From: Nitrospirae bacterium UBA4572
Lineage (GTDB): Bacteria; Nitrospirota; Leptospirillia; Leptospirillales; Leptospirillaceae
Direction of reading: 5' to 3'
Assembly (NCBI GenBank): GCA_002387725.1
Contig: DGKK01000025.1
Location: 10,400 to 73,592, forward strand
Length of the DNA: 63,193 bases
In this document: positions 1 through 63,193 of the stretch, piece by piece
Numbering within the stretch: position 1 is the stretch's first letter
How the letters are laid out: each line of letters begins with the position of its first letter
Notes under the pieces: generated by a model
What the model was told of the DNA's origin: nothing
The model's input: only the letters and a program-made list of their open reading frames with translations
Database searches by the model: none
Program-made: the position numbers and the translations under genes

Positions 1-515
1 ACCGGGGCAATGCCTTCCGGTCCCGCCGGGGTCAGGACCGAGATTTCCCGGACTCCGGCCACTCGGGCCACCGTGGCTGTCATGAGGACCGTCGAAGGAT
101 AGAGGGCGGTGCCTCCGGGGACGTAGACGGCCACACGGTCGAGCGGGGTCCAGCGCATTCCTCCCCGGGGGCCGGCCGGGAGATCGGTCAGGGCCTGGCG
201 GGCCCTTTCATGGGTGGCCCGGATGCGCTCTGCGGCATAGGCCAAGGCCTCGCGCAAGGGAGGGGTGAGAGCCTTCCAGGCCGCCTCGGCCCGGTCCCGG
301 GAGAGTTCTAGGTCCTTCTCTCCGCCGGAAAATCCGTCCAGCCGCCGGGCCCAGTCGAGGACGGCCGCGTTCTTTCCGCTACGGATGGAGGCGATGATGT
401 CCGAGACCCGTTCCCGCACGGATCGGGCCTCTTCGTCCTTTCCCCGCGCCAGGACGGGGGCAAGGATTTCCCGGGCATGCTCCAGATCCTTGACGCGGTT
501 CACCTTCATGGTCAT
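1..515 (-). CDS. hisD: Histidinol dehydrogenase, N-terminal ~171 aa (gene runs off the window start)
   Basis: Own translation of the minus strand from ATG at 515: MTMKVNRVKDLEHAREIL...RVAVYVPGGTALYPSTVLMTATVARVAGV. The YVPGGxAxYPSxVLM block is typical of HisD. GGAGGG SD lies upstream, directly downstream of hisG. Confidence 0.85.
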   Translation of the reverse strand, partial: MTMKVNRVKDLEHAREILAPVLARGKDEEARSVRERVSDIIASIRSGKNAAVLDWARRLDGFSGGEKDLELSRDRAEAAWKALTPPLREALAYAAERIRATHERARQALTDLPAGPRGGMRWTPLDRVAVYVPGGTALYPSTVLMTATVARVAGVREISVLTPAGPEGIAP

Positions 516-527
516 CAGCCCTCCGGT

Positions 528-1145
528 CTACCCTGAAATCACGGGAGATTCGGGAACATGCGGACGAATCCTGTCGATGAGCGTCCGAACCGCCTCGTTT
601 CTGGTGGCCCATGAGGATGGGTTTACGATGAATCGGGCGGTGGAGGGGAGGATCTCTTCCTCGATCTCCAGGCGATTCTCCCGCAAGGTTCGTCCGGTGG
701 CCACCAGGTCCACGATCCAGTCGGCGAGCCCTGTTCGGGGGGCCAGCTCCAGGGAGCCATAAAGCTTGAGGATCGAGACCGGAATCCCGCGGGCAAGAAA
801 GTGAGTCTCGGTGATCCGCGGATATTTCGTGGCGATCCGGAGCGCCCGTTTTTCTTCCCCCATGGGCCGGTTCTCTTCCGGGCGGGCGACGACAAGGCGG
901 CAGTATCCGATATTGAGGTTGAGGGGGGAGATGACCTCCCGGTTCTGTTCCTCGATCTGGTCCCGGCCCACCACGCCCGCATCGGCCCCGCCGAATTCGA
1001 CATACGGAATGACGTCGGTGGAACGGACAAAGAGGATGGAAAGGGAGCCGCAGTCGGAGCGTGAGGTCAGGGCCCGGGGATTCTTTTTGTAATCGGCGAA
1101 TCCATAGCCCCCCCTTTCGAGGAGAGAGAGGATGTCCTCGAACAT
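528..1145 (-). CDS. hisG: ATP phosphoribosyltransferase (short HisG form)
   Basis: 205-aa ORF with HisG-like blocks (LRIATKYP, LELAPRTGLADWIVDLVATGRTLREN). Followed by hisD. Confidence 0.9.
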   Translation of the reverse strand: MFEDILSLLERGGYGFADYKKNPRALTSRSDCGSLSILFVRSTDVIPYVEFGGADAGVVGRDQIEEQNREVISPLNLNIGYCRLVVARPEENRPMGEEKRALRIATKYPRITETHFLARGIPVSILKLYGSLELAPRTGLADWIVDLVATGRTLRENRLEIEEEILPSTARFIVNPSSWATRNEAVRTLIDRIRPHVPESPVISG

Positions 1146-1183
1146 CTTTCCCTTGGGAAGGGCCAGGACAAGAGGCTCTGCGC

Positions 1184-2494
1184 TTATGGCGAATCCTCCT
1201 GAATGCGTTTGATCCGGGCCCCCAGGGCTTCGAGCTTCTTCTCGATCGCCTCGTATCCCCGGTCGATATGATAGACCCGCCTGACCTCCGTTTCGCCCTC
1301 GGCGATGAGTCCGGCCAGAACCAGCCCCGCAGAGGCGCGGAGATCGGAGGCCATGACGGCGGCCCCTTCGAGGCGGCTTCCCCCCCGAACCATGGCCTGG
1401 GAGCCATGGATTTCGATGTTGGCCCCCATCCGGTTCATCTCCATGACATGGGTGAAGCGATTTTCAAAGACGGTCTCAACGACTGACGAGGGGCCTTCCG
1501 CTATGGCCATCAGCGGAAGAATCTGCGCCTGCATGTCCGTGGGAAATCCCGGATAGGGAAGGGTTCGAAGGGAGAGGCCCCGGGGGCGGCGGATGGCCCC
1601 GAGGGTGATCGCTCCCGTATGGATTTCGGCCTCGGCCCCCATCGCCTTCAGCACGTCGAGGATGGAGGAGAGGGGGGAGGACTCGACCTCCCTGATGGTG
1701 ACTTCCTCTCCCAAGAGGGCGGCGGCCACCAGGAACGTTCCGGCTTCGATCCTGTCGAACATCACGGAGTAATGGACCGGATCGAGCCGCTCCACCCCGA
1801 CGATGCGGATGGTCGATGTTCCGGCTCCGGTGATTCGGGCTCCCCTCGCCACGAGGAAGTTCGCAAGATCGACGATCTCGGGTTCCTCTGCCGCGTTGGT
1901 GATCGTCGTGGTCCCGCGGGCAAGGACCGCGGCCATCATGATGTTTTCCGTCCCCGTCACCGTTGGGTAGGGCAGCGAGATCTCGCTGCCCTCAAGGCCA
2001 TCGGTCTCGGCATCGATATATCCATGGTGGATGGTGATCCGGGCCCCCATGCGCTCGAAGGCCTTGAGGTGCATGTCGATGGGACGGGCTCCGATCAGGC
2101 ATCCGCCCGGGAGGGAGACCCGGGCCCTTTTCCGTCGTGCCAGGAGCGGACCCAGACAAAGGACAGAGGCCCGCATCGTGCGCACGAGATCATAGGGGGC
2201 TTCGAAGGGAGAGGTTGTTCCTTCCGAGATCTCCAAAAGATCCGACCAGATGGGCTCGTTGTGGTCGAATCCTTTCGATTCTGCCAAGGGTTCCGGGCGG
2301 ACGGAGATCTTCAGCCCCAATTGTTCGAGAAGAAGGAGCGTTGTCTTGACGTCCCGAAGACAGGGAACGTTCGACAGGGAGAAGGATCCGCCGAGAAGGG
2401 AGGAAAAGAGGATCGGAAGGGCGGCGTTTTTCGAACCGGAAATCCTGACCGTTCCGCGTAGGGGATGGCCTCCGACAATTCTGAATGCGTCCAA
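1184..2494 (-). CDS. murA: UDP-N-acetylglucosamine 1-carboxyvinyltransferase
   Basis: 436-aa ORF. N-terminus MDAFRIVGGHPLRGTVRISGSKNAALPIL and length are typical of MurA. Confidence 0.95.
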   Translation of the reverse strand: MDAFRIVGGHPLRGTVRISGSKNAALPILFSSLLGGSFSLSNVPCLRDVKTTLLLLEQLGLKISVRPEPLAESKGFDHNEPIWSDLLEISEGTTSPFEAPYDLVRTMRASVLCLGPLLARRKRARVSLPGGCLIGARPIDMHLKAFERMGARITIHHGYIDAETDGLEGSEISLPYPTVTGTENIMMAAVLARGTTTITNAAEEPEIVDLANFLVARGARITGAGTSTIRIVGVERLDPVHYSVMFDRIEAGTFLVAAALLGEEVTIREVESSPLSSILDVLKAMGAEAEIHTGAITLGAIRRPRGLSLRTLPYPGFPTDMQAQILPLMAIAEGPSSVVETVFENRFTHVMEMNRMGANIEIHGSQAMVRGGSRLEGAAVMASDLRASAGLVLAGLIAEGETEVRRVYHIDRGYEAIEKKLEALGARIKRIQEDSP

Positions 2495-2503
2495 GGAACG
2501 TCC

Positions 2504-3436
2504 TTATCCTGTCCAGAAGACAATCCGGTGACGTCCCGAGATGTCCCTGATGATTGTGGGAAGCGGGGTTGCGCCCCCTGTCTTGCCGGCCATGGCTGAA
2601 AAAAGAGTGGGATCGCCCATGTCGTCACCGATTTCGAGGGCGATCAGCCCCCCTTCCCGAATCAGGCGAAAGGCCCGGGGAAGGATCTTCCGGTAAGGAT
2701 CGAGGCCATCGGCCCCCCCATCGAGGGCGCTCGCCGGTTCGTACGCACGAACCTCCGGTTCGAGCGCGGGGATCGTGTCCGTGGGGATATAGGGAGGGTT
2801 GGAGAGGATGCAGTCGAAGACCGGCCGCTCCCCGAACATCTCTTCCCAGTCTCCCCGGACGACGGCCAGACGGTCGACAAGTCGATGGCGCCGCCTGTTT
2901 TCAAGAAGTGTGGCAAGGGCGAGCGGTTCCCGCTCCACCGCCACGGCCCGGGCCTCCGGACGTTCAAGAAGAAATGAAAGGGCGATGACTCCGCTTCCCG
3001 ATCCCAGGTCGAGGATTCGAAGAGGCTCCCTTCCCTTGGAGGCGGCGGTATGCCGAAGGGCCAGTTCGACCAGCTGTTCCGTTTCGGGCCGGGGGATCAG
3101 AACACCAGGTGCAAGGAAAAACGAGTGTCCGCAAAAGGTGATCTCCCCCGTGATCAGATGATGGGGTTCCCTGGCCGCCCGTCGGTTGATCCAGTCTTCA
3201 TAACGGGAGGCAAGCTCTTTTTCGAGCCGCTCCCGGGAACGGGTCCAGGGGGCCGTTCCCGAGGACAGAAGGGCGGACATCAGAAGTCGTGCCTCCCGCT
3301 CCGGATCCTCAAGGGCCCTGAGGGCGCTTTTTCCCCAGCGAAGCCACGCCTCGATGGTCGCGTCGCCGGATGGCCGAGGCTCAGGAGATATTCTTGATCT
3401 CCTCGGCCCGGTCGTGGGCCCTGAGGGCATCGACAA
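2504..3436 (-). CDS. prmC: Release-factor glutamine N5-methyltransferase
   Basis: 310-aa ORF with SAM motif LDLGSGSGVIA and NPPY tetrad (ILSNPPYIP). Immediately downstream of prfA. The annotated start overlaps the prfA end by 56 nt, so the exact start is uncertain. Confidence 0.88.
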   Translation of the reverse strand: MSMPSGPTTGPRRSRISPEPRPSGDATIEAWLRWGKSALRALEDPEREARLLMSALLSSGTAPWTRSRERLEKELASRYEDWINRRAAREPHHLITGEITFCGHSFFLAPGVLIPRPETEQLVELALRHTAASKGREPLRILDLGSGSGVIALSFLLERPEARAVAVEREPLALATLLENRRRHRLVDRLAVVRGDWEEMFGERPVFDCILSNPPYIPTDTIPALEPEVRAYEPASALDGGADGLDPYRKILPRAFRLIREGGLIALEIGDDMGDPTLFSAMAGKTGGATPLPTIIRDISGRHRIVFWTG

Positions 3437-4469
3437 GCGGTTCGAGTTCCCCCTCCATGACCCGGTCCAGCTGGTAGAGCGTCAGGCCGATCCGGTGGTC
3501 CGTCACTCTGTTCTGGGGAAAGTTGTAGGTCCGGATGCGCTCCGAGCGATCTCCCGATCCCACGAGGGTTTTTCGCTGGGAGGCGATCTCCTGGTTCTGG
3601 CGGGAGACCTCCTGCTCGAGGAGCCGTGACCGGAGAACGGACATGGCTTTGGTCCGGTTCTTGAGCTGGGAGCGCTCGTCCTGGCAGCTGACGACGATCC
3701 CTGACGGAATATGGGTGATGCGGACGGCGGAGTAGGTGGTATTCACACTCTGTCCTCCCGCTCCGGAGGAGCAGAAGGTGTCGATCCGAAGATCCTTCTG
3801 TTCGATATCGACCTCGACCTCGCTAGCTTCGGGGAGGATGGCGACGGTCACGGTGGAGGTATGAATCCGGCCTCCTGCCTCCGTCACGGGAACCCGCTGG
3901 ACCCGGTGGACGCCGCTTTCATACTTGAGGCGGCTGAAGGCGTTGCGGCCCTGAACGTAGATGATGAACTCCTTGGAGCCCCCGATGTCGGTTTCGTTGG
4001 ATTCCATCACCTCGGCCCGAAAACCCTGGCGTTCTACAAAGCGCAGGTACATTCGTCCGAGCTCGGCTGCAAAAAGGGCGGCTTCCTCACCTCCGGCCCC
4101 GGCACGGATTTCGATGAAGAGATTCCTTTCATCCCGCTGGTCCTTGGGCAAAATGGCGTCGACGAGCCGAAGCTCCGTCCCTTCAAGGACTTCCCGAAGC
4201 CTCCGGTCCTCTCCCGACACGAGCTCGGCCATTTGGGGGTCGTCCCGGATCAGGTCAAGCTCTTCCTGTTCCTTGCGGAGTCGCTTCCACTGGTCGTAGA
4301 GCTCGACCACAGGGGCAAGCTCCGCCTGGTCCATGGCCAACTTCCGGTACAGATCCGGGGATCTGGCGATCTCCGGACTGGCCATCTTCCCGGAGAGTTC
4401 GTCGAAACGGTCGCGCATCGACTGGAGCCGGGGAATGATCTTCTCGAGAATGCCGGGTGTGACATCCAT
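3381..4469 (-). CDS. prfA: Peptide chain release factor 1
   Basis: 362-aa ORF with GGQ motif (SGAGGQSVNTT) and RF1-type PVT tripeptide (QRVPVTE). Confidence 0.97.
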   Translation of the reverse strand: MDVTPGILEKIIPRLQSMRDRFDELSGKMASPEIARSPDLYRKLAMDQAELAPVVELYDQWKRLRKEQEELDLIRDDPQMAELVSGEDRRLREVLEGTELRLVDAILPKDQRDERNLFIEIRAGAGGEEAALFAAELGRMYLRFVERQGFRAEVMESNETDIGGSKEFIIYVQGRNAFSRLKYESGVHRVQRVPVTEAGGRIHTSTVTVAILPEASEVEVDIEQKDLRIDTFCSSGAGGQSVNTTYSAVRITHIPSGIVVSCQDERSQLKNRTKAMSVLRSRLLEQEVSRQNQEIASQRKTLVGSGDRSERIRTYNFPQNRVTDHRIGLTLYQLDRVMEGELEPLVDALRAHDRAEEIKNIS

Positions 4470-4481
4470 GGAAAAGGGTCC

Positions 4482-4724
4482 TTAGCCTTTTTTTGCATCC
4501 TCTTTGCGGTATTTCTTCATGAAGCGCTCCACGCGGCCTTCGGTGTCGATGATCTTCTGGGTCCCGGTGAAGAAGGGATGGCACATGTTGCAGATGTCGA
4601 GGTGAAGGTTCCCGACGGTGGTCCGGGTTTCAAAGACATTTCCGCAGGCGCAGTTGACCGTTGCGGCGTTGTAGCTGGGGTGAATTCCTTTTTTCATGAG
4701 ACCGGTCTCCTTAAGGTGAAGCAT
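4482..4724 (-). CDS. rpmE: 50S ribosomal protein L31 (Cys-containing form)
   Basis: 80-aa [25 protein letters not shown]...[10 protein letters not shown], the canonical L31 pattern. Confidence 0.95.
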
Positions 4725-4750
4725 GGATGGAAATGATTCCAGGACTGATT

Positions 4751-6022
4751 TCAGCCCTTCATCATTTTTTCAAGGAAGTCCTTGTTGCTTCGGCTTCCCT
4801 TCATATTGCTCAACAGGTACTCCATATCCTCTTGCGCATTGTTCGAGTTCATGGCCTTTCGGAGTATCCATATTTTATTGATATCGTCCTTGTCCAGCAA
4901 GAGCTCTTCCTTTCGGGTGCCGGACGTGGTCGCGTTGATGGCAGGGAAGATGCGCCGATCCGCCAGGTTCCGGTCGAGATGGAGCTCCATGTTGCCTGTT
5001 CCCTTGAACTCCTCGAAGATGACGTCGTCCATGCGGCTTCCCGTATCGATCAGGGCCGTGGCGATAATGGTGAGGCTGCCCCCCTCCTCGATGTTCCGGG
5101 CGGAACCGAAGAAGCGTTTCGGACGCTGGAGGGCATTCGAGTCGAGTCCTCCCGAGAGGACCTTGCCGGAAGGGGGAGTGACGATGTTGAAGGCCCGGGC
5201 CAGACGGGTGATGCTGTCGAGGAGAATGACCACATCCTTCTGGGACTCGGCGAGACGCTTCGCCTTTTCCAGCACCATCTCCGCCACCTGAATGTGTCTC
5301 TGGGGCGGTTCGTCGAAGGTGGAGCTCACCACCTCCCCTTTGACCTGGCGGATCATGTCGGTGACCTCTTCCGGCCGCTCGTCGATCAAAAGGACGATGA
5401 GGGAGATCTCCGGATGGTTTTTGGCGATCGCCTTGGCGATCCCCTGGAGGAGGACCGTCTTTCCTGTCCGGGGAGGAGCCACGATCAGTCCGCGCTGGCC
5501 CTTTCCGATGGGGGTGAGAAGGTCGATGACGCGCATCGAAAGATCTTCCGGATTGTTTTCGAGGCGGATCCGCTCCATGGGATAAAGGGGGGTGAGGTTG
5601 TCGAAGAGAATCTTCTCCCGTCCCACCTCCGAATCTTCGAAGTTGACCTTCTCGACCTTGAGCATGGCAAAGTACCGCTCCCCCTCCTTCGGCGGACGGA
5701 TCTGGCCCCAGATGGTGTCCCCCGTCCGGAGGTTGAATCGGCGGATCTGCGAGGGGGAGACATAGATGTCGTCCGGTCCGGGAAGGTAGTTGTAGAGGGG
5801 GGAGCGCAGGAAGCCAAAGCCGTCCTGGAGGGTTTCGAGAACGCCTTCTCCGTAGATGACGCCGTTCTTTTCCGACTGGGCCTGCAGGATGGCGAAGATG
5901 AGGTCCTGCTTTCGAAGGTTGACCGCACCTTCAATGTGGTAACCCTTGGCGATGTCGGTCAGGTCGGCGATGCTCTTTTCCTTGAGCTCTGCCAGGTTTA
6001 CGCAGTTTTCTTTGTCGTCCAT
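4751..6022 (-). CDS. rho: Transcription termination factor Rho
   Basis: 423-aa ORF. Has an N-terminal RNA-binding domain, Walker [13 protein letters not shown] and a RecA-type ATPase core. Confidence 0.97.
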
Positions 6023-6468
6023 CTTTCTGGAACTCCTTCGTCGGCTTTGGGAAGGCGTGTCTCGTGTGGCAGGTTTGGTGCGTCTGCGTTTTTCATCATC
6101 GGAGCCCGATGGTCAGGGTTTTTCAGGCGTTTCGGCCTGGCCGCACCGTTCTCCGGGACGTCAGCATCGCATGTTTCACTTGGGTCGAATCCGCCCCATT
6201 CCAGAGGACGGGGCCTAAGGACGGGAAAATGGTTCGTCCGTCCGCCATCAAATCAGCACCGGTGTCATCCTGAGGGAGGCAACATTGTCAGGTCTTTTCC
6301 AAGAACTTTCCGGTAGGAATGGGTGTGTGGATGGCCGATGAAGGTTCTCTTGGATGGGCGATCGATGTGCGTCCCTTTGCCGGAAGGCTTCATCCGTAAA
6401 GGTTCGTCGGGGGGTCACATTCACGCAACGGGATGCCTAGGACCACCTCAAAGACTGAGACTACAACG

Positions 6469-6498
6469 ATTAAATATGACTTCCTCACATTTTGTCAA
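6469..6498 (-). promoter_or_regulatory. Candidate sigma70-type promoter for rho (-35 TTGACA, 18-nt spacer, -10 TTTAAT)
   Basis: Read on the minus strand: TTGACA (6498-6493) and TTTAAT (6474-6469). It would give a ~440-nt leader before the rho ATG at 6022. Confidence 0.4.
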
Positions 6499-6525
6499 GT
6501 GATTGGTTCGGGAGCAAATGAAGTG

Positions 6526-6547
6526 CAGGGAGGGAATTCCCTCCCTG
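6526..6547 (-). terminator. Perfect 11-bp inverted repeat (CAGGGAGGGAA/TTCCCTCCCTG) 18 nt downstream of the cytochrome c stop
   Basis: Seen directly. Flanked by an A-run on one side and a T-run on the other (ACTTTTTGG on the plus strand), so it may act bidirectionally. The U-tract on the minus-strand transcript is imperfect (CACUUCAUUUG). Confidence 0.55.
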
Positions 6548-6564
6548 ACTTTTTGGAAAGGATC

Positions 6565-7119
6565 TTACTTGGCTGCGGTGTTGAGGAACTCAGGCTTGAT
6601 GTTGCCAGCGGCCTCTTCCTTCACGGGCTGCTTGCTGACCCAATCGGCCGAGCCTTCGACGCAGGACATGTCGCCGCCGCATCCGAGGCTTCTTTCGTAG
6701 ATCACGGCTTCCCATGCCTGCTTCTCGGTGATCTGGCCGGCGGTCACGAAACCGACCATGGCGGGCTGGAGAGGGGAACCATTGGCGACGACCCAGTACA
6801 TCTCGCCGGCGGTCCGGGCCTGCTCAAATTTGGCATTGGTAAAATTGCGGGGAGCTGGATCCATTCCGGCAGCGCCAGGACCGTTTCCGTCACCGGCGGC
6901 ACCATGGCAGGTGTAGCAGGTTCCGGCACCGTTGAACACTTCCTTGCCCTTGGCAATCATGTCCTGGGTCACGGCGAAGGGGGGCTTCATCGCCTTTGCC
7001 GCAGCGATCTGGTCGGCGGGAACGCGGGGCTTCAGGATGTCGAGCTCTCCGGCGTTGGCGCTCATCGCGGAGAAACCGATGGCGGCCACACCGAGAACTG
7101 CCATTTTCCATGTTTTCAT
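6565..7119 (-). CDS. Periplasmic monoheme class-I c-type cytochrome with a C-terminal extension
   Basis: 184-aa ORF. Signal peptide MKTWKMAVLGVAAIGFSAMSANA, a single CXXCH (CYTCH, aa 68-72), a likely Met ligand in SPLQPAMVGF, and a GGAGGG SD. Extra Cys pair CGGDMSC near the C-terminus. Confidence 0.85.
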   Translation of the reverse strand: MKTWKMAVLGVAAIGFSAMSANAGELDILKPRVPADQIAAAKAMKPPFAVTQDMIAKGKEVFNGAGTCYTCHGAAGDGNGPGAAGMDPAPRNFTNAKFEQARTAGEMYWVVANGSPLQPAMVGFVTAGQITEKQAWEAVIYERSLGCGGDMSCVEGSADWVSKQPVKEEAAGNIKPEFLNTAAK

Positions 7120-7399
7120 AAGACGGACCCTCCGTAGAGTTGATCAAAATTAATCGCATCGCAAAGGGACGGAGTCAGTTAAGATTCCATTCTCGAACAA
7201 TGATTCGGAAGGAGGCCATGGATGACTTCCGGGATTTTTGCGATGATTTCTTGGAGAAACACGGCTCATTACATCACCCAATCAAGTCATTGTCAAGGGT
7301 AGGGGGGAAATCGATTCTCGACTTTTTCCCGTCGACGGCATCTCTCGGCTAAAATCCTGCGGGATTGCCCTTTGGATTGGAGTTCTGTAAGATCCCCTC

Positions 7400-8227
7400 A
7401 TGCCATTTCTTCCGGGAGAGCCCCTTATCCTCTATATGCCGAATGGTCGGACCATTTCGGTGTCATCTCTTGTTCACGGCAAGAAGACCCACGTCGACGG
7501 TGTTCCCCTGCCCCACGACCTTCTGATGGAAAAGGCCTCCGAAGGGATTCCCTTTCCCCTTGAGCGAGGGGGGTGGGTCCTCCCCTTCCGTCCGACCCAT
7601 GCCGAATCCCTCTCCCATCTGAAGCGCCGGACCCAGATCATTTACCCCAAAGACCAGGGGCTGATCCTCCTTTGGGCGGACATCCATCCCGGTCACAGGG
7701 TGCTGGAGTCGGGCGTGGGAAGCGGAGCCCTGACAGTGTCGCTTCTCCGAATGGTTCGCCCCGGCGGATCCCTCGTCTCCGTCGAAAGGCGCTCCGAGCA
7801 TGCCGATGAGGCCCGGGCGAACATCCGGACCTTGGATCCCGCCGGTGCGGCGGACCATGCGATGGTGATCGGGGACATGTATGAATCGGAGCTTCTCCCT
7901 GGGGAAGTCGCCGGATTCGACCGGATCATCCTCGACCTTCCAGAGCCGTGGAAAGCTGTGGACAATGTGAAACGTCTCCTGCGTCCGGGAGGGATTCTCC
8001 TCACCTATGTTCCCACACCTCTCCAGGTCCATACCCTTTCCCTGGCACTCCAGGAAACGAAGAACTTCCACCTGGTCCGGACGGTGGAGTCCATCGTTCG
8101 GGATTGGGAGTTCGGCCCCCAAAGCGTCCGTCCGGCCCATCGGATCATCGGCCATACGGGGTTCATTACAACCGCCCGCTTTTCCCCGGAACAGCTTCCC
8201 TGCATTCCTTTTGAACCCCCTTTCTAA
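7400..8227 (+). CDS. trmI: tRNA (adenine-N1)-methyltransferase, TrmI/GCD14 family
   Basis: 275-aa ORF. IIYPKDQGLILLWADIHPGHRVLESGVGSGALTVSL is characteristic of the GCD14/TrmI family. Confidence 0.82.
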   Translation: MPFLPGEPLILYMPNGRTISVSSLVHGKKTHVDGVPLPHDLLMEKASEGIPFPLERGGWVLPFRPTHAESLSHLKRRTQIIYPKDQGLILLWADIHPGHRVLESGVGSGALTVSLLRMVRPGGSLVSVERRSEHADEARANIRTLDPAGAADHAMVIGDMYESELLPGEVAGFDRIILDLPEPWKAVDNVKRLLRPGGILLTYVPTPLQVHTLSLALQETKNFHLVRTVESIVRDWEFGPQSVRPAHRIIGHTGFITTARFSPEQLPCIPFEPPF

Positions 8228-9063
8228 GAGGGCCTCTCCCGGGTACTGAGGCCGGGATGGTAGAGCTCCGGTCGACGTTGCTCAAAAAAATCGCTTTTTT
8301 CGGCCACTTTCTTCGACAGGGCCTCCTCGGGCCGGATGGTGGCCGTGATGATCTCCGGACGATCGCTCCCGGCTCTTGCCAAAATCTCCCCTTTCGGGCT
8401 CACAATCTGGCTTTCTCCGATGTAGCGAAGAGGAGAAAGCCCTCCTCTTTCCTCGGTTCCCACCCGATTGGCAGTCACGGTGAAGAGGCGGTTTTCCACC
8501 GACCGAAGGATCATTCCCTGCGGGCCAAAGGGGAGGACCCAGTTGGCAGGATGGGCGACCACGGTCGCCCCCGAGAGTGCCAGTGATCGGAGTGCCTCGG
8601 GGAAGAGCCAGTCGAAGCAGATCATGACGCCCATGGGGCCGAAGGGGGTGGTGACCACGGGGAGGGGGGATTTCCCTTCGACAAAAAAATCCCGCTCCCG
8701 GTCGAAAAGGTGGACCTTGTCGTAGGAGGCGAGAAGACGCTCACCCCAGACGACGAGGGCCCCATTGGAAATGCCATCGGCTCTCCTGATGGGAAGTCCT
8801 CCCACAACCACTGCCCCTGTTTTTCGGGAAAGGGAGGAGAGAAATTCAAAGGTGGGACCGTCTTCCGGTTCGGCCAGGCTTACCACCTCATCTTTCGAGA
8901 CAAACTGGTATCCCGTGGCGAAGAGCTCCGGAAGGACGATGAGCCCGGCAGAAGGATCCTCTTGCGAGAAGATGAGATCCTCTACCTCTTTCCGGTTCTT
9001 CTCAGGAGCTCCAAACTGGGGGGAATTTTGGATAACGGTAACCCGAATGGGGGAGGATTTCAT
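8224..9063 (-). CDS. Carbon-nitrogen hydrolase (nitrilase superfamily amidase)
   Basis: 279-aa ORF with Glu-Lys-Cys triad contexts: VLPELFATGY, YDKVHLFD, GVMICFDWLFPE. Confidence 0.85.
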   Translation of the reverse strand: MKSSPIRVTVIQNSPQFGAPEKNRKEVEDLIFSQEDPSAGLIVLPELFATGYQFVSKDEVVSLAEPEDGPTFEFLSSLSRKTGAVVVGGLPIRRADGISNGALVVWGERLLASYDKVHLFDRERDFFVEGKSPLPVVTTPFGPMGVMICFDWLFPEALRSLALSGATVVAHPANWVLPFGPQGMILRSVENRLFTVTANRVGTEERGGLSPLRYIGESQIVSPKGEILARAGSDRPEIITATIRPEEALSKKVAEKSDFFEQRRPELYHPGLSTRERPS

Positions 9064-9113
9064 CGGTAATCTCCGAGAATGGTGAAAGAGCTATCGTGCA
9101 AGAGGCAATGGAG

Positions 9114-9779
9114 TTATTTTAATAGCTTCCATTGCTCCTTGGTGAGGACCTTTCCGACTTCCACATGGCCTGCCAGATGGTCGAAGGTGGACTGGGCCAT
9201 CAGACGGGTGAGGCGCTTGTATAGCGCCCATCCCTTTCGTAGGGGAGGGTCGGGGCGATCCATCAGAGAGAGAAACTGGGCACGAAGATGGTCTATCTGG
9301 GCAAACTGTCGGATGGAGCGGGTCACCATATGGCGTCTGATCGCCCGGATTTTGGATATCTGGGTGGGAGTCAGATGGAGCTCTTTTGCCCGGGAGAGGA
9401 TATAGCTCGCTCCGGGATGGGGACCGAGCGCCTGGGGAAGGATAAAGGCCGCTCCGGCCTTGTTCCTGAAAATGTGGAGTTCTTTCATCATCTCGGGACT
9501 TGTATAGGGCTGGGATTCGGCGAGGGAGGGAGAGACCGCTCCTGTCAGCAGCACAAGGAGAAAGGCTGTCAGCGCCAGAACGAATGATTTCAAGGTGGAT
9601 CTTTCAAAGGAGTTTGGATAGCTCTCCTCACGGGTAAGGCGAGAATGCCACAGAGGGTTTTTGTTCACAGGGGGCCACCTCTCTTGGGGGTTCATGAATG
9701 ATGAGACTCTCTCCGATGTGTCACACAGACTTGGGATTGCCGGAAGTAGTTTGTCGAATTTTTTATCTCGTGATAACAT
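9114..9779 (-). CDS. Periplasmic LTXXQ-motif protein (CpxP/Spy/ZraP-like)
   Basis: ORF contains a signal-like segment KSFVLALTAFLLVLLTGAVSPSLAES and two LTXXQ motifs (LTPTQ, LTKEQ). The true start may be the TTG at 9593 rather than the ATG at 9779. Confidence 0.6.
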   Translation of the reverse strand: MLSRDKKFDKLLPAIPSLCDTSERVSSFMNPQERWPPVNKNPLWHSRLTREESYPNSFERSTLKSFVLALTAFLLVLLTGAVSPSLAESQPYTSPEMMKELHIFRNKAGAAFILPQALGPHPGASYILSRAKELHLTPTQISKIRAIRRHMVTRSIRQFAQIDHLRAQFLSLMDRPDPPLRKGWALYKRLTRLMAQSTFDHLAGHVEVGKVLTKEQWKLLK

Positions 9780-9842
9780 GAGGCCATTGTATCATGGTCC
9801 TGACTTTCGGGATTTCTCGATCACGCGTATTCTCACGGGCGA

Positions 9843-10628
9843 GTGTCACCTCATTATACGGAGGAGAGGATCATCCTACCCGTCCCCTTTTTTTCTCGGT
9901 CCTTTCGTTTCGGTCAGACGCCCTCTCTCTCGCATCGACTACGGAGAACCTCCGCCTCGATTCTTTTGACTATTTTCTGTCTGCTAGTGGCTTGGACCTC
10001 CCCGTCATGGGCGATCGATATCGACAATCAGGATGGCTTGCCTGACTTCTCGAGCCAGACCGACGCCGGCTCTTCCGAAACAGTCAACCCGCTCGGCGCT
10101 CCCGGTCAGATCCTCTTCCAGGCGGACATGGGATTTGTCCCGGCGTCGGGTCCCTCCGTGACCGGTGCGATCGGCAATACGGGCCTCGGGACCGGATTCC
10201 TCGTGGGTCTTGAGGGAGGGTATACCGTTTACAAGAATCTGGCTCTGACGGCGAGCATTGCGGTTCACGCCTTCGGAAACGACACGAATATTCCTGTCCT
10301 GATCGGGGCCCAGTATTTCTTTGCCAACGGCGGAGGGCTTCCGATGACGATCGGGGGAAATTCGATCGACATCATTCCTTATCTTGAGTTTGCCTTTGGT
10401 CCGGCCTTCAACTCCTCCACGGCAAGCGATGGTCAGGGTGTCGGAACGACGGCCTTTGCCTTTCGGGTCGGCCCAGGAATCATGGTTCCCTTCGGAACAG
10501 TCAAGCATCAGGGGATTTTCTTCGAGATCGACTATGAAAATCAGTCCGGACCCTTCGCAGGGCAAGGACTGTCCTCCTCCTCGGTGACCCTCATCCCTGT
10601 CAAGATAGGTTATATCACCCTTTTCTGA
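9843..10628 (+). CDS. Putative outer-membrane beta-barrel protein
   Basis: Signal-like segment RRTSASILLTIFCLLVAWTSPSWA, Gly/aromatic-rich alternating pattern, and a C-terminal beta-signal ending in Phe (KIGYITLF). The start codon is uncertain (GTG at 9843). Confidence 0.6.
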   Translation: MSPHYTEERIILPVPFFSRSFRFGQTPSLSHRLRRTSASILLTIFCLLVAWTSPSWAIDIDNQDGLPDFSSQTDAGSSETVNPLGAPGQILFQADMGFVPASGPSVTGAIGNTGLGTGFLVGLEGGYTVYKNLALTASIAVHAFGNDTNIPVLIGAQYFFANGGGLPMTIGGNSIDIIPYLEFAFGPAFNSSTASDGQGVGTTAFAFRVGPGIMVPFGTVKHQGIFFEIDYENQSGPFAGQGLSSSSVTLIPVKIGYITLF

Positions 10629-10636
10629 GGTTCAGG

Positions 10637-11038
10637 ATGATCCGGGTCTCCCGACTCGACCATGTTGCCCTTCCTGTTGCCGATATGGATCGTTCTCTCG
10701 CGTGGTACCAGAGGATGTTCGGGCTTGTCCACACCTATAAGAAAGAATGGGGAACAGACCCGGCCTTTCTTTGCGTGGGTGGAACCTGCATCGCCCTTCT
10801 CGATGCAAAAGGTGTTGCCCCTTCCGTTGTCCCGGTCACGCAGCGGCATGTCTGCTTCCTGGCCGACGAGGAAGTTTTTCTCGGCGCCATGGATTTCTTG
10901 GGGAAAGAAGGGATTCCCTTTCAGGTAGATGACCATCAGGTGTCCCGATCCCTCTATTTCCAGGATCCGGACGGCCACTGGATAGAGATTACCTGCTACC
11001 GACCGGGACTGGAGCCCGGTTCTCCTGCAGTTTCTTGA
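10637..11038 (+). CDS. VOC-family (glyoxalase/bleomycin-resistance/dioxygenase) protein
   Basis: 133-aa ORF. N-terminus RLDHVALPVADMDRSLAWYQRMFGL is typical of the VOC fold. Confidence 0.8.
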   Translation: MIRVSRLDHVALPVADMDRSLAWYQRMFGLVHTYKKEWGTDPAFLCVGGTCIALLDAKGVAPSVVPVTQRHVCFLADEEVFLGAMDFLGKEGIPFQVDDHQVSRSLYFQDPDGHWIEITCYRPGLEPGSPAVS

Positions 11039-11065
11039 CAATAAACGAAGGCAGAGCTTAATCTT

Positions 11066-12064
11066 ATGGTCATGAATCCACTTCTTGAGACAGGTATCAA
11101 CGGTATTTGGGTCGCATACCGCGATCAGATGGCGGCGGTGGAGGAAAAGCTTCATGCGATCCTGACCGGGATCGTTCCTCTGGCCAGCGAGATGACCTCT
11201 TATGTCGTTTCCGGGGGAGGCAAGAGGCTTCGCCCGCTCCTGATGGTCATTTCTTCCCGCCTCTCCGGAGCAGAGGGACCCGAGCCGATACTTTTGGCCG
11301 CCGTTGTTGAGATGATCCATACGGCAACGCTTCTTCATGACGATGTGGTTGACAATGCCGATGTCAGGAGAGGGAAGAAGGCCGCTCATCAACGTTGGGG
11401 AAATCAGCCGGCGATCCTGGTGGGAGATTTCCTGTATGCCAACTCCCTCTGGCTTGCCATGGGGCTTCACAGCCACGAGGTGAACGACTCTCTTACACTG
11501 GCCTGCAAGAAGATGTCAGAGGGAGAAATTCTCGAGCTCTTTCTCGATGGCAACCTCGAAGCCACCGAAGACCAGTACTACAATGTCGCCGCCTGCAAGA
11601 CCGCGACGCTGACCGCGAGCACATGCCGCCTTGGCGGGATTCTGGGAGGCCTTTCCGACGAAGAGAAGGAGGCCCTCGATCGCTTCGGCTATTATGTAGG
11701 AATGGCCTTTCAGGTCGCCGATGATGCTCTCGATTACATGGCGAGCGAGGAGAAGCTAGGAAAAACCCTCGGTCGCGATCTTTCCGAAGGGAAGATGACA
11801 CTTCCCCTGATTCACTGCCTCGCAACGTCCTCTGCCGAATCCCGGAGCCGTCTTGTGACGAAGGTCGGATCGGGAGAGATCCGCAACGGTGATCTCGACG
11901 AGGTCCTGCGTCTGATGAAAGACACGGGGTCGATCGAGTACTCCCTCGGGCGGGCCCGGGAGTTTACCCGCAAGGCCCAGGAAAGCCTCGAATGCTTCTC
12001 TCATTCCCTTCCCAAGCAGCATCTTCTGGCACTCTCCGATTTCGTCATTTCACGGGAGATGTAG
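11066..12064 (+). CDS. Long-chain polyprenyl diphosphate synthase (IspB-like)
   Basis: 332-aa ORF with both Asp-rich motifs (LLHDDVVDNADVRRG and FQVADDALDY). Confidence 0.88.
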   Translation: MVMNPLLETGINGIWVAYRDQMAAVEEKLHAILTGIVPLASEMTSYVVSGGGKRLRPLLMVISSRLSGAEGPEPILLAAVVEMIHTATLLHDDVVDNADVRRGKKAAHQRWGNQPAILVGDFLYANSLWLAMGLHSHEVNDSLTLACKKMSEGEILELFLDGNLEATEDQYYNVAACKTATLTASTCRLGGILGGLSDEEKEALDRFGYYVGMAFQVADDALDYMASEEKLGKTLGRDLSEGKMTLPLIHCLATSSAESRSRLVTKVGSGEIRNGDLDEVLRLMKDTGSIEYSLGRAREFTRKAQESLECFSHSLPKQHLLALSDFVISREM

Positions 12065-12205
12065 TCGGGGGAAACGGATGAACTTCCTCCCCATCAGCCC
12101 CGTCTGGTCTCGGAGGATTCGGGTCTCCGAGGTTCGTGCATTCGCGAGCTTGGGAACATACTCTTTCACGACCCATCGCGCCTTCGTCCCGAGAGGCGGA
12201 GGTCA

Positions 12206-13537
12206 ATGACCCACACATCAACAGGCGCCCGATTGGCGCAATCAACTGGAGGAACGTTGGCCGACCTGATCCCATTCAACGGGCTGGTATACGCGGAATC
12301 TCTCAAAGGCTCCATCGGAGATCTCACTACCCCCCCTTACGACATCATTTCCAAGGAGGCCCAAAAGGCCTTTTATGAAAAGAACCCGAACAATGTCATT
12401 CGGCTTGAGCTTCCCATGGCTCCTGAACCGGAGACCCCGGAGTCGAACCGTTACACCCGGGCCCGGGCCGATCTTGACCGGATGCTCTCCTCGGGAGTTC
12501 TGACCGTCGATCCTGTCCCTGCCCTCTACCCTTACACCATGACCTTCAAGGATCCTCTCACGGGTAACTCCAGAAAGATTCAAGGGTTTGTGGGCCGCAT
12601 CCGGCTCGAGGAATGGGAAAAGAAGATCGTCTACCCCCACGAGCGTACACTTCAGGGTCCGAAAGAGGACCGGATGGCCCTTTTCAAGGCAACATCCTGT
12701 TCCTTTAGCCAGATTTACCTCCTCTACCCCGATGCGACCCGCGAGATCATCGGACTTCTCGCCCCCAAGTCTGTGGAGAGGTTCCGCTGCACGGACTCCG
12801 ATAATGTTCTCCACGAACTCGGAGCGGTGACGGATGCCGCGACTCTGGCCCGGGTCACCGAGATCTTCCGGAAAAAGTCCCTCTATATCGCCGATGGCCA
12901 TCATCGTTATGAAACCTACCTGGCCTATCGCAATTACAGGAGGAGTCTGGAGACCTCTCCAAACCCCAATGCCCCCTACGAGTTTGTGACCGTCTTCCTC
13001 GCCGCGATGGAAGATGAGAATCTTTCCGTCCTGCCGACGCACCGGCTCGTGAAATCAATTCCTGGCGGGGCCAAGGCCTTTCTTCAGGGGCTCGAATCCC
13101 GTGCCTCCATTGAGCGGTTTTCCAAGGCCCAAGGTGATCGCTTTCTCGCCGCCCTTCGCGCCTCCAACCCCCAGGAAACCGTCATCGGGGTGGCCGTTTC
13201 CGAGACGGACGAACTCCTTCTCTGTCGTCTCAACGTCCCACGCGGAGAAGGCGTCAAGGCTCTCGACACCTACTGGCTTCAGGAGGCTGTGCTTTCGCCC
13301 CTTCTGAATATAACTCCCGAACGAATTCGCACCGAGGATCTCCTTCGGTATGACAAATCCGACCGTTCTGTCCAGGAAAAGGTCTTCGGGACCCGCGACT
13401 ATGCCTTGGGCTTCTTTATCCGCCCCGTCTCCGCCAAGGTGATCGAGTCTGTCACCCAGAGAGGGGAGCTGATGCCTCAGAAGTCCACCTACTTCTACCC
13501 AAAACCGCTCACCGGGATGGTGATGGCCAAGCTTTAG
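12206..13537 (+). CDS. DUF1015-family protein (function unknown)
   Basis: 443-aa ORF with the ADGHHRYETYL block, which I associate with DUF1015. Confidence 0.7.
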   Translation: MTHTSTGARLAQSTGGTLADLIPFNGLVYAESLKGSIGDLTTPPYDIISKEAQKAFYEKNPNNVIRLELPMAPEPETPESNRYTRARADLDRMLSSGVLTVDPVPALYPYTMTFKDPLTGNSRKIQGFVGRIRLEEWEKKIVYPHERTLQGPKEDRMALFKATSCSFSQIYLLYPDATREIIGLLAPKSVERFRCTDSDNVLHELGAVTDAATLARVTEIFRKKSLYIADGHHRYETYLAYRNYRRSLETSPNPNAPYEFVTVFLAAMEDENLSVLPTHRLVKSIPGGAKAFLQGLESRASIERFSKAQGDRFLAALRASNPQETVIGVAVSETDELLLCRLNVPRGEGVKALDTYWLQEAVLSPLLNITPERIRTEDLLRYDKSDRSVQEKVFGTRDYALGFFIRPVSAKVIESVTQRGELMPQKSTYFYPKPLTGMVMAKL

Positions 13538-13561
13538 CCCGGGGCTGTTTTCATGAAGAAG

Positions 13562-13599
13562 GGAGGTCGCCTCTTTCGGGGGGCGGCCTCCTTTTTTTT
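13562..13599. terminator. Rho-independent terminator shared by the convergent DUF1015 and rluD genes
   Basis: GGAGGTCGCC-loop-GGCGGCCTCC stem followed by T8 on the plus strand. Preceded by an A-rich run, so it is partly bidirectional. Confidence 0.75.
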
Positions 13600-13607
13600 G
13601 TCAAAAA

Positions 13608-14651
13608 TCAGTCGGGGGAGGTTGAGGGGGAAGGGTCGAGGGGGTGGAGCTGCGACAGGGCCCCCTGCATGTCAGGAGGAAGCGGGGCATGGAATTTGAG
13701 TTCTTCCCCAGTGATCGGGTGGGTGAATCCCAAGTTCGCGGCGTGGAGCATGATTCTTGGAAAAAGAAGATTGTCCTTGCGCCCCTTTTTTTTGTAGACA
13801 GGATCTCCGGCCAGCGGATATCCCAGATGTTGCATGTGAACCCGTATCTGATGGGTCCGGCCGGTGAGGAGGGTGATATCCAGGAGGGAATAGCCCTCCC
13901 GGTACGCAGTCATGACCCTGTATCGCGTTTGGGAAGGTTTTCCCCCCGAAGTGACGGCAAATTTCTTTCGGTCCCCATTGGATCGGCCGATGGGGGCATC
14001 AATGAGACCTCGCCTGGAAGGTGGAATCCCTATGGCCAGGGCAATATAGCTTTTTGAGACGGTGCGCCCGCGAAACTGCTCCATGAGATGGTCGACGACC
14101 TCGCTCTTCTTGCCGACCACCAGAAGACCCGACGTATTCTGGTCCAGACGATGAACAAGGCCGGCTCTGGCCGGACCTTCACCCTCTCCGGCCTCCTCTC
14201 GGGACAGGTGGCCAAGCAGCCCGTTCAGAAGGGTTCCATTGGGGTGACCGGGAGCTGGATGGACGACGAGGGAGGGGGGTTTGTTGATCACAAGAAGGAA
14301 TTCATCCTCATAGAGGATGTCGAGGTCCATCTCCTCCGGAGCATCTTCCGATGGGGCCGGCGGGGGGATGTGGACGGTGATGATATCCGCTCCGCGGATT
14401 TTGTAGGACGCGGGCTCGATCCGTCCATTGACGGTAATCAGGCCTTCATCCAGGATTTTCTGGATTCTTGAGCGGGAAAAGGGGAGACATGTCTGGGCAA
14501 GAAAGTGATCCAGACGTTTTTTTGATTCGCCTGGATCGACCTGATACATGCGGCATTCCAGCGATTCTCCGGCGGAAAATGCCCCGGCTTCTTCTGGCGA
14601 AAGCTTCTTTCTGACAAGCTCAATGCCGGCTGATGGTTCGATCCTTCTCAA
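13608..14651 (-). CDS. rluD: 23S rRNA pseudouridine synthase, RluA/RluD family
   Basis: 347-aa ORF with an S4-like N-domain and the catalytic motif HRLDQNTSGLLVVGK. Confidence 0.9.
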   Translation of the reverse strand: MRRIEPSAGIELVRKKLSPEEAGAFSAGESLECRMYQVDPGESKKRLDHFLAQTCLPFSRSRIQKILDEGLITVNGRIEPASYKIRGADIITVHIPPPAPSEDAPEEMDLDILYEDEFLLVINKPPSLVVHPAPGHPNGTLLNGLLGHLSREEAGEGEGPARAGLVHRLDQNTSGLLVVGKKSEVVDHLMEQFRGRTVSKSYIALAIGIPPSRRGLIDAPIGRSNGDRKKFAVTSGGKPSQTRYRVMTAYREGYSLLDITLLTGRTHQIRVHMQHLGYPLAGDPVYKKKGRKDNLLFPRIMLHAANLGFTHPITGEELKFHAPLPPDMQGALSQLHPLDPSPSTSPD

Positions 14652-15573
14652 CTTTTTCCCTGGCCTTTTCCATATTGGACTTGATGGCCGTATTCCCGGG
14701 GTCCTGTGTCTGGGCGATCTTCCACTCCGCCAGGGCTCGCTCGTAGTTTTCCTGGTCCATGAAGATCGTCCCGAGATCGATCCGGGCCTGGAGGTTCAAG
14801 GGGTTCATGTCCAGGGCTTCTTCAAGCACGCTTATGGCCCCGTCCTTATCCCCGACCATGTTCAGCGTCCATCCCAGCTCTCTCATGGTTTCGTCACTGG
14901 GCTCGATTTCAACCGCTTCCTCGAGCTCCATGATCGCCTCGTCCCACTTCCCCTGCTCGGAGTAGAGAAGTCCCAGCAGCTGGTGGACCCGGGGATGGAG
15001 CGGGTCGATATCGGTCAATGCGAGAAGATACCTCTCCGCCTCTTCAAATCGCGCATTCTCGAAATAGATCTTTCCGATCGTTTCGTAGGCATCGGTGTTC
15101 AAAGGATCTTCTGAAAGAAGATCGTTCAGTAGCAGGATCGCTCCCCTGGGGTTTCCCTTCCCGTGGGCGGCAAAGGCCAGATGCAGGGTGATGTCCCTTT
15201 TTTCGACGATGTTTTGGGCCCCTTCGAGGAGGGTTTCCCCCAGGCGCTCGGCCTCATCGAACTTCTTGAAATAAATATGGAGATGCAGCGCATAGATCCC
15301 GAGTTTCCGGTCCTTGGGCCATTCTTTTCTCCAGAGGGCAATTTTTTTTGCCGCTTCATCGAATCTTCCCCCTTGAATCAGGGCGTCTATCATCAGATAG
15401 CGAAATGGCAAAATGGTCGGTTCGTCTGAGATGCCCGATTCGGCCAAGTGAAAGGCCTTCAGCCATTCGTTATTTTCCAGAGCCAGCTGTATCCGGGTGA
15501 TGCGGCTTTTTACTGTCTGGTCCATGCCCATCTCCTCCTTAGCTCGTGTCGCAGCGAGACTTGTATTTTTCAA
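14620..15573 (-). CDS. TPR-repeat protein
   Basis: 317-aa ORF with repeated 34-residue A/Y/L-rich helical pattern (..YETIGKIYFENARFEEAERYL..). ATGA overlap with lspA. Confidence 0.75.
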   Translation of the reverse strand: MKNTSLAATRAKEEMGMDQTVKSRITRIQLALENNEWLKAFHLAESGISDEPTILPFRYLMIDALIQGGRFDEAAKKIALWRKEWPKDRKLGIYALHLHIYFKKFDEAERLGETLLEGAQNIVEKRDITLHLAFAAHGKGNPRGAILLLNDLLSEDPLNTDAYETIGKIYFENARFEEAERYLLALTDIDPLHPRVHQLLGLLYSEQGKWDEAIMELEEAVEIEPSDETMRELGWTLNMVGDKDGAISVLEEALDMNPLNLQARIDLGTIFMDQENYERALAEWKIAQTQDPGNTAIKSNMEKAREKVEKDRTISRH

Positions 15574-16052
15574 TTCGTTCCGGCGGGTGTTCCGGTCCTG
15601 CCTCTCTCATCCCTCCACTGGAGGAAGAGTAGTGTTCCCACCCCAACGACAATGGCCGAGTCGGCGATGTTGAACGCCGGCCAATGGGCATTTCCGATAT
15701 AGAAATCGAGAAAGTCGACAACGCGACCCTCTCGGATTCTGTCTGAGAGATTCCCCGCAGCCCCTCCCAATATCATGGCCAGGGGATAGATATCCGGGCG
15801 TCGCTCCCGTCCTTTTCTGGCGCTATAAAGGAGAATTCCTCCCATAGCGAGCAAAGTGAAACCGATGAGGAGTGCTTCATGCACTCCCTTTTCCTCACCG
15901 GAAAACAGGCCAAAGACAATCCCTGTGTTCCGGACCGAGACAATCCTGAAAAAATGGGGAATAAGCTGTATGCTCGAAAAAAGATCGAGCCGAGTCTGGA
16001 CAAAAAACTTTGATATCTGATCGAGGATGAAGACCAATACCGCGATCGACAT
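15570..16052 (-). CDS. lspA: Lipoprotein signal peptidase (SPase II)
   Basis: 160-aa, 4-TM ORF (..VRNTGIVFG.., ..FNIADSAIVVG..) directly downstream of ileS, the classical pairing. Confidence 0.9.
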   Translation of the reverse strand: MSIAVLVFILDQISKFFVQTRLDLFSSIQLIPHFFRIVSVRNTGIVFGLFSGEEKGVHEALLIGFTLLAMGGILLYSARKGRERRPDIYPLAMILGGAAGNLSDRIREGRVVDFLDFYIGNAHWPAFNIADSAIVVGVGTLLFLQWRDERGRTGTPAGTN

Positions 16053-16156
16053 ATATGTTAACCAGCGCCTTCCGATTTTTACTCCCTTGGTATCGGGTTT
16101 TTCTTTGATTCATTTTACCACACTCCCCGGATGTCATGCATGAGGGGCCGCGGGCG

Positions 16157-19003
16157 TCAGCTTTCTTTGATGGCCTTATGGCATCTTTGGCAAATGGGCC
16201 AATTGTCCGGGTTTTTCCCTGTATCAGTTCGTATGAGCCAGCATCGCTCACATTTTGTTCCCTCCGCCCGGTAAAGGACCATCATTGTGTCAAACCGTTC
16301 GAGCCGGATAGGCTCGGTGAGGGGAGCGGATTCCCTCTTTTCCCGGGAGTTGAGAGTCAGTCCGGAGACAATGAAGAAAGACTCAAGAAACCCTTGGGAA
16401 AATCCCAGAGGATTCCAGTCTTTTTCGTTCCCCATAAAGTCGAGGCTGAGCTCCATGGTCGTTTTGATTGCCTTGTCTTTTTTGAGTTCATCGGAAATCT
16501 TGCCCAGAGCCGACCGGATCTCAAGAAGTCGTGCGACGCCCTCTTCAAGGTCATCTTTCTTCCGTTCAGGATGCAACGCCGGAAATGGACGGGCGAGAAT
16601 TCTGGCGGTCGCCTCCCCGGCGGAGGCGAGCTTTTCGTCGTGGATCACTATTTCCGTCGTCGTGAAGGGAAGGACCGGATGGAGAAGAGGCACCATTTCA
16701 TCGAGAAGGATTCTGAGCGTGGATTGGGTTCCCCTTCGGAGATTTCCGTCCGCCGCCTCGGCATAGAGCCGATCCTTGATGATGTCGAAATATTGGGCCG
16801 ATAGGGTCACCGAACAAAAGTTGTTTAGCTGGCTAATGACATGGGCAAAACGTTTTTCGTCATAGGCTGCCAATATTTCCCTCTTTACCTCCTCCCACTG
16901 GGAGAGGGCCCACCCATCGAGGGGATCCGCGCTCACAGTCTTTGGCTTTTCCGAATCCGCAAAGTCGTAGAGATTGCTGAGAATGAACCGGACGGTATTT
17001 CTGATCTTGCGGTAGGAGTCCACCGTGTTGTTCACAATCTCGGGAGATAGGCGCGTGTCCTCCTGATAGTCTGCGGAGGCGGCCCAGAGTCTGAGGACAT
17101 CGGCCCCGTATTTGTCGGTGATCTCTTTCGGGCTGATGACATTTCCCAGGGTCTTCGCCATCTTCCGTCCCTGTCCATCCACCACAAACCCATGGGTCAG
17201 CACGCTTCTGTAGGGCGGCGTTCCCTCGAGGGCCATCGCCGTGAGAAGAGAGGAGTGGAACCATCCCCGATGCTGGTCGGAACCTTCGAGATAGAGATCT
17301 GCCGGCCATTTGGCTCCCGCTCTTTTTTTGAGGACGGCCTCATGCGACACCCCCGAATCGAACCAGACATCAAGAATATCCTTTTCCTTTTCCACCGCTT
17401 TACTTCCGCAATGGGGACAGGGGCTGTCCTTCAGAAAATCCTTGCGTGCCGCCTCGTCAAACCAGAAGTCGAGCCCCTCTTTTTCTGTCTTGTCTGCAGC
17501 TCTCATGATGAGGGACGGCTCCAGGGAGGTCTTTCCGCAGTGGCTGCAGAATATTGCCGGGATGGGGACTCCCCAGGCGCGCTGGCGGGAAAGACACCAG
17601 TCCGGTCGTGTCTCGATCATTCCTCGAATACGGTTCTCTCCTTTTTCGGGTATCCAGTTGACCTCTCCGATGGCCTCCAGGGTTTTTTCCCTCAGGTTTT
17701 TTCTCTCGAGCGAGAGAAACCACTGGGAGGTGGCCCGGTAATAGACAGGGTTCTTGCAGCGCCAGCAGTGGGGATATGAATGCTCGATGATCTGGCTCTC
17801 AAGCAGGATCCCTGCTTCCTCCAGGAAGGTGATCATGAGGGGCGCAATCTCTCCGATCCTTTTTCCGACCCAGTCAGGGTGTGTGGTTTTAATCCGTTCG
17901 CTGTATCGTCCTTTTTCGTCGACCGGGGTCTCTCGACTGAGACCATGGAGATCTCCCACATGAAAGTCTTCCTCTCCGTGTCCGGGGGCGATATGCACCA
18001 ATCCCGTTCCCTGATCCGTGCCGACAAAGTTTCCGAGAACAAGGGGGACTCTTCGGGATCTGTCCACAGGATGCTGAAGATCGGGTTTCTCTTTGACCAG
18101 ATCCTCCCCTGTGACGACGGCGACGAGTCTGGTTCTTCCTTTGAGTTCTGGCCATTGGTGTGTCGACGATTTTTCCTGGCGTTCCCAAATCTCCCGGGAG
18201 ATGACAATTTGGGCGCCTCTTTCCAACGGCGAACCCTCTTCGACGACTTCTAGGATGGCGTAGCTTATCTCCGGTCCCACGGCGACGGCCTGATTGGCCG
18301 GAAGAGTCCAGGGGGTGGTGGTCCAGATGGGGTAGTATCGTTTCTTTCCTTGGACCTCGGAGGGGAAGAGGACTGTGACGGATGTCGAACGATGGGGCGC
18401 ATATTCCACTTCGGCATCGGCGAGGGCCGTTTCGCAGAATCCGCACCACAGGACGGGTTTTTCTCCTTTATAGATCCGCCCCTGTTCGACCATCCTCGCC
18501 AACTGCCTGAGAATGTCGGCTTCGAAGTCCCAGCTCATCGTCAGGTAGGGATGATCAAAGTCCCCCAATATTCCCATTCGAAGAAATTCCTCCGACTGGA
18601 TCTTGGCAAAGGTCTCGGCGGATTTTCGGCAATGAGCGCGAATTTCGCTGTCGCTAAGATCTCCCCGCCTCTTCCCCAAATCTTTGAGGACCTTATGTTC
18701 GATGGGGAGTCCATGGCAGTCCCATCCGGGAATGTAGGTGATGCGATGGCCTTTTTTGATCGCCACCCTGTTGATGATATCCTTAAGGATCTTGTTGAGG
18801 GCATGTCCCATATGGAGGTGTCCGTTGGCATAGGGCGGTCCGTCATGGAGGACGAACACCGGACGGTCCTTCAGGGCTTTTTCCATCTCTCCATAGAGAT
18901 TCCGCGCCTTCCACTCTTCGAGATACCGCTCTTCCTTTTGGGGGAGGTCGGCCTTCATGGGGAAATCGGTTTTGGGGAGGTTGAGAGTCTCTTTGAATTC
19001 CAC
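16157..19003 (-). CDS. ileS: Isoleucyl-tRNA synthetase (type 1, Zn-finger C-terminus)
   Basis: 948-aa ORF with HIGH (PYANGHLHMGH), KMSKS-like (KMAKT) and C-terminal CERCW...CQRC motifs. Confidence 0.97.
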   Translation of the reverse strand: MEFKETLNLPKTDFPMKADLPQKEERYLEEWKARNLYGEMEKALKDRPVFVLHDGPPYANGHLHMGHALNKILKDIINRVAIKKGHRITYIPGWDCHGLPIEHKVLKDLGKRRGDLSDSEIRAHCRKSAETFAKIQSEEFLRMGILGDFDHPYLTMSWDFEADILRQLARMVEQGRIYKGEKPVLWCGFCETALADAEVEYAPHRSTSVTVLFPSEVQGKKRYYPIWTTTPWTLPANQAVAVGPEISYAILEVVEEGSPLERGAQIVISREIWERQEKSSTHQWPELKGRTRLVAVVTGEDLVKEKPDLQHPVDRSRRVPLVLGNFVGTDQGTGLVHIAPGHGEEDFHVGDLHGLSRETPVDEKGRYSERIKTTHPDWVGKRIGEIAPLMITFLEEAGILLESQIIEHSYPHCWRCKNPVYYRATSQWFLSLERKNLREKTLEAIGEVNWIPEKGENRIRGMIETRPDWCLSRQRAWGVPIPAIFCSHCGKTSLEPSLIMRAADKTEKEGLDFWFDEAARKDFLKDSPCPHCGSKAVEKEKDILDVWFDSGVSHEAVLKKRAGAKWPADLYLEGSDQHRGWFHSSLLTAMALEGTPPYRSVLTHGFVVDGQGRKMAKTLGNVISPKEITDKYGADVLRLWAASADYQEDTRLSPEIVNNTVDSYRKIRNTVRFILSNLYDFADSEKPKTVSADPLDGWALSQWEEVKREILAAYDEKRFAHVISQLNNFCSVTLSAQYFDIIKDRLYAEAADGNLRRGTQSTLRILLDEMVPLLHPVLPFTTTEIVIHDEKLASAGEATARILARPFPALHPERKKDDLEEGVARLLEIRSALGKISDELKKDKAIKTTMELSLDFMGNEKDWNPLGFSQGFLESFFIVSGLTLNSREKRESAPLTEPIRLERFDTMMVLYRAEGTKCERCWLIRTDTGKNPDNWPICQRCHKAIKES

Positions 19004-19035
19004 GGAAGCTCCTTTTAGGGGGACGTTCTTTTCCC

Positions 19036-19064
19036 TTGAAATTTCTTTATTGATTGACTAGAAT
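19036..19064 (+). promoter_or_regulatory. Near-consensus sigma70 promoter upstream of tRNA-Val (-35 TTGAAA, 17 nt, -10 TAGAAT)
   Basis: Read directly: TTGAAA 19036-19041, TAGAAT 19059-19064. The tRNA starts ~54 nt downstream of the -10. Confidence 0.5.
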
Positions 19065-19117
19065 CATGAGCTCAGCGCTTTTGGCTGGGTCAGGCTTTTT
19101 TCTTTCTCTTCCCATAG

Positions 19118-19192
19118 GGGCGATTAGCTCAGCGGTAGAGCACTGCCTTCACACGGCAGGGGTCACAGGTTCGAAACCTGTATCGCCCACCA
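19118..19192 (+). tRNA. tRNA-Val (anticodon CAC), CCA encoded
   Basis: Hand-folded cloverleaf. Acceptor GGGCGAT/ATCGCCC, D arm GCTC-AGCGGTA-GAGC, anticodon arm CTGCC-TTCACAC-GGCAG, T arm ACAGG-TTCGAAA-CCTGT, discriminator A plus CCA. Confidence 0.9.
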
Positions 19193-19195
19193 TCG

Positions 19196-20062
19196 TTATT
19201 CTTCCCCGTTGATCTCCACACTTCTGACGTCCTTCCAAAGCCAGGGCAATTGTGGAGCATCCTCAAGGCTCCCCACCCGTTTTGTGGTGCAAATCGGAGA
19301 GGTGATTTTTTCCCTTCTTAGGGAGACCGTCTTCTCGTCCGGCTTCTCTGCCAGCATGATTGTGAGCGGCTCGCATGTCTTCTGGCACCAGGCCACGGAG
19401 TCCCGGAAGTATCGATGCGAAGGGGCCCCTCCCCAGAATGAAAAATCCATTCCCAATGGGCCCCGGAGGTCTTCCAGGGGGCGATCAAGTGCAATGGTCA
19501 GGACCTGTTCCAAGGCTGCGACATCATCTTCCGCCCGGTGCCGCGAGTCGTGCCTGACGCCGAGGGATTTTGCCAGGTGTGAGAGCTTATGGTTTTTTTC
19601 CCGGGGAAGGAGGCTTTTGAGGATGGGAACGGTATCGATCCCAGGATTTCCTAATGGCGCCATGTCCCTGCGCATCAATTCCCGATTGATCATTCCCATG
19701 TCGAAGGACAGGTTGTGGGCAATGACGACTTTCCCCTGGAACCGAATTCCATTCTCCATCCAGAATTCCAAAAAGGTGGGGGAATGCTCCACCATGACGT
19801 CGTCGATTCCATGAATGCGGGTATACATTGGCGGGATCGGGGACCCCGGATTGATGAGGGATGTCATCCTTTCCTTAAGTCCGAAAGAATCCCAGACGGA
19901 TATCCCTATCTCGACAATCCGTGCGTCATTTTCGAATAACAGCCCCGTCGTCTCCACATCGACAAACAGAAGGTCTTCCTCGCCCTCATTCTGATGGATT
20001 GTCAGCCCCGGTTCCTTTCCGAATGATGAGTCCCGATCCCACCAGGATATTTTCCTTGTCAT
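19196..20062 (-). CDS. DnaQ/epsilon-like 3'-5' exonuclease with a C-terminal extension
   Basis: 288-aa ORF with Exo I motif LLFVDVETTGL and downstream HNLSFD / H..EDD motifs. The start overlaps the mnmA end by 77 nt and is uncertain. Confidence 0.78.
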   Translation of the reverse strand: MTRKISWWDRDSSFGKEPGLTIHQNEGEEDLLFVDVETTGLLFENDARIVEIGISVWDSFGLKERMTSLINPGSPIPPMYTRIHGIDDVMVEHSPTFLEFWMENGIRFQGKVVIAHNLSFDMGMINRELMRRDMAPLGNPGIDTVPILKSLLPREKNHKLSHLAKSLGVRHDSRHRAEDDVAALEQVLTIALDRPLEDLRGPLGMDFSFWGGAPSHRYFRDSVAWCQKTCEPLTIMLAEKPDEKTVSLRREKITSPICTTKRVGSLEDAPQLPWLWKDVRSVEINGEE

Positions 20063-21104
20063 AGAAAGCCGCTACCTGCCCCTCTACGATGCCATCATGG
20101 GGCCTTTCCAGGCGGAAACGGCCCTCTTCCGCATCCTCGACCCGGCAGGGGACCGGGGACATCGTCGATCTGAACCTCACGAATAGTTCTCCGAGCTTTT
20201 TCCCCTTTTTCTCAAACATCATACCCATGGGGCTTTTGACCGTGAAGGCGGACTCAAACAGGTCGCTTCGGTCGGATAGCCAGAGCTGTCTTTCCTGAAT
20301 GTCGACGGTGTGGACATAGAGTCGTCTTCCCCCGGCCACAGACAATCCCTTCCGCTGCCCTCTGGTGAGTCCAATCCCCGTGGGAATCGTTCCCAGGGCT
20401 TCGCCGGCGATGGTCCGGACAGTCCAGGGGCCCCGGTGATCCTGGTCGATCTCATGGCTGAGAAATTCCGTCACTCTTTTCTCCGAGACGAAACAGACCT
20501 CCTGATTTTCCAAAAGGCCCTCCACAGGAAAGCCTGCCTCCCGGGCCAACTCCCTGACCTGGGGCTTCGACATTCGTCCCACAGGGAAGACGGTATTCTC
20601 CGGGCAAAGATCTGGGGTCCGGCTGAGAAAATAGGACTGGTCCTTGGCAAGGTCATGGGCCATGGCAAGTCCGGAGACGTTGAAGTCTTCCGATCTCTTC
20701 CAGTAGGTGTAATGGCCCGTCGCCACCTTGGGGATTCCGTTTTCTTCTGCCCAACGGCGGAGGAGGGGGAGCTTCACCTTTTCATTGCATGAGGTGCAGG
20801 GGTTCGGCGTTTCTCCGGTCCGGTAAGCGCTCTTGAAGGAGTCGACCACATCAGATTTGAACGCTGATTCGGCATCGACGATGGCATAGGGGATATTCAG
20901 GATTTTCTGGCACAGGTACTCAACCATCGGAACATGGCAACAGGTGCGTTCGCCCCATCCCTTTGAAGCCTCGGATGAGTCCTTTCCCCAGAGGCGAAGG
21001 ATGACCCCCGTGACATCATATCCCTCTTTTTTGAGGAGCCATGCCGATACGGCAGAATCCACACCCCCGCTCATTCCGATGACAATGCTCTTATTTCTTT
21101 TCAT
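19986..21104 (-). CDS. mnmA: tRNA-specific 2-thiouridylase
   Basis: 372-aa ORF. PP-loop IVIGMSGGVDSAVSA with MnmA-typical length and Cys residues. Confidence 0.95.
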   Translation of the reverse strand: MKRNKSIVIGMSGGVDSAVSAWLLKKEGYDVTGVILRLWGKDSSEASKGWGERTCCHVPMVEYLCQKILNIPYAIVDAESAFKSDVVDSFKSAYRTGETPNPCTSCNEKVKLPLLRRWAEENGIPKVATGHYTYWKRSEDFNVSGLAMAHDLAKDQSYFLSRTPDLCPENTVFPVGRMSKPQVRELAREAGFPVEGLLENQEVCFVSEKRVTEFLSHEIDQDHRGPWTVRTIAGEALGTIPTGIGLTRGQRKGLSVAGGRRLYVHTVDIQERQLWLSDRSDLFESAFTVKSPMGMMFEKKGKKLGELFVRFRSTMSPVPCRVEDAEEGRFRLERPHDGIVEGQVAAFYDKENILVGSGLIIRKGTGADNPSE

Positions 21105-21480
21105 CGCCTTCGATTGGCTTTTCCCTGGACACCCCTGTCGTCATCTCACAGGTGCCATTGAAAATCACTCCTTCTTCGATCTGAAGAACCGGGGTCTTGA
21201 TCTCTCCCTTGATATTTGACGGTTTGACAAACTGGATGGCTTCCTGGGCCATGACCTTTCCATTGATGGTCCCCCCGCAGACAATCCGGCCGACATTGAC
21301 CGTTCCTGTAATGACGGCTCCGTCTCCGACAATGAGGGTGTTTTTCGAGTGAATTTCTCCTTCGAGAATGCCGTCGATCCTGACCGTTCCTTCGAATTGA
21401 AGATATCCCCGGAAAAGTGTTTCCTTCCCAAGAAAGGCGATGATGTTCCCCTTTCCGGCGTCTTGCCCGTTATGCTTCAT
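21091..21480 (-). CDS. Bactofilin (DUF583) cytoskeletal protein
   Basis: 129-aa ORF with beta-helical repeat pattern FRGYLQFEGTVRIDGILEGEIHS...VITGTVNVGRIVCGGTINGKV. Its start overlaps the parB stop by 11 nt. Confidence 0.85.
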   Translation of the reverse strand: MKHNGQDAGKGNIIAFLGKETLFRGYLQFEGTVRIDGILEGEIHSKNTLIVGDGAVITGTVNVGRIVCGGTINGKVMAQEAIQFVKPSNIKGEIKTPVLQIEEGVIFNGTCEMTTGVSREKPIEGDEKK

Positions 21481-22336
21481 CGAGTGTTCCTTTTTTTAAA
21501 GAGGCCTTCTCAGACAATTTTGTGATCAAATCCTCGAGTTCGTCCATTCTATTAAAACTGAGCTCGACCTTCCACCCTTTTTTTTCCTTTTTGATTGTGG
21601 CACGGCATTGTAGCGCCGAGCTCAAGACCTGGGAGTTTTCCCCGATCCACTCCTGGACCTTGCTGTCTTTTTCCACTTTTGCTTTGGGGGCCCTTGCAAT
21701 CTGATCCTCCAGCGCCCTGACCGACAATCCCCGGGCGATAACCCTGGCGGTCCATTTTCTCTGCTCCCCGGGCTCCAGGGACGAAAGGATTTTTGCATGG
21801 CCGAAGGAGATGTCACCTTTTCGCAAGGACTCTTTCACGTCGGGATCCATCTCGAGTAGCCGCAAGTAGTTGGCCACCGAAGATCGCTTCATTCCGAGAT
21901 GCTCCGAGATGTTTTCCTGAGTCCAGTCAAACTCCCGGGACAGCCGTTCGAGACCTTCGCCGATTTCGAGGGGGTTGAGATCACTTCTTTTGAGATTCTC
22001 GACCAGGGCAATTTCAAGGAGCTCCTGATCGGTCAGCTCCTTGATGATGGCATCAATGTCCCGCCATCCCAGCCTTTCGGCGGCTCTGAAACGCCGCTCC
22101 CCCGAGACGAGGGTATAAACTCCGTCCCTTTTGACCACGATCACGGGATGGAGGAGCCCGTGTCTTTCGATGGAAAGTGTCAGCTCCTCAAGGGACTCTT
22201 CGGTGAAGGTCTTTCTTGGCTGAAATGGGTTGGGGTGAATCTCCTTCATCGGAATTTTTGATGGAGGTTTCCCCGTTGATGTTTCCTCATCCCCATAGAG
22301 CGAATCGATTCCTCTTCCAAGGCTGATCTTAGCCAT
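21470..22336 (-). CDS. parB: Chromosome partitioning protein ParB/Spo0J
   Basis: 288-aa ORF with ParB box (IVVKRDGVYTLVSGERRFRAAERLG) and an HTH region. Confidence 0.95.
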   Translation of the reverse strand: MAKISLGRGIDSLYGDEETSTGKPPSKIPMKEIHPNPFQPRKTFTEESLEELTLSIERHGLLHPVIVVKRDGVYTLVSGERRFRAAERLGWRDIDAIIKELTDQELLEIALVENLKRSDLNPLEIGEGLERLSREFDWTQENISEHLGMKRSSVANYLRLLEMDPDVKESLRKGDISFGHAKILSSLEPGEQRKWTARVIARGLSVRALEDQIARAPKAKVEKDSKVQEWIGENSQVLSSALQCRATIKKEKKGWKVELSFNRMDELEDLITKLSEKASLKKGTLDEA

Positions 22337-23099
22337 AGGCCAGAATCTCCTTTGCTAATGTCATGTAGGACTGGGCCCCCTTGGAGAGCACATCATAAAG
22401 GACAGCGGGTTTTCCATGGCTGGGTGCCTCGCCGAGGGTGACGTTTCTGGGGATCACGCAGGAAAAGACCTCGTCGGGAAAATGCTTTTTCAATTCCTCG
22501 AGGACCGAGGTCGACAATTTGTTCCTTTTGTCATACATCGTCGGGAGTATTCCCTCAATTTTCAGTCCCGGGTTCCATCTCTGTCGGACGCGTTCCATTG
22601 TCTTGACGAGTTGTCCTAGACCTTCCAGGGCAAAAAACTCACACTGTACCGGGATCAGGACTGAGTTGGCGGCCACGAGGGCATTGAGCGTAATGAAACC
22701 CAAGGAGGGAGGGCAGTCCAAGATGATGTAATCGTAGCCTGAGGTCTCTGGCTGGGTTAGCCTCTCCTTGAGAATGTTGGCCCTCTCGTTGGGGTCGGCC
22801 GCTGCCACTTCCGGCTCAAAGCCCGCCATGGCCACGGAACAGGGAATTGCATCGAGAAAGGGAAGGGCGGTTTTCTTGAGGACCTCGGCCATCGCCTTTT
22901 TTCCCGAGAGGAGTTCATAGGAAGAGCAGGGGGGGAGTCCGGCTGTGAGCCCGAGACCGCTTGAAGTGTTGGATTGAGGATCAAGGTCGATGACGAGAAC
23001 TTTTCTTTCTTCGACGGCCAGAGAGGCCGCAAGATTGATCGTTGTGGTCGTCTTTCCCACTCCGCCTTTTTGATTGGCGATAGCGACTATCTGGGCCAT
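22329..23099 (-). CDS. parA: Chromosome partitioning ATPase ParA/Soj
   Basis: Deviant Walker A IANQKGGVGKTTT. I place the start at ATG 23099 (MAQIVAIANQKGG), preceded by GGAAGGAG, rather than the longer ORF start at 23213. Confidence 0.93.
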   Translation of the reverse strand: MAQIVAIANQKGGVGKTTTTINLAASLAVEERKVLVIDLDPQSNTSSGLGLTAGLPPCSSYELLSGKKAMAEVLKKTALPFLDAIPCSVAMAGFEPEVAAADPNERANILKERLTQPETSGYDYIILDCPPSLGFITLNALVAANSVLIPVQCEFFALEGLGQLVKTMERVRQRWNPGLKIEGILPTMYDKRNKLSTSVLEELKKHFPDEVFSCVIPRNVTLGEAPSHGKPAVLYDVLSKGAQSYMTLAKEILAYG

Positions 23100-23120
23100 T
23101 TTCGTTACTCCTTCCGTGAA

Positions 23121-23136
23121 TGTTCCACGTGGAACA
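23121..23136. promoter_or_regulatory. parS centromere-like site TGTTCCACGTGGAACA
   Basis: Perfect 16-bp palindrome. It differs from the canonical TGTTTCACGTGAAACA only at one symmetric position pair. Located in the 46-bp rsmG-parA spacer. Confidence 0.75.
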
Positions 23137-23145
23137 TTTTGGAAA

Positions 23146-23748
23146 TCAGCCTGAAAATTCAAGGAGAAAAAGGGAAAAGGCGATGTGTTTTTCCCACTCT
23201 CGAATCCCACCATTTATGACACAGGAGAGGAGGGGTTGGCAAGCAAAATGAGGATCTTTTCCAAAGCGGATGAAGAAGGCAGGGGGGGAAAAATGTCGCT
23301 TGACGTTTTTGTCGGAGAGAAAGTCGTTGACCGTGATGGCCTTCATGAAGACGAGAGGAGAAAAGACGGAAGAGTCTATGGAGGGAACAACGGTGACGTT
23401 TGAAAGTGAGAGATGACGTGAAACGTTCTCGAGGAAGATCCTCTTTTTCTGAACTCTTTCCACAAGAAGGTAGGAATGGTCGGGGTCGAGGAGAGCCATG
23501 ACAAGGCCGGGTGAGCCATTGCCTGATCCGAAGTCGATTCGAGGAAGGGAATTCGGGAGACGGCCCTGAAGGTAGTGAAAGGCCAGAATGGGTTCCAGGA
23601 GAAGATGCTCCCGAACCTGCTCCTGTGAGTGATATCCCGTGAGGCGAATGTGGGTGTTCCACTCCAGAAGAAGGGATGTATAGCGGTCGAGTGCAGACAT
23701 CTGCTTGGGGGTCAGGGAGGGGAAGAGTGTCAGGTTGATGGAATTCAT
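23146..23748 (-). CDS. rsmG: 16S rRNA (guanine527-N7)-methyltransferase
   Basis: Start set at ATG 23748 (MNSINLTLF..., 200 aa), which forms an ATGA overlap with the mnmG stop. GidB-like blocks (IDFGSGNGSPGL). Classical mnmG-rsmG order. Confidence 0.9.
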   Translation of the reverse strand: MNSINLTLFPSLTPKQMSALDRYTSLLLEWNTHIRLTGYHSQEQVREHLLLEPILAFHYLQGRLPNSLPRIDFGSGNGSPGLVMALLDPDHSYLLVERVQKKRIFLENVSRHLSLSNVTVVPSIDSSVFSPLVFMKAITVNDFLSDKNVKRHFSPPAFFIRFGKDPHFACQPLLSCVINGGIREWEKHIAFSLFLLEFSG

Positions 23749-25586
23749 GCAGAGGGAGGAAGCTCTTTTGTGAGATAGATTCTGAGAAGATCGATGGCCC
23801 CCGGCGTCATTCCCCGCAAGGAGAGCGCCTGATGGAGGGTGGTGGGACGGGATTTTCGGAGGCGCGTTCGAACCTCGTTGGAGAGGCCCGGAATGTCCCG
23901 ATCGAAAAAGGACGGGGGGATGGGAAGATCTGCCATGCGGTCCCATCGGTCCATGGAGATGCGAACGTACCCTTCATATTTGATCTCCTGCTCCAAGGCG
24001 TCGAGCCAGAGGGGAGGAATCGCGGAAAAATCGATGGCTTGTTCCCGGAGGAGCTGCCGAAGGGTCACGTCGGGAGAGCGAAGACGATGATGGAGGGATT
24101 TTCCTTCCAGACGGGAGGAATGAAGGAGCGCCCTCAGGGAGTTTTGATATTCGATCCGGTCATTGAAGGCTTCAATCTGTTGAGGAGAGAGCAATCCCAG
24201 GGCGAGGGCCTGAGGGGTCATTCTCTCCACCGCATTGTCATTTCGAATGTAGAGACGGTTTTCTGCCCGGCTGGTGAACATCCGGTAGGGTTCATCGATG
24301 CTGTGGGTGACAAGATCATCGACCATGACCCCGATATAGGAGGATTGACGGTCGGGAGTCCATGTGGAAAGTCCTTGCGAATGCCGGGCGGCATTGATTC
24401 CCGCCACAAGACCTTGTCCGGCTGCCTCCTCATATCCCGTCGTTCCGTTGATCTGTCCGGCCAAAAAGAGATTGGGGGTCGATTTGACGGCCAGGGTATG
24501 GTGGAGTTGATCGGGAAAGACAAAATCGTACTCGACCGCATAGCCCGGGCGAAGGATAATGGCGTTTTCAAGTCCCGGAATGGAGGAAAGAATTTGTTCC
24601 TGAACATCGACCGGGAGGCTGGTGGAGATGCCATTCGGGTAGAATTCATCGACATCAAGACCTTCGGGTTCGATAAAGATATGATGGGTTAAATGGTCCG
24701 GAAACTTTACGATTTTATCTTCGATCGAGGGGCAGTACCTCGGTCCGATCCCTCGGATTTTCCCAGAATAAAGGGGAGATCTGTCGAGGTTCTTCTGAAT
24801 GATGTCACGGGTCTCTGGGGTGGTATGTGTCAAATAACACGGAAGAGAGGACCCTCCGAAGAAAAGACCCTCAGGTGGGGGGGAGAGCTGGGAGAAAAAG
24901 GGAAGAGGTTCGTCACCTGGCTGGGGTTCCATCCGGGAGAAATCGAGAGATCGACCATGAAGTCTTGGGGGGGTTCCCGTCTTGAGGCGTCCGAGGGAGA
25001 GGCCGCATTCCTCCGAGAGAAATTGAGAGAGCGAGAGGGATGATCGCTCTCCTCCCCTTCCGCCTGAGGTGGAGGAAAGCCCAATATGAAGCTGGCCATT
25101 CAGGAAGGTTCCTGAGGTGAGAACAAGGGCGTCAAAGAAAATGCGTGATCCGTCGGAGAGGGCGAGAGAGGAAAGGCGATCTCCGGATCTTTCAAGGGAG
25201 ACGACTTCCCCCTGTCGCAGAAAAAGGAGGGGGTGGGAGTCCAAAAGGCGGCGGGCGAGTGTCCGATAACGGTGGCGGTCGCATTGGGCGCGGATGGCCT
25301 GGACGGCTGCTCCCTTCCGGGTATTTAAAACCCGGAGCTGAAGGGCCGATTGATCGGCAAGGGAGCCCATGGCGCCACCCATCGCATCAATTTCTCGGAC
25401 AATATGCCCTTTCCCAATACCTCCAACTGAGGGATTGCAGGACATTTGACCGATGAAATCAAGGTGGAGGGTCAGAAGAAGCGTGCGTGATCCTTGACGA
25501 GCCGAGGCATAGGCGGCCTCGATTCCGGCATGGCCGCCCCCTACAACGACGACATCCCAATGATTCTTTTCACGGTGTTGAGTCAT
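23745..25586 (-). CDS. mnmG: tRNA uridine 5-carboxymethylaminomethyl modification enzyme
   Basis: 613-aa ORF. FAD motif DVVVVGGGHAGIEAA and GidA-typical blocks throughout. Confidence 0.97.
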   Translation of the reverse strand: MTQHREKNHWDVVVVGGGHAGIEAAYASARQGSRTLLLTLHLDFIGQMSCNPSVGGIGKGHIVREIDAMGGAMGSLADQSALQLRVLNTRKGAAVQAIRAQCDRHRYRTLARRLLDSHPLLFLRQGEVVSLERSGDRLSSLALSDGSRIFFDALVLTSGTFLNGQLHIGLSSTSGGRGGERSSLSLSQFLSEECGLSLGRLKTGTPPRLHGRSLDFSRMEPQPGDEPLPFFSQLSPPPEGLFFGGSSLPCYLTHTTPETRDIIQKNLDRSPLYSGKIRGIGPRYCPSIEDKIVKFPDHLTHHIFIEPEGLDVDEFYPNGISTSLPVDVQEQILSSIPGLENAIILRPGYAVEYDFVFPDQLHHTLAVKSTPNLFLAGQINGTTGYEEAAGQGLVAGINAARHSQGLSTWTPDRQSSYIGVMVDDLVTHSIDEPYRMFTSRAENRLYIRNDNAVERMTPQALALGLLSPQQIEAFNDRIEYQNSLRALLHSSRLEGKSLHHRLRSPDVTLRQLLREQAIDFSAIPPLWLDALEQEIKYEGYVRISMDRWDRMADLPIPPSFFDRDIPGLSNEVRTRLRKSRPTTLHQALSLRGMTPGAIDLLRIYLTKELPPSA

Positions 25587-25587
25587 T

Positions 25588-26910
25588 CTATTTTCCTAGG
25601 CAAAAACGGGAAAAAACCCGATCGTAGATTTCCTCTGTGGAAATCATTCCCGTTCCATCTTCCAATAGATTGCGTGCCTCTTCAAGTGATGTGAGGGCCA
25701 GATCGAAGGCGTTGGATCGAAGGGAGTCTTCGGCCCGGGTAATGGCCTTTAAAAAAGAGGAGAGGGCCTGGGCCTGGCGTTCTGAATCCAACAGGGGAGT
25801 CGAGTTGTTGTGGTGCGAGTAAAAGTCTTCGGCAAGAGAAACGAGGGCGTCAAGAAGTTGCCGCAGGCCTTTTCTGGTACGGGCGGAGACGACAAAGTCC
25901 GGAGGCAGGATGGGAGGGGGAGGGGAAAGGTCGACCTTGTTCCAGATCGTAAAATAAGGGGTCCGAGTGGAAAATGGAAGAGGTGCAAGTGTCTCCGGTG
26001 AGGTGACCCAAAGGAGCCGGTCAACATGGGCGATCGTTTTCCGGGCCTTGGAAATTCCCATCCCCTCGATCAGATCATTGGAGGAGCGAAAGCCGGCAGA
26101 GTCCAGAAGAAGAAGGTCTCCAAAGGGAAGGGAGAGGCGTCCTTCGAGGAGATCACGCGTCGTTCCTGGGTAGGGAGAGACGATGGCCCGGTCCGACTGG
26201 AGAAGGCGGTTGAAAAGGGAGGATTTTCCGGAGTTGGGGGGGCCGGCCAGCAAGACAGAGAAAGACGAAAAGACTCGCCTGTTCTTTCGAAAAAGAGAGA
26301 GTTGGTGTCGAGAGAGATGCTGGAGGGTGAGTATCTTGGGAAAAAGGAGGGAGTGGGAATAGGAGTGTTCTGAGTCGGTCAATTCCTCAGGATAGTCAAG
26401 AAAGGCATAAAAGGATGCTAGCAAATCGAGAAAGGCCTCTTTGATCGTGGCAAGAGGATGGTTTTCCGGACGGGAGAAGGAGGAATGGGCCGACAGAAAA
26501 TCCCCATAGGTCGGTGCCGTAATCATCCGGTGGAGAGATTCGGCCTTGAGGAGGGAGATCTTCCCGTTCTTATAGGCCCGCAGGGAAAACTCTCCCGGTT
26601 TTGCCTGTCGGATTCCGCACTCTTCGATGGAATGCAAAATGGATCGGATGTTTTGAGGGTTTCCATGAGCCTGAATCTCAACCACATCTTCGCCGGTAAA
26701 GGAATGAGGCCCGGGAAAAAAAAGGACAAGGACCGAGTCGATCGCCTGTCCCTGCCTTTTTAGTGTCAGGAGAGTCGCTTTTCGAGGAGCCGGGCAGGGG
26801 AGCCCTGGAAAAAGGGGCTGAATCTGTTGCCAGAGATTCAGCCCGGAAAGGCGAAGAATGCCGACGGGCTGGGGAACAAGTGCCGTCACCGGAGCGACGA
26901 TGGAGTCCAT
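25588..26910 (-). CDS. mnmE: tRNA modification GTPase
   Basis: 440-aa ORF. G-domain GPPNSGKSSLFN / DSAG and the C-terminal CxGK tail (FCLGK). Confidence 0.95.
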   Translation of the reverse strand: MDSIVAPVTALVPQPVGILRLSGLNLWQQIQPLFPGLPCPAPRKATLLTLKRQGQAIDSVLVLFFPGPHSFTGEDVVEIQAHGNPQNIRSILHSIEECGIRQAKPGEFSLRAYKNGKISLLKAESLHRMITAPTYGDFLSAHSSFSRPENHPLATIKEAFLDLLASFYAFLDYPEELTDSEHSYSHSLLFPKILTLQHLSRHQLSLFRKNRRVFSSFSVLLAGPPNSGKSSLFNRLLQSDRAIVSPYPGTTRDLLEGRLSLPFGDLLLLDSAGFRSSNDLIEGMGISKARKTIAHVDRLLWVTSPETLAPLPFSTRTPYFTIWNKVDLSPPPPILPPDFVVSARTRKGLRQLLDALVSLAEDFYSHHNNSTPLLDSERQAQALSSFLKAITRAEDSLRSNAFDLALTSLEEARNLLEDGTGMISTEEIYDRVFSRFCLGK

Positions 26911-26933
26911 GTTAGGAACTCTCGAAGGGAGCC

Positions 26934-28487
26934 TTATTTGGCAGGAATTGTTTTGAAGACGTAGCGCATGAGTACATATTGTTGTCCGATGGTCAGAAGA
27001 TTGTTGACGATCCAGTAGAGGACAAGCCCGGATGGAAAATTCAGGAAAAAGAAGGTCATCACAACAGGAAGGAAGAGCATGATCCGTCGTTGCATCGGGT
27101 CCGGAGTCGAGGGTGTGAGCTTGGTTTGGATCACCATGGTGATACCCATGATGATGGGGAAGATGTAATACGGATCCTTGATGGAGAGATCATGAATCCA
27201 GAGAAGGAAGGGGGCCTGTCTCAATTCGACGGTGTTATTCAGAATGTTATAAAGGGCCACGAATACGGGAATTTGGACAATAACCGGAAGGCATCCACCT
27301 AACGGGTTGATGCGGCGTTCCTTGTACAGCTCCATCATGGCCGCATTGAGTTGGGCCTTGTCGTCCTTGTACTTGGCCTGGAGCTTTTTGATCTCAGGCT
27401 GCAGCTGCTGCATTTGATTCATGGAACGAAAGGACATATAGGCCAAGGGAGAAAAAAGGATCTTGATCAGAAGCGTCACGAAAATGATGGCAAATCCATA
27501 ATTTTGCATATGTGTGTAAAGGGTGGAGAGAAAGACGAAAAGAAATTTGGCCAGGAAGCTGACAAGAGTGATCCGTCCAAAAAGAAACCAGCCGAAATCG
27601 ACAGTATCGAGAAGCCCAGGTTCTGCCGACTTCAGGAGGGAGTATCTTTTCGGCTCACCGGTGAGGGTGAGAGAGGCATGGGCATTGTTGAAAGAAAGAC
27701 GTATAAAGGAGTTGGTCTTGTCCTTGATGATTTCCGTGGAGGCCGGAAAGCCCTTCAGGGAAATATAACCGATAAAGTATTTGGTTTCATTCCCGACCCA
27801 GGTGAGGGAGGTGGGAGGAAAGACTTCGGAAATGTCCTTTTTGAACTCATTCATCTTTCCGTCGGGAGTTCCATAAATGGGACCCTGGAATTCCGTTCCG
27901 ATGAATTGGGTTTCATCGGACATCCCGAAATTCAGTCCGGGAAGAAAGACAAGGTGAAGATGGTCAGGATTGTCCACCGACACAGTGACATGATACCCCT
28001 GGGGGGGCAGCGTGTAGGAGAGTGTCACCGGGTGGTTGTTAAAGGAGTAAATAAGGGAAAGGGTGGACGGGCTAGTGACCGAGAGATTATGGGAGGAAAG
28101 GGGGGCCCCATTGTAGGCCATTCGTACAAGCGTTAGAGGAAGCAGCCCATTCTTGTCATGAACGACAAGTCCTCCCCCCATAAATCCCGGCTTTGAACGA
28201 AGGAGATCGATATTCGATTTCTTGTCGGAGGTGAAGTAGGAAAGGAGTTTCCAACCGATCATCGTTCCGGATGTTTCCGAGAAGGAAAGACGGATGTCTT
28301 TGTTGGAAAGCGAAAGAAGGGAAGACTCCATATCGTTGATCATCGGGACAGAGATCAGGTTGGAGGAAATGATTCCCTTGCCATTCGTCGGAGGCGGAGT
28401 TGCTGACTGGTGGGTAGAGAAATAGTAATAGAGGAGAAAGTTAAAGCCCAGGACGATGGCAATGAGGGGAAGCATTTTCTTTAACAT
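26934..28487 (-). CDS. yidC: Membrane protein insertase YidC
   Basis: 517-aa ORF with an N-terminal TM, a large periplasmic domain and the conserved C-terminal 5-TM core (..INPLGGCLPVIVQIPVFVALY..). Confidence 0.95.
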   Translation of the reverse strand: MLKKMLPLIAIVLGFNFLLYYYFSTHQSATPPPTNGKGIISSNLISVPMINDMESSLLSLSNKDIRLSFSETSGTMIGWKLLSYFTSDKKSNIDLLRSKPGFMGGGLVVHDKNGLLPLTLVRMAYNGAPLSSHNLSVTSPSTLSLIYSFNNHPVTLSYTLPPQGYHVTVSVDNPDHLHLVFLPGLNFGMSDETQFIGTEFQGPIYGTPDGKMNEFKKDISEVFPPTSLTWVGNETKYFIGYISLKGFPASTEIIKDKTNSFIRLSFNNAHASLTLTGEPKRYSLLKSAEPGLLDTVDFGWFLFGRITLVSFLAKFLFVFLSTLYTHMQNYGFAIIFVTLLIKILFSPLAYMSFRSMNQMQQLQPEIKKLQAKYKDDKAQLNAAMMELYKERRINPLGGCLPVIVQIPVFVALYNILNNTVELRQAPFLLWIHDLSIKDPYYIFPIIMGITMVIQTKLTPSTPDPMQRRIMLFLPVVMTFFFLNFPSGLVLYWIVNNLLTIGQQYVLMRYVFKTIPAK

Positions 28488-28522
28488 CTACATGGCACTT
28501 TCTTTATTGTGTGTGAGGAAGG

Positions 28523-28723
28523 TCATGGAAAGTCGATGCCACCGGGATGAAAGGGGTGACAGCGCAGAATCCTGAAGATGGATTTAATCAAGGCTCGATG
28601 AAATGGATATTTGTTGAAGGACAGGCGGGCGTATTCAGAGCAGGAAGGATAAAAACGGCAGGATTGGGGGAGGAAAGGAGAGATATACCTCTGATAGAGA
28701 GAAATCAAACCCTGCATCGTCAT
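28523..28723 (-). CDS. yidD: Membrane protein insertion efficiency factor YidD
   Basis: Start set at ATG 28723 ([32 protein letters not shown]..., 66 aa). ATGA overlap with the rnpA stop. Confidence 0.85.
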
Positions 28724-29043
28724 GCCTTCAGTCGTGAAAGCGTTTTTCGCGCCTGAACCATCTGGTCGAGTAGCTGATCGAAGGACGTTGTCAGCGCGGG
28801 ATTCCGGCCCATGATGACATAATAACCCGGAGGGAAACCGTCGGTTAACCGATAGGCTTCCCTGAGGCGTCTCCGGACGCGGTTTCGGAAAACAGCCTTC
28901 CCGATCTTTTTTCCCACGAGTACGCTGAGACGATAGTCGCTGGAATTCTGACATAGAAGGACAAAGGACGAGGAGACAACCTTTATGCCGGGAGATTCGA
29001 TGATGCGCTGGATTTCACCACGGGTAAGCGAGACTGGCTTCAA
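28720..29043 (-). CDS. rnpA: RNase P protein component
   Basis: 107-aa basic ORF (..[20 protein letters not shown]..) between rpmH and yidD. Confidence 0.85.
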
Positions 29044-29055
29044 TCTCGAGTCGCT

Positions 29056-29190
29056 TTAAACGGAAAGCTTGTAGCGACCCTTTGCCCGTCTTTTTTTGAG
29101 AACTTTTCTCCCGGCTGTTGTGGCCATGCGTTTTCTGAAGCCGTGGGTGCGGGCACGGCGAAGATTGCTGGGATTAAAGGTCAAAGACAT
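29056..29190 (-). CDS. rpmH: 50S ribosomal protein L34
   Basis: Not in the ORF track (44 aa). Own translation: [44 protein letters not shown]. Confidence 0.9.
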
Positions 29191-29220
29191 GAAAAACTCC
29201 TTGTTAAGTTAATCAAAAAA

Positions 29221-29682
29221 TTACTGGGCGGTCTCCGGAACAATCGAGATCTTGAGGGAGGAGTGAATCCCATGACCGAGATTGACGGAGAGAACATGTT
29301 CGCCGAGCTCGCGAAGAGGAGATTCGATATGAATCTGCTTCTTGTCGAGGACCACCTTGTGTTCGGAGAGGAGGTCTACGATATGCATGGTGGTGACAGA
29401 TCCAAAAATCTTGTCGTTTTGTCCCACCTTCACCGGAACGGAAAGAACTAGCTCGGAGAGGGTCTGCGCCAGGTTCTGGAGGCGTTCCTTTTCCTTCTGT
29501 GCCGCCTTCCGGATTTTTTCCTTGTGGACTTCAAGGGCGGCAATTTCCGATTTTCCTGCGAGTACACACAATTGGTTCGGAAGAAGAAAGTTGCGGGCGT
29601 ATCCGGCAGATACAGACACAAGATCACCGGCTTCGCCAAGATTGTCAATTTTCTGTTTTAAGATAACGTTCGTCTTCCCCAT
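29221..29682 (-). CDS. rplI: 50S ribosomal protein L9
   Basis: 153-aa ORF MGKTNVILKQKIDNLGEAGDLVSVSAGYARNFLLPNQL. Confidence 0.93.
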   Translation of the reverse strand: MGKTNVILKQKIDNLGEAGDLVSVSAGYARNFLLPNQLCVLAGKSEIAALEVHKEKIRKAAQKEKERLQNLAQTLSELVLSVPVKVGQNDKIFGSVTTMHIVDLLSEHKVVLDKKQIHIESPLRELGEHVLSVNLGHGIHSSLKISIVPETAQ

Positions 29683-29716
29683 GGCCTCTCCAGATTTTTA
29701 AAAGTTAAACTTCAAT

Positions 29717-29745
29717 AATATAACAGGCGAACAAAGCGAAATCAA
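29717..29745 (-). promoter_or_regulatory. Candidate promoter for rplI-rpmH... (-35 TTGATT, 17 nt, -10 TATATT)
   Basis: Read on the minus strand in the AT-rich divergent spacer between rplI and cbiD. Confidence 0.4.
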
Positions 29746-29864
29746 CGAAAATGACAAGACAATGAAAGTCATGGGAAATTCTGGGCCCGATCCGTTGAAG
29801 AGAGGGAAAGAACGAGGTTACACTCTTAAAAACAGAATCATAGAAGCTAATCTCAGGAGAGCCG

Positions 29865-30971
29865 ATGAGAACAGGCTTTACGACGGGAGCCTGTGCCCAG
29901 GCAGGAGTCAAGGCCTCGCTTGAGGCATTGGTGAGCGGGGCCTTTGCCGAACAAGTCACGATCCGTCTCCCGAATGGGAAGGATGCAAGCTTTTCCATCT
30001 TCCGGGAGATCCATCTCGATGTCGCCCACGAAAGACGGGCGGCTTGCTCCATCATTAAGGATGGAGGGGATGATCCCGACTGCACCCATGGGGCTGAAAT
30101 CGAAATTGACGTCGCCGTGGCTGAAGGAGGCAAGGTTGAGTTTGTTGCCGGGCCAGGGGTGGGCACGATCACAAAGCCTGGACTTTCCCTTGCTGTGGGG
30201 GAACCGGCGATCAATCCCGTCCCCCGACGGTATATGGAAAAAGAGTTCAACGGGATAAAAAAGGCGCTTGAGAAAAAATATAAACTGACCGATGCCGGGG
30301 CAAGAATAAGGATTTCCATTTCGGACGGGGTCGAAAGGGCAAAGAAGACTTTAAATGAGCGATTGGGAATTGAAGGTGGGCTCTCTATCCTCGGCACGAA
30401 GGGAATCGTGGTTCCGTTCAGTACGGCCGCCTATCGCTCAAGCATCTCCCAATCGATGGATGTGGCCAAAGCCCGAGGAATCGAGACAATCGTTCTGACC
30501 ACAGGGGGGCAAAGCGAAGCCTTTGCCATGAAGCTCTACCCGGAAATCCCCCCCGAAGGATTTATCCAGATAGGCGACTTCACGGGGTTCTCGGTCAAGG
30601 AGGCGGGGAAAAAACAATTCCCCCGCATCATCATGGCCGGTTTTTTGGGAAAGTTTTCGAAGCTGGCGAAAGGCGTAACACAGACCCATGCCGCCGGATC
30701 CCAGGTCGATCTCGAATTTTTGGCCTCGCTGGCGCGGCAGACAGGATCCGACGACACCGTATGCCAGCAAATCGTGGCCGCGAATACCGCACGCCACGTT
30801 GGGGAGATCCTTGAGCGGGAAGGGAATCTCTCCTTCTTCTCCTTGCTTTGCTCTAAAATCCTTCACCACGTGGAGAAGCTCTCCCCAAGACCTGCCGTCA
30901 TCGAGGTCCTGATAACGAATTTCGAAGGAAAACTTGTGGGCTCTGCTACCAGCAGCGGGAATGAAAATTGA
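29865..30971 (+). CDS. cbiD: Cobalt-precorrin-5B (C1)-methyltransferase
   Basis: 368-aa ORF starting MRTGFTTGACAQAG, a CbiD hallmark. Confidence 0.92.
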   Translation: MRTGFTTGACAQAGVKASLEALVSGAFAEQVTIRLPNGKDASFSIFREIHLDVAHERRAACSIIKDGGDDPDCTHGAEIEIDVAVAEGGKVEFVAGPGVGTITKPGLSLAVGEPAINPVPRRYMEKEFNGIKKALEKKYKLTDAGARIRISISDGVERAKKTLNERLGIEGGLSILGTKGIVVPFSTAAYRSSISQSMDVAKARGIETIVLTTGGQSEAFAMKLYPEIPPEGFIQIGDFTGFSVKEAGKKQFPRIIMAGFLGKFSKLAKGVTQTHAAGSQVDLEFLASLARQTGSDDTVCQQIVAANTARHVGEILEREGNLSFFSLLCSKILHHVEKLSPRPAVIEVLITNFEGKLVGSATSSGNEN

Positions 30972-31639
30972 ACGGAAATCCAAAGATCTATCTGGTTGGA
31001 GTCGAACCAGAGGGGCCCGATCCAGGGCGTTCTCCTCTCTCCGAACTGATCGGAACAACCCGCCTCGTGATCGGGGGGAGCAGACATCTTGATCCTCTGA
31101 AAGAAATGATGGGGCCGGGGACGGAATGGCTTCGGGTGACCTCCAACATTCCCGAGGTGATCGAAAGACTCGGGCAATTTCTAAAAGAGGGGAAAGCGGG
31201 GGAGACCGCGCTTGTTCTGGCGACGGGAGATCCTCTTTACTATGGGATTGGGGGGGCGATAACAAAGGACCTTCCGGGAGAGTCCTTGGTGGTCATTCCG
31301 GCCGCGACCCTGGTTCAAAGAGCCTTTGCCCTGCTGCGGGAGCCCTGGGAGAAGGTCCATGTGGGAAGTCTTCACAGCAAGAAAGAAAAACCTGAGCTGA
31401 TTCCCGGACGTTGGGCCTTCTATACGGGGGGAAGCAGAGGCCCGGCAGAGGTCTGCCAAATGGTTATGGATCGAGGATTTCAAATTCGGAATGTGGCGAT
31501 ACTGGAAAATATAGGAATGGAAGGGGAGCGGGTCAGGCACTTTCCCCGAATGGACGCAGTCGAAGAACTTCCCGCCGACGTCAAGCCGCTCAATATGGTG
31601 GTCATGACAATAGAAGGAGCGGCAATCCATGAATCATGA
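30968..31639 (+). CDS. cbiE: Cobalt-precorrin-7 (C5)-methyltransferase
   Basis: 223-aa ORF (TTG start overlapping the cbiD stop). Tetrapyrrole methylase pattern ALVLATGDPLYYGIG. Confidence 0.85.
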   Translation: MNGNPKIYLVGVEPEGPDPGRSPLSELIGTTRLVIGGSRHLDPLKEMMGPGTEWLRVTSNIPEVIERLGQFLKEGKAGETALVLATGDPLYYGIGGAITKDLPGESLVVIPAATLVQRAFALLREPWEKVHVGSLHSKKEKPELIPGRWAFYTGGSRGPAEVCQMVMDRGFQIRNVAILENIGMEGERVRHFPRMDAVEELPADVKPLNMVVMTIEGAAIHES

Positions 31640-32234
31640 ATCCCGACTCTTCGGCTTGCCCGAGGAGTCCTTTGTCTTTACCGTGCCCAGAAAAGGGCTG
31701 ATCACCAAAACGGAGACGAGGGTGATCTCCTTGATGAAGCTGGATCTGCGTCCCGGGCAGGTTCTCTGGGATATCGGTGCGGGTTCGGGATCGGTCGGCA
31801 TCGAGGCCGCCCGCCTTGTTCCGGACCTTAAGGTCATTGCTGTCGAAAAAGATCCGGCCGATTATGAGTGCCTGAAAAAAAACATTGAAGCCTTTGGCCT
31901 CGGGGAGAGGATCATCCCAATTTTTGGCAAGGCTCCTGAGGCGCTTTTCCAGGCGGCTCCGCCCGACAGGGTCTTTATCGGAGGATCGGGGGGGCGAATG
32001 GCGGACCTTCTTGACTATTGTCTGGACAAAGGCAACAACGTCGGTATAGTGGCCAATTTTGCAACGATCGAAAACCTTGCCGAGGCTCTTGACTGGGCCA
32101 AAAGGAAAAAAATGACACCCGATATTGTACATCTCCAGGTGGGGCGGGGGGTTCCCATCGTCGGTCTCACAAGGATCGAGGCCCAGAATCCTGTGACCAT
32201 TCTGACGCTCTTCCCTGCCGAGGCTCTCTCGTGA
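31629..32234 (+). CDS. cbiT: Cobalt-precorrin-6B (C15)-methyltransferase (decarboxylating)
   Basis: 201-aa ORF with SAM motif VLWDIGAGSGSVGIEAA. Follows cbiE. Confidence 0.87.
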   Translation: MNHESRLFGLPEESFVFTVPRKGLITKTETRVISLMKLDLRPGQVLWDIGAGSGSVGIEAARLVPDLKVIAVEKDPADYECLKKNIEAFGLGERIIPIFGKAPEALFQAAPPDRVFIGGSGGRMADLLDYCLDKGNNVGIVANFATIENLAEALDWAKRKKMTPDIVHLQVGRGVPIVGLTRIEAQNPVTILTLFPAEALS

Positions 32235-33367
32235 CGACCGTAAGCCAGGAGACGAGACCCCAGGGGATGCGGCTGGCCGTGGCGACAATCACGCGCCCGG
32301 GTCTGCTTGTGGCAGTCCGGATTGCCCGGGAGCATCAGGCGGATCTCTATGTGTCGGAAAAATATTTTTCCCATATCCCTGATGATCTCAAGGAGAGGGC
32401 CAAGGTCTTTGATGGGGTCATCAAAAACCTCCTGCCCGATCTATTTGCCTCGTATGACGGGATCATTCTCATCATGGCCCTGGGGATCGTGGTCCGGTCG
32501 ATTGCCCGTCTGGCGGAAGACAAGACCCGGGATCCTGCCGTTTTGGTGGGGGATGTTCAGGGACGCTTCATGATCAGCGTCCTGTCGGGACACAGTGGAG
32601 GTGCCAACAAGCTGACCGAAGAGATAGCACGAACCACCGGGGCCCTCCCGGTCATCACCACAGGAACCGATGTCTCGCAGACCGTGGCGCCCGACATGAT
32701 CGCCAAGGAAATCGGCGCCGTCCTGACCCCCCACGACAATCTCAAGCGTGTAAGTTCTGCCATAGTCGATGGGGATCCGGTCTTGTTTCTGAATCTTGAC
32801 AAGGTGCCGATCCCGTCCCTTGAGGGGGCAAAAAAGCCAAACATCCTCGTGACGGACATCCTCCCGGCTCCCTTGCCTTCTGTGAGGGCGGGCGTCTACA
32901 TCTCGATCTCGTACACTCTCCCTTCTCTTGGGGGGGGGCCAACGGTGCAGCTCATTCCCCGTTGTCTGGGGATCGGGATCGGGTGCAACCGTGGGACAAG
33001 CTACCAGGAGATCGAAGATCTTTTGAGTGAGGTCATGGATCGGGAAGATTGGCATCCGGAGGCCATACGGGCCTTCGGATCGATCGATCTCAAGAAGGAT
33101 GAAGAGGGCATTCTTCAGCTGGCGGCCCGCAGGGGATTGCCGCTATACTTTTTCTCCCGAAGCCAGCTGGAGGAGGTTCATGTTCCCAATCCTTCGGGGA
33201 TTGTCAAAAAATATGTGGGGACCCCTGCCGTGGCCGAACCGTCGGCATTGCTGGCCCTGCGGATGGCCTCGCCCCCCTGGCCTGGGACGCCGCAATTGGT
33301 CGTTGAAAAGGTCAAGTCGAAAAATGCGACATTGGCCATTGCCCGTTGGACTCCGGAGGCATCTTAA
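32231..33367 (+). CDS. cbiG: Cobalt-precorrin-5A hydrolase
   Basis: 378-aa ORF with CbiG-like N-, middle and C-domains (..VLSGHSGGANKLTEEIA.., ..LGIGIGCNRGT..). Confidence 0.85.
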   Translation: MTTVSQETRPQGMRLAVATITRPGLLVAVRIAREHQADLYVSEKYFSHIPDDLKERAKVFDGVIKNLLPDLFASYDGIILIMALGIVVRSIARLAEDKTRDPAVLVGDVQGRFMISVLSGHSGGANKLTEEIARTTGALPVITTGTDVSQTVAPDMIAKEIGAVLTPHDNLKRVSSAIVDGDPVLFLNLDKVPIPSLEGAKKPNILVTDILPAPLPSVRAGVYISISYTLPSLGGGPTVQLIPRCLGIGIGCNRGTSYQEIEDLLSEVMDREDWHPEAIRAFGSIDLKKDEEGILQLAARRGLPLYFFSRSQLEEVHVPNPSGIVKKYVGTPAVAEPSALLALRMASPPWPGTPQLVVEKVKSKNATLAIARWTPEAS

Positions 33368-33403
33368 GGACATTCATCCAAACAGAAACGGAAAAGAACA
33401 GCC

Positions 33404-34240
33404 ATGACGAAATCATATTTGACGGAATCCTCCCCCGGAAAGGGGGGAAAGCTCTCTTTGGTAGGTTTCGGCCCTGGAGCCGAGGACCATCTCACCCCCA
33501 TTGCCAGAAAGGCCATCGAACGGGCGGACGTGGTGATCGGCTACCGGACCTATATCGATCTTGTTCGTCACCTCGTCAACGGCAAGTCGGTGATCGAGAC
33601 CGGAATGACCGAAGAAATCGACAGGGCGACCCAGGCGGTCGAGCTCGCCTACCAAGGCCAGCATGTCGTTCTTGTCAGCAGCGGTGATGTGGGAATCTAC
33701 GGCATGGCCGGGCTGGCCTTTGAGGTTCTGGGAGAGAAGGGCTGGACGGGAGAAGAGATTGAGGTGAGTGTCCTTCCGGGGATTACCGCCCTTTCTGCCT
33801 GTGCGTCTCTCCTGGGAGCGCCTCTCATGCACGACTTTGCCTCCATCAGCCTTTCCGATCTCCTGACGCCCTGGGAGGTGATCCGGAAGCGCCTTGAGGC
33901 GGCCGCGATGGCGGATTTTGTGGTGGCCCTCTATAACCCCCGTTCATCCAAAAGGGTTCGCCAGGTCGAGGAGGCCCGGGAAATTCTTCTCTCACATCGA
34001 GGGGCCGATACTCCTGTGGGAATCGTCAAGAGCGCCATGCGCGATGGTGAAACTGTGGTGATCACGACACTCGATCATATGCTCGAGCATCCGATCGGAA
34101 TGCTGACCACCATCCTTGTGGGGAATTCCCAGACTCGACTTTTGGCCGGACGGATGGTGACTCCCCGAGGGTATCGGAACAAATACGATCTGGAGACGGG
34201 GGAAAAGATTGCCAAGAAGAAAGGATCCGGCTCGGAATGA
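33404..34240 (+). CDS. cbiH: Cobalt-precorrin-3B (C17)-methyltransferase
   Basis: 278-aa ORF. KLSLVGFGPGAEDHLTPIARKAIERADVVIGYRTYIDL is typical of CbiH/CobJ. Confidence 0.9.
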   Translation: MTKSYLTESSPGKGGKLSLVGFGPGAEDHLTPIARKAIERADVVIGYRTYIDLVRHLVNGKSVIETGMTEEIDRATQAVELAYQGQHVVLVSSGDVGIYGMAGLAFEVLGEKGWTGEEIEVSVLPGITALSACASLLGAPLMHDFASISLSDLLTPWEVIRKRLEAAAMADFVVALYNPRSSKRVRQVEEAREILLSHRGADTPVGIVKSAMRDGETVVITTLDHMLEHPIGMLTTILVGNSQTRLLAGRMVTPRGYRNKYDLETGEKIAKKKGSGSE

Positions 34241-34776
34241 ATGACTCAGAAAAGGAAAAGGGGCTGGTCATCGTCTATACCGGAGACGGGAAGGGAAAGA
34301 CAACAGCGGCCCTTGGGCTCCTTTACCGTGCCTCGGGCTACCGAATGAGAAGCCTGATGATCCAGTTCATGAAGGGGCGGATGCATTCCGGGGAGCGGGA
34401 GGCGGCTACCCGCGATTCCAATGGACTTGTGACGATCGTCCCCCTTGGGGAAGGGTTTACCTGGGAGACGAAGGATGCGGCACGGGACCGCGCTGTGGCC
34501 CAGCAGGCCTTCGAGTATGCCAGGTCGGAAGCGCTCTCGGGGAAGTATGATCTTGTCGTCCTCGATGAAATCAATATCGCGCTTCGTTACAATTATATCG
34601 ATGTTGCCCAGGTTCTGGCGCTTCTTGATGAACGTCCGTTTCACCAAAATATCGTCCTGACCGGTCGAAATGCTCCGGAGGCCCTTCTGGAGCGAGCCGA
34701 TCTGGTAACCGAGATGAAGATGATCAAACATCCCTTTGAGAAAGGGATTCTTGCACGGAAAGGGGTCGACTTTTAA
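34237..34776 (+). CDS. cobO: Cob(I)yrinic acid a,c-diamide adenosyltransferase
   Basis: 179-aa ORF with P-loop-like GLVIVYTGDGKGKTTAALG and LVVLDEI. Confidence 0.9.
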   Translation: MNDSEKEKGLVIVYTGDGKGKTTAALGLLYRASGYRMRSLMIQFMKGRMHSGEREAATRDSNGLVTIVPLGEGFTWETKDAARDRAVAQQAFEYARSEALSGKYDLVVLDEINIALRYNYIDVAQVLALLDERPFHQNIVLTGRNAPEALLERADLVTEMKMIKHPFEKGILARKGVDF

Positions 34777-35330
34777 TGGCACTGCTCAAGATTGCGAAGA
34801 TGGGCAATCCGGTCCTTCGAAAAATTTCCGAGCCGGTCAGCAAGGAAGAAATAGCACGACCGGAATTCCAGCGTTTTCTCGACGATATGATCGAGACGAT
34901 GAAAGATGAGGATGGTCTGGGCCTTGCCGCTCCCCAGGTCCATGTATCAAAACAGGTGGTCATTATAGAGAGTCTCGATGACCCCCGTTCCGAGGATGGT
35001 CCTCCGACACCCCTTCTTGTCCTGATCAACCCGGTCTTCAAATACATGTCCAAGGAGACGCGAACCGGGTGGGAAGGATGCCTCTCCCTCGACAACCTTC
35101 GGGGAAAGGTGACCCGATCGCGGGCGGTCAAGCTCGAAGCCCTTGGGCGAAAGGGCGAGACCATTGTCCTTGATTGGGAAGAATTTCCGGCGGTGGTGCT
35201 GCAACATGAGATCGACCACCTGCGGGGACATCTCTTCGTCGACAGGATGAAGGACATGTCGACACTGACCCATCTTGGTGAGTTCCACCGCTATTGGATC
35301 AAGGGAGAAAAGGACGTCGAGGAGGTTTAG
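34776..35330 (+). CDS. def: Peptide deformylase
   Basis: 184-aa ORF with GLAAPQ, EGCLS and HEIDHL motifs. TAATG overlap with cobO. Confidence 0.95.
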   Translation: MALLKIAKMGNPVLRKISEPVSKEEIARPEFQRFLDDMIETMKDEDGLGLAAPQVHVSKQVVIIESLDDPRSEDGPPTPLLVLINPVFKYMSKETRTGWEGCLSLDNLRGKVTRSRAVKLEALGRKGETIVLDWEEFPAVVLQHEIDHLRGHLFVDRMKDMSTLTHLGEFHRYWIKGEKDVEEV

Positions 35331-35396
35331 TGCGAGAGGCCGATCCCCCCTGGGAGGTCTTGCGGAGGGCAGAGGACGGTCAATGAGAGGGGACGG

Positions 35397-36119
35397 CTAC
35401 CCGAGGTCTGCAAGAAGGGAATAAGTGGCCTCCCGGGGATCCCGAGCGGCAATGATGGGACGTCCGACGACAAGAAGGTCGGATCCCTCGTTCAAGGCCT
35501 CCCGGGGAGATCGGGCATTGAACTGATCATCCCTGGCCCCGATCGGCCCTTGGGGCCGAATCCCTGGAGTCACAAAATAAGGGGTCCCTCCCCAACGTGT
35601 TCGGGCACGGGCAAGCTCCCCCGGAGACATGACAAGTCCATCCGCTCCTGAAGAGAGGGCGACGGATCCCAGACGGGCCACGCCCTCCTCCCGGCTGGGA
35701 TACCCCATCTCCTTCACCTCAACCTCCGTCAAATGGGTCAAGAGAGTGACCGCGATCAGGGCGGGTGGCTCGCTTTCCGAAGCGTCAAGGGCCCTTCGTG
35801 CCGCAGCAATCATCGCCTGTCCTCCCTGGGCATGGATCGTGACCATCCGGATTGCGGGAGAAGGGAGGCGGGAGAGAGTCTCGAAGATGGTGTTGGGGAT
35901 GTCGTGCCATTTGAGGTCGAGAAAGACGGGGATTCCCAGCTCCTCTGCCGTGGAGAGGAAGCTCTCTCCCCAGGAGAGATAGGGAACAGGCCCGCACTTG
36001 ACCATGCCCACCAGGGGGCCAAGATCCCGAAGCAATGCCAGACCCTGTCCCCGATCCGTCAGATCGAGCGCAAGGCAAAGGGGATTTTTGAGCCCCAGCC
36101 TCTCCCTGATTTCCCTCAC
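35397..36119 (-). CDS. pyrF: Orotidine 5'-phosphate decarboxylase
   Basis: PyrF blocks (LCLALDL, FLDLKWHDIPNT, VVGRPI). Start placed at GTG 36119 (GTGA overlap with the prmA stop) instead of the extended ORF start at 36248. Confidence 0.85.
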   Translation of the reverse strand: MREIRERLGLKNPLCLALDLTDRGQGLALLRDLGPLVGMVKCGPVPYLSWGESFLSTAEELGIPVFLDLKWHDIPNTIFETLSRLPSPAIRMVTIHAQGGQAMIAAARRALDASESEPPALIAVTLLTHLTEVEVKEMGYPSREEGVARLGSVALSSGADGLVMSPGELARARTRWGGTPYFVTPGIRPQGPIGARDDQFNARSPREALNEGSDLLVVGRPIIAARDPREATYSLLADLG

Positions 36120-37006
36120 GAGGGGCTCCTTCCCTTGTCGATGACAAAGGTGTCGTAACGCTCTCCCGGAACATTCCGCATTCTCCCCGAAAGCCCTGAC
36201 AGGACCCGGGCCACTGTGTCCGTCTCCTCCTTCGATACCCCGGAGCAAATCATCCGTCCCTTAGGCGACAGCATTTCGTAAAGCATCGGCGTGGTGGAGC
36301 AGAGGATTCCTCCCGTGACATTGGCCAGTATCATGTCAAAGGTAGGCAGGGGAGTCGCGGGAGTAATCTCTTCAAATGCTCCGTACACCAATCCTCGGTC
36401 TTCCATTCCATTGACCCGAAGATTGTGGCGGGTTGCCTCCACGGCATAAGGGTCGTTGTCGATGGCAATTAGTGTCGCCTCTTTCATAATGGTAAGGGCC
36501 GCGACCCCCAGGATCCCCGTTCCGGACCCGAAATCGAGAATCGACCGAGGCTCTTTCGGCCATTGACCGGCCGTCTCCACAATCTGTTCGAGACATCGGA
36601 ATGTCGTTTCGTGCAGACCGGTGCCGAAGGCCATTTGGGGATCGATGCGAACGGTCTCGAGAGCCGGACGATCCTCGGGATCCTCCCATGAGGGAACCAC
36701 CCTTAGGCGTTCTCCCACCGTAAAGCTTTTAAATCCCTGCTCCTTCCAGATCTCCTGCCAATCTTCCTGACGTGCCGACTGGAGGTCTATCGCTGTGGCC
36801 CCGAGGGAGATGAGGGCCGATTCCATCAGAAGCCATTCGGCTGAGGCTGTGTCCGGGGGGACAAAGACGAGTCGGGAGGGATCTCCCTCCTCGATGAGGA
36901 CCGATGATTGGCTGTGGTCGTTCAGCCATTTCAGGAGGTCATCAAGATCCTCGGGGGCGCAAAGGAGGGAGGCATACGTATAGGTGGAGGAAGTGGTCGA
37001 CACCAA
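36116..37006 (-). CDS. prmA: Ribosomal protein L11 methyltransferase
   Basis: PrmA blocks (IDPQMAFGTGLHETT, ILDFGSGTGILG, DMILANV). Start placed at TTG 37006 or GTG 37003, just after the upstream gene stop. The 365-aa ORF in the track is over-extended. Confidence 0.85.
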   Translation of the reverse strand: MVSTTSSTYTYASLLCAPEDLDDLLKWLNDHSQSSVLIEEGDPSRLVFVPPDTASAEWLLMESALISLGATAIDLQSARQEDWQEIWKEQGFKSFTVGERLRVVPSWEDPEDRPALETVRIDPQMAFGTGLHETTFRCLEQIVETAGQWPKEPRSILDFGSGTGILGVAALTIMKEATLIAIDNDPYAVEATRHNLRVNGMEDRGLVYGAFEEITPATPLPTFDMILANVTGGILCSTTPMLYEMLSPKGRMICSGVSKEETDTVARVLSGLSGRMRNVPGERYDTFVIDKGRSPS

Positions 37007-37010
37007 GGCC

Positions 37011-38063
37011 TCAGGGGTTGAATGTGAGCGTGTAGAGCGATGTTTCCGGGGTGAGGAAGACAAGGTCCAGCCGGTGAGGTCCATAGCTTTGTCCGGTGAC
37101 GATGGCATACATCCGGGAGCCGTTAACCCGGACGATGGTTCCGGACTTCGGATCGATCGTGGTGTCGGATCCGGCCTCATCTTTTGCAAGGGGGTGCCCA
37201 TCGACGGTGACAAGAACGATGCCTTCGGATTGGCCCTTCGGACGCCTCATCACGGCATTGACCCCCCGTCCCTGATAATAGACAGTGAGCACCGGAGGAT
37301 GATTGTCTTTTGAAATTCCCGAAAAAACATGATCCGGAGTTGATGACCATAACCCATTAAGAATTATTGAATTATTTATTTTTGTTTGGCCAGAATAGTA
37401 ATATTCTTTTTTATGAAAACCCGAGGCATTTCCAAGGTGTCCCCGATCTGTTCCGGCATAGAGCTCGGGGGTGAGGTCGGGGGAAAAACCGCCAGAATCC
37501 AAATTTCCCTGAGGCGGAGCGGGAAGATGAAGGGCGGAGACGATACTGTCTTCAAGCTCATCATATCCGCCCTCTCCGATGGAGTGGTAGAGAAGTGTAC
37601 CGTCGGGGCCATAGAGGTAGTCTGAGGGCCAGTAATGATTTTTGAAACGTCTCCAGAGCGTCTGATCCTTGTCGAGAACGACGGGAAAAATGATGTGGTA
37701 CTGGGCGATGGCCCTCTCGACTCTCTCCGGCCGTGCGGCAAAGTCGAATTCGGGAGAATGGATCCCGACAATGACGAGACCCTTGTCCTTGTATTTTCGA
37801 TAGATCTCATCAAGATGGGGAAATGTTCGAATGCAGTTGATGCAGGTGTAGTCCCAAAAATCATAGAGGACAACTTTTCCCTGAAGATGGGGAGGAGAAA
37901 CAGGTCCCTGTCCATTCACCCACCCCCCATTTCCCTCAAGGGAGATGGGAGAGCCGAAGGAACGGGCAGGAAAGCCCAAAAGAACAATAAGGGCGGAGAT
38001 AAGACAAAAGGAGGTGAGAAAAGAGAAAAGAGTTCGGATCGGGATAGTTCCGGAATCTTTCAT
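37011..38063 (-). CDS. Secreted thioredoxin-fold protein with a C-terminal beta-rich domain (DipZ C-terminal-like)
   Basis: Start at ATG 38063 (SD GGGAG). Has a signal/TM segment, a redoxin motif VVLYDFWDYTCINCIRTFPHL (CxxC) and a ~190-aa extra C-terminal domain. Confidence 0.75.
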   Translation of the reverse strand: MKDSGTIPIRTLFSFLTSFCLISALIVLLGFPARSFGSPISLEGNGGWVNGQGPVSPPHLQGKVVLYDFWDYTCINCIRTFPHLDEIYRKYKDKGLVIVGIHSPEFDFAARPERVERAIAQYHIIFPVVLDKDQTLWRRFKNHYWPSDYLYGPDGTLLYHSIGEGGYDELEDSIVSALHLPAPPQGNLDSGGFSPDLTPELYAGTDRGHLGNASGFHKKEYYYSGQTKINNSIILNGLWSSTPDHVFSGISKDNHPPVLTVYYQGRGVNAVMRRPKGQSEGIVLVTVDGHPLAKDEAGSDTTIDPKSGTIVRVNGSRMYAIVTGQSYGPHRLDLVFLTPETSLYTLTFNP

Positions 38064-38162
38064 CGGCAGATCTCCCGGAGGGAAAATGATAGGGGCAAGA
38101 AAAAGAAAAGGAAGGCCCGAAGGCCCTCCTTTTAATTGGATCAAAGGTTCAGAAATGAGAAG

Positions 38163-38447
38163 TCAGGGATGTTTCCCCGTCCAGGATTCGGGACGGAATC
38201 CCTCCTTGGAAAGCTCGAAGGTGTCTTTAAGGTCCGTGATCATGATCATCTTGATGGCGTGGTGTTTGGCAAGGTCATCACAGATTCCCACGCAGATCTC
38301 ACAGCCCTTGCACCGATCAACGGCAACGAAGGCCGTTTTGGCGGCGTTATCGTAGAGGATGGTGTTGGCCTCGGGGCAATACTGGGTGCAGAGGCGACAG
38401 GCAGTTTCACTGCAGATAGCTTGGTCGATATGCGCGACAAGATACAA
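38163..38447 (-). CDS. 2-oxoacid:ferredoxin oxidoreductase, small 2x[4Fe-4S] ferredoxin-like subunit
   Basis: 94-aa ORF with two four-Cys clusters (CSETACRLCTQYCP and CKGCEICVGIC). Last gene of the OFOR cluster. Confidence 0.85.
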   Translation of the reverse strand: MYLVAHIDQAICSETACRLCTQYCPEANTILYDNAAKTAFVAVDRCKGCEICVGICDDLAKHHAIKMIMITDLKDTFELSKEGFRPESWTGKHP

Positions 38448-38468
38448 GGGATTTCTCCTTTAGTTAGA

Positions 38469-39164
38469 TCAGACGGAGGCCTTTTGGCTCTTAGCGGCCC
38501 AGCCGTGATCCTGGGCATATTGGTAGGCGGCGGCAATAACGGCCATGTTGCTCTTCAGAAGCTGCTCTTTTTTGGCAAATTTCTTTTCGATCACATTGTC
38601 GAGAGCGGCCGTGCCTCCGGAGACGACAAATCCCTTTCCGAGAAAGCGTTCACGGACAGACTGTTCGAGGGATTCCATCGACGGGATGCCAAGAATCGAG
38701 GCGATGGCTCCCACCATGGCCATGTTTGTGGCGAGGTCGGTTCCGCCGACTTCACGGGCCATGGTTGTGGCCGGAAGGTAGTGGATCCGTGCCTGACGCT
38801 CCTCAAGTTCGCGAACCTCATCGGGCTGCAGGGGAATCGGGGTGTCGGAGTTGATGAGGACGACACCGTTCTGCTTGAGTCCGGAATAGAACGGCATCGT
38901 ATAGGATTTTCCGTGAGTGATCACCTGAGGATGGAAAATCATGATCACGTTGGGGTAGATGATTTCCCCAATTTCATAAATTCTGTCGATGGCAATGCGA
39001 ACGTAGGATTCAACCGGAGCCATGCGCTTCTCGGAGCCGAAAAAGGGAACAAGGGTGCTTTCCCCGCCATTGATCACCATCCCGTTGCTCAGGATGTGGG
39101 AGGCGGTGACGACTCCCTGGCCTCCGATACCGGCCATACGGATGTTGTAACGCTTGAGTTGCAT
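38469..39164 (-). CDS. 2-oxoacid:ferredoxin oxidoreductase, gamma subunit
   Basis: 231-aa ORF. N-terminus IRMAGIGGQGVVTASHIL is typical of the OFOR gamma domain. Confidence 0.9.
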   Translation of the reverse strand: MQLKRYNIRMAGIGGQGVVTASHILSNGMVINGGESTLVPFFGSEKRMAPVESYVRIAIDRIYEIGEIIYPNVIMIFHPQVITHGKSYTMPFYSGLKQNGVVLINSDTPIPLQPDEVRELEERQARIHYLPATTMAREVGGTDLATNMAMVGAIASILGIPSMESLEQSVRERFLGKGFVVSGGTAALDNVIEKKFAKKEQLLKSNMAVIAAAYQYAQDHGWAAKSQKASV

Positions 39165-39229
39165 GGTGCGATCTCCTTCAATTGGGGGAGGAGAGAACGA
39201 TTGCCGTTTCCCCTCCCGGGTCCTGACTC

Positions 39230-40093
39230 CTACTTCTTGGCTTTCTTGGAGGTATCGATGGATTCAAGGTAGGCCTTGGCTTCATCGGAGATGATTTCCA
39301 TGAAACCGTAACGCTTCGATTCGATCTCCCGGGCATCGTCAAGAACCTTCGGGGTCGGGATGGCGTATTCGATATTGCAGGAGGTGTAGGCCTGAATAAA
39401 GGTGGGACCGACTTCTCGGGCAATCATGACGGCTTTCCTAACCACGGAAGCCACCCGGGTCGGATTGGTGGGGGTCAGACGGGCAATGTAGGCAACGCCT
39501 GATGTCTGGGCCAGACCGATCATGTCCATCTTGTCGAAGAGCTTGCCCTTGGGGGCCATCTTGAGGAGGGCACCGCGCTCGGTCATGCCGCTCTCCTGAC
39601 CTCCGGTATTCCCATAGACTTCGTTGTCGAGCATGATGGTGGTAAAACGTTCCTTGCGGAACCAGGAGTGCATCACGGCGCTGAAACCGATGTCCGCCAG
39701 TCCGCCGTCACCTGCCATCACGACCACGTCCTTGGCCTGATCCTTGAACCGGACTTCAAGGCCGCGCTTGAGGCCGGAGGCCACCGCATTGGTGTCCCCG
39801 TAGTTTCCGTAGATGAAGGGAATCGAAGTCTGGGTCAATGCGAGTCGACCGCATCCGGCCGTTCCGATGAGAATGGTGTGCTCGGGGTTGGGGAGTCCCA
39901 CCATCGTGAGACGGATGAAAAGGGTCATGGCGCAACCGGCGCACATGGGATGCTCCTCGAGGACCTCCTTGAAGGAGCCCATTTCGGAGACCTTTTTCTG
40001 TTTCCCGTAGGGACCGCGCTCCACGAGGTCCACGTATTCCTTGGTCATGTACTTCTCCCAACCGGGAGTGATGGTCATATTCTTAAAGCTCAT
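39230..40093 (-). CDS. 2-oxoacid:ferredoxin oxidoreductase, beta (TPP-binding) subunit
   Basis: 287-aa ORF with Cys ligands (HPMCAGCA, GTAGCG) and TPP motif VVMAGDGGLADIGFS...NEVYGNTGGQ. Confidence 0.92.
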   Translation of the reverse strand: MSFKNMTITPGWEKYMTKEYVDLVERGPYGKQKKVSEMGSFKEVLEEHPMCAGCAMTLFIRLTMVGLPNPEHTILIGTAGCGRLALTQTSIPFIYGNYGDTNAVASGLKRGLEVRFKDQAKDVVVMAGDGGLADIGFSAVMHSWFRKERFTTIMLDNEVYGNTGGQESGMTERGALLKMAPKGKLFDKMDMIGLAQTSGVAYIARLTPTNPTRVASVVRKAVMIAREVGPTFIQAYTSCNIEYAIPTPKVLDDAREIESKRYGFMEIISDEAKAYLESIDTSKKAKK

Positions 40094-40177
40094 TGGTCAG
40101 CTCCATATTCTTGATAAGTCAAAGAAGTTTTCTTTTGACGTCGTGTTGTTCTGATGACCCTGAATGTCTTGACGTGG

Positions 40178-41422
40178 CTAAAAAACAAATTTCTTGTTCG
40201 GGAAGATCGTCTGAAGGATCATCTCCGTGGGCATGGACATACCGCCGTAGACCCGAGGTCCGGCAACGATCTCTGCCTTGGAGTGTCCGTACAGTGCGGT
40301 GACGATTTCACGATGAAGCCATCCCATGTAGTTAAACTCGGGGACGATGATTCTCTTCGCGTGCTTGCAGGCCTCGCGAAGTTCCGGCGTGGGGAAGGGG
40401 CGAATCGAACGGACCTTGATGAGTCCGATCTTGGTGTTGTGTTCCTCTTCCGCCTGACGGACAGCCTCCCGGGACTGGGAGACGGCACTCCCGGAAGCGA
40501 TCAGCATGATTTCTGCATCTGGGTTGACGACCTCGATCAGGCCTCCCATGTATTTGTTGATGTAGCGACGGGCTCTCTCGTTGGCAGCCCATACTTCCTG
40601 CTGCCAGGAGGCATGAACCTGATAGCTGATGAAGTTGCTCTTCTGGATCGGCGCATCGCGGGAAAGACGGGCCGGAGGATTTTCGTTGTCCATTGCCGGA
40701 ACGGCTTCGGCATAGGGATCTCTCGGAGGAAGCTTGATGTCCTTCGAGGGAATGTTGACATATCCGCGGGCATGGGTGACAAAGAATCCGTCCACCGCCA
40801 CCGCCACGGGGAGGGTGACCTCAGGTCGCTCGGAAATGATGAAGGCCTTCATGGTGTAGTCGAAGAAGTCCTGCTGATTCTCTCCGTGGAGGAGGATAAG
40901 ACCGGAATTGAGAAGATAGGCGAGCTCGACATTGTCGGGCTGGATGGCGAGAGGGGCATTGACCACCCGGCACATGATCAGGAGAACTGCGGGAATCCGT
41001 CCACCTGGCCAGGAGGCGATCACTTCCATGCCTCTCATGAGTCCGGGACCGGCGGTGGCGGTCATGGACCGGGCGCCTGCCCGGGAAGAGCCGGCAATGG
41101 CGGACATCACGCCGATTTCTTCTTCTCCACGGAAATATTCCTTGACATATCCTTCGGCCCAAAGGGAGCCCACCTGCTGCATGGTCTCGCTCTGGGGAGT
41201 GATCGGGTAGGAGATGGCGACGTCGACGTTGGAGCGGCGAATGGCCTCCTTGGCGGCTTCGGACCCTGTAATGAACGCTCTTTCCCGAGGGGCTTCGAAG
41301 AACATGTATTCCGGGGTAACGACCTTCTGTCGATCGCCCGCGGAGAGTTCGCTCTCGGGGGTTCCCTTGACTTCAGGGGCTTTGCCTGCCTGGACGTCTT
41401 TGACTCCTGCCGAATCGGACAT
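40178..41422 (-). CDS. 2-oxoacid:ferredoxin oxidoreductase, alpha subunit
   Basis: 414-aa ORF with the YPITP motif (VAISYPITPQSE) and an OFOR domain I/II pattern. Confidence 0.92.
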   Translation of the reverse strand: MSDSAGVKDVQAGKAPEVKGTPESELSAGDRQKVVTPEYMFFEAPRERAFITGSEAAKEAIRRSNVDVAISYPITPQSETMQQVGSLWAEGYVKEYFRGEEEIGVMSAIAGSSRAGARSMTATAGPGLMRGMEVIASWPGGRIPAVLLIMCRVVNAPLAIQPDNVELAYLLNSGLILLHGENQQDFFDYTMKAFIISERPEVTLPVAVAVDGFFVTHARGYVNIPSKDIKLPPRDPYAEAVPAMDNENPPARLSRDAPIQKSNFISYQVHASWQQEVWAANERARRYINKYMGGLIEVVNPDAEIMLIASGSAVSQSREAVRQAEEEHNTKIGLIKVRSIRPFPTPELREACKHAKRIIVPEFNYMGWLHREIVTALYGHSKAEIVAGPRVYGGMSMPTEMILQTIFPNKKFVF

Positions 41423-41748
41423 TCATGACTCCTTAATATGGAAGATGGTCAGTGAAGAGAGGGTGAAAACGCTAAAGCTTGATTGAATCGGGCCAAGGCT
41501 CCGAACCAGGGTCCAGGGGGACGCCAGAGTTGTCGTGGCGTGTCGTGAACCAAGGCATGCCGGGAATCCGTGTCTATTTCCTGGGCTAAGGAGATCGGCA
41601 TATGAAGAAAGCCATCAACCCGGGATCTGCCTGTCCAATTTGTCCCGGAGAGGATCCCGCATCTTCAATCAGCCTGCGACAACAATATTATCCAGCGTTC
41701 GAATACACTATCACCAGTTCTCAAATCAAGTCAAACCTGGGGAAGTCT

Positions 41749-41777
41749 CCTCTTGATCCCTTGAAGGGATCAAGAGG
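41749..41777 (-). terminator. Perfect 12-bp-stem hairpin (CCTCTTGATCCC-TTGAA-GGGATCAAGAGG), possible terminator or processing/operator site
   Basis: Seen directly, ~70 nt downstream of the 203-aa gene stop. There is no clean U-tract on the minus-strand transcript, so the terminator assignment is tentative. Confidence 0.35.
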
Positions 41778-41845
41778 CCGGATTCCTGCGAAAGTTCTTG
41801 TTTCGTTTCTTTTTTTCTCTCTCCTAGCAGTCAATCCAGGAAGAC

Positions 41846-42457
41846 TCATTCGGCATGTTCGTCGAGTCCTGCGGCGAGATCATGGCGAAACTCCTCTGGA
41901 ATGTGCAGGGCCTTTGTCTCGTCCCACTTCCAGTCCGGACGCTTTTCGGGGTATTTGACGAGATTCCGGGAATGGGCCACCCCTTCCGGTGTGGCTCCCC
42001 AGGGAGTGAAGGCGGAATCGGAGAGAAGGGCCGAGATCTCGCGGGTCAGACTTTGTAAAAGGTCGAGCTCCCGGACATCGAGATGAATGTGGCCCGTCGG
42101 GGCTAGGCCATGGTCATCAAGAAGAAGGATGGTCCCGCAGGAATCCCGGATGCTCTCGAGGTGCACAAGGATGGAATCCAGCCGGCCCTTGGGAATCCCG
42201 GAGAGAAGAGTGATTCCCGATGAGAAGACAAGGGTGTCCGCCGGCTTGAAGTCGGAAACGTGCGCCAGATCGATGGCGGGAATCGTCTCCTCGAAAAAAC
42301 GCATCAGGCGACGGCGCTCCGCATCGGTATCATTCCAACCCCAACGGGTCGACGATCCGATCATGAGCGTAGGGCGCTCCGAGGTCAGAATCAATCGGGC
42401 AAGGGATCGCACATCATGAGAAGCGGCGTGTGTGGGTGTCATTGTGGTCTCTCGCAT
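41846..42457 (-). CDS. 203-aa soluble protein, candidate fifth (ForD/PorD-like) subunit of a five-subunit OFOR
   Basis: ORF with no motif I can assign. Its size (~22 kDa) and position upstream of alpha-beta-gamma-ferredoxin match my recollection of the Hydrogenobacter forDABGE layout. The start may be ATG 42457 or 42442. Confidence 0.55.
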   Translation of the reverse strand: MRETTMTPTHAASHDVRSLARLILTSERPTLMIGSSTRWGWNDTDAERRRLMRFFEETIPAIDLAHVSDFKPADTLVFSSGITLLSGIPKGRLDSILVHLESIRDSCGTILLLDDHGLAPTGHIHLDVRELDLLQSLTREISALLSDSAFTPWGATPEGVAHSRNLVKYPEKRPDWKWDETKALHIPEEFRHDLAAGLDEHAE

Positions 42458-42589
42458 ATAGTGTGGTCGGTTCTGAACAAAAGGAAGAGCTTCCGTGACG
42501 GTGTGTCGGTCTGAAATCCCGCTCCTGGGATGTTTTGTCCGGTCTTTCTATGTTAAGGGTCCTTCGAGGACCAAATCAAGGAGCAGCCG

Positions 42590-43081
42590 TCAGGAGTGGT
42601 GAGGAGGAGACCCAAAGGCCCGGAGCACTCCCTCGACAATGGCCTCCGGAGGAGGGGGACAGCCGTGAACTGTGACATCGGGTGGAAGAATTGAGGAAAG
42701 TCCATCGTGGGTCGCGTAGCTTCCCCGGAACACCCCTCCGGAGATGGCGCAGTCCCCAACGGCCAGGACCCGTTTCGGAGCGGGCATCGCCTGGTGGGTC
42801 GTTTCAAGGGCTTCCTTCATATGGCAGCTCACCGGTCCGGTAACCAGAAGAATGTCGGCGTGGCGCGGAGAGGCAACAAATGAGAATCCAAGGCTGGAGA
42901 GGGAGGTGACGGGATTTTCCAGGGCCCAGAGTTCGAGCTCGCATCCATTGCAGGAGCCGGCATCCACATGGCGGATGGAGGCGCTATGGAGAAACGGAGG
43001 TCGTCCTGTCTCTTCCTGAGTCCTGGTGGGAGATTCGGTCAGTGTGCCTGTCTTCAAAATCTTCCAGAGAAGTTTCCACAT
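42590..43081 (-). CDS. NuoB/HycG/HyfI-like small subunit (one [4Fe-4S] site retained)
   Basis: 163-aa ORF with DAGSCNGCELE, VGDCAISGG and VHGCPPPP, the four-Cys pattern of the proximal/N2-type cluster. Confidence 0.9.
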   Translation of the reverse strand: MWKLLWKILKTGTLTESPTRTQEETGRPPFLHSASIRHVDAGSCNGCELELWALENPVTSLSSLGFSFVASPRHADILLVTGPVSCHMKEALETTHQAMPAPKRVLAVGDCAISGGVFRGSYATHDGLSSILPPDVTVHGCPPPPEAIVEGVLRAFGSPPHHS

Positions 43082-43090
43082 GGGAGTCTC

Positions 43091-44647
43091 CTAAAGGTCC
43101 GAGGCACTGTAGCTCGGATTGAATGACTTGTTGATCAGAGGGAAGTCGGCCACGAGATTCCCGGGGACAGAGGCTTCAAGCGCATGCCACAGAAGGGGCG
43201 AACCATCCGCGATATGGGCATCTGCGAGAATCTTGCCCGGGAGGATCCGGACCCATCCCAGAACCTCTCCGCGGAACCCTTCCACAATGCCGGCTCCTTC
43301 CCGGGGGGCCGGAGGGTCCGGGATCGTCGCGCAGATGTCGGGTCCGGGAAAGCTTGTCAGGAGGGCATGAGTCAGTCGCAGGGATTCAAATATTTCGAAA
43401 AAACGGATCCGGACCCGAGAGGCCACGTCTCCGATATGGTCGAGCGCCAGGGCGGGAGCAAAGCGGTGCACAGGGTCTTCCCGATGGTCGACGCGAAGAT
43501 CCCATCCCTGACCACTGGCGCGGCCAGCCACCCCTCCGATCCCCAGTCTGCCGGCAACCTCCGGAGACAGAATGCCCGTATTCTGGAATCGATCCTGAAG
43601 CCCGCCGTGATCGGCGTAAATCCTTTCAAGAAGGGAGACCTCGGCCTGAAGTCGTTCATTCTCCAGGAGAAGGGTTTCGATCATGGCTCCGGAGAGGCCT
43701 GTTGAGACACCTCCGGGAACAACCGAATCAAAGAGGAGTCGGTGGCCGAAAAGGGACAGGTTGATGCGATGCATGGCTTCGCGGAGGGGATGAAAGAGGG
43801 AGAGAGCGACAGCGAGCCCCGCATCATTTCCGAGAGCCCCCAGGTCGGCCAGGTGATTCGCGATTCTCTCCCTCTCCAGCAGAATGGCCCGGACAAACCG
43901 GACCCCCTCCGAGATCTCGATATCCAGGGCCTCTTCGACGGCCTTTGAAAAGGCCAGCGAGGTGGCCACTGCCGAATCTCCCGAAATCCGTGAGGCCAAA
44001 CGGGCGGCTTCCGGGAGATTCCGTCCCCGAAAAAGGCGCGCGATTCCCTTGTGGGTATAGCCCATCCGGGTCTCCAGACGGAGGACTTTTTCTCCGACAA
44101 CGGAAAAGCGGAAATGACCCGGCTCGATGATGCCGGCGTGAACGGGCCCGACGGGAATCTCATGGACGCCGTCCCCGCGGACCCTTACGAAAGGATAGTC
44201 CATACCTTGAGCCAGGCGTGTCAGGGGAGAAGGGGTGTGTGAGAGGGGGGGATGGCTCCAGAGGCCGTGATCAATCCAGGGACGAAGGTCCGCCAACCCG
44301 TCCGGGATGAGCCCAAAGAGATCGTGGATCGTACGCTCAAAGCGGGCAGCAGGAGGGAAGATTGAGGAGAGGGAGGGAAAAGAGACGGCGTCCTTTGGCA
44401 GGGAAAGGGACAGAAGAACAAGACCTTCCCTGAGCAGAATCGCTGCCCGGATGGCCGGGAGGGACTCGGACCAGAGCGTCAGAAGCCTGGCTCCATTGCT
44501 GGACAGAAGGCGCGCCTGTGCCAGGTAACGGTCGGGTGACTCGGTGACGAGAAAGGTATGGGGAATGCCGCCATGAAGACGATCAAAGCCGGTCTCGGGA
44601 GAAAAAAAAGGGGATGAGTCACCCTCCATGGGGACCTCCAAGGACAA
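43091..44647 (-). CDS. Fused NuoC-NuoD / HycE-HyfG-like subunit lacking all Ni-Fe ligand cysteines
   Basis: 518-aa ORF with a NuoC-like FERTIHDLFGL and a HycE-like core (VGPVHAGIIEPGHFRF). The ligand motifs read RISGDSAVAT and NPSYSASDL. There is a single Cys in the whole protein. Confidence 0.9.
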   Translation of the reverse strand: MSLEVPMEGDSSPFFSPETGFDRLHGGIPHTFLVTESPDRYLAQARLLSSNGARLLTLWSESLPAIRAAILLREGLVLLSLSLPKDAVSFPSLSSIFPPAARFERTIHDLFGLIPDGLADLRPWIDHGLWSHPPLSHTPSPLTRLAQGMDYPFVRVRGDGVHEIPVGPVHAGIIEPGHFRFSVVGEKVLRLETRMGYTHKGIARLFRGRNLPEAARLASRISGDSAVATSLAFSKAVEEALDIEISEGVRFVRAILLERERIANHLADLGALGNDAGLAVALSLFHPLREAMHRINLSLFGHRLLFDSVVPGGVSTGLSGAMIETLLLENERLQAEVSLLERIYADHGGLQDRFQNTGILSPEVAGRLGIGGVAGRASGQGWDLRVDHREDPVHRFAPALALDHIGDVASRVRIRFFEIFESLRLTHALLTSFPGPDICATIPDPPAPREGAGIVEGFRGEVLGWVRILPGKILADAHIADGSPLLWHALEASVPGNLVADFPLINKSFNPSYSASDL

Positions 44648-46100
44648 GAAGGGCCTTCTGATAAACCGAGTAGAGAGTGGCCGGAAAGACCGTTCCCAGG
44701 ATCAGCGCCAGTCCGAGATGGATCCAGATAGGGAAAAACGTGAGCTTGGGCAGTGGGGGGAGGGGTTTCGTCGTCATGGAGGGGCCCCCTTCACTGATCT
44801 CGAGAATGCGGAAGATCAGTACTCCGAAGGTGACGAAGAGGGCGAGAAGGAGAAAGGGAACGGCAAAGGGAATTCTTTTGACGGCCTCGGTGATGATCAG
44901 AAGCTCGCTGGCAAAGAGGGCGAAGGGAGGGAGGCCCGTGATGGCGAATCCTCCCGCCAGGAGTGCCCGGGCGAGTCCGGGCGTCCTGAGGGCCACCTCG
45001 CGGATGGACGGAATCTTCTGTGACCCGGAGGTCTGGACAATGTGTCCCACGGCAAAGAAGATCGCCGATTTGACGAGGCTGTGAGTGGTCATATGGAGTA
45101 GTCCCGCAAAGGTGGCCAGCGGGCCACCGATGCCGAAGGCCAGAGTGGCGAGCCCCATGTGCTCGATCGAGGAGTAGGCGAAAAGGCGTTTGATGTCCTG
45201 CCTCTTCCACATCGAGATCGAGGCGAGGAGGACGGAGGCCAGTCCGAATCCCATCAGGAGATTCGAGGGCATGGAGCTGTGGATCGCTCCGTCTGCCAGG
45301 GACTTGACTCTGAGGATGGCATAGAGGGCGACGTTCAGGAGGAGGCCCGAAAGGACCGCCGAGATGGGTGTGGGACCTTCCGCATGGGCATCCGGAAGCC
45401 AGTTGTGAAGGGGGACAAGCCCGACCTTGGTTCCGTATCCCACCATAAAAAAGACGAAGGCCAGCGACATCACGGTGGGTTCGAGCTGCGACTTGACGGT
45501 CTCGAGGTGAGTGAGAAGAAGCGCCGTTCCTCCGGGTCCCAGGGTTTTTTCGGAGGCGAAATAAAGGAGGATCGTTCCGAAAAGAGCCTGGGCAATTCCG
45601 ACGCCGCAAAGGATGAAGTATTTCCAGGAGGCCTTGATGGCGGCGGGGGTTCGGGTCCACCCTACGAGAAGGACCGTCGCCAGGGTCGCTCCTTCGAGCG
45701 CCACCCACAAAAGACCCAGGTTGTTGCTTGCCAGAACGACAATCATCGTCAGGACGAAAATCTGGTAAAGCGCGAGATAGAGGCGGGTCCTTTCCGGTGT
45801 CAGTCTGCCATGAGAAGCCTCGATCGTCATGTACCGGAGAGAGAAAAAGGAGGTCGTCGCCGCGACTCCTCCGGTGATGACAAGAAAAAGGGAGGAGAAG
45901 GTGTCGGCGAAGAGATTCTCGTCGAGGGCGACCAGGGGGCCATGAAGCGAGACCTCTTCACCGAGGATGAGGGTGAGGAAAAAGGTCAGGAGCGAGAAGG
46001 CGATATTCAGGAGCGGGGCGATTTTCCTGTGGCCCCAGAGGCCAAGAACGATGGCTCCGGTGATCGGTGAAAGTATCATGAGGACGAGAATCACAGTCAC
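44619..46100 (-). CDS. Antiporter-like membrane subunit (HyfF / NuoM-N family)
   Basis: 493-aa polytopic ORF with the signature LHNWLPDAHAEGPTPISAVLSGLLLNVALYAILR. Confidence 0.88.
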   Translation of the reverse strand: MTVILVLMILSPITGAIVLGLWGHRKIAPLLNIAFSLLTFFLTLILGEEVSLHGPLVALDENLFADTFSSLFLVITGGVAATTSFFSLRYMTIEASHGRLTPERTRLYLALYQIFVLTMIVVLASNNLGLLWVALEGATLATVLLVGWTRTPAAIKASWKYFILCGVGIAQALFGTILLYFASEKTLGPGGTALLLTHLETVKSQLEPTVMSLAFVFFMVGYGTKVGLVPLHNWLPDAHAEGPTPISAVLSGLLLNVALYAILRVKSLADGAIHSSMPSNLLMGFGLASVLLASISMWKRQDIKRLFAYSSIEHMGLATLAFGIGGPLATFAGLLHMTTHSLVKSAIFFAVGHIVQTSGSQKIPSIREVALRTPGLARALLAGGFAITGLPPFALFASELLIITEAVKRIPFAVPFLLLALFVTFGVLIFRILEISEGGPSMTTKPLPPLPKLTFFPIWIHLGLALILGTVFPATLYSVYQKALLVLGGPHGG

Positions 46101-46771
46101 TCCGTCGGGGTATTGTCCATGTGTTTCAGGTCAAAGCTTTCGAATGTTTCCCGGATCTGGAAGAAGAAGATCCCGAAGACGAAGGTGCCCACAAGAACAT
46201 CGAAGGCCACGCCAAGCTCCACGACCATGGGCATCCCATAGGTGGCATTGATCGCGGAGAAAAAGAGGGCGTTTTCCATTCCCAGAAATCCCAACACCTG
46301 CGTGACGGCCTTTCGTCGGGTGATCATCATGAGGAAGGAGAGGAGCAGGGCGGCCAGACCTACTCCGATCAACCCGCGGGAGACCGTATTGGCCATCTCG
46401 GAGATGGGGGCGGCCAGGGCAAAGGAAAAAACCACGACAAAGAGTCCGACCACCATGGTGGTCGGAACGTTAAGAAGAACCTCCACCTCTCCCCGGATGT
46501 GCAGTCGCTCGAGAAGGCGAAAGAGAAGGATCGGCAGCAGAAGAACCTTGAAGGCCAGGGTGAAGAGGGCGGAGAAGAAAAGATGAGGCTCTCCTGCGGC
46601 AAGGGCCACAGAGAGCGTGCTGAGTGTCAGGAGGATTCCCTGCAGGGCAAAGATTCTGACAAGGGAGGCCATTCGCCTCATGGAGAGCATGGCGAACGAG
46701 GAAAGGAGAAGGGCGCTTCCGAGGAAGCCGACAAGCGGGCTCGTCGGGGGAGAGACAAAAGAGGCAGCCAT
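46097..46771 (-). CDS. HyfE-like small membrane subunit
   Basis: Start at ATG 46771 (MAASFVSPP..., 224 aa). Multi-TM with a GFLGMENALFF block resembling HyfE. Confidence 0.78.
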   Translation of the reverse strand: MAASFVSPPTSPLVGFLGSALLLSSFAMLSMRRMASLVRIFALQGILLTLSTLSVALAAGEPHLFFSALFTLAFKVLLLPILLFRLLERLHIRGEVEVLLNVPTTMVVGLFVVVFSFALAAPISEMANTVSRGLIGVGLAALLLSFLMMITRRKAVTQVLGFLGMENALFFSAINATYGMPMVVELGVAFDVLVGTFVFGIFFFQIRETFESFDLKHMDNTPTE

Positions 46772-46772
46772 G

Positions 46773-47741
46773 TTATCCCTCAAGGACAAAGTGAAGGAGA
46801 AAACCCAGCGTTGACAGAAGATAGGCCAATGCCGTGAATTCCGGGACCCTGAAGATCCTGAGCTTCGCAAAGAGTGATTCGATCAGGGCCAGAAGAGCTC
46901 CGAGAATGAAAAGTTTTCCCAAAAGAAGGATCCCCCCTTCGAGAAGGCCCGAAAGAGCGAAAGTCCGCGGAATCCCCGCGGGGGCAAAAAAGTCGATTCC
47001 CAGAAGGAGGTAGAGAAGGAGCTTTTGCATCGATCCCCATTCCATCAGGGCCAGAAGGGGGCCGGAATATTCGAGAAGCATCGCCTCGTGGATCATCGTC
47101 AGCTCCAGGTGCGTCGATGGGTTGTCGATGGGGAGCCGGGCATTTTCTCCGAGGAAGACAAGGATGAAGGCCATGGCGGCAATCAGGAGGCTGGGATGAA
47201 AGGGGAGAGGGCCCTTCGAGAAAGATGTCAGGATCGAAGGGATCGACGTGGATCCCGACCAGAGCGAGACGGTGAAGAGGATCATGAGGGTGGCAGGCTC
47301 GGTCAGAAAGGCCACCATCATCTCCCTGCGCCCTCCCATGTCTCCGAAGGGGGTTCCGAGATCCATGGCGGCCATTGCCATGGAAAACCGGGCCAAAGAG
47401 AAGAGGCCGACAAGCGTGACGGCATCGGCGACGGGAGCCAGAGGAGGGGATGTTCCCAAAAAGGGGACAAGAAGGGCCGCCACCGCCATGATGGAGAAAA
47501 AGAGAGGCGGGACAGCGAGGAAAAGAGGCGAATGCCCCTCCGGAAGAATCATCTCCTTGCGAAAGAGGCGCACAAGATTCCTCCAGGGTTGCAAAATCCC
47601 AGCAGGGGATCGGTTCTGGAGAATGGCCCGGACGGTACCGATCCACCCATATAAAAGGGGGGCCAGGAAAAGGACAAAGGCCATCTGAAGAAGGGAGATC
47701 GCGATGGCTAAGGAGCCGTGAAAGGAAGAAGCTAGTGCCAT
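46773..47741 (-). CDS. NuoH/HycD/HyfC-like membrane subunit
   Basis: 322-aa polytopic ORF with a NuoH-family pattern (..RLPIDNPSTHLELTMIHEAMLLEYSG..). Confidence 0.88.
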   Translation of the reverse strand: MALASSFHGSLAIAISLLQMAFVLFLAPLLYGWIGTVRAILQNRSPAGILQPWRNLVRLFRKEMILPEGHSPLFLAVPPLFFSIMAVAALLVPFLGTSPPLAPVADAVTLVGLFSLARFSMAMAAMDLGTPFGDMGGRREMMVAFLTEPATLMILFTVSLWSGSTSIPSILTSFSKGPLPFHPSLLIAAMAFILVFLGENARLPIDNPSTHLELTMIHEAMLLEYSGPLLALMEWGSMQKLLLYLLLGIDFFAPAGIPRTFALSGLLEGGILLLGKLFILGALLALIESLFAKLRIFRVPEFTALAYLLSTLGFLLHFVLEG

Positions 47742-49783
47742 CGGAGCACCGACAGAAGAAGGATGAGGGTGGTGAAGCTGTAGATCAGGTAGATTGAAAT
47801 TCGCCCCGAGCGAACACGTTCCGCCCCTTCCGCAATGGCGACAAAAAGACGGAACAGCGGGCGATAGAGGAGCGGCCAGTGAGGATCCTCGACGGAGAGG
47901 AGAAAGACAGGATCGGGATCATCCGGAGAGGGGAGATGTCTCTTCATGGAGAAAAAGACTGGAAAGAAATGGCGAATCGGCTGGGCAAAGGATTCGGCTG
48001 TGGCCTGGGAGCGTCTGTAAGAATCGCGATAGCCGCATCCCCAGGGGATTGAGAGGCGACGCTTTTTTCCTTCTGTCCCCAGAACAAGCCAGAGGACGGG
48101 CAGTGTCAGGATGACGAGGAGAAGGAGAAGAAAAAGAGGGGATGTGGAGGGGCCGGCCGGGGGAAGGGGGAGAAGCCAGGCCCATCCGTAGGCTCCGGAG
48201 GGAGAGGGCAGGGTCGTGGAGGTCAGGGGAGAGACGGCCTTGAGGATTTCACCGAGGACGAGGCTGGGAAAGAGCCCCAGGAAGAGAGAGCCCATGGCCA
48301 GGCCTCCCATGCCCAATCGTTCAAAGAGGGAACATTCGTGAGCCGCCCTGGCCCCGTCGGAACGGGGCTGGCCAAGATATCCCACCCCGAAGAACTTGAG
48401 AAATCCCATGGCGGCGAGGGCCGATGCCAACACAAGTATGGCCGCGCCAAAAAGAACGGCACTGCGTTGAATGGTTCCGAGGAGGTCGCGGGCCTGCAGG
48501 GTGGACTGGAGAAGAAGCCATTCCGAGACGAAGCCGTTCGTCGGAGGAATCCCTGAAATGGAAAGGACCGCGATGAGGACCAAGGCTCCGGAGACAGGCA
48601 TTTTTTTGAAGAGCCCTCCCATCCGGTTGAGATTCGTCTCCCCCGTCGCATGAATCATGGTTCCCGCCCCAAGGAAGAGAAGTGCCTTGAAGAAGGCATG
48701 GTTGAGGGCGTGGTAGAGAGCGGCACAGAGTGCCAGGGTTCCTGCCAGGGGGTGTCCTGTCTTCAGATAGAGAATGCCGAGCCCTGTTCCCAAGAGAATC
48801 AGGCCGATGTTTTCAATGGAAGAGTAGGCGAGAAGGGTCTTGGTGTCAGACTGGAGGATGGCGTGAAGAATCCCGAACAGGGCCATGAAGGCTCCGGTGA
48901 CGAGCAGGAGAATGCCAAATGAGGGGGCGAGCTGGGGAAGTCCCACGAGGTCGAAGAGGGCGCGGATCAGTCCGTAGATGGCCGCCTTGAGCATGACCCC
49001 GCTCAACAGGGCCGAGGCCGGAGCCGGGGCGGCCGGATGCGCCAGCGGGAGCCAGACGTGAAGAGGGACAACGCCGGCCTTGGCTCCGAAGCCCAATAGA
49101 AAAAGGAGGGAAACCAGAAGGGCTTCTCCTGAGGACAGATGGTTCATCTTCAGGGCCTCGAAAGAGAAGGAGGCCATCGTCAGCGAGCCGGAGGGAAGCT
49201 CCCGGGTGGCCAGGAGCGCAAAGGCGGTCACGATCAGCATGCTTCCTCCATGCGCCAGGAGGAGCGTGAGATAGCTGGCGCGACGAACCCCTTCGGTGTT
49301 TTCTCCGGAAAGGATCAGGAAAAACGAGGCGACGGCCATGATCTCCCAGAAAAGCATGAAGGAGTAGACATCAGCGGCGAGGAAGACTCCCCCCGTAAAA
49401 AAGAGAAAAACCGTGGTCTTGGCCAGAAACTGGGCCTTCTTTTCAGGGGCCTCATTCTTTGTGTATCCGGCCGAATAGAGCAGAACTCCCGCCGAGGCTC
49501 CTCCCAGAAGAAGAAGAAAAAAGCCCGAGAGAGGATCGAGGCGAAGATGAAATGAGAGTCCGGGAATTCCTCCGGGTAGGATCAGTCGGGTGTCCGAGGT
49601 TGTGACAAGGGGGAGAAGCCCCGAAAGGGCAATGGCCAGACTCTCCAGGGAGAGGAGGGTAAAGAAAAAGGAGGCCAGAGAGGGGCGGCGCCCGACAACT
49701 CCGGCACCGGCCAGTCCTGTGAAAAGAAGGGTGAGAAGTGCGGCGAGAGTCAGGAAAATCGGAGAGGGAAAGAGCGTCATCAC
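47732..49783 (-). CDS. NuoL/HycC/HyfB-like antiporter-type membrane subunit
   Basis: 683-aa polytopic ORF. LHVWLPLAHPAAPAPASALLSGVMLKAAIYGLIR, plus a C-terminal PWGCGY block as in HycC/HyfB. Confidence 0.9.
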   Translation of the reverse strand: MMTLFPSPIFLTLAALLTLLFTGLAGAGVVGRRPSLASFFFTLLSLESLAIALSGLLPLVTTSDTRLILPGGIPGLSFHLRLDPLSGFFLLLLGGASAGVLLYSAGYTKNEAPEKKAQFLAKTTVFLFFTGGVFLAADVYSFMLFWEIMAVASFFLILSGENTEGVRRASYLTLLLAHGGSMLIVTAFALLATRELPSGSLTMASFSFEALKMNHLSSGEALLVSLLFLLGFGAKAGVVPLHVWLPLAHPAAPAPASALLSGVMLKAAIYGLIRALFDLVGLPQLAPSFGILLLVTGAFMALFGILHAILQSDTKTLLAYSSIENIGLILLGTGLGILYLKTGHPLAGTLALCAALYHALNHAFFKALLFLGAGTMIHATGETNLNRMGGLFKKMPVSGALVLIAVLSISGIPPTNGFVSEWLLLQSTLQARDLLGTIQRSAVLFGAAILVLASALAAMGFLKFFGVGYLGQPRSDGARAAHECSLFERLGMGGLAMGSLFLGLFPSLVLGEILKAVSPLTSTTLPSPSGAYGWAWLLPLPPAGPSTSPLFLLLLLVILTLPVLWLVLGTEGKKRRLSIPWGCGYRDSYRRSQATAESFAQPIRHFFPVFFSMKRHLPSPDDPDPVFLLSVEDPHWPLLYRPLFRLFVAIAEGAERVRSGRISIYLIYSFTTLILLLSVLRWH

Positions 49784-49979
49784 GGATGCATCATCTTTTC
49801 GGTTGGAAGGAGATGCCCTGCTTTCCTTAGAGGGGGAGAGGAAGGAGTATGTTCAAAATAGTAGATCATCTCTGTTCATTATACTATATTTTTTCGGGGG
49901 AGAGTAAAGTCGGGAATTCATTGCCCTCCGTCTTGAAATTGGAGCTCAAGGGCCCTAGGATGAGAGAAGGAGGGGGAAA

Positions 49980-50300
49980 ATGCGAGAAGATCCGCGGGAC
50001 ATACAACAAAACGAGGTGGCTCGGGAGATCGAGCGGAGCCAGGGCCCCATTCCCTGGTGGATGGTCATCCTGATCGTCATCGTCTATGCGACGGCGATCA
50101 TTCTTTCTCTTCCCATCTTGGGGAACCGGACCGGACAAAACATCAATACCTTCTTCTCCCCGGACCACAAACGGGGGACCTTCGACTTCGGAACCGTGGG
50201 AGGCGGGGCCTATCTTGCAGGGGGATTTTTTGTCATCTACTACGTGTTCATGATCCGGCCCCGCAGGATGCAAAAGAAGAAAAGCCAGAAGCTTCCCTGA
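49980..50300 (+). CDS. Small two-TM membrane protein (unknown function)
   Basis: 106-aa ORF with a strong SD (GGAGGGGG), two hydrophobic helices and a basic tail. Its stop is 2 nt before the M50 protease ATG. Confidence 0.55.
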   Translation: MREDPRDIQQNEVAREIERSQGPIPWWMVILIVIVYATAIILSLPILGNRTGQNINTFFSPDHKRGTFDFGTVGGGAYLAGGFFVIYYVFMIRPRRMQKKKSQKLP

Positions 50301-50302
50301 CC

Positions 50303-51169
50303 ATGCCCCTGGAGCCCCGTCCCCGTCGGGAGAAATTTCTGGCGGGAATCCTGTTTTCCCTGACCGCCCTCTCGACCACCTTTGCCGGTGCCCTGCTGGC
50401 CGGAGTCGACCCGCTGGCAACCCCCGGAGGATTCTTCACGGGGCTGCCCTATTCCCTGACGCTTCTCCTGATCCTTTCTGCTCATGAGGCCGGGCACTTT
50501 TTGATGGCCCGACATTATGGCGTCAATTCCCCCTTGCCCTGGTTCATCCCCGCTCCCACGTTGGTGGGAACCTTCGGAGCCCTGATCCGGCTTCCCCGTC
50601 TCCCGGGATCGCGCGTGGCGCTCTTTGACATTGCCCTGGCCGGACCGGTTGCGGGTCTCGTTCCGTCGATTCTGGCCCTGATAGTCGGGATCAGGATATC
50701 TTCCGTCATGGGAGGCTCTCCGGGTGACGGGAAGGGTCTGATTTTGGGGGAGTCACTTCTTTTTAAGGGAATGGAAGCCCTCTTTGGAGGAGTAAACGGC
50801 CCTGGTCAGACCCTCCTGCTCTCGCCAGTGGGCTTTGCCGGATGGGTGGGCCTTCTGGTGACGGCCCTCAACCTGCTTCCGGTGGGACAGCTTGACGGAG
50901 GCCACATCTCATACGCCCTCTTCGGGCGCAAGGCCCGATTTGTCTCCTGGGGGCTGGTTCTTGCGATGGGGATCCTCGGTTTTTTGGGGTGGAGGGGCTG
51001 GTGGATCTTCGGAGGGCTCGTTCTCCTGTTCGGTCCGGTGCATCCTGACTTGGGTGAAGCCCACGGAGAAAGGGAGGAATTGCCCTTGTCCCGGAAGGTT
51101 TGGGGGATGGTGGCGGCCCTTATTCTGGTTCTGGTCTTTGTCCCTGACCCTCTTCGTCCTGCCGGATAG
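50303..51169 (+). CDS. Site-2 protease family (M50) zinc metalloprotease, no PDZ
   Basis: Start at ATG 50303 (288 aa). HEAGHFLMARHYG (HExxH) and NLLPVGQLDGGH motifs. Confidence 0.85.
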   Translation: MPLEPRPRREKFLAGILFSLTALSTTFAGALLAGVDPLATPGGFFTGLPYSLTLLLILSAHEAGHFLMARHYGVNSPLPWFIPAPTLVGTFGALIRLPRLPGSRVALFDIALAGPVAGLVPSILALIVGIRISSVMGGSPGDGKGLILGESLLFKGMEALFGGVNGPGQTLLLSPVGFAGWVGLLVTALNLLPVGQLDGGHISYALFGRKARFVSWGLVLAMGILGFLGWRGWWIFGGLVLLFGPVHPDLGEAHGEREELPLSRKVWGMVAALILVLVFVPDPLRPAG

Positions 51170-52019
51170 TCCGGACCATCCACCCATGTATCCGACCGTT
51201 GCTTGCGACCACGATGGGGGCGTCGAGGCGAAAGGGGGCTCCGGTGCCGTCCGTGACCTGTCCTCCGGCTTCGGCAACGATCAGGGTTCCGGCGGCGGTG
51301 TCCCAGGGGGAGAGGTCGAGCTCCCAGAATCCGTCGAGAACTCCCATGGCCACATGGCAGAGGTCGAGGGCGGCCGACCCCGACCTCCGGATCCCCTGGG
51401 CCCCCCGGGAGAATCTTTCGAAGTGATCGAGGTTCCTGAGGACAGGACCATCGGCCTGTCGATAGGAAAATCCCGTGCATAAGAGAGAGCGTTCGGGATC
51501 GCTCTCGGACGAAACGGAGAGCGGAGATCCGTTGAGGGTGGCTCCCTGACCCCGAAGGGCTTCGAAGTCCATTCTCCGGAGGGGGTCAGAAACGAGGCCG
51601 TAGAGGACGGAGCCCGCTTCCTCGTAAGCGATGGAGATGCAAAAGGCCGGATAGCGGTGGGCATAGTTCGTGGTTCCATCGAGAGGGTCGATAATCCATC
51701 GCCCCGAAGAGCGGGGAGCCGGGGAAGGAGAAGGAGTTCCATTTCTGCTCCCGCTCTCCTCCGCGAGGAATCCGTGTTCGGGAAAGGCCTCCGAGAGAAT
51801 CCCGATGATCGTCCTTTCCGAGGCGAGATCGATCTCCGTGACGAGGTTGATCCGGCCCTTGAAGCCCACCTCGATTTTTCGGGTGAGGCCCTCCATTAGA
51901 ATCCCTCCGGCGCTGGCCGCCGCCCGGCGGGCCGTCGCCCGGATCCGTTCAAGAAAGGCGGGGTCCTTGGGAGAGAATGAGAAAGGGGGGCCCTCCCCTT
52001 TTTCGGAAGATGTCGGCAC
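51120..52019 (-). CDS. suhB: Inositol monophosphatase family protein (SuhB-like)
   Basis: 299-aa ORF with the WIIDPLDGTTNYAH and WDTAAG motifs. Confidence 0.9.
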   Translation of the reverse strand: MPTSSEKGEGPPFSFSPKDPAFLERIRATARRAAASAGGILMEGLTRKIEVGFKGRINLVTEIDLASERTIIGILSEAFPEHGFLAEESGSRNGTPSPSPAPRSSGRWIIDPLDGTTNYAHRYPAFCISIAYEEAGSVLYGLVSDPLRRMDFEALRGQGATLNGSPLSVSSESDPERSLLCTGFSYRQADGPVLRNLDHFERFSRGAQGIRRSGSAALDLCHVAMGVLDGFWELDLSPWDTAAGTLIVAEAGGQVTDGTGAPFRLDAPIVVASNGRIHGWMVRTIRQDEEGQGQRPEPE

Positions 52020-52170
52020 GCGAGCTCCTTGTCATCAGAGGATGAGGGGCCGTCCGTCCCTGACGGTCGAAATCCGGACGGGCAAGGGCCTCCGGGAACG
52101 GTGGGACTATCCATCGGAGGCTCACTTGTATGATAATGGAAAGAGCTCGATTTTTCTTTGAGGAGGATCC

Positions 52171-52713
52171 ATGTTTGTCACGATCACGTTTATCCGGTGG
52201 CTGCATCTCGTCGGCGCCGCGGCCCTTGTCGGGGGCATGGTCCTGCAGCTTTTCGTCGTCAGCCCGCTTTTGTCTTGGGTCGATCCGGCGATTCGGGGCA
52301 AGCTTGCCAAGAAGGCGACGGATTTCTATCTTCCCGTCTTCTGGGTCAGCCTTTCGCTCCTGATCATCACCGGGGCCTTCGTGATCTTTGACAGGCTCGT
52401 CTCTCTCGAAAATATGGTCTTCCCCTACAAGAACTCCTACGAGACCTTCTGGCTTCTCAAGCTGAGCTTCGTAGGGGGAATCGCCCTTCTGGGAATCGTC
52501 ATCGCCAAGATCTCGGGAGAGATCCGCCAGACGACCCGGGAACAGCTCTCGCAGGGGCAGGATTCCGAGACGGCCCTTCGCCTCGAAGGGAAGAAGTCCC
52601 GCCTCCGCCATACGGTGGGACTTCTGAGAAATCTCAACGTCATCCTTGGAATCTTTGTCCTCCTTTGGGCCGCAGTTCTCCAGAACATCTTCGGGCTTCT
52701 GATCCTGCGATAG
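52171..52713 (+). CDS. Four-TM membrane protein (CopD-domain-like; unknown function)
   Basis: 180-aa ORF with SD GAGGAGG. Four predicted helices and a charged loop between TM3 and TM4. Confidence 0.7.
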   Translation: MFVTITFIRWLHLVGAAALVGGMVLQLFVVSPLLSWVDPAIRGKLAKKATDFYLPVFWVSLSLLIITGAFVIFDRLVSLENMVFPYKNSYETFWLLKLSFVGGIALLGIVIAKISGEIRQTTREQLSQGQDSETALRLEGKKSRLRHTVGLLRNLNVILGIFVLLWAAVLQNIFGLLILR

Positions 52714-52756
52714 CATCCGGTCCCGACCCCGACAAACCCTCCGCAGTGGAGTTCTC

Positions 52757-54319
52757 TTGGCCTATTTTATTGACCGAAAAAATCTTCAGAAAAAATCGCT
52801 GGACCGAAAAATCCCCACCACCATGGCGACCCAGCATCCCGACAATGCCGCCCCTCCCTACTGGAAGGGAAATCAGGATCCCTTCATCAGTACCCTCGAT
52901 GAGATCGAGGAGTGCTACCGCAGCTACATCGATATCGGCTGTCAGGAATACATGTGGGACTGGGAAGGGAAGTATGTGGACGAAGGGGTGGTGGAAAAGC
53001 TCTTTTCCACCTACTACGACTACTTCAAGGACAACCAGATCGGGAAGGATATCTTTCTGACCTTCCGGCTTCCCAATATCTGGTATGAGAAGGAGTACCG
53101 GATTGCCCGGGCCTATATCGGGATCCTGACCTTTGAGGACCTGGCCCGAGATCTCCATCTCAAAACCCCCCCCGTCTTCGAGGTGATCCTGCCCATGACG
53201 GACGAAGGGCAGAAGATGCTCTACCTTCAGCAGACCTTCCGGAAGATCGCAAAACTCAAGAATCAGGTCTTCGACGAGGAGGGAACGGTCAAGGACTCCT
53301 CCTATCTTCAGGTCATTCCCCTGGTTGAGGGAGTCTCGGAGCTGACCGCCTCGAGAAAGATCCTCCATGACTATGTGGACCTCCACGATCGGGAGTACGG
53401 CACCAAGCCGCTCTATCTCCGTCCCTTCATTGCCCGCTCCGATCCGGCGTTAAATGCCGGGATCGTGCCGGCGACCATCGCCGCCAAGGTGGCCCTTTCA
53501 GAATATTACAAGTTCGAAGAGGAAACCGGCATTCCGGTCTTTCCGATCATGGGTGTGGGGTCGCTTCCCTTCCGGGGAGGGCTCTCTCCCTGGAACGTCC
53601 CCCATTTCATCGAGGAATATCCCGGTGTCCGGACGGTCACGGTGCAGTCGGCCTTCCGGTACGACTATCCCCAGGAAGATGTCCGGGAGGCCATTACCCT
53701 CCTCAACCGCTCCCTTCCGGGCGCCGTCCCTCTGGCCTATACCCCCGAGGAGGTCAAGGCCGGGGAGAGGCTCGCGGAGATCTTTTCCGACCACTACCGA
53801 AAAACGATCGAGGAGGTGGCCGACGTCATCAACCGCGTCTCCTCCCGCATCCCTCCCCGTCGGGAGAGGAAGCTGCACATCGGTCTTTTTGGCTACTCCC
53901 GGGGAATTGGCCAGAAGCAGCTCCCCCGCGCCATCGGCTTTACGGCCTCCCTTTATTCCCTGGGGATTCCTCCCGAGCTGATCGGAACCGGCCGCGGAAT
54001 CGCCCAAGCCATTCGGGAAGGGTTGGGCGACCACCTCTCGCTCTTCTACCGGCGACTCAAGGACGACATGCAGGATGCCGGAAACTTCCTGAACAAGGAG
54101 AATCTGGAATTCCTGGCCGCCGAGGACCAGGCATGGAGAACCGTCAAGGAGGACATCGACCTCATTGAGGACTTCTTCAAGATCACCTTGGGTCCCGTCA
54201 CGATCGAACACTATCTTCACCGGAATTTCGTGTCGAGCATCTATTTCCTCATGCAGGAGGAAAAAGACTTCTCGGAATACCTCCTCAATGCGGCGACACT
54301 CCGCCGCTCTCTCGGGTAA
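52757..54319 (+). CDS. Archaeal-type phosphoenolpyruvate carboxylase (PepcA family)
   Basis: 520-aa ORF (TTG start). N-terminal KIPTTMATQHPDNA matches the short archaeal-type PEPC signature (..TQHPDN..), and the ~520-aa length fits that family rather than the ~900-aa bacterial Ppc. Confidence 0.82.
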   Translation: MAYFIDRKNLQKKSLDRKIPTTMATQHPDNAAPPYWKGNQDPFISTLDEIEECYRSYIDIGCQEYMWDWEGKYVDEGVVEKLFSTYYDYFKDNQIGKDIFLTFRLPNIWYEKEYRIARAYIGILTFEDLARDLHLKTPPVFEVILPMTDEGQKMLYLQQTFRKIAKLKNQVFDEEGTVKDSSYLQVIPLVEGVSELTASRKILHDYVDLHDREYGTKPLYLRPFIARSDPALNAGIVPATIAAKVALSEYYKFEEETGIPVFPIMGVGSLPFRGGLSPWNVPHFIEEYPGVRTVTVQSAFRYDYPQEDVREAITLLNRSLPGAVPLAYTPEEVKAGERLAEIFSDHYRKTIEEVADVINRVSSRIPPRRERKLHIGLFGYSRGIGQKQLPRAIGFTASLYSLGIPPELIGTGRGIAQAIREGLGDHLSLFYRRLKDDMQDAGNFLNKENLEFLAAEDQAWRTVKEDIDLIEDFFKITLGPVTIEHYLHRNFVSSIYFLMQEEKDFSEYLLNAATLRRSLG

Positions 54320-54357
54320 CTCTCGACCCGGAGCCGTCTGCCCCAAGGAGCATACAC

Positions 54358-54666
54358 GTGGCCAAATCCCTGGAAAAAAGACTTTTCCTAAAGATCGTCA
54401 TGCCGGTGCTGGTCCTGATCGTGATCTCGTGGGTCCTCTACACTGTCAAGGATCCCCTCATGAAGGGTGCGGCTACCGTCGCCCTGATGTTCTTTCTGGC
54501 CTTTTCCTTTTTCATCCTCCGCAAGCAGTGGCAGGAAAAGGAGGACTTCAAGGTTCCCACCTGGCTTTTTGTCACCTTGATCACCGTTCTGATCCTCTTT
54601 CTGACCGGTGTGGGCGTCCTGCCTATCGTCACGATGTTCACGAAGCCGCCTTCCTCCTATCCCTGA
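54358..54666 (+). CDS. Small three-TM membrane protein (unknown function)
   Basis: 102-aa ORF with a GTG start preceded by AAGGAG. Hydrophobic helices. Confidence 0.55.
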   Translation: MAKSLEKRLFLKIVMPVLVLIVISWVLYTVKDPLMKGAATVALMFFLAFSFFILRKQWQEKEDFKVPTWLFVTLITVLILFLTGVGVLPIVTMFTKPPSSYP

Positions 54667-54879
54667 GGAAAAATTTTCTTCCCGTGTGGCAGACCTGCCA
54701 CACGATTGTGGAAAATCTGACACAGGTGGGGAGAACAGATCGCATCGTTCCGTCTCCGGAAACTCCTAAAATGCCGTCCCACAATACTTTAAAAAGTCAC
54801 TCCCTTATGGCAGGAAAATTGCATGATCGTGGGCGTGCACTCTTTCGTTACGCTGACTGCCGAAAAGGGAGGGGATACT

Positions 54880-55797
54880 GTGAAGCTTCAGAAGACGCTG
54901 GTTCGACCGGTTGAAATCCGGGGAGTCGGTCTCCATTCCGGACGGGAGGTCTCCCTTGTGCTGCGTCCGGCACCGGAGAACCATGGCATCGTCTTTCACC
55001 GATCCGACCTCGGCTCGGTCTATATTCCTGCCCATGTCCGATTTGTCAGCCGGGAGCGCTCGACCCTCTCGACCGTTCTCTTTGACGGTCAGGCGACGGT
55101 CCAGACGGTCGAACACCTTCTCTCGGCTCTTGCGGGCCTCTCCGTCGACAATGTCATTGCTGAGGTTGACGGGGCGGAGCTTCCCATTCTCGACGGCTCG
55201 GCCAGAAACGTGATCGAGGCGATCCGCGAGGGGGGGCTTTGCGAGCAAAGGAAGGCCCAGTCTTTCTATCGCATTACCCGAGCCGAAGAGTTTTCCTCGG
55301 AGGGGCGATACATGTCCGTCGCTCCCTCGGAAAACTTTGAGGTGGACTATGAAATCGATTTCGGGGGAGGCCTTGTCCAGCGGGCGGGCTTTATTCTCTC
55401 CGAAGGGATCTACGACCGGGAGATCTCCCGGGCCAAGACCTTTTGTTTCGAGTCGGACATCCAGAAAATGCGGTCCATGGGCCTTGCCAAGGGGGGAAGC
55501 CTCTCCAATGCCCTCGTCATGGGCAAAGAAGCCCTGCTCAACCCGGAGCAGCAGACCTACGACGATGAGTTTGTCCGCCACAAGATCCTCGATTTTCTCG
55601 GGGACATGCGCCTTCTCGATCGTCCGATCCTGGGGCGGTTTGTTGTTCGTCGCGGGGGGCATGCCTTCCATACCGACTGTCTTCGGACACTCTGGGAGAG
55701 CGGGAATCTGGCCATTTCTCCGGTGGCCGACTCTCCGGCCTCCTCTTCCTTGAAGGGCCGAAAAAGCCAGATTCCTGTGAGCCCCGCCCTGCGCTAA
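54880..55797 (+). CDS. lpxC: UDP-3-O-acyl-N-acetylglucosamine deacetylase
   Basis: LpxC blocks (LQKTLVRPVEIRGVGLHSG, HKILDFLGD). Start placed at GTG 54880 (SD GGGAGGGG, 305 aa) rather than ATG 54823. Confidence 0.93.
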   Translation: MKLQKTLVRPVEIRGVGLHSGREVSLVLRPAPENHGIVFHRSDLGSVYIPAHVRFVSRERSTLSTVLFDGQATVQTVEHLLSALAGLSVDNVIAEVDGAELPILDGSARNVIEAIREGGLCEQRKAQSFYRITRAEEFSSEGRYMSVAPSENFEVDYEIDFGGGLVQRAGFILSEGIYDREISRAKTFCFESDIQKMRSMGLAKGGSLSNALVMGKEALLNPEQQTYDDEFVRHKILDFLGDMRLLDRPILGRFVVRRGGHAFHTDCLRTLWESGNLAISPVADSPASSSLKGRKSQIPVSPALR

Positions 55798-56047
55798 AAC
55801 TCCTTCTTGCAATTGGCCCCGTCCCGGCGCTCGGGAGATGGGGCCATCCTGTCTCCTTCGGCGTTCATGAAGCGGCTTCCTTCTCTTCCGTTTTCTTCTT
55901 CCTTATTGCCTCTCTCCATCATCCCGTCCCCGGGTCACTCTTTGGATGGATCCATGCCTTGCCCCCTTTCTGGTGCCGTCTGTAACCCCAGGGGGAGAGG
56001 AAAAGAGCAGGATGATTGCTGAAGGCGTCGTAGCGGAGTGGCCGTGA

Positions 56048-56350
56048 TCAGCTTTTTCGGGCCAGAGAGGGGAAGGAGAGGACCAGCGGGGCCGAGCCAG
56101 CTGGGGTTTGACACGCAAGACGGTAGTCGGTCTCGAGGAGCATGGCCTTGGATAGGAAGTCTTCTACAGAATTGCGCGGGGGGAGAGAGTCGAGTCCTTC
56201 GACGACCTTGACAAGGCAGGTGGCACAGGCCGATTCACCGGCACAGACAAAGCCGAACGCCACCCCCTGATCCATGGCCCCCTGAAGGAGAAGCCGGCCT
56301 TCGGGAATCTCGATTTCCCTGTCTAGCTCGACAATCCTTACGATGGGCAA
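56048..56350 (-). CDS. [2Fe-2S] ferredoxin
   Basis: 100-aa ORF with a TTG start preceded by AAGGAGG. Cys pattern C-x5-C-x2-C...C (CAGESACATC....LAC). Confidence 0.85.
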   Translation of the reverse strand: MPIVRIVELDREIEIPEGRLLLQGAMDQGVAFGFVCAGESACATCLVKVVEGLDSLPPRNSVEDFLSKAMLLETDYRLACQTPAGSAPLVLSFPSLARKS

Positions 56351-56374
56351 CCGGGCCTCCTTCTTCGGTGGGGG

Positions 56375-56998
56375 TCAGTGGCCGAAAAGACGGCCGACGA
56401 GCCCTTGGGCGGCAGTTTGGGCAACGGTCAAAAAGGGTGCCGGTGTGGTCGGAAAGAAGAGACGCTCATAGCCGCGTCCCTCTCCGATTCCCTCCCAGAC
56501 GATCCGGTGGAGCTTGATATCGTAAATGCGGGAAAAAAACCGAACCTGCTCCGCTCCCCCTCCGACCTCGGCGTACTGGATCTGGGACTCCAGAAGATAG
56601 CGGACACCCAGCCGGCGGGCAAAGGCCTCCGTCGCCTCCATCCCCTTGATGCTGTGCACCGAAATGTGGGGTGCCATCGCCTTCCACTCGGCGGCGAGGA
56701 CGGGGTCGGAGGCAAGGCGCAGCCGGACCTGCCGGGTGGTGAAAAGGCTCGAGGGCGGGAGCTTCTTCTGGAGCTCCCGGTCGAGGAGCCCGGAGAGGGC
56801 TCGGGCCTCAGCCTTGGATGCATCTCCGTGAACGACGGGGGTCACGGCGAGGGTCGTTCGTGCTAGATTCTTGGGGGAAAAGTCTCCGTTGGAGTAGAGC
56901 TCGGTCGAGAGATTGTTGATGGAGTCCTGACAGCCCGGAAGAAGAAGGAGTCCTCCCAGGAGAAGGAGATGGTGAATAAGACGGCTATTCCGGGTCAT
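56375..56998 (-). CDS. Lipoprotein (unknown function)
   Basis: Start at ATG 56998. MTRNSRLIHHLLLLGGLLLLPGC carries a lipobox (LLPGC). Confidence 0.7.
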   Translation of the reverse strand: MTRNSRLIHHLLLLGGLLLLPGCQDSINNLSTELYSNGDFSPKNLARTTLAVTPVVHGDASKAEARALSGLLDRELQKKLPPSSLFTTRQVRLRLASDPVLAAEWKAMAPHISVHSIKGMEATEAFARRLGVRYLLESQIQYAEVGGGAEQVRFFSRIYDIKLHRIVWEGIGEGRGYERLFFPTTPAPFLTVAQTAAQGLVGRLFGH

Positions 56999-57422
56999 CC
57001 GACCGGTCCGAGAGCTGGAGAAAGTCCATATTGGGGGGCGTCTTTCTGAGGATCCCTTCCTTGGCAAAAATCGGGACTCCGCCGCGGATGGCGATGGCGA
57101 CGGCGTCGCTCGGACGGGCGTCAATGGAAAACTCGGAGTTTTCCGACAGAAGATGGAGCGTGGCGAAGTAGGCCTCCCCTTCGATGCGGCTGATGACGAC
57201 GGAGAGAAGCTTCACGGTGATGGAATCGAGAAGGGAGATGAAGAGGTCGTGAGTCTGAGGCCTTTCAGGGCGAGTGCGGGCCAACCCCATGGAGATAGCC
57301 TGTGCTTCAAAGGGCCCGACCCAGACCGGGAGGGTCCAATCGCGTGACTCGTCCTGGAGGATGAGGATATAAGCCTGATTCGACGAATCGAAAAATATTT
57401 CCCGAACAAAAACTTCAACCAT
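56985..57422 (-). CDS. Bifunctional nuclease domain (DUF151/BFN) protein
   Basis: Start at ATG 57422 (SD AGGAG). LPVWVGPFEAQAI...RPQTHDL...ARPSDAVAIA is typical of DUF151. Confidence 0.8.
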   Translation of the reverse strand: MVEVFVREIFFDSSNQAYILILQDESRDWTLPVWVGPFEAQAISMGLARTRPERPQTHDLFISLLDSITVKLLSVVISRIEGEAYFATLHLLSENSEFSIDARPSDAVAIAIRGGVPIFAKEGILRKTPPNMDFLQLSDRSDDPE

Positions 57423-57564
57423 GAACAGCTCCTGGCGGGACGGGTGACCCGTGATTGTTGCCAATAACAGACAGTGAGGTCTCTCGGAGGAGGCCTTTCT
57501 TCTATTTTAGCACCCCGTTCGAACAAGAGGACAAGCGGTCAGGGGTTAATTCTCCGCCCCCCCA

Positions 57565-57611
57565 AAATAGGCCTTTCCCGGACTCGAGAAGTCCTGAAAA
57601 AAGGGGAAAGG
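57565..57611 (-). terminator. Candidate terminator after rnc (bulged hairpin plus short U-run)
   Basis: Minus-strand RNA: CCUUUCCC..GGACU-UCUCG-AGUCC-GGGAAAGG followed by CCUAUUUUGGGG. Lies ~27 nt after the rnc stop. Confidence 0.4.
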
Positions 57612-57637
57612 TCTCCTGCGTTAGAACGGCTGCATCA

Positions 57638-58738
57638 TCAGTGGTGTCCGGACCATTCCTCATGCTTCCCTTCTTCGGAATGGGTCTCGGGAACCGGAAT
57701 CGGGGTTTCCGTGAAGGCCGAAGAGGGCTCGGAGTAGGAGATCCCGTGAGAGGCCTCTTCCTCGTCGGGGGAGGCTTTCGGTGAAAGCTCCTCCTCGGGC
57801 GAAGCGGGAGAGAGCTCCAACGGAGAATCCTCCGGGGCCCGGAGGTCGGAGGACTTTGATTCCTGTCTCGCCGGGGCCAGGCGGGGAAGATCCGGCATAT
57901 ACCCCTGCCCGATATTCTCCCAGATTCGCTCCATTGCGGAGAAAAGGGCCCCCCGCTTTGTCCTGTCGCTTCCCTCACCCAGAAGAATTCCTCCGAGATT
58001 GAGCCCCATGACGAACCGTTTTTGGTGAGAGGGGCCCGATTCCTCGATCAGAACCACCTCGGGCAGAAGGCCGAAGTTCTGCTGGGCCCATTTCTGGATC
58101 AGGAGCTTGTAGTTCGGGGGATGCTTGGGACGCTCCCGGGGAGAGGGCGTGGCCGATCGGGGGGCCGTCACCGTGACGACGGGCGAGGGAGCGGGCTCAG
58201 GGACGGTCGCGCGCCGAGGTTCCCGGGGAGGGGCCGATTCGATGGCCCGGAGAATCTCCTGAAGGGGCTGGGCAAACCAGGGGATCAGGATCTGACGGGT
58301 CGTTTCAAGGCCATACTCGCAGTAAATGGCGGCGGTCAGAGCCTCGAAGGTGTCGGCCAGAAGGGAGGCATTTTCCCGCTCCCCGGAAGAATTGCTCCCC
58401 TTTCCGAGGATCATGTAGGAGCCGAGATCCATCCGGCGGGCGATCGAGGCCAGGGTCTGGGTGCTGACAATGGTCGAGAAGACCTGTCCGACCTCCCCCT
58501 CGGTCGCCTGGGGCCACATGTTGAGAAGATATTCGCTGACAATGAGTCCGACGACTCGGTCTCCCAGGAATTCAAGACGCTCATAGTTGGGGATGGGCTT
58601 CTTGCGTCCGCGCTCGTGGGAGGCTGACCGATGGGTCAGGGCTTCCTCGATGCGGAAACTGTCCTTGAAGGGGAGGCCCAGCATCCGGATCAGAGTCTCC
58701 GCGGGTTTGGGTGTGTTGCCTTGCCTCACATCTCCCAA
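57638..58738 (-). CDS. rnc: Ribonuclease III with a Pro-rich interdomain insert and an acidic C-terminal tail
   Basis: 366-aa ORF (TTG start, SD AGGAGG). RNase III signature ERLEFLGDRV and a dsRBD (KLLIQKWAQQ...KRGALFSAME), plus ~130 extra residues. Confidence 0.9.
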   Translation of the reverse strand: MGDVRQGNTPKPAETLIRMLGLPFKDSFRIEEALTHRSASHERGRKKPIPNYERLEFLGDRVVGLIVSEYLLNMWPQATEGEVGQVFSTIVSTQTLASIARRMDLGSYMILGKGSNSSGERENASLLADTFEALTAAIYCEYGLETTRQILIPWFAQPLQEILRAIESAPPREPRRATVPEPAPSPVVTVTAPRSATPSPRERPKHPPNYKLLIQKWAQQNFGLLPEVVLIEESGPSHQKRFVMGLNLGGILLGEGSDRTKRGALFSAMERIWENIGQGYMPDLPRLAPARQESKSSDLRAPEDSPLELSPASPEEELSPKASPDEEEASHGISYSEPSSAFTETPIPVPETHSEEGKHEEWSGHH

Positions 58739-58872
58739 CGGGTCCTCCTGTCAAAGGGTGAAAGCTCTCGTAATCTCGGCCTCATGTTGGGCCGGATCCT
58801 TCTTTTACGATCTCGTTTTACCGAGGACGATCGGTTGCGATTCGCCGGGTAACTCTGCGGAAACGTTAAGTC

Positions 58873-58881
58873 ATTCTAGCA
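58873..58881 (-). promoter_or_regulatory. Extended -10 element TGCTAGAAT upstream of rnc
   Basis: Read on the minus strand, ~135 nt upstream of the rnc start. No good -35, which is consistent with the extended -10 class. Confidence 0.35.
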
Positions 58882-58901
58882 TATTTTCCGAAAAAGTGTG
58901 G

Positions 58902-58921
58902 CCGGACAAAGAGGTGTCCGG
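58902..58921 (-). terminator. Candidate terminator after mutM (CCGGACA-loop-TGTCCGG, then CCACACUUUUU)
   Basis: Seen directly. A 7-bp stem, with the U-run separated from the stem by 6 nt. Confidence 0.35.
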
Positions 58922-58963
58922 GGGAGTCAGTCATGGGAGGGCGCAGCGGGAAGGAAGGGTGGG

Positions 58964-59803
58964 CTAAGGGGCGGCGAGAGGCTGGCAGAGGGCGCAGTAA
59001 TACAGGGAGCGGGCCTCGACCGTTGTCCGCTGGAGTGGAAGTCCGCACCGCCGGCAGGGGCTCCCCTCCCGTCCGTAGACGGCATGAAATTTCTGGTAGC
59101 CTCCGGGAGAGCCGTCCTCCTGGCGATAGGAGTGGATGGTCGAGCCCCCGGAGTCGATGGCCGAGGACAGGATCCGGTGGAGGCTTTGGGAGAGGCGACA
59201 GGCTTCGGCGAGAGAGAGGGAGCCGGCTGGCCGGAAGGGGGAGAGTCCGGCATCGAAGAGAATTTCTGCCATGTAAATGTTCCCGATCCCCGCAAGGAGG
59301 GCGGGGTTGGTCAGGGCCTTTCTCAGAGGGGTGGCAAGCGGGCGGAATATCTCAAAAAGAGACGGTCCGTCCAGGGAGAGGGCGTCGGGCCCGGTTCCGG
59401 CAAGAAGCCGGGATTCGTCGGGGGAGGGGGAGATCTCAAGACGGCCGAACCTGCGGGGATCGCTCCAGGCAAGGATTACTCCCTCCTCCGGGATGAGGAG
59501 CTCGAGATGGGTGTGGGGGGCGGGACGGGAGCCCTGGTGGCGCCGGTCCCATCGTCCCGACATGCCGAATCGGGAGAGCAAGAAAATCGGGGGGGAGGAT
59601 CGATCGGCCTTGTCAGGAATGAGGGAGAAAATCAGGGTCTTGCCGCGGCGAACGATCTCCCCCCCTGTGAAGGGGCCGCGGGGGGGACGCCGGCCGGTGG
59701 CCCAGATGTCCTCACGGAGAGGCGTGATAGAGGCGATCCTCCGTCCGGTGAAGACAGGAAGAATGGCCCGGCGGGTCGTTTCGACTTCGGGAAGTTCCGG
59801 CAA
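58964..59803 (-). CDS. mutM: Formamidopyrimidine-DNA glycosylase
   Basis: 279-aa ORF starting MPELPEVE, with a C-terminal zinc finger CRRCG...CALCQ. Confidence 0.93.
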   Translation of the reverse strand: MPELPEVETTRRAILPVFTGRRIASITPLREDIWATGRRPPRGPFTGGEIVRRGKTLIFSLIPDKADRSSPPIFLLSRFGMSGRWDRRHQGSRPAPHTHLELLIPEEGVILAWSDPRRFGRLEISPSPDESRLLAGTGPDALSLDGPSLFEIFRPLATPLRKALTNPALLAGIGNIYMAEILFDAGLSPFRPAGSLSLAEACRLSQSLHRILSSAIDSGGSTIHSYRQEDGSPGGYQKFHAVYGREGSPCRRCGLPLQRTTVEARSLYYCALCQPLAAP

Positions 59804-59843
59804 GGGGGACTCCGGGTGAGTGACGGGGTTGGCCTACTCCCCA

Positions 59844-60956
59844 TCATAGCGCGGAGAGGGATCCGTGGCCATAGAGAAGGAGGGAGAGCCCGAGTCCGGT
59901 GAGGGAGACGAAGATCCAGAGGAAGATCCCCGAGGCCAGGGGGCGGACTCCGAACCGGAAGATCCGGGAGAGGTGGGTTTCAAGGCCCATGGCCGCCATG
60001 GCCACGGCCAGGATCGCCGCATCTCCTTCCTGAAGGAGCTGGAGGATTTTCGGAGGAAGCGGCAGAAGGAAGTTCAGAAGCACCACACCGGCAAAGGCCC
60101 CCACGAACCAGGGAAAATGGCGCTTTCCCCTGCCCTGGTCCGGATTTTCAGCCCGTGCGCGCGCCAGGACGTAGGCCTCCAGAAGGAGAACAACCGGGAG
60201 GAGAAGGGCGACGCGGGTGAGCTTCAGCATGGTTCCCAGCTCCAGTGCCTCTTTCGAATAGGGAAGTGTCGCCCCGACAACCTGGCCAATTTCATGGATG
60301 GAGGAGCCGGACCAGGCTCCGTAGACATCCGGCGGCAAATGGAGAAGGCGGCGAACCACGGGATAGAGGAACATGGAGAGGGTCCCGAAGAGGGTGACGG
60401 TGGCGACCGAGTAGGCCACCTCTTCATCCTTTCCGCGGATCACCCCGTTGGCGGCGACGATGGCCGAGGCTCCGCAGATGGCGGTCCCGGTTCCCAGAAG
60501 GAGGGAGAGGTTGTCGGGAAGCCCCCGAAGACGGCCGAACCAGAGTGCCACAAGGTAGACCGAGACGATGATGGCGAGATCGAGGATCAGCCCGCGCAGT
60601 CCGATGCCGACGAGCTCCCGGGCGGAGAAATCGAAGCCGAGTCCCACGATGCCCAGGCGAAGGAGTGTGCGGAAGGAAAAGGAGATCCCAGGGTCGAGCG
60701 CGTGGGGAAGAGGGCGGACATTCCGGACGGCAATGCCAAAAAGGATCGCAAGAAGGATCGGGCCGGCAATGGCGATCCCGGTGACTGTGGCAATTTCCCG
60801 GCTGGTGACGGTCGCCAGAACCGCCAGAAGAACCGAGAGAAGAAGCCCCGGAAGAAGGGAACGCATGTGAGAAAGACGTCGGCTCAAGGGAGACCTTTTT
60901 GGGAAGGGAGGCGTTGGCATCCTGCGGTGAGTCCATGTAACATAACCGTGGTTCAT
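59844..60956 (-). CDS. YeiH/UPF0324-family membrane protein
   Basis: Polytopic ORF with YeiH-like blocks. The true start may be ATG 60866 (MRSLLPGLLL...). Confidence 0.8.
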   Translation of the reverse strand: MNHGYVTWTHRRMPTPPFPKRSPLSRRLSHMRSLLPGLLLSVLLAVLATVTSREIATVTGIAIAGPILLAILFGIAVRNVRPLPHALDPGISFSFRTLLRLGIVGLGFDFSARELVGIGLRGLILDLAIIVSVYLVALWFGRLRGLPDNLSLLLGTGTAICGASAIVAANGVIRGKDEEVAYSVATVTLFGTLSMFLYPVVRRLLHLPPDVYGAWSGSSIHEIGQVVGATLPYSKEALELGTMLKLTRVALLLPVVLLLEAYVLARARAENPDQGRGKRHFPWFVGAFAGVVLLNFLLPLPPKILQLLQEGDAAILAVAMAAMGLETHLSRIFRFGVRPLASGIFLWIFVSLTGLGLSLLLYGHGSLSAL

Positions 60957-61018
60957 TCTATCGGGATTGCGGGGCGTCGTGCCATTGTCTTTTTTAATCG
61001 GAAAACAAAGGGTTGCGA

Positions 61019-62086
61019 ATGACTCATGACGCGGAGTGGAAAGAGTTTGTCGAAGGCTGGGGAAAGCCGAAGGCTCGCATTCCGGCCGGTCGCATTCCCC
61101 TGACGGGAGATGCCTCCAACCGGCGGTACTTTCGGGTGGAGTTCAAGGGAGAGGAGTCTCCCCGGACGGCGATTCTCATGGAGAGGCAAGGAACCCTGGG
61201 ATTCAAGAAGTCGGAGGAGGCCGTGTCCGGGGGGGCCTCGGAGCCCCCGGGCGATCCCTTCCTCCTGGTGGCCGATGCCCTGGGCCGGAGGGGACTTCCC
61301 GTTCCCTCCATCTACCACCGTCTTCCGGATGGGTCGAAGACCCTTCAGGAGGATCTGGGGGACGAGACCGTTCTTTCCCGGCTCCAGTCGGAGGCCAACG
61401 CCGAGGAGTCCCTGACGGAAAAGGCGCTGGCCCTTCTCGTGCGCCTTCAGACCATCCGGCCCGACGGAGATCTCTCCTGGGTCCGGAATCGTCCCTACTC
61501 CCGGGAGCTCATCCGCTGGGAGTTCGAGCACTTCGTGGAGTATGGACTCGCCGGCGTGCCGGAGGGGCGTCTTCGGCAAATCCGGGAGGGGTTCGACCGG
61601 GAAGCCGCCGATCTGGCCGGAGAGGAGGCCAAGGTCCTGGTTCATCGGGACTACCACTCCCGGAACATCATGGTCCGGACAGACAGCTCCCTGGCCCTCA
61701 TCGACTTTCAGGATCTCCTCTGGGGCTCTCCTTATTATGATCTGGCCTCCTTCCTCTTCGATGCCTATCGCACCGTTCCTCTGGAAAGGATCGAAAAGGC
61801 GCTGGCTCGCTACCTCGATCTTGCGGAGGGAGCGGGGGTTTTGCCGATGACAACCCACGAGGCGGCGATGGAGCGTCTCTGTCGCCATGCCTTCCAGCGG
61901 AATCTCAAGGCCTGCGGGCGATTCTTTTACATCGCCGACGTGAAGGGGAATCCCGCCTTTCTGGGATCGGTTGCCGGAACTCACGCGAACATGCTCCGGA
62001 TCGTGGGGCGGGTTCCCTCCCTGGCCCCGCTCTACGAGAGCTTCTCCCCCTATCTGCGGTTTCCCGACCCTGCCGTCTCTCCATGA
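61019..62086 (+). CDS. amgK: Aminoglycoside-phosphotransferase-fold sugar kinase (AmgK-like MurNAc/GlcNAc anomeric kinase)
   Basis: 355-aa ORF with the kinase motif LVHRDYHSRNIMV...IDFQD. Overlaps a downstream MurU-like gene by 4 nt. Confidence 0.75.
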   Translation: MTHDAEWKEFVEGWGKPKARIPAGRIPLTGDASNRRYFRVEFKGEESPRTAILMERQGTLGFKKSEEAVSGGASEPPGDPFLLVADALGRRGLPVPSIYHRLPDGSKTLQEDLGDETVLSRLQSEANAEESLTEKALALLVRLQTIRPDGDLSWVRNRPYSRELIRWEFEHFVEYGLAGVPEGRLRQIREGFDREAADLAGEEAKVLVHRDYHSRNIMVRTDSSLALIDFQDLLWGSPYYDLASFLFDAYRTVPLERIEKALARYLDLAEGAGVLPMTTHEAAMERLCRHAFQRNLKACGRFFYIADVKGNPAFLGSVAGTHANMLRIVGRVPSLAPLYESFSPYLRFPDPAVSP

Positions 62087-62826
62087 GACTCTGCGGATTC
62101 GTCCTGGCCGCGGGTCTGGGAACCCGGCTCCGTCCGCTCTTTCCGGATCTCCCCAAACCTCTGGTTCCGTTGGGGGGGCGTCCGGCCATCGCCTGGTCCA
62201 TGGACCTCCTCGTGAGGGCCGGCGTGTCGCGGATCATCGTCAATGTCCACCACAAAAGGGAGATGATGCGCGAGGCTCTTCCCCCCCTGGTTCCCCCCGG
62301 GGTCGAGCTCTTTTTCTCCGAGGAGGAGCGGCTTCTGGGGACGGGAGGAGGGATTGCGAAGGCCCGGGAGCTCTATCAGGACTTCGACTGGCTCCTGATC
62401 GCCAATGCGGATATTCTGACCTTTCTCTCCCTCGCCCCATTTTTGGGGCGGGCGATCCGGGAGGATTCCCTGGCCCACCTCATTCTCTCTCCCCACGGCC
62501 CCGAAACCGAACGGGGCCGCATCGGCCGACGGCAGGGAGGCTCTCTCTGGCTCCCGGCGTCCGGGGAGGGGGGCCGACCCTCCGATGTAAAGGCTGGGAT
62601 CTTTCTGGGGCTTCACGTTGTCCGTCCACAGATCTTCGAGGGGGTGGACCCCAGCGAGGCTCCGTCTGTGATCGACATCTACCGCCGGCGTCTGGTGGAA
62701 GGGGGCCGGGTTCGGGCCAGCTTTACCCGGTCCTTCTGGGTCGATCTGGGAACGGAAGATGGATATCGGCGCGCCGTGCGATCCCTTGAAGACCGAGAGG
62801 GTCGAGTCCGCCGGGGGGAGGGGTGA
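62083..62826 (+). CDS. murU: Sugar-1-phosphate nucleotidyltransferase (MurU-like)
   Basis: 247-aa ORF. N-terminus GFVLAAGLGTRLRPL is the nucleotidyltransferase signature. Coupled to the amgK-like gene. Confidence 0.8.
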   Translation: MRLCGFVLAAGLGTRLRPLFPDLPKPLVPLGGRPAIAWSMDLLVRAGVSRIIVNVHHKREMMREALPPLVPPGVELFFSEEERLLGTGGGIAKARELYQDFDWLLIANADILTFLSLAPFLGRAIREDSLAHLILSPHGPETERGRIGRRQGGSLWLPASGEGGRPSDVKAGIFLGLHVVRPQIFEGVDPSEAPSVIDIYRRRLVEGGRVRASFTRSFWVDLGTEDGYRRAVRSLEDREGRVRRGEG

Positions 62827-63193
62827 TCTGCCCCAGAACTGCGGGGGCGAGGGCTCCGGTCACCTCCGGGATATTTCCGGGGCGGCCGGAGAGGGTGAGC
62901 AGGGCGATGTAGGCGAAGGCCATCGATTCGATGGCCTGGGGAGGATACCCCTTTTCCTGGGAGGAGATGACGGGAAGACCCGTCCGCCGGGCGATGCGTT
63001 CCATGAGATCGGGGTTGCGCATCCCTCCCCCCCCTACGATGATTTCCTCCGGAGGGGAGGCCAGCCAGGGGAGGGATCTCTCCACTCCGGCAGCGGTGAG
63101 CTCCGACAGGGTGGCCAGGAGATTGTCCCCCTCCTCCGGGGAGAGGCGGTGGGCGGGGGGAGCGGCTCCCCGGAGGGGAGGGGCGGTCTGATG
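62723..63193 (-). CDS. anmK: Anhydro-N-acetylmuramic acid kinase, C-terminal part (gene runs off the window end)
   Basis: Own translation from 63193: HQTAPP...NLLATLSELTAAGVERSL...IIVGGGGMRNPDLMERI...ESMAFAYIALLT, resembling the AnmK C-terminal half. Its 3' end overlaps the murU 3' end by 104 nt. Confidence 0.78.
   Translation of the reverse strand, partial: HQTAPPLRGAAPPAHRLSPEEGDNLLATLSELTAAGVERSLPWLASPPEEIIVGGGGMRNPDLMERIARRTGLPVISSQEKGYPPQAIESMAFAYIALLTLSGRPGNIPEVTGALAPAVLGQITPPPGGLDPLGLQGIARRADIHLPFPDRPRRTG

Follow-up and report, generated by a model that had tools for sequence, protein, structure and literature searches.

A hydrogenase-like Ehr membrane complex and a carbon-fixing, five-subunit 2-oxoacid:ferredoxin oxidoreductase (OFOR) are encoded side by side in an iron-oxidising Leptospirillum relative (Leptospirillum group III-like), and the two are probably separable units that became neighbours through a lineage-specific rearrangement. 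The window, i.e. the whole stretch of 63,193 nucleotides analysed here, carries 11 co-oriented minus-strand genes at 38163-49783, and the ORF coordinates match exactly the run of eleven consecutive genes described in the initial annotation. Its division of the run into six Ehr genes, a 203-aa gene and four OFOR genes was right in the total and needs one change, as the 203-aa gene encodes OFOR delta and the division is thus six plus five. Both modules are members of known families; family assignments and alignments agree with the earlier identification of a pump-like complex of the Ehr type with a single cluster and of an OFOR of the rTCA type. The Ehr genes are, in order of transcription:

47732..49783, minus strand, Ehr HyfB/HycC/NuoL-like antiporter-type membrane protein, 683 aa (Pfam Proton_antipo_M, E 1e-48)
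46773..47741, minus strand, Ehr HyfC/HycD/NuoH-like subunit, 322 aa (Pfam NADHdh, E 3e-30)
46097..46771, minus strand, Ehr HyfE-like membrane protein, about 224 aa (NCBIfam hydrogenase 4 membrane subunit, E 2e-20)
44619..46100, minus strand, Ehr HyfF/NuoN-M-like antiporter-type membrane protein, 493 aa (Pfam Proton_antipo_M, E 3e-51)
43091..44647, minus strand, Ehr large subunit, a NuoC-NuoD/HycE-like fusion, listed as 518 aa (Pfam Complex1_30kDa and Complex1_49kDa)
42590..43081, minus strand, Ehr small subunit, NuoB/HycG-like with one [4Fe-4S] site, 163 aa (Pfam Oxidored_q6, E 2e-28)

These genes form a tightly packed six-gene operon for a Hyf/Hyc-like membrane complex in which the large subunit lacks all NiFe cysteines yet has a remodelled, strongly conserved pocket. 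The HyfC/NuoH-like gene overlaps the upstream HyfB-like gene by 10 nt. Probable start corrections were taken from the lengths of relatives: the HyfE-like protein, with relatives of 219-225 aa and an ATG at codon 34 of the listed ORF, probably starts at 46771, the listed TTG at 46870 lying too far upstream; for the large subunit and OFOR delta the probable starts are 44629 (512 aa) and 42442 (198 aa), respectively. The HyfF-like subunit scored 630 bits against NCBIfam hydrogenase 4 subunit F, above the 543-bit cut-off, and the HyfB-like subunit 661 bits against hydrogenase 4 subunit B (cut-off 667 bits). The best solved relative of the latter is HycC (7z0s_C, E 2e-54). In that alignment the TM5-type Glu (FWEIMA) and the Lys residues of MLKAAIYG and HAFFKALLF match Glu/Lys of HycC, whereas the Lys of GAKAG corresponds to Leu in HycC (GLLAG); the helix labels follow complex I. 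The charged residues are intact in both antiporter-like subunits.

The best solved relative of the large subunit is HycE (7z0s_E, E 4e-45). Alignment with this E. coli protein showed that all four NiFe Cys are replaced, by S, S, S and A, in agreement with the earlier description of the complex as "Cys-less". The HycE segments RVCGICGFAH and DPCYSCTD read RISGDSAVAT and NPSYSASD, respectively, and the C-terminal extension of HycE is absent. The motifs R[VI]SGD[ST], N[LP]SYSG[HQ]D and GPVHAGIIEPGHFR are kept in 120 homologues and 80 metagenomic loci. In the small subunit, the NuoB-type Cys C44, C47, C111 and C141 were invariant in 23 of the 23 loci compared, and no Fer4 domain was detected by Pfam in any of the six Ehr proteins, which upholds the claim of a single Fe-S cluster. 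No NuoI/HycF-like subunit is encoded in the operon. The conserved pocket motifs and invariant cluster Cys indicate that pocket and cluster are under selection. Equivalents of Nqo4 His38 and Tyr87, which we take to be complex I quinone-site ligands, were not found in the large-subunit alignment; quinol, which the initial annotation had named as one possible donor, is therefore left without sequence support.

The loss of all catalytic metal ligands could also mean that Ehr is a Mrp-like cation/proton transporter serving pH/ion homeostasis or stress, unrelated to OFOR and with a structural or regulatory Fe-S cluster. Such a role would fit the kinship of its two antiporter-like subunits to MrpA and MrpD, and also the universal stress proteins and regulators among the proteobacterial neighbours of Ehr (two plasmid records). 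We regard it as quite unlikely, since all four Cys of the cluster are invariant, conservation of the former active-site pocket is very strong and NuoH-like, NuoCD-like and NuoB-like subunits are kept; Mrp antiporters are not known to have any of these three subunits.

The five OFOR genes follow on the same strand:

41846..42457, minus strand, OFOR delta, divergent PF02552/CODH-epsilon-like, listed as 203 aa (weak Pfam CO_dh match and hhalign)
40178..41422, minus strand, OFOR alpha, 414 aa (Pfam POR_N, PFOR_II and Transketolase_C)
39230..40093, minus strand, OFOR beta, TPP-binding, 287 aa (Pfam TPP_enzyme_C)
38469..39164, minus strand, OFOR gamma, 231 aa (Pfam POR, E 5e-35; NCBIfam PorC_KorC above cut-off)
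38163..38447, minus strand, OFOR epsilon, ferredoxin-like with 2x[4Fe-4S], 94 aa (Cys motifs; weak Fer4 family matches)

The delta assignment draws on several comparisons. The Pfam CO_dh match is weak and is shared by 8 of 10 members of the clade; an hhalign comparison with bona fide delta subunits gave a probability of 94.5% (E 8e-8), tblastn against the delta genes of loci L026 and L027 gave E values of 2e-4 to 2e-7, and Foldseek matched CODH epsilon chains weakly (TM about 0.45). The gene lies upstream of alpha, as in the A. aeolicus OGOR and in L026 and L027, and is absent wherever OFOR is absent. With the 203-aa gene as delta, the OFOR is complete (delta-alpha-beta-gamma-epsilon). Alpha shares 79-82% identity with the first (for) alpha of the Leptospirillum tandem clusters and 49-51% with their second (por) alpha; beta, with its GDG...DNEVYGNTGGQ and CxxC motifs, is 84-85% identical to the for-set beta, and epsilon, with eight Cys arranged as C-x4-C-x2-C-x3-CP and C-x2-C-x2-C-x3-C, is 73-78% identical to the for-set epsilon. 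By these identities the enzyme is orthologous to the 'for' set, which encodes the 2-oxoglutarate synthase of the rTCA cycle. Every sampled Ehr-bearing Leptospirillum lineage uses this same OFOR type, an observation that fits a functional link without gene linkage.

In the Leptospirillum clade with the adjacency, delta is unusually divergent and ends in an invariant C-terminal tail with predicted disorder; its gene also sits between the Ehr and OFOR units. Together with the lack of any NuoI-like Ehr subunit, this raises the idea that OFOR docks on Ehr in the NuoI/HycF place, giving an FHL-like, membrane-bound, pmf-coupled 2-oxoglutarate synthase/oxidase in which epsilon (2x[4Fe-4S]) would wire OFOR to the NuoB-type cluster and delta would be the adaptor. 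The FHL structure 7z0s, judged from its molecule names, presumably has a comparable architecture. Such an assembly is nevertheless very improbable: in most hosts the Ehr module works without OFOR, and a sister lineage carries the genes of the orthologous OFOR 55-60 kb from Ehr, next to por in a tandem. Furthermore, the five-subunit enzymes of Aquifex were detected among total soluble proteins by activity staining and mass spectrometry (PMC10052474).

Conservation and consensus predict separate promoters for the units, and a terminator scan bears on read-through between them:

49873..49889, minus strand, -10-like block (TATAAT) upstream of the Ehr operon, putative promoter (conservation)
42547..42580, minus strand, promoter-like block TTGATT-17 nt-TAACAT in the gap between the Ehr small-subunit gene and delta (conservation)
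41686..41736, minus strand, promoter-like block TTGACT-16 nt-GATAGT upstream of alpha (scan prediction and conservation)
38106..38133, minus strand, intrinsic-terminator-like hairpin of 12 pairs followed by a T-rich tail, after the epsilon gene (terminator scan)

The core of the Ehr-upstream block is invariant in alignment A4 (the window and L001-L004), and its TATAAT is kept in L016, L017 and L020. Before delta, CTTGATTT and CCCTTA(A/C)CATAGA do not vary among six genomes, whereas the remainder of the spacer diverges. The block about 265-285 nt before the alpha start codon hardly varies across six genomes, although the 423-bp spacer around it is poorly conserved, and the core of this block is kept in L016, L017 and L020, with large subunits about 61% identical. 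One conserved promoter-like element would thus serve the delta gene and another the alpha-beta-gamma-epsilon genes. The hairpin after epsilon was the strongest terminator-like site of the scan, and no comparable minus-strand site was found between the Ehr and OFOR genes; read-through co-transcription is therefore possible.

The initial annotation had made conservation of the linkage in related genomes a point on which its proposal would turn; the linkage holds within one syntenic clade, but two other Leptospirillum lineages, all 80 metagenomic relatives and the two proteobacterial plasmid copies examined lack it. The adjacency is confined to the Leptospirillum group III/IV-like clade: L001-L005, L016, L017, L020 and L021 all have it, with every flanking gene syntenic, and it also occurs on the Leptospirillum group IV contig D084_Lepto4C00318. 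In the sister lineage (L022 and L028, one contig), Ehr and the for-por tandem are about 55-60 kb apart, and the same thioredoxin-PrmA-PyrF flank follows Ehr with no OFOR between; in L018 and L019, rplU-rpmA-obg follows the Ehr operon. The for-por tandem, described by Levican 2008 (PMC2607301), is found in the outgroup L027 and in L024 and L025, which are L. ferrooxidans-like and L. ferriphilum-like loci. Its occurrence in outgroups marks it as the ancestral arrangement. The adjacency thus appears to be derived, the result of a relocation in which the for set would have moved out of the tandem in the Leptospirillum group III/IV lineage.

An OFOR or delta homologue was found in none of the 80 metagenomic Ehr loci, of which 35 carry all six genes (21 of these 35 with at least 3 kb downstream). 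Large-subunit relatives occur on 85 plasmid/chromid records, among others from Rhizobium, Cupriavidus, Burkholderia, Paraburkholderia and Azospirillum, and the two plasmid records examined (Rhizobium, Paraburkholderia) have the order hyfB-nuoH-hyfE-hyfF-nuoC-nuoB and no OFOR. No recurrent partner was found among the Ehr flanking genes.

These distributions also bear on the proposal that the adjacency is functional, with Ehr acting as a pmf-driven ferredoxin-reducing enzyme, fed by quinol or another donor, and supplying reduced ferredoxin to the neighbouring, co-expressed 2-oxoglutarate synthase. The units are co-oriented with no terminator-like site found between them, the redox cluster and pump residues of Ehr are intact, and adjacency and co-orientation have outlasted large-subunit divergence down to 56% identity, so selection is possible. 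Analogous ideas have been put forward for complex I variants of Nitrospina and Nitrospira (PMC3578206; PMC7784846). However, synteny in the clade covers the whole neighbourhood and is therefore not specific to the Ehr-OFOR pair, the units have separate conserved promoter-like blocks, the linkage is missing from other Leptospirillum lineages and every other sampled relative, and the large subunit lacks counterparts of the Nqo4 residues. The Ehr family is also common on plasmids/chromids of Rhizobium, Cupriavidus, Burkholderia and Azospirillum, aerobic heterotrophs that are not known to have an rTCA cycle. We therefore consider a functional adjacency possible but unlikely. As neighbours in one lineage only, Ehr and OFOR provide weak evidence of joint function, and adjacency alone does not indicate obligate coupling.

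Two separable units thus remain the favoured reading. In many aerobic Proteobacteria the six-gene Ehr module occurs by itself, so the redox partner of Ehr would have to be a common cellular carrier. We infer that a soluble one-electron carrier, ferredoxin or flavodoxin, may exchange electrons directly with the exposed NuoB-type cluster, and that electron transfer to or from a substrate of the remodelled pocket could be reversibly coupled to ion translocation; both the ferredoxin docking proposed here and the identity of the second substrate are conjectural. How such bacteria obtain reduced ferredoxin for the rTCA cycle is described as an open problem (PMC10052474), which also speaks for the functional adjacency. 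Gene context gives weak support to a putative ferredoxin-linked, ion-translocating role for Ehr, but such a role is plausible, and in Leptospirillum the complex could run backwards to supply reduced ferredoxin.

Eleven consecutive minus-strand genes were found at positions 38163-49783, with ORF ends in agreement with the initial annotation. That annotation had divided them into six genes of a hydrogenase-like complex (Ehr), a separate 203-aa gene and four genes of a 2-oxoacid:ferredoxin oxidoreductase (OFOR); the six Ehr genes were retained, but the 203-aa gene was assigned to the OFOR, giving a split of 6 + 5. The identities of both modules were borne out by family, structure-chain and orthology matches. 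The six Ehr genes abut or overlap in an operon-like manner and encode NuoB-, NuoH- and Mrp/NuoL-type subunits together:

HyfB/NuoL-type subunit, 683 aa, minus strand (Pfam and NCBIfam)
NuoH-type subunit, 322 aa, minus strand (Pfam and NCBIfam)
HyfE-type subunit, minus strand (Pfam and NCBIfam)
HyfF/NuoN-type subunit, 493 aa, minus strand (exceeds the NCBI cut-off for 'hydrogenase 4 subunit F')
NuoC-NuoD/HycE-type fusion, the large subunit, 518 aa, minus strand (Pfam Complex1_30kDa and Complex1_49kDa)
NuoB-type subunit, the small subunit, 163 aa, minus strand (Pfam and NCBIfam)

Pfam domains and structure-chain matches identified the large subunit as a homologue of the group 4 NiFe-hydrogenase large subunit and NuoD. 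Its closest solved relative was HycE (7z0s_E, E = 4e-45), MbhL was also matched (6cfw_L, E = 2e-28), and it was closer in sequence to hydrogenases (FHL, MBH) than to complex I/Nuo. His38 and Tyr87 of Thermus Nqo4, which we take to be the quinone-site ligands of complex I, were placed in 2fug_4 by counting from chain residue 27 and correspond, in the 2fug_4 alignment only, to Ile and Gly of the window large subunit. The HyfB-like subunit was closest to HycC among solved proteins (E = 2e-54); in this alignment the antiporter-type motif Glu and Lys of HycC are kept, and an extra Lys (GAKAG) occupies the position of a HycC Leu.

The description of the complex as Cys-less with one Fe-S cluster held on both counts. 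The HycE motifs RVCGICGFAH and DPCYSCTD align with RISGDSAVAT and NPSYSASD in the window large subunit, indicating that all four NiFe Cys are replaced (S, S, S, A). The NiFe motifs RxCGxCxxxH and DPCxxCxxH/R were thus absent, 120 homologues and 80 metagenomic loci showed the same Cys replacements, and in the HycE alignment the C-terminus follows directly after the second motif. The four NuoB-type cluster Cys were invariant in 23/23 loci, and no ferredoxin-type domain was detected in the six proteins: a Fer4 domain, as in the NuoI/HycF/EchF-like 2x[4Fe-4S] subunit, was found in 0/6 Ehr proteins and in none of the stand-alone operons of other taxa. The motifs GPVHAGIIEPGHFR, R[VI]SGD[ST] and N[LP]SYSG[HQ]D were near-invariant across the 120 homologues and 80 metagenomic loci, so that the Cys-free pocket, R-x-S-G-D-S ... 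N-x-S-Y-S-G-x-D, is strikingly conserved. Purifying selection acts strongly on the large, coherent family to which the Ehr complex belongs. A degenerate, decaying pseudo-hydrogenase was ruled out because the pocket motifs and cluster Cys are conserved in >200 relatives. At least 19 of the 80 metagenomic relatives (L032-L111) read NCSY(S/A)GHD, with a Cys one position before the lost NiFe Cys.

The closest solved relatives of the window subunits are those of E. coli FHL, Hyc (FHL-1, 7Z0S) and Hyf (FHL-2). The window shares the subunit types HyfB, C, E, F, G and I in Hyf gene order, and its large subunit has the hydrogenase-like GPxH...EPGHFR loop. In contrast to FHL, this subunit lacks the NiFe Cys and the C-terminal extension, which in HycE is the maturation-protease cleavage site, and no formate dehydrogenase, hyp or protease genes are present at the window locus. 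HyfA/HycB and HyfH/HycF are the Fer4-domain subunits of Hyf/Hyc, and the window Ehr has no such subunit; the HyfD counterpart is presumably also missing from the operon. The complex therefore differs from the group 4 [NiFe]-hydrogenases (Hyf/Hyc/Ech) in lacking both the four NiFe Cys ligands and the NuoI/HycF/EchF-like subunit. Complex I (NDH-1) has homologous NuoB, C, D, H and L/M/N modules, whereas NuoA, E, F, G and I are missing from the window; neither the NuoE/F/G NADH-oxidising module nor NuoI was found in or beside the Ehr operon, here or at related loci. The definition of Ehr (energy-converting hydrogenase-related) complexes goes back to Marreiros et al. 2013 and Coppi 2005, through citations in PMC4378227 and PMC6349859; these complexes occur widely (PMC4378227), and both citing papers give the function as unknown. 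By subunit content the window complex is assigned to the Ehr class with no class-defining difference, as it shares the NuoB-like, NuoH-like and antiporter-like subunits and has six syntenic genes, as described for Sulfobacillus. A formate dehydrogenase partner was proposed for the Ehr of Margulisbacteria (PMC6349859), whereas none is seen in the window subfamily, which is also without a NuoI-like subunit.

The last four genes encode OFOR alpha (POR_N and PFOR_II), beta (TPP-binding) and gamma (POR), as identified by Pfam and NCBIfam, and a 94-aa protein with two [4Fe-4S] motifs. The latter, epsilon, has eight Cys in the two motifs, gave weak Fer4 matches and is homologous to epsilon of L024-L028, OFOR loci of other Leptospirillum lineages and further Nitrospirota. 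The 203-aa gene is classed, from profile and homology searches, as the fifth OFOR subunit, a divergent delta of the PF02552 (CODH epsilon-like) family. Its PF02552 (CO_dh) match was weak (19.2 bits vs the Pfam cut-off of 21), as were those of 8 of the 10 proteins in this small family. Comparison with PF02552-positive proteins beside OFOR genes in other Nitrospirota gave an hhalign probability of 94.5% (E = 8e-8), and tblastn with the 203-aa protein reached other Nitrospirota delta genes directly (E down to 2e-7). The AlphaFold model of delta (pLDDT 77) gave weak Foldseek matches divided among SIS domains, TPP-enzyme middle domains and CODH epsilon chains, which were counted as supporting evidence only, and a PDB sequence search with the family returned just spurious designed repeat protein matches, giving no placement among solved structures by sequence alone. 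Aquifex and Hydrogenobacter have a PF02552-type protein as delta in their five-subunit OGOR and POR, and the A. aeolicus OGOR genes are ordered delta-alpha-beta-gamma-epsilon, aq_1166 to aq_1171 (PMC10052474). The window OFOR has the identical gene order, as do the Nitrospirota loci L026 and L027.

The window set shares alpha, beta, gamma, the ferredoxin-like epsilon and the PF02552-like delta with the five-subunit OGOR/POR of Hydrogenobacter thermophilus, Aquifex aeolicus, Nitrospira, Nitrospina and Leptospirillum, but its delta is strongly divergent, below the Pfam threshold, and the set lies apart from the por set, beside Ehr. All loci with OFOR beside Ehr had the delta gene, and none with a stand-alone Ehr had it. 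Delta evolves rapidly (identity within the clade 43-98%, vs 91-99% for alpha) and lacks the canonical-delta block PMPDYRP...HPNLTIWHNK...HCH. The C-terminal ~30 codons of delta (41846-41940) are almost invariant, RPDWKWDETKAxHIPEEFRHDLAAGLDEHAE, while the family diverges elsewhere in the protein to 45% identity; AlphaFold confidence is low over this tail, which may be an interaction peptide.

Window alpha, beta, gamma and epsilon were 73-85% identical to the first (for) set of the tandem clusters in other Leptospirillum lineages and 71-85% identical to the for sets of other Nitrospirota, vs 43-54% for the second (por) set. These sets were annotated by Levican et al. as forABGE (2-oxoglutarate) and porABGED (pyruvate) by similarity to characterised Hydrogenobacter enzymes (PMC2607301). 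By orthology to this 2008 'for' annotation, the window OFOR is putatively assigned to the for (2-oxoglutarate) type. A third OFOR paralogue dedicated to Ehr is unlikely, because the 76-85% identity of the window set to the for set of other Leptospirillum is as expected of an orthologue; no second close alpha cluster from the clade was found.

Ehr followed by delta-alpha-beta-gamma-epsilon was found at L001-L005, L016, L017, L020 and L021, related loci of a group III/IV-like clade (large-subunit identity from 93% down to 56%), and Leptospirillum group IV contig D084_Lepto4C00318 carries both modules (alpha, G0001; large subunit, G0005). The same loci keep all flanks, comprising PEP carboxylase, inositol-phosphatase-like, M50 peptidase, thioredoxin-like, PrmA, PyrF, Def and cobalamin genes. 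Since every flanking gene is kept too, the conservation is not specific to the Ehr and OFOR pair. Contig DAHUYM010000001.1 has EamA, LysR and the same thioredoxin-PrmA-PyrF flank after its Ehr operon, and the orthologous for set lies ~55-60 kb from Ehr in tandem with por; in another Leptospirillum lineage, rplU-rpmA-obg follow Ehr. The adjacency was absent in L018, L019, L022 and L023, and no Ehr was found near OFOR at the L. ferrooxidans-like, L. ferriphilum-like and two further Nitrospirota loci. Because the for-por tandem occurs both in the outgroup L027 and in the group I/II-like genomes, it is likely ancestral, and the arrangement in the window is likely a derived relocation.

A metagenome scan covered 80 loci with large-subunit relatives of 40-52% identity and the same Cys-less motifs; all six Ehr genes were present in 35 of them, 21 of the 35 with >=3 kb downstream. 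Homologues of any of the five OFOR genes occurred in the flanks of 0/80 of these large-subunit loci. Large-subunit relatives were also found on 85 plasmid or chromid records of Rhizobium, Azospirillum, Burkholderia, Cupriavidus, Paraburkholderia, Variovorax and others. The Rhizobium and Paraburkholderia plasmid copies (two records) are arranged hyfB-nuoH-hyfE-hyfF-nuoC-nuoB with no OFOR, next to YoaK, an HTH regulator or spermidine-synthase-like gene, and universal stress proteins; Paraburkholderia xenovorans has the same six Ehr genes. No recurrent redox partner emerged among clustered flanking ORFs of 80+ Ehr loci, the best candidate being an acylphosphatase-domain ORF, downstream of the operon in 9 of about 44 metagenomic loci (L032-L111). 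Hence the linkage is not conserved across independent lineages: it is kept only in the group III/IV-like clade, with full flank synteny, and is absent elsewhere among the genomes sampled.

Several other neighbours were observed at Ehr loci. An NUBPL/ApbC-type Fe-S carrier lies beside metG upstream of Ehr in 4 metagenomic loci, a recurrence that is probably synteny among related genomes. The betaproteobacterial MAG locus L006 has the Ehr order E, F, large, small, B, C at about 3.9-19.3 kb, with an extra antiporter-like gene on the upstream side; downstream lie another NuoB-like gene and a radical SAM gene, which points to a duplication or to a further complex of related type. In two Leptospirillum lineages (L018, L022) and in Rhizobium (L112), the hyfB-like gene comes immediately after a small HTH regulator gene. 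The M. tuberculosis 'formate hydrogenlyase-like' operon Rv0082-Rv0087 (PMC6901956), a candidate member of the Cys-less subfamily, likewise has an HTH regulator gene upstream; its six genes seem to match in subunit type, and its context is stress or hypoxia. The HTH gene of L018, L022 and L112, together with the universal stress protein genes near the operon in Rhizobium and Paraburkholderia, recalls this Rv0081-regulated operon.

The only strong minus-strand terminator-like hairpin, 38133-38106 (-), follows the last OFOR gene. No terminator-like site was found on the minus strand between the Ehr and OFOR units, and read-through is therefore possible. Three predicted promoter-like blocks stand out, as phylogenetic footprints, within otherwise divergent spacers:

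49889-49873, minus strand, promoter-like block TATAAT before the Ehr operon
42580-42547, minus strand, promoter-like block TTGATT, 17 nt, TAACAT before the delta gene
41736-41686, minus strand, promoter-like block TTGACT, 16 nt, GATAGT before the alpha gene

The core of the alpha-gene block was kept in genomes whose Ehr large subunit is ~61% identical. An Rfam scan of 37.5-50.5 kb (E <= 1) gave no match; neither gap contains a riboswitch or leader of known type. If the predicted block is used, alpha has a 5' leader of ~270 nt (41423-41700, minus strand), in which several blocks are conserved among the closest genomes and the stretch around the ribosome-binding site is invariant. A perfect 12-bp hairpin, CCTCTTGATCCC-TTCAA-GGGATCAAGAGG, lies at 41749-41777 (minus strand), 69 nt downstream of the delta stop codon; it is not followed by a T-run and is not conserved in L001 or L003. 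The adjacency is a lineage-specific, probably derived arrangement of two units with separate predicted promoters.

In the wider neighbourhood, parB, parA, mnmG (gidA), mnmE (trmE), yidC and yidD lie in a row at 21470-28954 (minus strand); the cumulative GC-skew minimum is near 20-22 kb, with a sign change at about 22 kb and a lower GC of about 0.50, and the ~21-29 kb region looks like an origin-proximal part of the chromosome. A cobalamin biosynthesis run at 29865-34776 (plus strand) comprises cbiD, methylases, cbiG and cobA/cobO, followed by def, and is syntenic with related loci. An archaeal-type PEP carboxylase (PEPcase_2, E = 3e-142) is encoded at 52757-54319 (plus strand), ~3 kb from the Ehr operon, and is syntenic in L016, L020 and L021, which places another carbon-assimilation gene in the neighbourhood.

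The 90%-identity cluster of window alpha contains Leptospirillum ferrodiazotrophum EES53319.1, and the closest genome loci belong to Leptospirillia or 'Nitrospirae' MAGs, indicating that the host is a group III-like Leptospirillum. Such organisms are presumably Fe(II)-oxidising rTCA autotrophs, matching the assumption of the initial annotation. Of its reading of the locus as a ferredoxin-linked energy converter, the module identities and the physiological question stand; the adjacency on which it drew is lineage-specific and probably derived.

Since Ehr has no flavin module and no NuoI-like wire, we infer that a one-electron carrier is the only plausible cytoplasmic partner. A carrier such as ferredoxin or flavodoxin would dock at the NuoB-type cluster, and electrons would pass to or from a substrate in the remodelled pocket, coupled to ion translocation; this is the general form of the proposed energy converter. 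Parallel proposals concern complex I variants in Nitrospina (NUO-2; PMC3578206) and Nitrospira (2M-type Nuo; PMC7784846), proposed quinol-to-ferredoxin variants that face the same need to drive electrons uphill onto ferredoxin for the rTCA cycle. It is highly improbable that in group III/IV Leptospirillum the OFOR binds Ehr directly, with epsilon in the missing NuoI/HycF place and the divergent delta as adaptor, for an FHL-like, pmf-driven reductive carboxylation without free ferredoxin. Each module falls within a family already known, and a literature search found no paper on the Ehr-OFOR adjacency or on Leptospirillum Ehr function.

The source of low-potential ferredoxin for the rTCA cycle in aerobic chemolithoautotrophs on high-potential donors is an open question (PMC10052474). 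The genomic neighbourhood is a weak clue to it, since the two modules adjoin in one lineage only, apparently through a derived arrangement. Hosts of the plasmid and chromid copies in Rhizobium, Paraburkholderia, Cupriavidus, Burkholderia and Azospirillum can be grown in culture and manipulated genetically, which makes them suitable for direct tests of what the family does. If Ehr is a ferredoxin reductase, the ferredoxin source and the function of Ehr would be settled together by one experiment.

Follow-up and report, generated by a model that had tools for sequence, protein, structure and literature searches.

The ehr operon

Six genes on the minus strand, extending from position 49783 to 42590 of the 63-kb window (the whole stretch of DNA that was analysed), very probably represent a complete ehrABCDLS (=hyqBCEFGI) operon of Leptospirillum ferrodiazotrophum, belonging to the Ehr/Hyq family, the six-subunit 'core' of the complex I/group-4-hydrogenase superfamily:

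47732..49783, minus strand: ehrA (hyqB/hyfB-like), NuoL-type antiporter-like subunit, 682-683 aa, C-terminal extension
46773..47741, minus strand: ehrB (hyqC), NuoH-like subunit, 322 aa; PF00146 (NADHdh) 3.3e-30
46097..46771, minus strand: ehrC (hyqE), HyfE-like small membrane subunit (NuoJ/K-like), 224 aa
44619..46100, minus strand: ehrD (hyqF), NuoM/N-type antiporter-like subunit, 491-493 aa
43091..44647, minus strand: ehrL (hyqG), fused NuoC+NuoD/hydrogenase-large-subunit-like, 512-518 aa, without Ni-Fe ligands
42590..43081, minus strand: ehrS (hyqI), NuoB-like small subunit, 163 aa, one [4Fe-4S] site

None of the six reading frames is interrupted, all are translationally coupled, and the overlaps or 9-nt gaps between adjacent genes argue for a single operon. 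The order proposed in an earlier note on this DNA (NuoL/HyfB, NuoH, HyfE, HyfF, NuoC+D and NuoB, on the minus strand) was upheld by Pfam and NCBIfam matches: EhrA matches PF00361 (Proton_antipo_M; 1.2e-48) and 'hydrogenase 4 subunit B' (NCBIfam, 2e-198); EhrC, which is also 224 aa long on public contigs, matches NCBIfam NF008556 'hydrogenase 4 membrane subunit' (HyfE; 1.8e-20); EhrD matches PF00361 (Proton_antipo_M; 3.2e-51) and NCBIfam 'hydrogenase 4 subunit F' (3.5e-189; 629.8 bits, above the curated cut-off of 543); EhrL combines PF00329 (Complex1_30kDa) and PF00346 (Complex1_49kDa) domains; and EhrS matches PF01058 (Oxidored_q6; 1.8e-28). EhrS is identical to GenBank EES53321.1, a 'putative hydrogenase-3 subunit (HycG)' of L. 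ferrodiazotrophum; the database entries for these genes already read 'putative hydrogenase-3 subunits', and the arrangement of the Ehr/Hyq operon is already published and not novel. The organism is an acid-mine iron oxidiser and, as indicated by its name and by Tyson 2005 as cited elsewhere, a nitrogen fixer.

The downstream oxidoreductase genes

Directly downstream of ehr, on the same strand, lies a five-subunit-type 2-oxoacid:ferredoxin oxidoreductase (OFOR), which the earlier note had missed:

41846..42442, minus strand: 'h', 198 aa, probably the PF02552-type 'delta' subunit of a five-subunit-type OFOR
41749..41777, minus strand: 13-bp, G+C-rich hairpin without U-tract, between 'h' and OFOR alpha
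40178..41422, minus strand: OFOR alpha, 414 aa; POR_N, Transketolase_C, PFOR_II
39230..40093, minus strand: OFOR beta (TPP-binding), 287 aa; PF02775 TPP_enzyme_C
38469..39164, minus strand: OFOR gamma, 231 aa; PF01558 POR 5.2e-35
38163..38447, minus strand: OFOR ferredoxin-like 2x[4Fe-4S] subunit, 94 aa, the sole dicluster ferredoxin-domain gene in the window
38106..38133, minus strand: intrinsic-terminator-like hairpin and T-run (12-bp stem, 6 GC pairs, T-rich tail), ending the ehr-to-OFOR string

No terminator was found between ehr and position 38133. The hairpin at 41749..41777 (-26.6 kcal/mol, z = -4.0) matches no Rfam family and is followed by promoter-like hexamers at 41734-41687. OFOR alpha is identical to EES53319.1 ('pyruvate:ferredoxin oxidoreductase alpha subunit'), while the 94-aa subunit carries the motifs CSETACRLCTQYCP and CKGCEICVGIC and matches Fer4_21 (2.1e-5) and Fer4_10 (3.8e-5). 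The assignment of 'h' is a probable one: its match to PF02552, the family of the extra subunit in the five-subunit OFORs of Aquificaceae and Leptospirillum (PMC10052474, PMC2607301), is weak (E 0.0018, below the gathering score), and 'h' and the OFOR genes are present or absent together in the compared loci. The 'h' family is tiny (9 clusters), and an AF2 model built from a 10-sequence alignment (pLDDT 78.6) displays an alpha/beta fold with weak PDB matches only.

The linkage between ehr and OFOR is kept in loci L007 (62% identity) and L090 (56% identity). Locus L091 shares its chromosomal neighbourhood with the source genome but lacks 'h' and OFOR, as does L092. An OFOR next to ehr is absent from all proteobacterial and acidobacterial loci, and none was detected at the other ~75 species loci that were analysed; the linkage occurs only in this Leptospirillum sub-lineage.

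Membrane arm, cluster ligands and the remodelled pocket

The antiporter-like subunits had been said to keep the motif WLP.AH..AP...S..L.G; it is present both in EhrA, the first protein (VWLPLAHPAAPAPASALLSG), and in EhrD, the fourth (NWLPDAHAEGPTPISAVLSG), but the latter reads GP instead of AP. Residues E147, K235, K266, H358, H362, K366 and E421 of EhrA are at least 93% conserved (62 species), and E136, K225, H336, H340, K344 and E399 of EhrD are conserved across 75 species. Conserved residues are likewise found in EhrB (acidic residues E140, E148, E199, E213, E219, E224 and E234) and in EhrC (E97, E166 and E185). The membrane part, consisting of the NuoH-like, the HyfE-like and both antiporter-like subunits, keeps all canonical channel residues, and the retention and conservation of these Glu, Lys and His residues agrees with the intact ion-translocating arm that had been proposed.

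In EhrS, the nearest solved relatives of which are MbhJ (6cfw_J, 1.2e-30) and HycG (7z0s_G), residues C44, C47, C111 and C141 align with the cluster cysteines of both proteins; among 77 species, C44 and C47 are invariant, and C111 and C141 are Cys wherever the column is occupied. These are the four Fe-S cysteines recognised earlier, and EhrS thus retains a full set of ligands for a single N2-type [4Fe-4S] cluster. The suspected remodelling of the large-subunit pocket was equally confirmed, all four Ni-Fe cysteines being replaced. Alignment of EhrL with its nearest solved relative, Escherichia coli HycE (7z0s_E, 4.3e-45), pairs HycE 'drvCgiCgfahs' with EhrL 'srisgdsavats' and HycE 'dpCysCtd' with EhrL 'npsysasd', placing Ser, Ser, Ser and Ala at the four ligand positions. 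Residue-level alignments of EhrL to HycE and MbhL, like those of EhrS to HycG and MbhJ, support the family identity. The 120 best EhrL homologues all lack these cysteines and carry R[IV]SGDS and FPLINKSFN[LP]SYSG[HQ]DL instead, and the one Cys of EhrL (C439) is not conserved. The protein retains a hydrogenase-type fold and the EPGHFRF loop, including its Glu, and approximately 60 of its polar residues are at least 93% conserved, those of the replaced pocket motifs included. The quinone Tyr of complex I aligns with the invariant Gly223 of EhrL, and the quinone His with Ile174.

The retained loop and Glu would be compatible with a Hyq-type 'endo-hydrogenase', i.e. an H2:quinone oxidoreductase with H2 oxidation or evolution taking place at the large subunit and no need for a protein electron-input module. 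L. ferrodiazotrophum fixes N2 and therefore makes H2 via nitrogenase, and in Azorhizobium hyq deletion mutants both the recycling and the evolution of H2 are altered and diazotrophic growth is slower (PMC2650096, PMC3357923). Such an activity is nevertheless decidedly unlikely here, since all four Ni-Fe ligands are gone from EhrL and the three cysteines offered as alternative ligands by Sprecher et al. (columns with 505/511 spacing) are confined to an alphaproteobacterial subclade, EhrL having Gly, Ile and Pro in their place. Furthermore, the window holds no hyp or hycI gene, the Hyq authors themselves call the Ni-Fe site 'uncertain, if not unlikely', and the H2 phenotypes were measured in vivo rather than on isolated enzyme.

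The loss of the catalytic cysteines might also suggest a decaying hydrogenase relic without current function. This is extremely improbable, as the six coupled frames are intact, the substituted motifs show high conservation across phyla in their own right, and dN/dS relative to the strain variant L003 is 0.14 for ehrA, 0.08 for ehrB and 0.04 for ehrC. These low values, together with the conserved cluster cysteines and channel residues, indicate that the Ehr complex is, as judged from its genes, functional.

Electron-input genes and synteny

Input-subunit and maturation genes had been claimed to be missing from both operon and window, and this was borne out. Pfam analysis of all called genes across the whole 63-kb window detected no NuoI/HycF, HycB/HyfA, HyfD, FdhF, NuoEFG, hyp or hycI, the rest of the window comprising housekeeping genes only, and a six-frame scan of the 63 kb for CxxCxxCxxxC yielded a single match, in the OFOR ferredoxin-like subunit (38447-38163). 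The latter, although a dicluster ferredoxin-domain protein, does not belong to the NuoI type.

In a set of 80 related genome loci (species), with flanks of up to 10 kb, the order A-B-C-D-L-S is identical in every case, and this order without a NuoI-type gene extends over some 80 species of Nitrospirota, Proteobacteria and Acidobacteriota. No NuoI-like or ferredoxin-domain gene lies inside or beside the unit in any of the 80 loci, a two-motif ferredoxin-like ORF occurs within 10 kb at one locus only (L082), and the most widespread flanking family reaches at most 11 of 80 loci, there being no broadly conserved neighbour. The six-gene unit is conserved as such, and the adjacent NuoI-like gene in relatives that would have spoken against the earlier reading did not appear. 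The lack of NuoI, HycB, FdhF, NuoEFG and hyp is a trait of the whole family and not a loss or assembly error in this genome. Many carriers are acidophilic or acid-tolerant (Leptospirillum, Sulfobacillus, Acidithiobacillus, Acidobacteriaceae, Rhodanobacter and Thiomonas).

Obligate subunits of the complex I/hydrogenase superfamily are normally co-encoded. This argues against conventional wiring through a subunit encoded elsewhere, in which a NuoI/HycF-like protein, the NuoI of a canonical nuo operon or an unlinked dehydrogenase (e.g. formate dehydrogenase, FDH) would join the six subunits: none is linked in ~75 species from three phyla, L082 has the only two-motif ORF, and no FDH-like family was found among the recurrent flank families of the ehr loci. 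For Margulisbacteria and Saganbacteria, a complex of FDH with Ehr has been put forward, and in Geobacter the Ehr subunits reach their highest abundance on formate; even so, we regard this arrangement as quite improbable.

The absence of a conserved electron-input partner anywhere near the operon in the 80 loci would also suit a redox-independent ion transporter, working in the manner of an Mrp-type cation/proton antiporter or serving pH homeostasis, with a structural or regulatory role only for the NuoB/NuoCD cap and its cluster. The acidophily of many carriers points the same way, as does Methylocystis 'ehfA-F', of which the motif 'AARVS' fits the cysteine-less Ehr family and which is upregulated at pH 5 (log2FC +4.2 to +4.5). 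However, that acid response came with dehydrogenases and oxidases, conservation of the four cluster cysteines extends over 77 species, and that of the polar residues of EhrL is stronger than a simple lid should require. Mrp antiporters, moreover, function without a NuoB/NuoCD-type cap. A transporter of this kind therefore seems unlikely.

Proposed mechanism

We tentatively propose, at somewhat short of an even chance, that the Ehr complex is a ferredoxin-docked, single-cluster ion translocator, i.e. a reversible redox-coupled proton or cation translocator. Electrons would be exchanged directly between the single EhrS cluster and an external Fe-S protein of low potential, which would dock on the surface that is covered by NuoI/HycF in complex I, MBH and FHL; candidate partners are soluble ferredoxin and a dehydrogenase's ferredoxin-like subunit, e.g. 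that of the neighbouring OFOR. A second substrate, most plausibly a non-canonically bound membrane quinone, may react where the L, S and B subunits meet, in the remodelled polar pocket; as the quinone ligands of complex I are not conserved in EhrL, quinone is an assumption. In an aerobic, Fe(II)-oxidising, reverse-TCA, N2-fixing host, the useful direction would be ferredoxin reduction driven by the proton-motive force. The Ehr/Hyq identity and this ferredoxin-coupled mechanism, taken jointly, are judged to be evenly balanced between right and wrong.

The link to ferredoxin draws on the same-strand downstream OFOR and its retention in L007 and L090. Additionally, Azorhizobium hyq depends on NifA, and its deletion mutant grows more slowly under diazotrophic conditions (PMC2650096), while the reverse TCA cycle through which Leptospirillum assimilates CO2 uses ferredoxin-dependent OFORs (PMC2607301). 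N2 fixation and CO2 fixation alike require low-potential reductant and thereby support this link. Conversely, the OFOR linkage is missing in the Leptospirillum-like genomes of L091 and L092 and in all proteobacterial and acidobacterial loci, other correlates are formate in Geobacter and acid stress with formate dehydrogenases in Methylocystis, and the Ludwig laboratory assigns H2 turnover to Hyq.

Comparison with known systems

The locus represents an intact copy of the described, functionally unsolved Ehr/Hyq relative of complex I and membrane hydrogenases, without a Ni-Fe site or the usual electron-input subunits. Ehr (Ech/energy-converting-hydrogenase-related) complexes were described by Coppi 2005 (Geobacter sulfurreducens GSU0739-0745; EhrA-D, L, S) and Marreiros et al. 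2013, and are also reported from Sulfobacillus, comammox Nitrospira and Margulisbacteria, their stated function being unknown. They share the Leptospirillum set of NuoL-like, NuoH-like, HyfE-like, second antiporter-like, large and small subunits, and a large subunit without the RxCGxCxxxH and DPCxxCxxH/R motifs; Sulfobacillus has the same 'six syntenic genes' and acid-mine habitat. In contrast, GSU0739-45 comprises seven loci with a second EhrA, and the same-strand five-subunit-type OFOR neighbour is a feature of the Leptospirillum lineage.

Azorhizobium caulinodans Hyq (hyqRBCEFGI; Ng 2009, Sprecher 2012) has six structural genes in identical order, HyqI with its four Cys kept and HyqG without both CxxC motifs, and is described as a 'core (6 subunit) version' of the 14-subunit complex I with no counterpart of NuoI, E, F or G. 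Hyq-type alphaproteobacterial loci in the synteny set display a small upstream HTH regulator and the three clade-specific Cys columns, which tie Hyq to the Ehr family. The Leptospirillum large subunit is, however, ~43-45% identical to that of Hyq, its locus lacks a same-strand hyqR-type regulator and the three candidate-ligand Cys, and the claimed H2 activity is hard to square with its cysteine-free pocket. Group 4f Ehf (HydDB class, ehfA-F) resembles Ehr in six-gene organisation, membrane arm and phylogenetic neighbourhood, Nitrospira Ehr being 'phylogenetically close to the group 4f', but as a [NiFe] class it needs CxxC ligand motifs that EhrL lacks.

FHL and MBH contain a NuoI-type subunit (HycF/MbhN), and FHL also HycB and FdhF. 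E. coli formate hydrogenlyase (Hyd-3, 7Z0S) and Pyrococcus furiosus MBH (6CFW) are the nearest solved structures for the large and the small subunit (4.3e-45 and 1.2e-30, respectively), and EhrL shares the HycE-like fused NuoC domain and the EPGHFR loop. Both possess a Ni-Fe site, unlike Ehr, and their NuoI-type subunit, HycB/FdhF and required hyp maturation have no equivalent at the Leptospirillum locus. Compared to complex I/NDH-1, the operon lacks NuoA, E, F, G and I, represents NuoJ and NuoK only by the HyfE-like protein, and has Gly223 and Ile174 in place of the NuoD quinone Tyr and His, while it shares NuoB, C, D, H, L and M/N homologues, the N2-type cluster site and the antiporter residues.

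Gene content and subunit motifs of the six-gene unit

Pfam and NCBIfam matches identified six open reading frames on the minus strand between 49783 and 42590, of the types that an earlier note had named for them, and we assign the region with high confidence to an Ehr/Hyq operon, i.e. to the six-subunit relatives of complex I and the group 4 hydrogenases.

Genes of the ehr operon (window coordinates, strand, product, best matches)
49783-47732, minus: ehrA, NuoL/HyfB-like antiporter subunit (PF00361, 1.2e-48; 'hydrogenase 4 subunit B', 2e-198)
47741-46773, minus: ehrB, NuoH-like (PF00146, 3.3e-30)
46771-46097, minus: ehrC, HyfE-like (NF008556, 1.8e-20)
46100-44619, minus: ehrD, HyfF-like antiporter subunit ('hydrogenase 4 subunit F', 629.8 bits, above its cut-off)
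44647-43091, minus: ehrL, NuoC and NuoD fusion (PF00329 and PF00346)
43081-42590, minus: ehrS, NuoB-like (PF01058, 1.8e-28)

Adjoining reading frames overlap or are separated by 9-nt gaps, indicating that they form one translationally coupled operon. The antiporter and Fe-S cysteine motifs quoted in the earlier note were found in the translations. The small subunit, EhrS, retains the four cysteines of a proximal (N2-type) [4Fe-4S] cluster: C44, C47, C111 and C141 coincide in alignment with their counterparts in MbhJ (Pyrococcus furiosus MBH) and HycG (Escherichia coli formate hydrogenlyase, FHL), so that the ligands of the single NuoB-type cluster are intact, as had been proposed. These cysteines are kept in 77 species, C44 and C47 without exception and C111 and C141 wherever the alignment extends to them.

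The pocket of the large subunit, EhrL, is remodelled, which had likewise been read from the sequence. Neither ligand motif of the [NiFe]-hydrogenases is present, NPSYSASDL and RISGDSAVATS standing where L2 (DPCxxCxxH/R) and L1 (RxCGxCxxxH) would be expected. Alignment with the FHL large subunit HycE sets 'RVCGICGFAHS' against 'RISGDSAVATS' and 'DPCYSCTD' against 'NPSYSASD'; Ser, Ser, Ser and Ala thus occupy the positions of all four Ni-Fe ligands. EhrL of Leptospirillum ferrodiazotrophum contains one Cys in all, which is not conserved, and its pocket is cysteine-free; the sequence therefore argues against a Ni-Fe or Cys-based H2 site. In alignments with the 49-kDa/NuoCD subunits of complex I, the quinone-binding Tyr (of 'LDY') corresponds to Gly223, which is invariant in a 13-sequence alignment, and the His to Ile174, while the hydrogenase-type 'EPGHFRF' loop is retained. 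Based on these replacements and the retained loop, the pocket reads as a de-metallated hydrogenase pocket rather than as a complex I quinone site.

Organism and genomic setting

EhrS is identical to EES53321.1, annotated as 'putative hydrogenase-3 subunit (HycG)', and the alpha subunit of the adjacent 2-oxoacid:ferredoxin oxidoreductase (OFOR) is identical to EES53319.1 ('pyruvate:ferredoxin oxidoreductase alpha subunit'), both from L. ferrodiazotrophum, a group III nitrogen fixer of acid-mine biofilms whose ehr genes have been present in GenBank since 2009. The gene set rpmH-rnpA-yidC-trmE-gidA-gidB-parA-parB, which we take to be typical of a replication origin, lies at approximately 21500-29000 on the minus strand, and the GC skew changes sign near 22 kb; the ehr operon is located about 20 kb from this likely origin.

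Input subunits and maturation genes in the window

The absence of electron-input and maturation genes was assessed using precomputed Pfam assignments for every called gene of public contigs identical to the window, together with a scan of the left end. None of NuoI/HycF, HycB/HyfA, HyfD, FdhF, NuoEFG, hyp or hycI was found among the called genes of the 63-kb window. The other genes are of a housekeeping nature, including murA/aroA-type EPSP synthase, prmC, prfA, rho, lpxC, the rpmH-rnpA-yidC-trmE-gidAB-parAB origin cluster, cobalamin genes and an archaeal-type PEP carboxylase. In a six-frame scan the motif CxxCxxCxxxC occurred once in 63 kb, inside a 94-aa ferredoxin-like protein of the OFOR (38447-38163), the sole dicluster ferredoxin-domain gene of the window. 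The Pfam and motif scans thus confirm that a NuoI-type 2x[4Fe-4S] subunit and the other input and maturation genes are absent, although the earlier note, which had listed these absences correctly, overlooked the adjacent ferredoxin-dependent OFOR with a 2x[4Fe-4S] subunit of its own. A mis-assembly as the cause of the missing NuoI gene was rejected, since independent metagenome contigs from different samples carry the 12-kb ehr-OFOR region with 100% identity. Some 6 kb upstream of the ehr operon and amid unrelated genes, at approximately 56048-56350 on the minus strand, lies a gene for a 100-aa [2Fe-2S] ferredoxin (Pfam Fer2).

The neighbouring OFOR and protein 'h'

On the same strand the six ehr genes are followed by a gene for a 198-aa protein, termed 'h', and by an OFOR of which Pfam identified the alpha, beta, gamma and ferredoxin-like subunits.

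Genes downstream of ehrS (window coordinates, strand, product)
42442-41846, minus: protein 'h', 198 aa, between ehrS and OFOR alpha
41422-40178, minus: OFOR alpha (POR_N, Transketolase_C, PFOR_II)
40093-39230, minus: OFOR beta (TPP_enzyme_C)
39164-38469, minus: OFOR gamma (POR)
38447-38163, minus: OFOR ferredoxin-like dicluster subunit, 94 aa (Fer4_21/Fer4_10, two Cys motifs), the last OFOR gene

The sole convincing intrinsic terminator on the minus strand (38133-38106) follows the OFOR ferredoxin-like gene. The 424-nt gap between 'h' and OFOR alpha contains a perfect 13-bp hairpin without a U-tract (41777-41749, minus strand; -26.6 kcal/mol, z -4.0), after which promoter-like hexamers are found; its possible roles lie in termination, processing or stability. 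An Rfam scan of both strands from 37900 to 50600 gave no match at E values up to 0.1.

Protein 'h' resembles PF02552 (CO dehydrogenase beta/ACS epsilon-like) weakly (E 0.0018; 18.5 bits against a cut-off of 21), a family described as the extra subunit that marks the O2-tolerant five-subunit OFORs used in the reverse TCA cycle of Aquificaceae and Leptospirillum (PMC10052474, PMC2607301). It was found only with OFOR genes, both being present in two related loci (L007, 62% identity, and L090, 56%) and both missing in two others (L091, which has the same downstream chromosomal neighbours, and L092). Because of this co-variation and the weak PF02552 similarity, 'h' is provisionally assigned to the OFOR and not to Ehr, and its candidacy as a seventh Ehr subunit was rejected on the same grounds. 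Among 5.8 billion proteins, only 9 clusters belong to the family of 'h'. The C-terminal tail, RPDWKWDETKAxHIPEEFRHDLAAGLDEHAE, hardly varies within it, is poorly modelled and looks like a docking peptide. AF2 models reached a pLDDT of 37 from the single sequence and 78.6 from ten sequences; a Foldseek search of the latter model against the PDB returned no match below E 0.001, the fold search yielding only weak Rossmann-like and ThDP-enzyme-middle-domain matches, and a profile search against PDB sequences returned spurious repeats only. The OFOR linkage hints at a ferredoxin connection in this lineage and is not a rule of the family.

Conservation across relatives

More than 8000 database relatives of EhrL were scored, and the best 120 all lack the Ni-Fe cysteines (120/120) and share R[IV]SGDS[TA]V and FPLINKSFN[LP]SYSG[HQ]DL. 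Additionally, a scan in which each GTDB species was represented by one genome yielded at least 598 confirmed loci, the best 80 of which were examined with up to 10 kb of flanking DNA. The order A-B-C-D-L-S was found in every sufficiently long locus among these 80, indicating that the six-gene unit is conserved as such. Carriers among them include Nitrospirota, Burkholderiales, Gallionella, Thiobacillus, Acidithiobacillus, Rhodanobacter, Acidobacteriaceae, Rhodopseudomonas, Bradyrhizobium, Mesorhizobium and Azospirillum, and the family as a whole is represented in Nitrospirota, Beta-, Gamma- and Alphaproteobacteria, Acidobacteriota and Firmicutes. Many of the carriers in the locus set are acidophilic or acid-tolerant.

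No ferredoxin-domain reading frame, and no NuoI-like gene such as would have spoken against the earlier interpretation, lies inside or beside the cluster in the best 80 of at least 598 loci; ferredoxin motifs in the flanks of the same loci (up to 10 kb) amounted to scattered matches, mostly off-frame. The absence of an adjacent NuoI-like gene is thus a property of the Ehr/Hyq family. When all flanking reading frames from about 75 species loci were clustered, no family recurred in more than 11 loci and none was a redox partner; we regard it as very unlikely that an unlinked NuoI or dehydrogenase partner joins the complex. The most recurrent flanking family is a small XRE/HTH_3 regulator (hyqR-like, approximately 108-116 aa), encoded on the same strand directly upstream of ehrA in two Leptospirillum-like loci (L091 and L092) and nine alphaproteobacterial loci (e.g. 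L083, 4452-4775); the window has in its place a divergent 106-aa membrane-like reading frame (49980-50300, plus strand). In Methylibium (L009), Aquabacterium (L029) and a member of the Nitrospirota (L069), the cluster has a second one in tandem immediately upstream (...D-L-S followed by A-B-C-D-L-S); the module has undergone duplication in several lineages.

Alphaproteobacterial loci combine the upstream HTH regulator with clade-specific cysteines at EhrL positions 273, 505 and 511, which match Cys258, Cys491 and Cys497 of Azorhizobium caulinodans HyqG, placing Hyq within the Ehr family. These three HyqG cysteines had been offered as possible metal ligands in Hyq. They are characteristic of the alphaproteobacterial Hyq subclade, shared otherwise by a few Nitrospirota only, and are Gly, Ile and Pro in Leptospirillum; since, furthermore, the single Cys of EhrL is not conserved, a Cys-based metal site cannot be general to the family. 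Uptake or evolution of H2 has been claimed for Hyq alone, and given the cysteine-free pocket here we consider the H2:quinone model of Hyq quite unlikely for this complex.

Conservation reaches at least 93% for the canonical TM5 Glu, TM7/TM8 Lys, TM11 His/Lys and TM12 Glu of both antiporter-like subunits, and likewise for numerous acidic positions in the NuoH- and HyfE-like subunits. Compared with a strain variant (L003, contig ERZ27237486), ehrA-C show approximately 6.6% divergence with a dN/dS of 0.04-0.14. The operon is under purifying selection, and the view that it is a dead relic is scarcely credible. The DNA identity to L003 is 93.2-93.5% for ehrA, B and C (dS 0.19-0.27) and 99.5-100% for ehrD, L and S and the OFOR genes; the two sequences form a recombination mosaic with a breakpoint within the operon at about 46100, the ehrC/ehrD boundary.

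Proposed function of the complex

Retention of the single cluster together with full conservation of the channel residues argues for redox-coupled ion translocation by Ehr, and a redox-inert ion transporter serving pH homeostasis is unlikely. With no NuoI layer, we infer that the EhrS cluster can be reached only by something docked directly on the small subunit. We tentatively propose, at somewhat less than even chances, that Ehr is a reversible, single-cluster, ion-translocating oxidoreductase with a docked ferredoxin-type partner and a second substrate that is probably a quinone. The cluster would exchange electrons directly with the docked protein and the quinone would bind non-canonically, while the useful direction in an Fe(II)-oxidising, reverse-TCA diazotroph would be the reduction of ferredoxin driven by the proton-motive force.

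A more far-reaching version holds jointly that Ehr and the adjacent OFOR, taken as an O2-tolerant five-subunit enzyme, are one machine driven by the proton-motive force in the L. ferrodiazotrophum lineage and that Ehr is generally a quinol:ferredoxin reductase driven in the same manner. The 2x[4Fe-4S] subunit of the OFOR would then replace NuoI on EhrS, 'h' with its PF02552-like character and invariant tail would perhaps bridge OFOR and Ehr, and the proton-motive force would drive electrons from the quinol pool straight into reductive carboxylation. As a whole we regard this version as a long shot.

To our knowledge, no Ehr/Hyq complex has a biochemically established function or structure, and we know of no smaller complex I relatives in which a redox cluster is retained. 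The partners that feed or drain this cluster would bear on the evolution of complex I and may also explain how low-potential reductant is supplied in aerobic chemolithoautotrophs. If Ehr were a quinol:ferredoxin reductase driven by the proton-motive force, it would explain the reduced ferredoxin of aerobic reverse-TCA autotrophs and of diazotrophs living on Fe(II) or nitrite, both high-potential donors. Which partner serves the lone cluster is a real but old question, and the window raises no new one; it contributes one family member, the clue of the OFOR neighbour and functional constraints (a cysteine-free pocket, Hyq-specific cysteines that are not family-general and the absence of canonical quinone ligands).

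Comparison with known systems

The interpretation in the earlier note is supported overall, although the arrangement itself is not new, being the published, defining architecture of the widespread Ehr/Hyq family. Ehr complexes have been described as relatives of group 4 hydrogenases of unknown function whose large subunits lack Ni-Fe motifs, and are on record from Geobacter (EhrA, C, L, S and others), comammox Nitrospira and Margulisbacteria, and, from the same habitat, from Sulfobacillus as 'six syntenic genes' lacking binding-site motifs. The hyqRBCEFGI genes of A. caulinodans were studied genetically and termed a core 6-subunit version of the 14-subunit complex I; in the published comparison NuoA, E, F, G, I, K and N are without a counterpart, HyqI retains four Cys and HyqG has neither CxxC motif.

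The Mrp antiporter comprises MrpA-G (with MrpE, F and G) and has no NuoB/NuoD cap, whereas the present unit combines two antiporter-like subunits and a HyfE-like subunit with NuoH-, NuoCD- and NuoB-like genes. Respiratory complex I (NDH-1) is built on a core of 11 or more subunits, NuoA, I, J and K among them, against six genes here, and its NuoD carries both quinone ligands, the Tyr and the His of 'THG', that EhrL replaces. FHL, MBH, Ech and MBS possess the NuoI-type 2x[4Fe-4S] subunit (HycF/MbhN/EchF) that this unit lacks. The closest solved structures are HycE for EhrL (4.3e-45) and MbhJ for EhrS (1.2e-30). Group 4 [NiFe]-hydrogenases (4a FHL, 4f Ehf) differ by their L1 and L2 motifs and by linked hyp/hycI genes, a supportive but not strictly defining feature absent from the called genes of the 63-kb window. 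HydDB group 4f ('ehfA-F', uncharacterised) is the Cys-containing sister of the family. In a 2026 preprint on Methylocystis sumavensis (bioRxiv 10.1101/2025.08.29.672306), 'group 4f' ehfA-F was induced 16- to 20-fold at pH 5; the motif quoted there, 'AARVS', is the cysteine-less Ehr motif, and this complex is therefore probably Ehr rather than a hydrogenase. Ehr/Hyq genes are routinely mis-annotated as subunits of hydrogenase-3 or -4 or of NADH dehydrogenase. The window agrees with Ehr/Hyq in gene set and order (NuoL-, NuoH-, HyfE-, NuoM/N-, NuoCD- and NuoB-like, equivalent to hyqBCEFGI), in a cluster without a NuoI/HycF-type or other input subunit, and in a large subunit devoid of both Ni-Fe CxxC motifs.

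Follow-up and report, generated by a model that had tools for sequence, protein, structure and literature searches.

The open reading frame at positions 43091..44647 on the minus strand of the window, a 63,193-nucleotide stretch of contig DGKK01000025.1 from Nitrospirae bacterium UBA4572, probably encodes the EhrL subunit of the six-subunit Ehr membrane complex EhrABCDLS, for which redox-coupled ion translocation is proposed. We infer that EhrL is not a hydrogenase and that the Ehr complex cannot make or split H2. The Ehr complex has been known since 2005/2013. The name covers group 4-related complexes that lack the NiFe-binding CxxC motifs and whose function is called unknown, a definition with which the account of Ehr in the first-pass annotation agrees (PMC6349859, PMC10284858, PMC4378227, PMC12342949). 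Because reports of the Cys-less state in homologous six-gene clusters already exist for several phyla, the finding is a re-identification rather than a discovery; no experimental or structural characterization of any Ehr complex was found in the literature. The six genes of the module are as follows:

47732..49783, minus strand: EhrA, a HyfB/NuoL-like antiporter-type membrane subunit of 683 aa (PF00361, 1e-48)
46773..47741, minus strand: EhrB, a HycD/NuoH-like membrane subunit of 322 aa (PF00146, 3e-30)
46097..46771, minus strand: EhrC, a HyfE-like membrane subunit (NCBIfam 'hydrogenase 4 membrane subunit', 2e-20)
44619..46100, minus strand: EhrD, a HyfF/NuoM/N-like antiporter-type subunit of 493 aa
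43091..44647, minus strand: EhrL, a large subunit of HycE type, fused N-terminally to a NuoC-like domain and devoid of Ni-Fe ligands
42590..43081, minus strand: EhrS, a HycG/NuoB/MbhJ-like small subunit of 163 aa (PF01058, 2e-28)

The traits by which Ehr is recognized are present here, namely a Cys-less group 4-like large subunit and a cluster of HyfB/HycD/HyfE/HyfF-like and HycG-like genes, along with retained proximal [4Fe-4S] ligands in the small subunit, a trait that the literature may not treat as defining. Among 80 loci taken from a pool of at least 598 matching species genomes, about 70 show the order EhrA-B-C-D-L-S, with hosts among the Nitrospirota, Beta-, Gamma- and Alphaproteobacteria, and Acidobacteria. 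EhrD scores 630 bits against the NCBIfam model 'hydrogenase 4 subunit F', over the 543-bit cut-off, and EhrA 661 bits against 'hydrogenase 4 subunit B', slightly below the cut-off of 667 bits; the best PDB match of EhrD is MbsH (1e-35). The start of EhrC is likely M34 of a 257-aa maximal ORF, giving 224 aa; its orthologs are called at 224-225 aa and begin immediately after EhrB. Residues E147, K235, K366, and E421 of EhrA (n = 62 family members) and E136, K225, K344, and E399 of EhrD (n = 74) are 100% conserved, so that both subunits have an invariant TM5 Glu, TM7 Lys, and TM12 Glu. The EhrB loop motif AENARiPvDNPaTHLELTMiHEAMxLEYSgRH is kept family-wide, and in EhrS, C44, C47, C111, and C141, which align to the proximal [4Fe-4S] cluster motifs of MbhJ and HycG, are 97-100% conserved (n = 74 members). 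From these features, redox competence has been argued for on the EhrS Cys residues, and pump competence on the charged residues of EhrA and EhrD and the EhrB loop. Rfam and tRNA scans returned nothing relevant to the locus.

Essentially the same module is found in Geobacter sulfurreducens (GSU0739-45), Sulfobacillus, Nitrospira/Nitrospirales, Methylacidiphilum, and Margulisbacteria, whose clusters comprise NuoL/HyfB-, NuoH/HycD-, HyfE-, and HyfF-like membrane subunits plus a small Fe-S subunit and are often mis-annotated as formate hydrogenlyase (FHL) or hydrogenase-4. Compared with these, the lineage studied here has very few Cys residues, small deviations in the pocket, and a five-subunit pyruvate:ferredoxin oxidoreductase (POR) as neighbor. 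The subunit names used for Geobacter Ehr match the module here, and Geobacter Ehr is more abundant on formate, an indication that its partner there is a different one (PMC7894505).

EhrL is an unbroken translation of 518 aa from a TTG start. Gene callers place the start of its orthologs at an ATG six codons downstream (nt 44629), which is the probable true start and gives 512 aa; in that numbering, residue numbers are those of the 518-aa form used here minus 6. The claim of a single cysteine in 518 residues is borne out, C439 within ..PGPDICATIP.. being the only one. The NuoC-like N-terminal domain described at first pass is confirmed by a PF00329 match (35 bits) and is followed by a NuoD-like body (PF00346, 69 bits), and the VGPVHAGIIEPGHFRF core reported with it was likewise found. 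The Pfam model NiFeSe_Hases reaches 20.1 bits, under its 25.8-bit cut-off. The protein had been called HycE/HyfG-like, and HycE is indeed its best solved relative, at 157 bits as against 103 for MbhL and 76 for Nqo4. Aligned by phmmer, EhrL matches HycE of E. coli (7z0s_E; E = 4e-45) over residues 86-517. The same chain is the best fold match of the EhrL model in Foldseek (TM 0.81, E = 6e-26), and among PDB entries none is closer than HycE, at 24% identity. In the phmmer alignment, the segments that correspond to the two ligand motifs of group 4 [NiFe] hydrogenases are:

aa 220-229, nt 43961..43990, minus strand: L1-equivalent RISGDSAVAT, opposite RVCGICGFAH of HycE
aa 510-518, nt 43094..43120, minus strand: L2-equivalent NPSYSASDL, opposite DPCYSCTD of HycE

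Both motifs had been reported as lost, and both are: in the first segment, Ser stands at both Cys positions and Thr in place of the final His, and in the second, where NPSYSASD faces the HycE motif, Ser and Ala occupy the Cys positions and Asn that of the Asp. The coordinates reported for the two motifs are arithmetically right. Given the phmmer register against HycE, the ligand positions C241, C244, C531, and C534 of HycE correspond to S222, S225, S512, and A515 of EhrL; a mis-registration of the motifs, which the first-pass annotation had named as one way it could be wrong, did not come to light, as no Cys lies at any of the four positions. EhrL has the fold and homology of group 4 [NiFe] hydrogenases and lacks L1 (RxCGxCxxxH) and L2 (DPCxxCxx[HR]), and the statement that a NiFe center cannot be assembled holds for one with canonical ligands, all four of which are substituted. 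Since the protein ends one residue past the L2-equivalent Asp, it is also without the approximately 33-residue C-terminal tail of the HycE chain.

E. coli FHL/hydrogenase-4 (7z0s) is the closest solved relative for both EhrL and EhrB, the latter matching HycD best (7z0s_D, 1e-36, 130 bits, with NuoH-type chains at about 33 bits), while the closest PDB match of EhrS is MbhJ, with HycG just behind (2e-27). FHL and Ehr have in common the fused NuoC-like domain of the large subunit, the IEPGH motif, and a Hyf-like membrane arm. They differ in that HycE carries the four Cys ligands and a C-terminal tail that is cleaved, whereas EhrL has Ser/Ser/Ser/Ala and no tail, and in that FHL possesses the ferredoxin subunits HycB and HycF together with FdhF. 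In the Ehr operon, no HycF/NuoI-type or HycB-type ferredoxin subunit, formate dehydrogenase, or maturation protease is present, and a search for the 4Fe-4S ferredoxin motif found no CxxCxxCxxxC in any frame. Likewise, no formate dehydrogenase occurs among the conserved neighbor clusters inspected across the 80 loci, and neither hyp nor hycI is among the ORFs surveyed, a minority of those in the 63-kb window, itself only part of a genome. Of the three glutamates that HycD has in the TM5-6 loop, two are missing from EhrB, whose loop is also longer by an insertion of three residues.

Relatives that have four Cys ligands (33-37% identity) resemble EhrL in length, in the fused N-terminal domain, in the IEPGHFRF core, and in a C-terminus that ends straight after L2, but they retain RxCGxC and ELCY[AS]C.DR, unlike the query and 87 other representatives. 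They are probably group 4f-type [NiFe] hydrogenases, a group name taken from the literature, in which Nitrospira Ehr has been placed beside group 4f (PMC10284858). In a rough, midpoint-rooted NJ tree, which does not give the polarity of the Cys-less state, these relatives form a clade adjoining the Cys-less clades; among the closest 50%-identity clusters, four-Cys forms are rarer than Cys-less ones. A precedent for a hydrogenase-derived, redox-driven ion pump without H2 chemistry is the sulfane-sulfur-reducing MBS/Mbx of Pyrococcus (6u8y). The large subunits are only remotely alike, with 46 bits between EhrL and MbsL, and MBS is built from many more subunits than Ehr, a NuoI-like one among them.

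Alternatively, Ehr may be conceived as a redox-independent machine, in essence an Mrp-type cation/proton antiporter, whose HycE/HycG-like cap would merely assist assembly or sense redox state, with no net electron turnover. This reading, which we regard as doubtful, draws on the absence of an electron-input module from the operon and of a conserved partner gene in 80 loci, on the occurrence of antiporter-like subunits in Mrp antiporters as well, and on conservation within the clade, where the membrane subunits lead in conservation, EhrC and EhrD being ahead of EhrL and EhrS. A passive cap is, however, not expected, because the cluster Cys residues of EhrS are so highly conserved and the former active-site pocket is among the most conserved parts of EhrL.

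At first pass, the pocket that houses Ni-Fe in hydrogenases and is the quinone site in complex I was described as remodeled, and the alignments agree. In Thermus thermophilus numbering, Tyr87 and His38 are the ligands of the quinone headgroup in complex I, and Asp139 is the partner of His38. In an ungapped phmmer alignment to Nqo4 (2fug_4), Tyr87 lies opposite EhrL G223 and His38 opposite I174, columns that hold Gly and Ile throughout the family, so that a standard quinone site is unsupported; Asp139 lies opposite D275, which is invariant in the family and is Phe in HycE, this correspondence being drawn from a pairwise alignment. In the AlphaFold model of EhrL, the pocket-forming residues 146-194 and 491-512 have a pLDDT below 50. 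More broadly, complex I (NuoCD/Nqo4, NuoB, NuoH, NuoL/M/N) and Ehr share a homologous module architecture, a small subunit with an N2-type cluster, an Asp at the D139 position, and the lack of a Ni-Fe site, but Ehr has neither NADH-input module nor NuoI, and its sequence scores to complex I fall far below those to HycE and HycD. On sequence features, Ehr stands between hydrogenases and complex I. The invariant D275, the N2-like cluster, and the hosts, mainly aerobic, quinone-containing bacteria, would suit a complex I-like ferredoxin:quinone oxidoreductase, with a working quinone cavity at the EhrL/EhrS/EhrB interface, comparable to NDH-1 of cyanobacteria or to Fpo-like complexes. We consider this decidedly unlikely, given that both headgroup ligands are replaced, that EhrB is much nearer to HycD than to NuoH, and that the hydrogenase-type IEPGH is retained in place of the complex I loop.

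EhrL is real and under purifying selection, and is neither an artifact nor a pseudogene. Against relatives at 90% and 94% identity, for which dS is unsaturated, dN/dS is 0.09-0.12; values against relatives at 78% identity or less were set aside owing to saturated dS. The replacement motifs R[VI]SGDS and NxSYSGxDL are kept in the best 120 homologs and are invariant or almost so in 66 aligned homologs. In every one of the 120, three ligand positions out of four are free of Cys, and 3 of the 120 carry a single Cys at L1; the family consensus reads R[VI]SGD[ST]TVA[YF] for L1 and SFNLSYSGHDL-stop for L2. Among 113 aligned sequences (112 representatives of 50%-identity clusters plus the query), 88 have no Cys at the ligand columns, and a few intermediates carry one or three. 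Of 184 positions whose conservation in the family reaches 90% or more, EhrL keeps 166 and deviates at 18, with T226A, Y229T, L511P, G515A, and H516S in the pocket. These deviations, along with a dN for the Ehr subunits that is 5-10 times that of the neighboring POR and PEPC genes, would be expected of a decaying relic, a former hydrogenase that has lost its ligands and is on the way to a pseudogene. That reading is very improbable and effectively refuted by the low dN/dS, the frame intact in all relatives, the persistence of Cys-less motifs across phyla, and the retention of the whole six-gene module; the fast evolution of Ehr would fit a function that is accessory or called upon under certain conditions. 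Barely credible is a hydrogenase with a non-canonical metal site, or a Cys loss due to sequencing or assembly error, since, for all that the fold is kept, as are the proximal cluster and a Glu175 of IEPGH that resembles a proton gate, the four ligands and the C-terminal maturation tail are gone, Ser, Ala, and Gly are incapable of ligating Ni-Fe, the exact 512-aa protein occurs on 17 independent contigs and in 57 cluster members, and H2 did not induce Ehr expression in N. moscoviensis (PMC12342949).

Directly downstream of ehrS, at 38163..42442 on the minus strand, lies the five-subunit POR cluster, which is not part of Ehr:

41846-42442, minus strand: porD, with a weak PF02552 match in 10 of 10 orthologs
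40178-41422, minus strand: porA
39230-40093, minus strand: porB
38469-39164, minus strand: porG
38163-38447, minus strand: porE, with Fer4 family matches

Subunits were assigned by the logic of earlier work on five-subunit POR (PMC2607301, PMC10052474), and Pfam POR_N, TPP_enzyme_C, POR, and Fer4 are found on syntenic contigs; one member of the porD cluster bears the name 'carbon monoxide dehydrogenase beta subunit family protein'. The 203-aa ORF after EhrS was considered as an accessory subunit of Ehr and rejected, being clade-restricted with a weak but consistent PF02552 match; judged by its sequence, it fits the putative delta subunit of a five-subunit POR/OGOR. The adjacency is syntenic in four relatives, whose EhrL is 62-78% identical, and within the 80-locus set it is absent from another Leptospirillum (L083), from locus L087, and from all proteobacterial loci. 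All-against-all ORF clustering of the 80 genomes revealed no flanking gene conserved beyond the six-gene module, around which only sporadic regulators, MetRS, and ABC ATPases occur. The POR adjacency is a lineage-restricted pointer to ferredoxin and offers a weak hint.

Returning to Ehr as a redox-coupled ion translocator, we suggest with low confidence that it works through a single cluster and exchanges electrons with a soluble low-potential carrier. Such a carrier, most plausibly ferredoxin, would dock directly on the exposed EhrS/EhrL surface, where single electrons pass between it and the lone EhrS cluster. The remodeled pocket, made up of Ser-Gly-Asp-Ser, Ser-Tyr-Ser-Gly-His-Asp, and the retained Glu175/His178/Asp275, could then couple redox or protonation changes of the cluster to the EhrB loop and the two proton-pumping subunits. 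For the second redox partner, a quinone comes into question, or some other acceptor or donor reachable from the membrane; electron donor and acceptor alike are guesses. For an aerobic rTCA autotroph and diazotroph, the useful direction would be the reduction of ferredoxin driven by the proton motive force (pmf). That the partner is soluble and ubiquitous has been argued from the lack of a conserved flanking gene in the 80 loci.

For annotation, the consequence foreseen at first pass, that an automatic hydrogenase name would be wrong, has already materialized: the identical public protein from Leptospirillum ferrodiazotrophum, EES53322.1, is named 'putative hydrogenase-3 subunit (HycE)', homologs are called 'Ni,Fe-hydrogenase III large subunit' or 'hydrogenase large subunit', and NCBIfam would label the neighboring EhrD 'hydrogenase 4 subunit F'. 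The DNA itself probably comes from L. ferrodiazotrophum or from a strain almost identical to it. Because of such hydrogenase-type names, metabolic reconstructions can wrongly infer H2 evolution, and those at risk concern Leptospirillum, Acidithiobacillus, Nitrospira, and many Proteobacteria. Ehr is widespread, occurring in at least 598 species genomes, and is under selection; to this, the locus adds no decisive clue but a testable, weak link to the ferredoxin pool. It is conceivable, albeit unlikely, that Ehr is the missing pmf-driven ferredoxin reducer, fed by quinol or another membrane donor, of aerobes that need low-potential electrons. The observations behind pmf-driven ferredoxin reduction are the lineage-restricted POR adjacency and the retained cluster and pump residues. 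If it is true, the ferredoxin would be needed for the POR/OGOR of the rTCA cycle in Leptospirillum and Nitrospira and for nitrogenase in many proteobacterial hosts, and the pocket beside the single [4Fe-4S] cluster would represent a new coupling site that replaces both the Ni-Fe center and the quinone site.

The reading frame of EhrL, the large subunit of the energy-converting hydrogenase-related (Ehr) module, is open throughout 43091-44647 (-) and, counted from a TTG, encodes 518 residues with a single cysteine, C439, as the first-pass annotation had claimed. The extent of the frame given there stands, with one correction: the start is probably an ATG six codons 3' of the TTG (nt 44629, 512 aa), where orthologue calls begin, and this form is identical to EES53322.1/UniRef100_C6HVM5 of Leptospirillum ferrodiazotrophum, named 'putative hydrogenase-3 subunit (HycE)' in the database. 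Its best match among all PDB chains by phmmer is E. coli HycE, the formate hydrogenlyase large subunit (7z0s_E, E = 4e-45, query 86-517), and it carries PF00329 (NuoC-like) and PF00346 (NuoD-like), in agreement with the earlier description of a HycE-like protein with a NuoC-like N-terminal domain; the NiFeSe_Hases Pfam model scored under its cut-off. In the phmmer alignments, residues 220-229 (RISGDSAVAT) are paired with RVCGICGFAH of HycE and residues 510-517 (NPSYSASD) with DPCYSCTD, so that C241, C244, C531 and C534 of HycE (native numbering) correspond to S222, S225, S512 and A515. The observation that the ligands of both Ni-Fe-binding motifs, L1 and L2, are lost is thereby confirmed, and the nucleotide positions assigned to the two segments were right. 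EhrL ends one residue past the Asp that corresponds to L2; in HycE the chain runs ~33 residues further.

EhrL is encoded in a six-gene operon whose order, A-B-C-D-L-S, is conserved in ~70 of 80 loci. Its partner subunits are:
47732-49783 (-), EhrA, HyfB/NuoL-like, 5' of EhrL
46773-47741 (-), EhrB, HycD/NuoH-like, 5' of EhrL
46097-46771 (-), EhrC, HyfE-like, 5' of EhrL
44619-46100 (-), EhrD, HyfF/NuoN-like, 5' of EhrL
42590-43081 (-), EhrS, HycG/NuoB-like small subunit, 3' of EhrL

EhrS keeps C44, C47, C111 and C141, which line up with the motifs for the proximal cluster in MbhJ and HycG and are 97-100% conserved across 74 family members; in the antiporter-like EhrA and EhrD, conservation of the TM5 Glu, the TM7 Lys and the TM12 Glu is 100%. 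The TM5-6 loop of EhrB (residues 195-230, ~47085-47160 (-)) is fully conserved and family-specific (AENARiPvDNPaTHLELTMiHEAMxLEYSgRH); compared with the HycD loop (PFDLAEAEQEL---QEGPLSEYSG), it lacks two of three glutamates and carries a three-residue insertion with two conserved histidines. No ferredoxin-type CxxCxxCxxxC motif occurs in the entire operon, which therefore has no equivalent of HycF/NuoI or HycB, and no flanking gene common to the module was found in the 80 loci. Immediately 5' of ehrA, two Leptospirillum-related contigs carry a small HTH_3 (XRE-type) regulator gene (L083, 4490-4840; L087, 4376-4720), similar small HTH ORFs of one cluster lie near the module in several alphaproteobacterial loci, and the window lineage has a divergent 106-aa ORF without a Pfam match (49980-50300 (+)).

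With a single retained [4Fe-4S] cluster, an intact two-pump arm and a conserved pocket, and with no input module or conserved partner, the complex is tentatively best read as a redox-coupled ion translocator, which would trade electrons with a ubiquitous carrier in solution, for instance ferredoxin, without an intermediary. An Mrp-like antiporter that works independently of redox chemistry, its cap serving structure or sensing, would account for the arm and for the missing input module; set against the retained cluster, it is unlikely, though the strongest of the alternatives.

An AlphaFold2 model of EhrL built with 66 homologues as input (pTM 0.85, mean pLDDT 79.6) matches HycE best in the PDB (TM 0.81, 24% identity), with E. 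coli NuoCD second; among PDB entries with release dates to April 2026 there was no Ehr structure. The lowest pLDDT values (<50, about 30-45) fall in residues 146-194 (44048-44194 (-)) and 491-512 (512-aa numbering), the pocket-forming and most conserved segments (VRVxGDGVHEIPVGPVHAGIIEPGHFRF... and the L2-equivalent tail, the last 22 residues). In relatives these segments touch the small subunit, against which they likely fold; they could also form a mobile loop. When Nqo4 of Thermus thermophilus is aligned with EhrL without gaps, Tyr87 and His38, its residues for the quinone headgroup, lie opposite G223 and I174, both family-invariant, and Asp139 lies opposite D275, which is invariant as well and a Phe in HycE; the hydrogenase-type IEPGH motif, including Glu175, is also invariant. 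The pocket, though tightly conserved, is therefore not a Ni-Fe site and not a canonical quinone site either. A complex-I-like quinone reductase, which the shared Asp would suit and the lost Tyr and His would not, is somewhat less probable still than the antiporter.

The missing cysteines are neither error nor decay. Frameshifts or sequencing errors, which the first-pass annotation had named as a possible refutation, are countered by the intact frame and by identical copies of the 512-aa sequence on 17 contigs (the 90% cluster has 57 members). Against two syntenic relatives with unsaturated dS (0.26 at 94% protein identity, 0.61 at 90%), dN/dS of EhrL is 0.12 and 0.09, the remaining operon genes being alike, and EhrL retains 166 of the 184 family positions conserved at ≥90% in 106 more distant homologues. 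Amino-acid change is 5-10 times faster in the Ehr genes than in the adjacent pyruvate:ferredoxin oxidoreductase (POR) and PEP carboxylase genes: dN against the same relatives is 0.06-0.22 for the former (42590-49783) and 0.003-0.02 for the latter (38469-41422, 52757-54319), and at the related locus L081 EhrL is 78% identical and PorB 99%. Purifying selection persists despite this rate, and a decaying relic, for which the rate might speak, is very improbable.

The same state prevails across the family. A search of a 5.8-billion-protein set gave at least 8000 matches; each of the best 120 of these is Cys-free at three of the four ligand sites, three have one Cys at a ligand site of L1, and R[VI]SGD[ST]TVA[YF] and a C-terminal SFNLSYSGHDL are common motifs, the replacement residues being invariant or almost so in a 66-sequence alignment. 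Relatives occur in at least 598 species genomes (one per species), including Nitrospirota, many Burkholderiales, Gallionella, Thiobacillus, Acidithiobacillus, Acidobacteria, Rhodopseudomonas, Bradyrhizobium, Mesorhizobium and Azospirillum. HMMER, run exhaustively over the representatives of 50%-identity clusters, gave 741 proteins at E ≤ 1e-30; when 112 near-full-length top representatives were aligned with the query, the four ligand columns held no Cys in 88 of the 113 sequences, one in 6, three in 2 and four in 17. The four-Cys relatives (33-37% identity to EhrL; C-terminus ...CY[AS]C.DR, no tail) group, in a neighbour-joining tree that is only rough, as one clade adjoining those without Cys. 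The ligand loss is thus widespread and selected, and appears old. A non-canonical hydrogenase, or an artefact, is the least credible reading of all. Partial sets are seen in P0135, P0136, P0138, P0186, P0238 and P0277 (e.g., CSAG, CSSG, CCCD, CCCA, CSSA), with P0238 (CSSA) placed within the four-Cys clade of the same tree, and suggest stepwise or repeated loss. Total cysteines per EhrL number 1-5 in the Leptospirillum/Nitrospirota clade and mostly 7-11 in proteobacterial homologues (P0001-P0120); the window operon is Cys-poor throughout (EhrB 0, EhrC 1, EhrD 1, EhrA 3), which may be an adaptation to an oxidising, metal-rich acid habitat.

Directly 3' of the Ehr operon, on the same strand, lies a five-subunit POR cluster, porD-A-B-G-E (38163-42442 (-)), whose outer genes are:
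41846-42442 (-), porD candidate, unannotated 198/203-aa ORF between ehrS and porA, weak PF02552 (CO_dh)
38163-38447 (-), porE, 94-aa 4Fe-4S protein

The arrangement is syntenic in relatives with EhrL only 62-78% identical, which suggests a link between Ehr and the ferredoxin pool; the hint is a weak one, since neither L083 (another Leptospirillum) nor L087 nor any proteobacterial locus has POR next to Ehr. The 203-aa ORF had no significant match in initial Pfam/NCBIfam scans; all 10 of 10 orthologues match PF02552 weakly (E about 5e-4 to 2e-3), and 'carbon monoxide dehydrogenase beta subunit family protein' is the name given to one member of its cluster. As the delta subunits of five-subunit OGOR/POR of the Hydrogenobacter type belong to PF02552 (PMC2607301, PMC10052474), the ORF looks, by sequence, like that subunit; it was rejected as an Ehr subunit, being limited to the window clade and matching PF02552.

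Elsewhere in the window, parB, parA, mnmG (gidA), mnmE (trmE), yidC and yidD are consecutive at 21470-28954 (-) and GC skew turns from negative to strongly positive at ~22 kb, a region that looks like an origin-proximal part of the chromosome. A 529-aa ORF at 4727-6316 (+) has no Pfam match and a GC3 of 0.58, below its neighbours.

The features of the complex fit the definition of Ehr in the literature, a concept that PMC4378227 traces to Coppi (2005) and Marreiros et al. (2013). The interpretation given in the first-pass annotation is thus supported, yet the finding belongs to a known class. The same observation has been published for Sulfobacillus, where six genes are syntenic, both the L1 and the L2 motif are absent and the 'function remains unknown' (PMC4378227), for Margulisbacteria and relatives (PMC6349859), for comammox Nitrospira, whose Ehr was placed 'close to group 4f' (PMC10284858), for ammonia-oxidising archaea and for about half of all Nitrospirales genomes; in Geobacter every Ehr subunit was more abundant on formate (PMC7894505). 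EhrL is therefore a further member of a known, functionally unassigned class. The warning that automated 'hydrogenase-4/formate hydrogenlyase' names would be wrong proved apt: EhrD scores above the NCBIfam cut-off for 'hydrogenase 4 subunit F', and hyfB/hyfC/hyfF entries appear in a genome announcement of A. ferrooxidans. The function of the Ehr class is not made newly tractable by this locus; correcting the hydrogenase annotation is useful.
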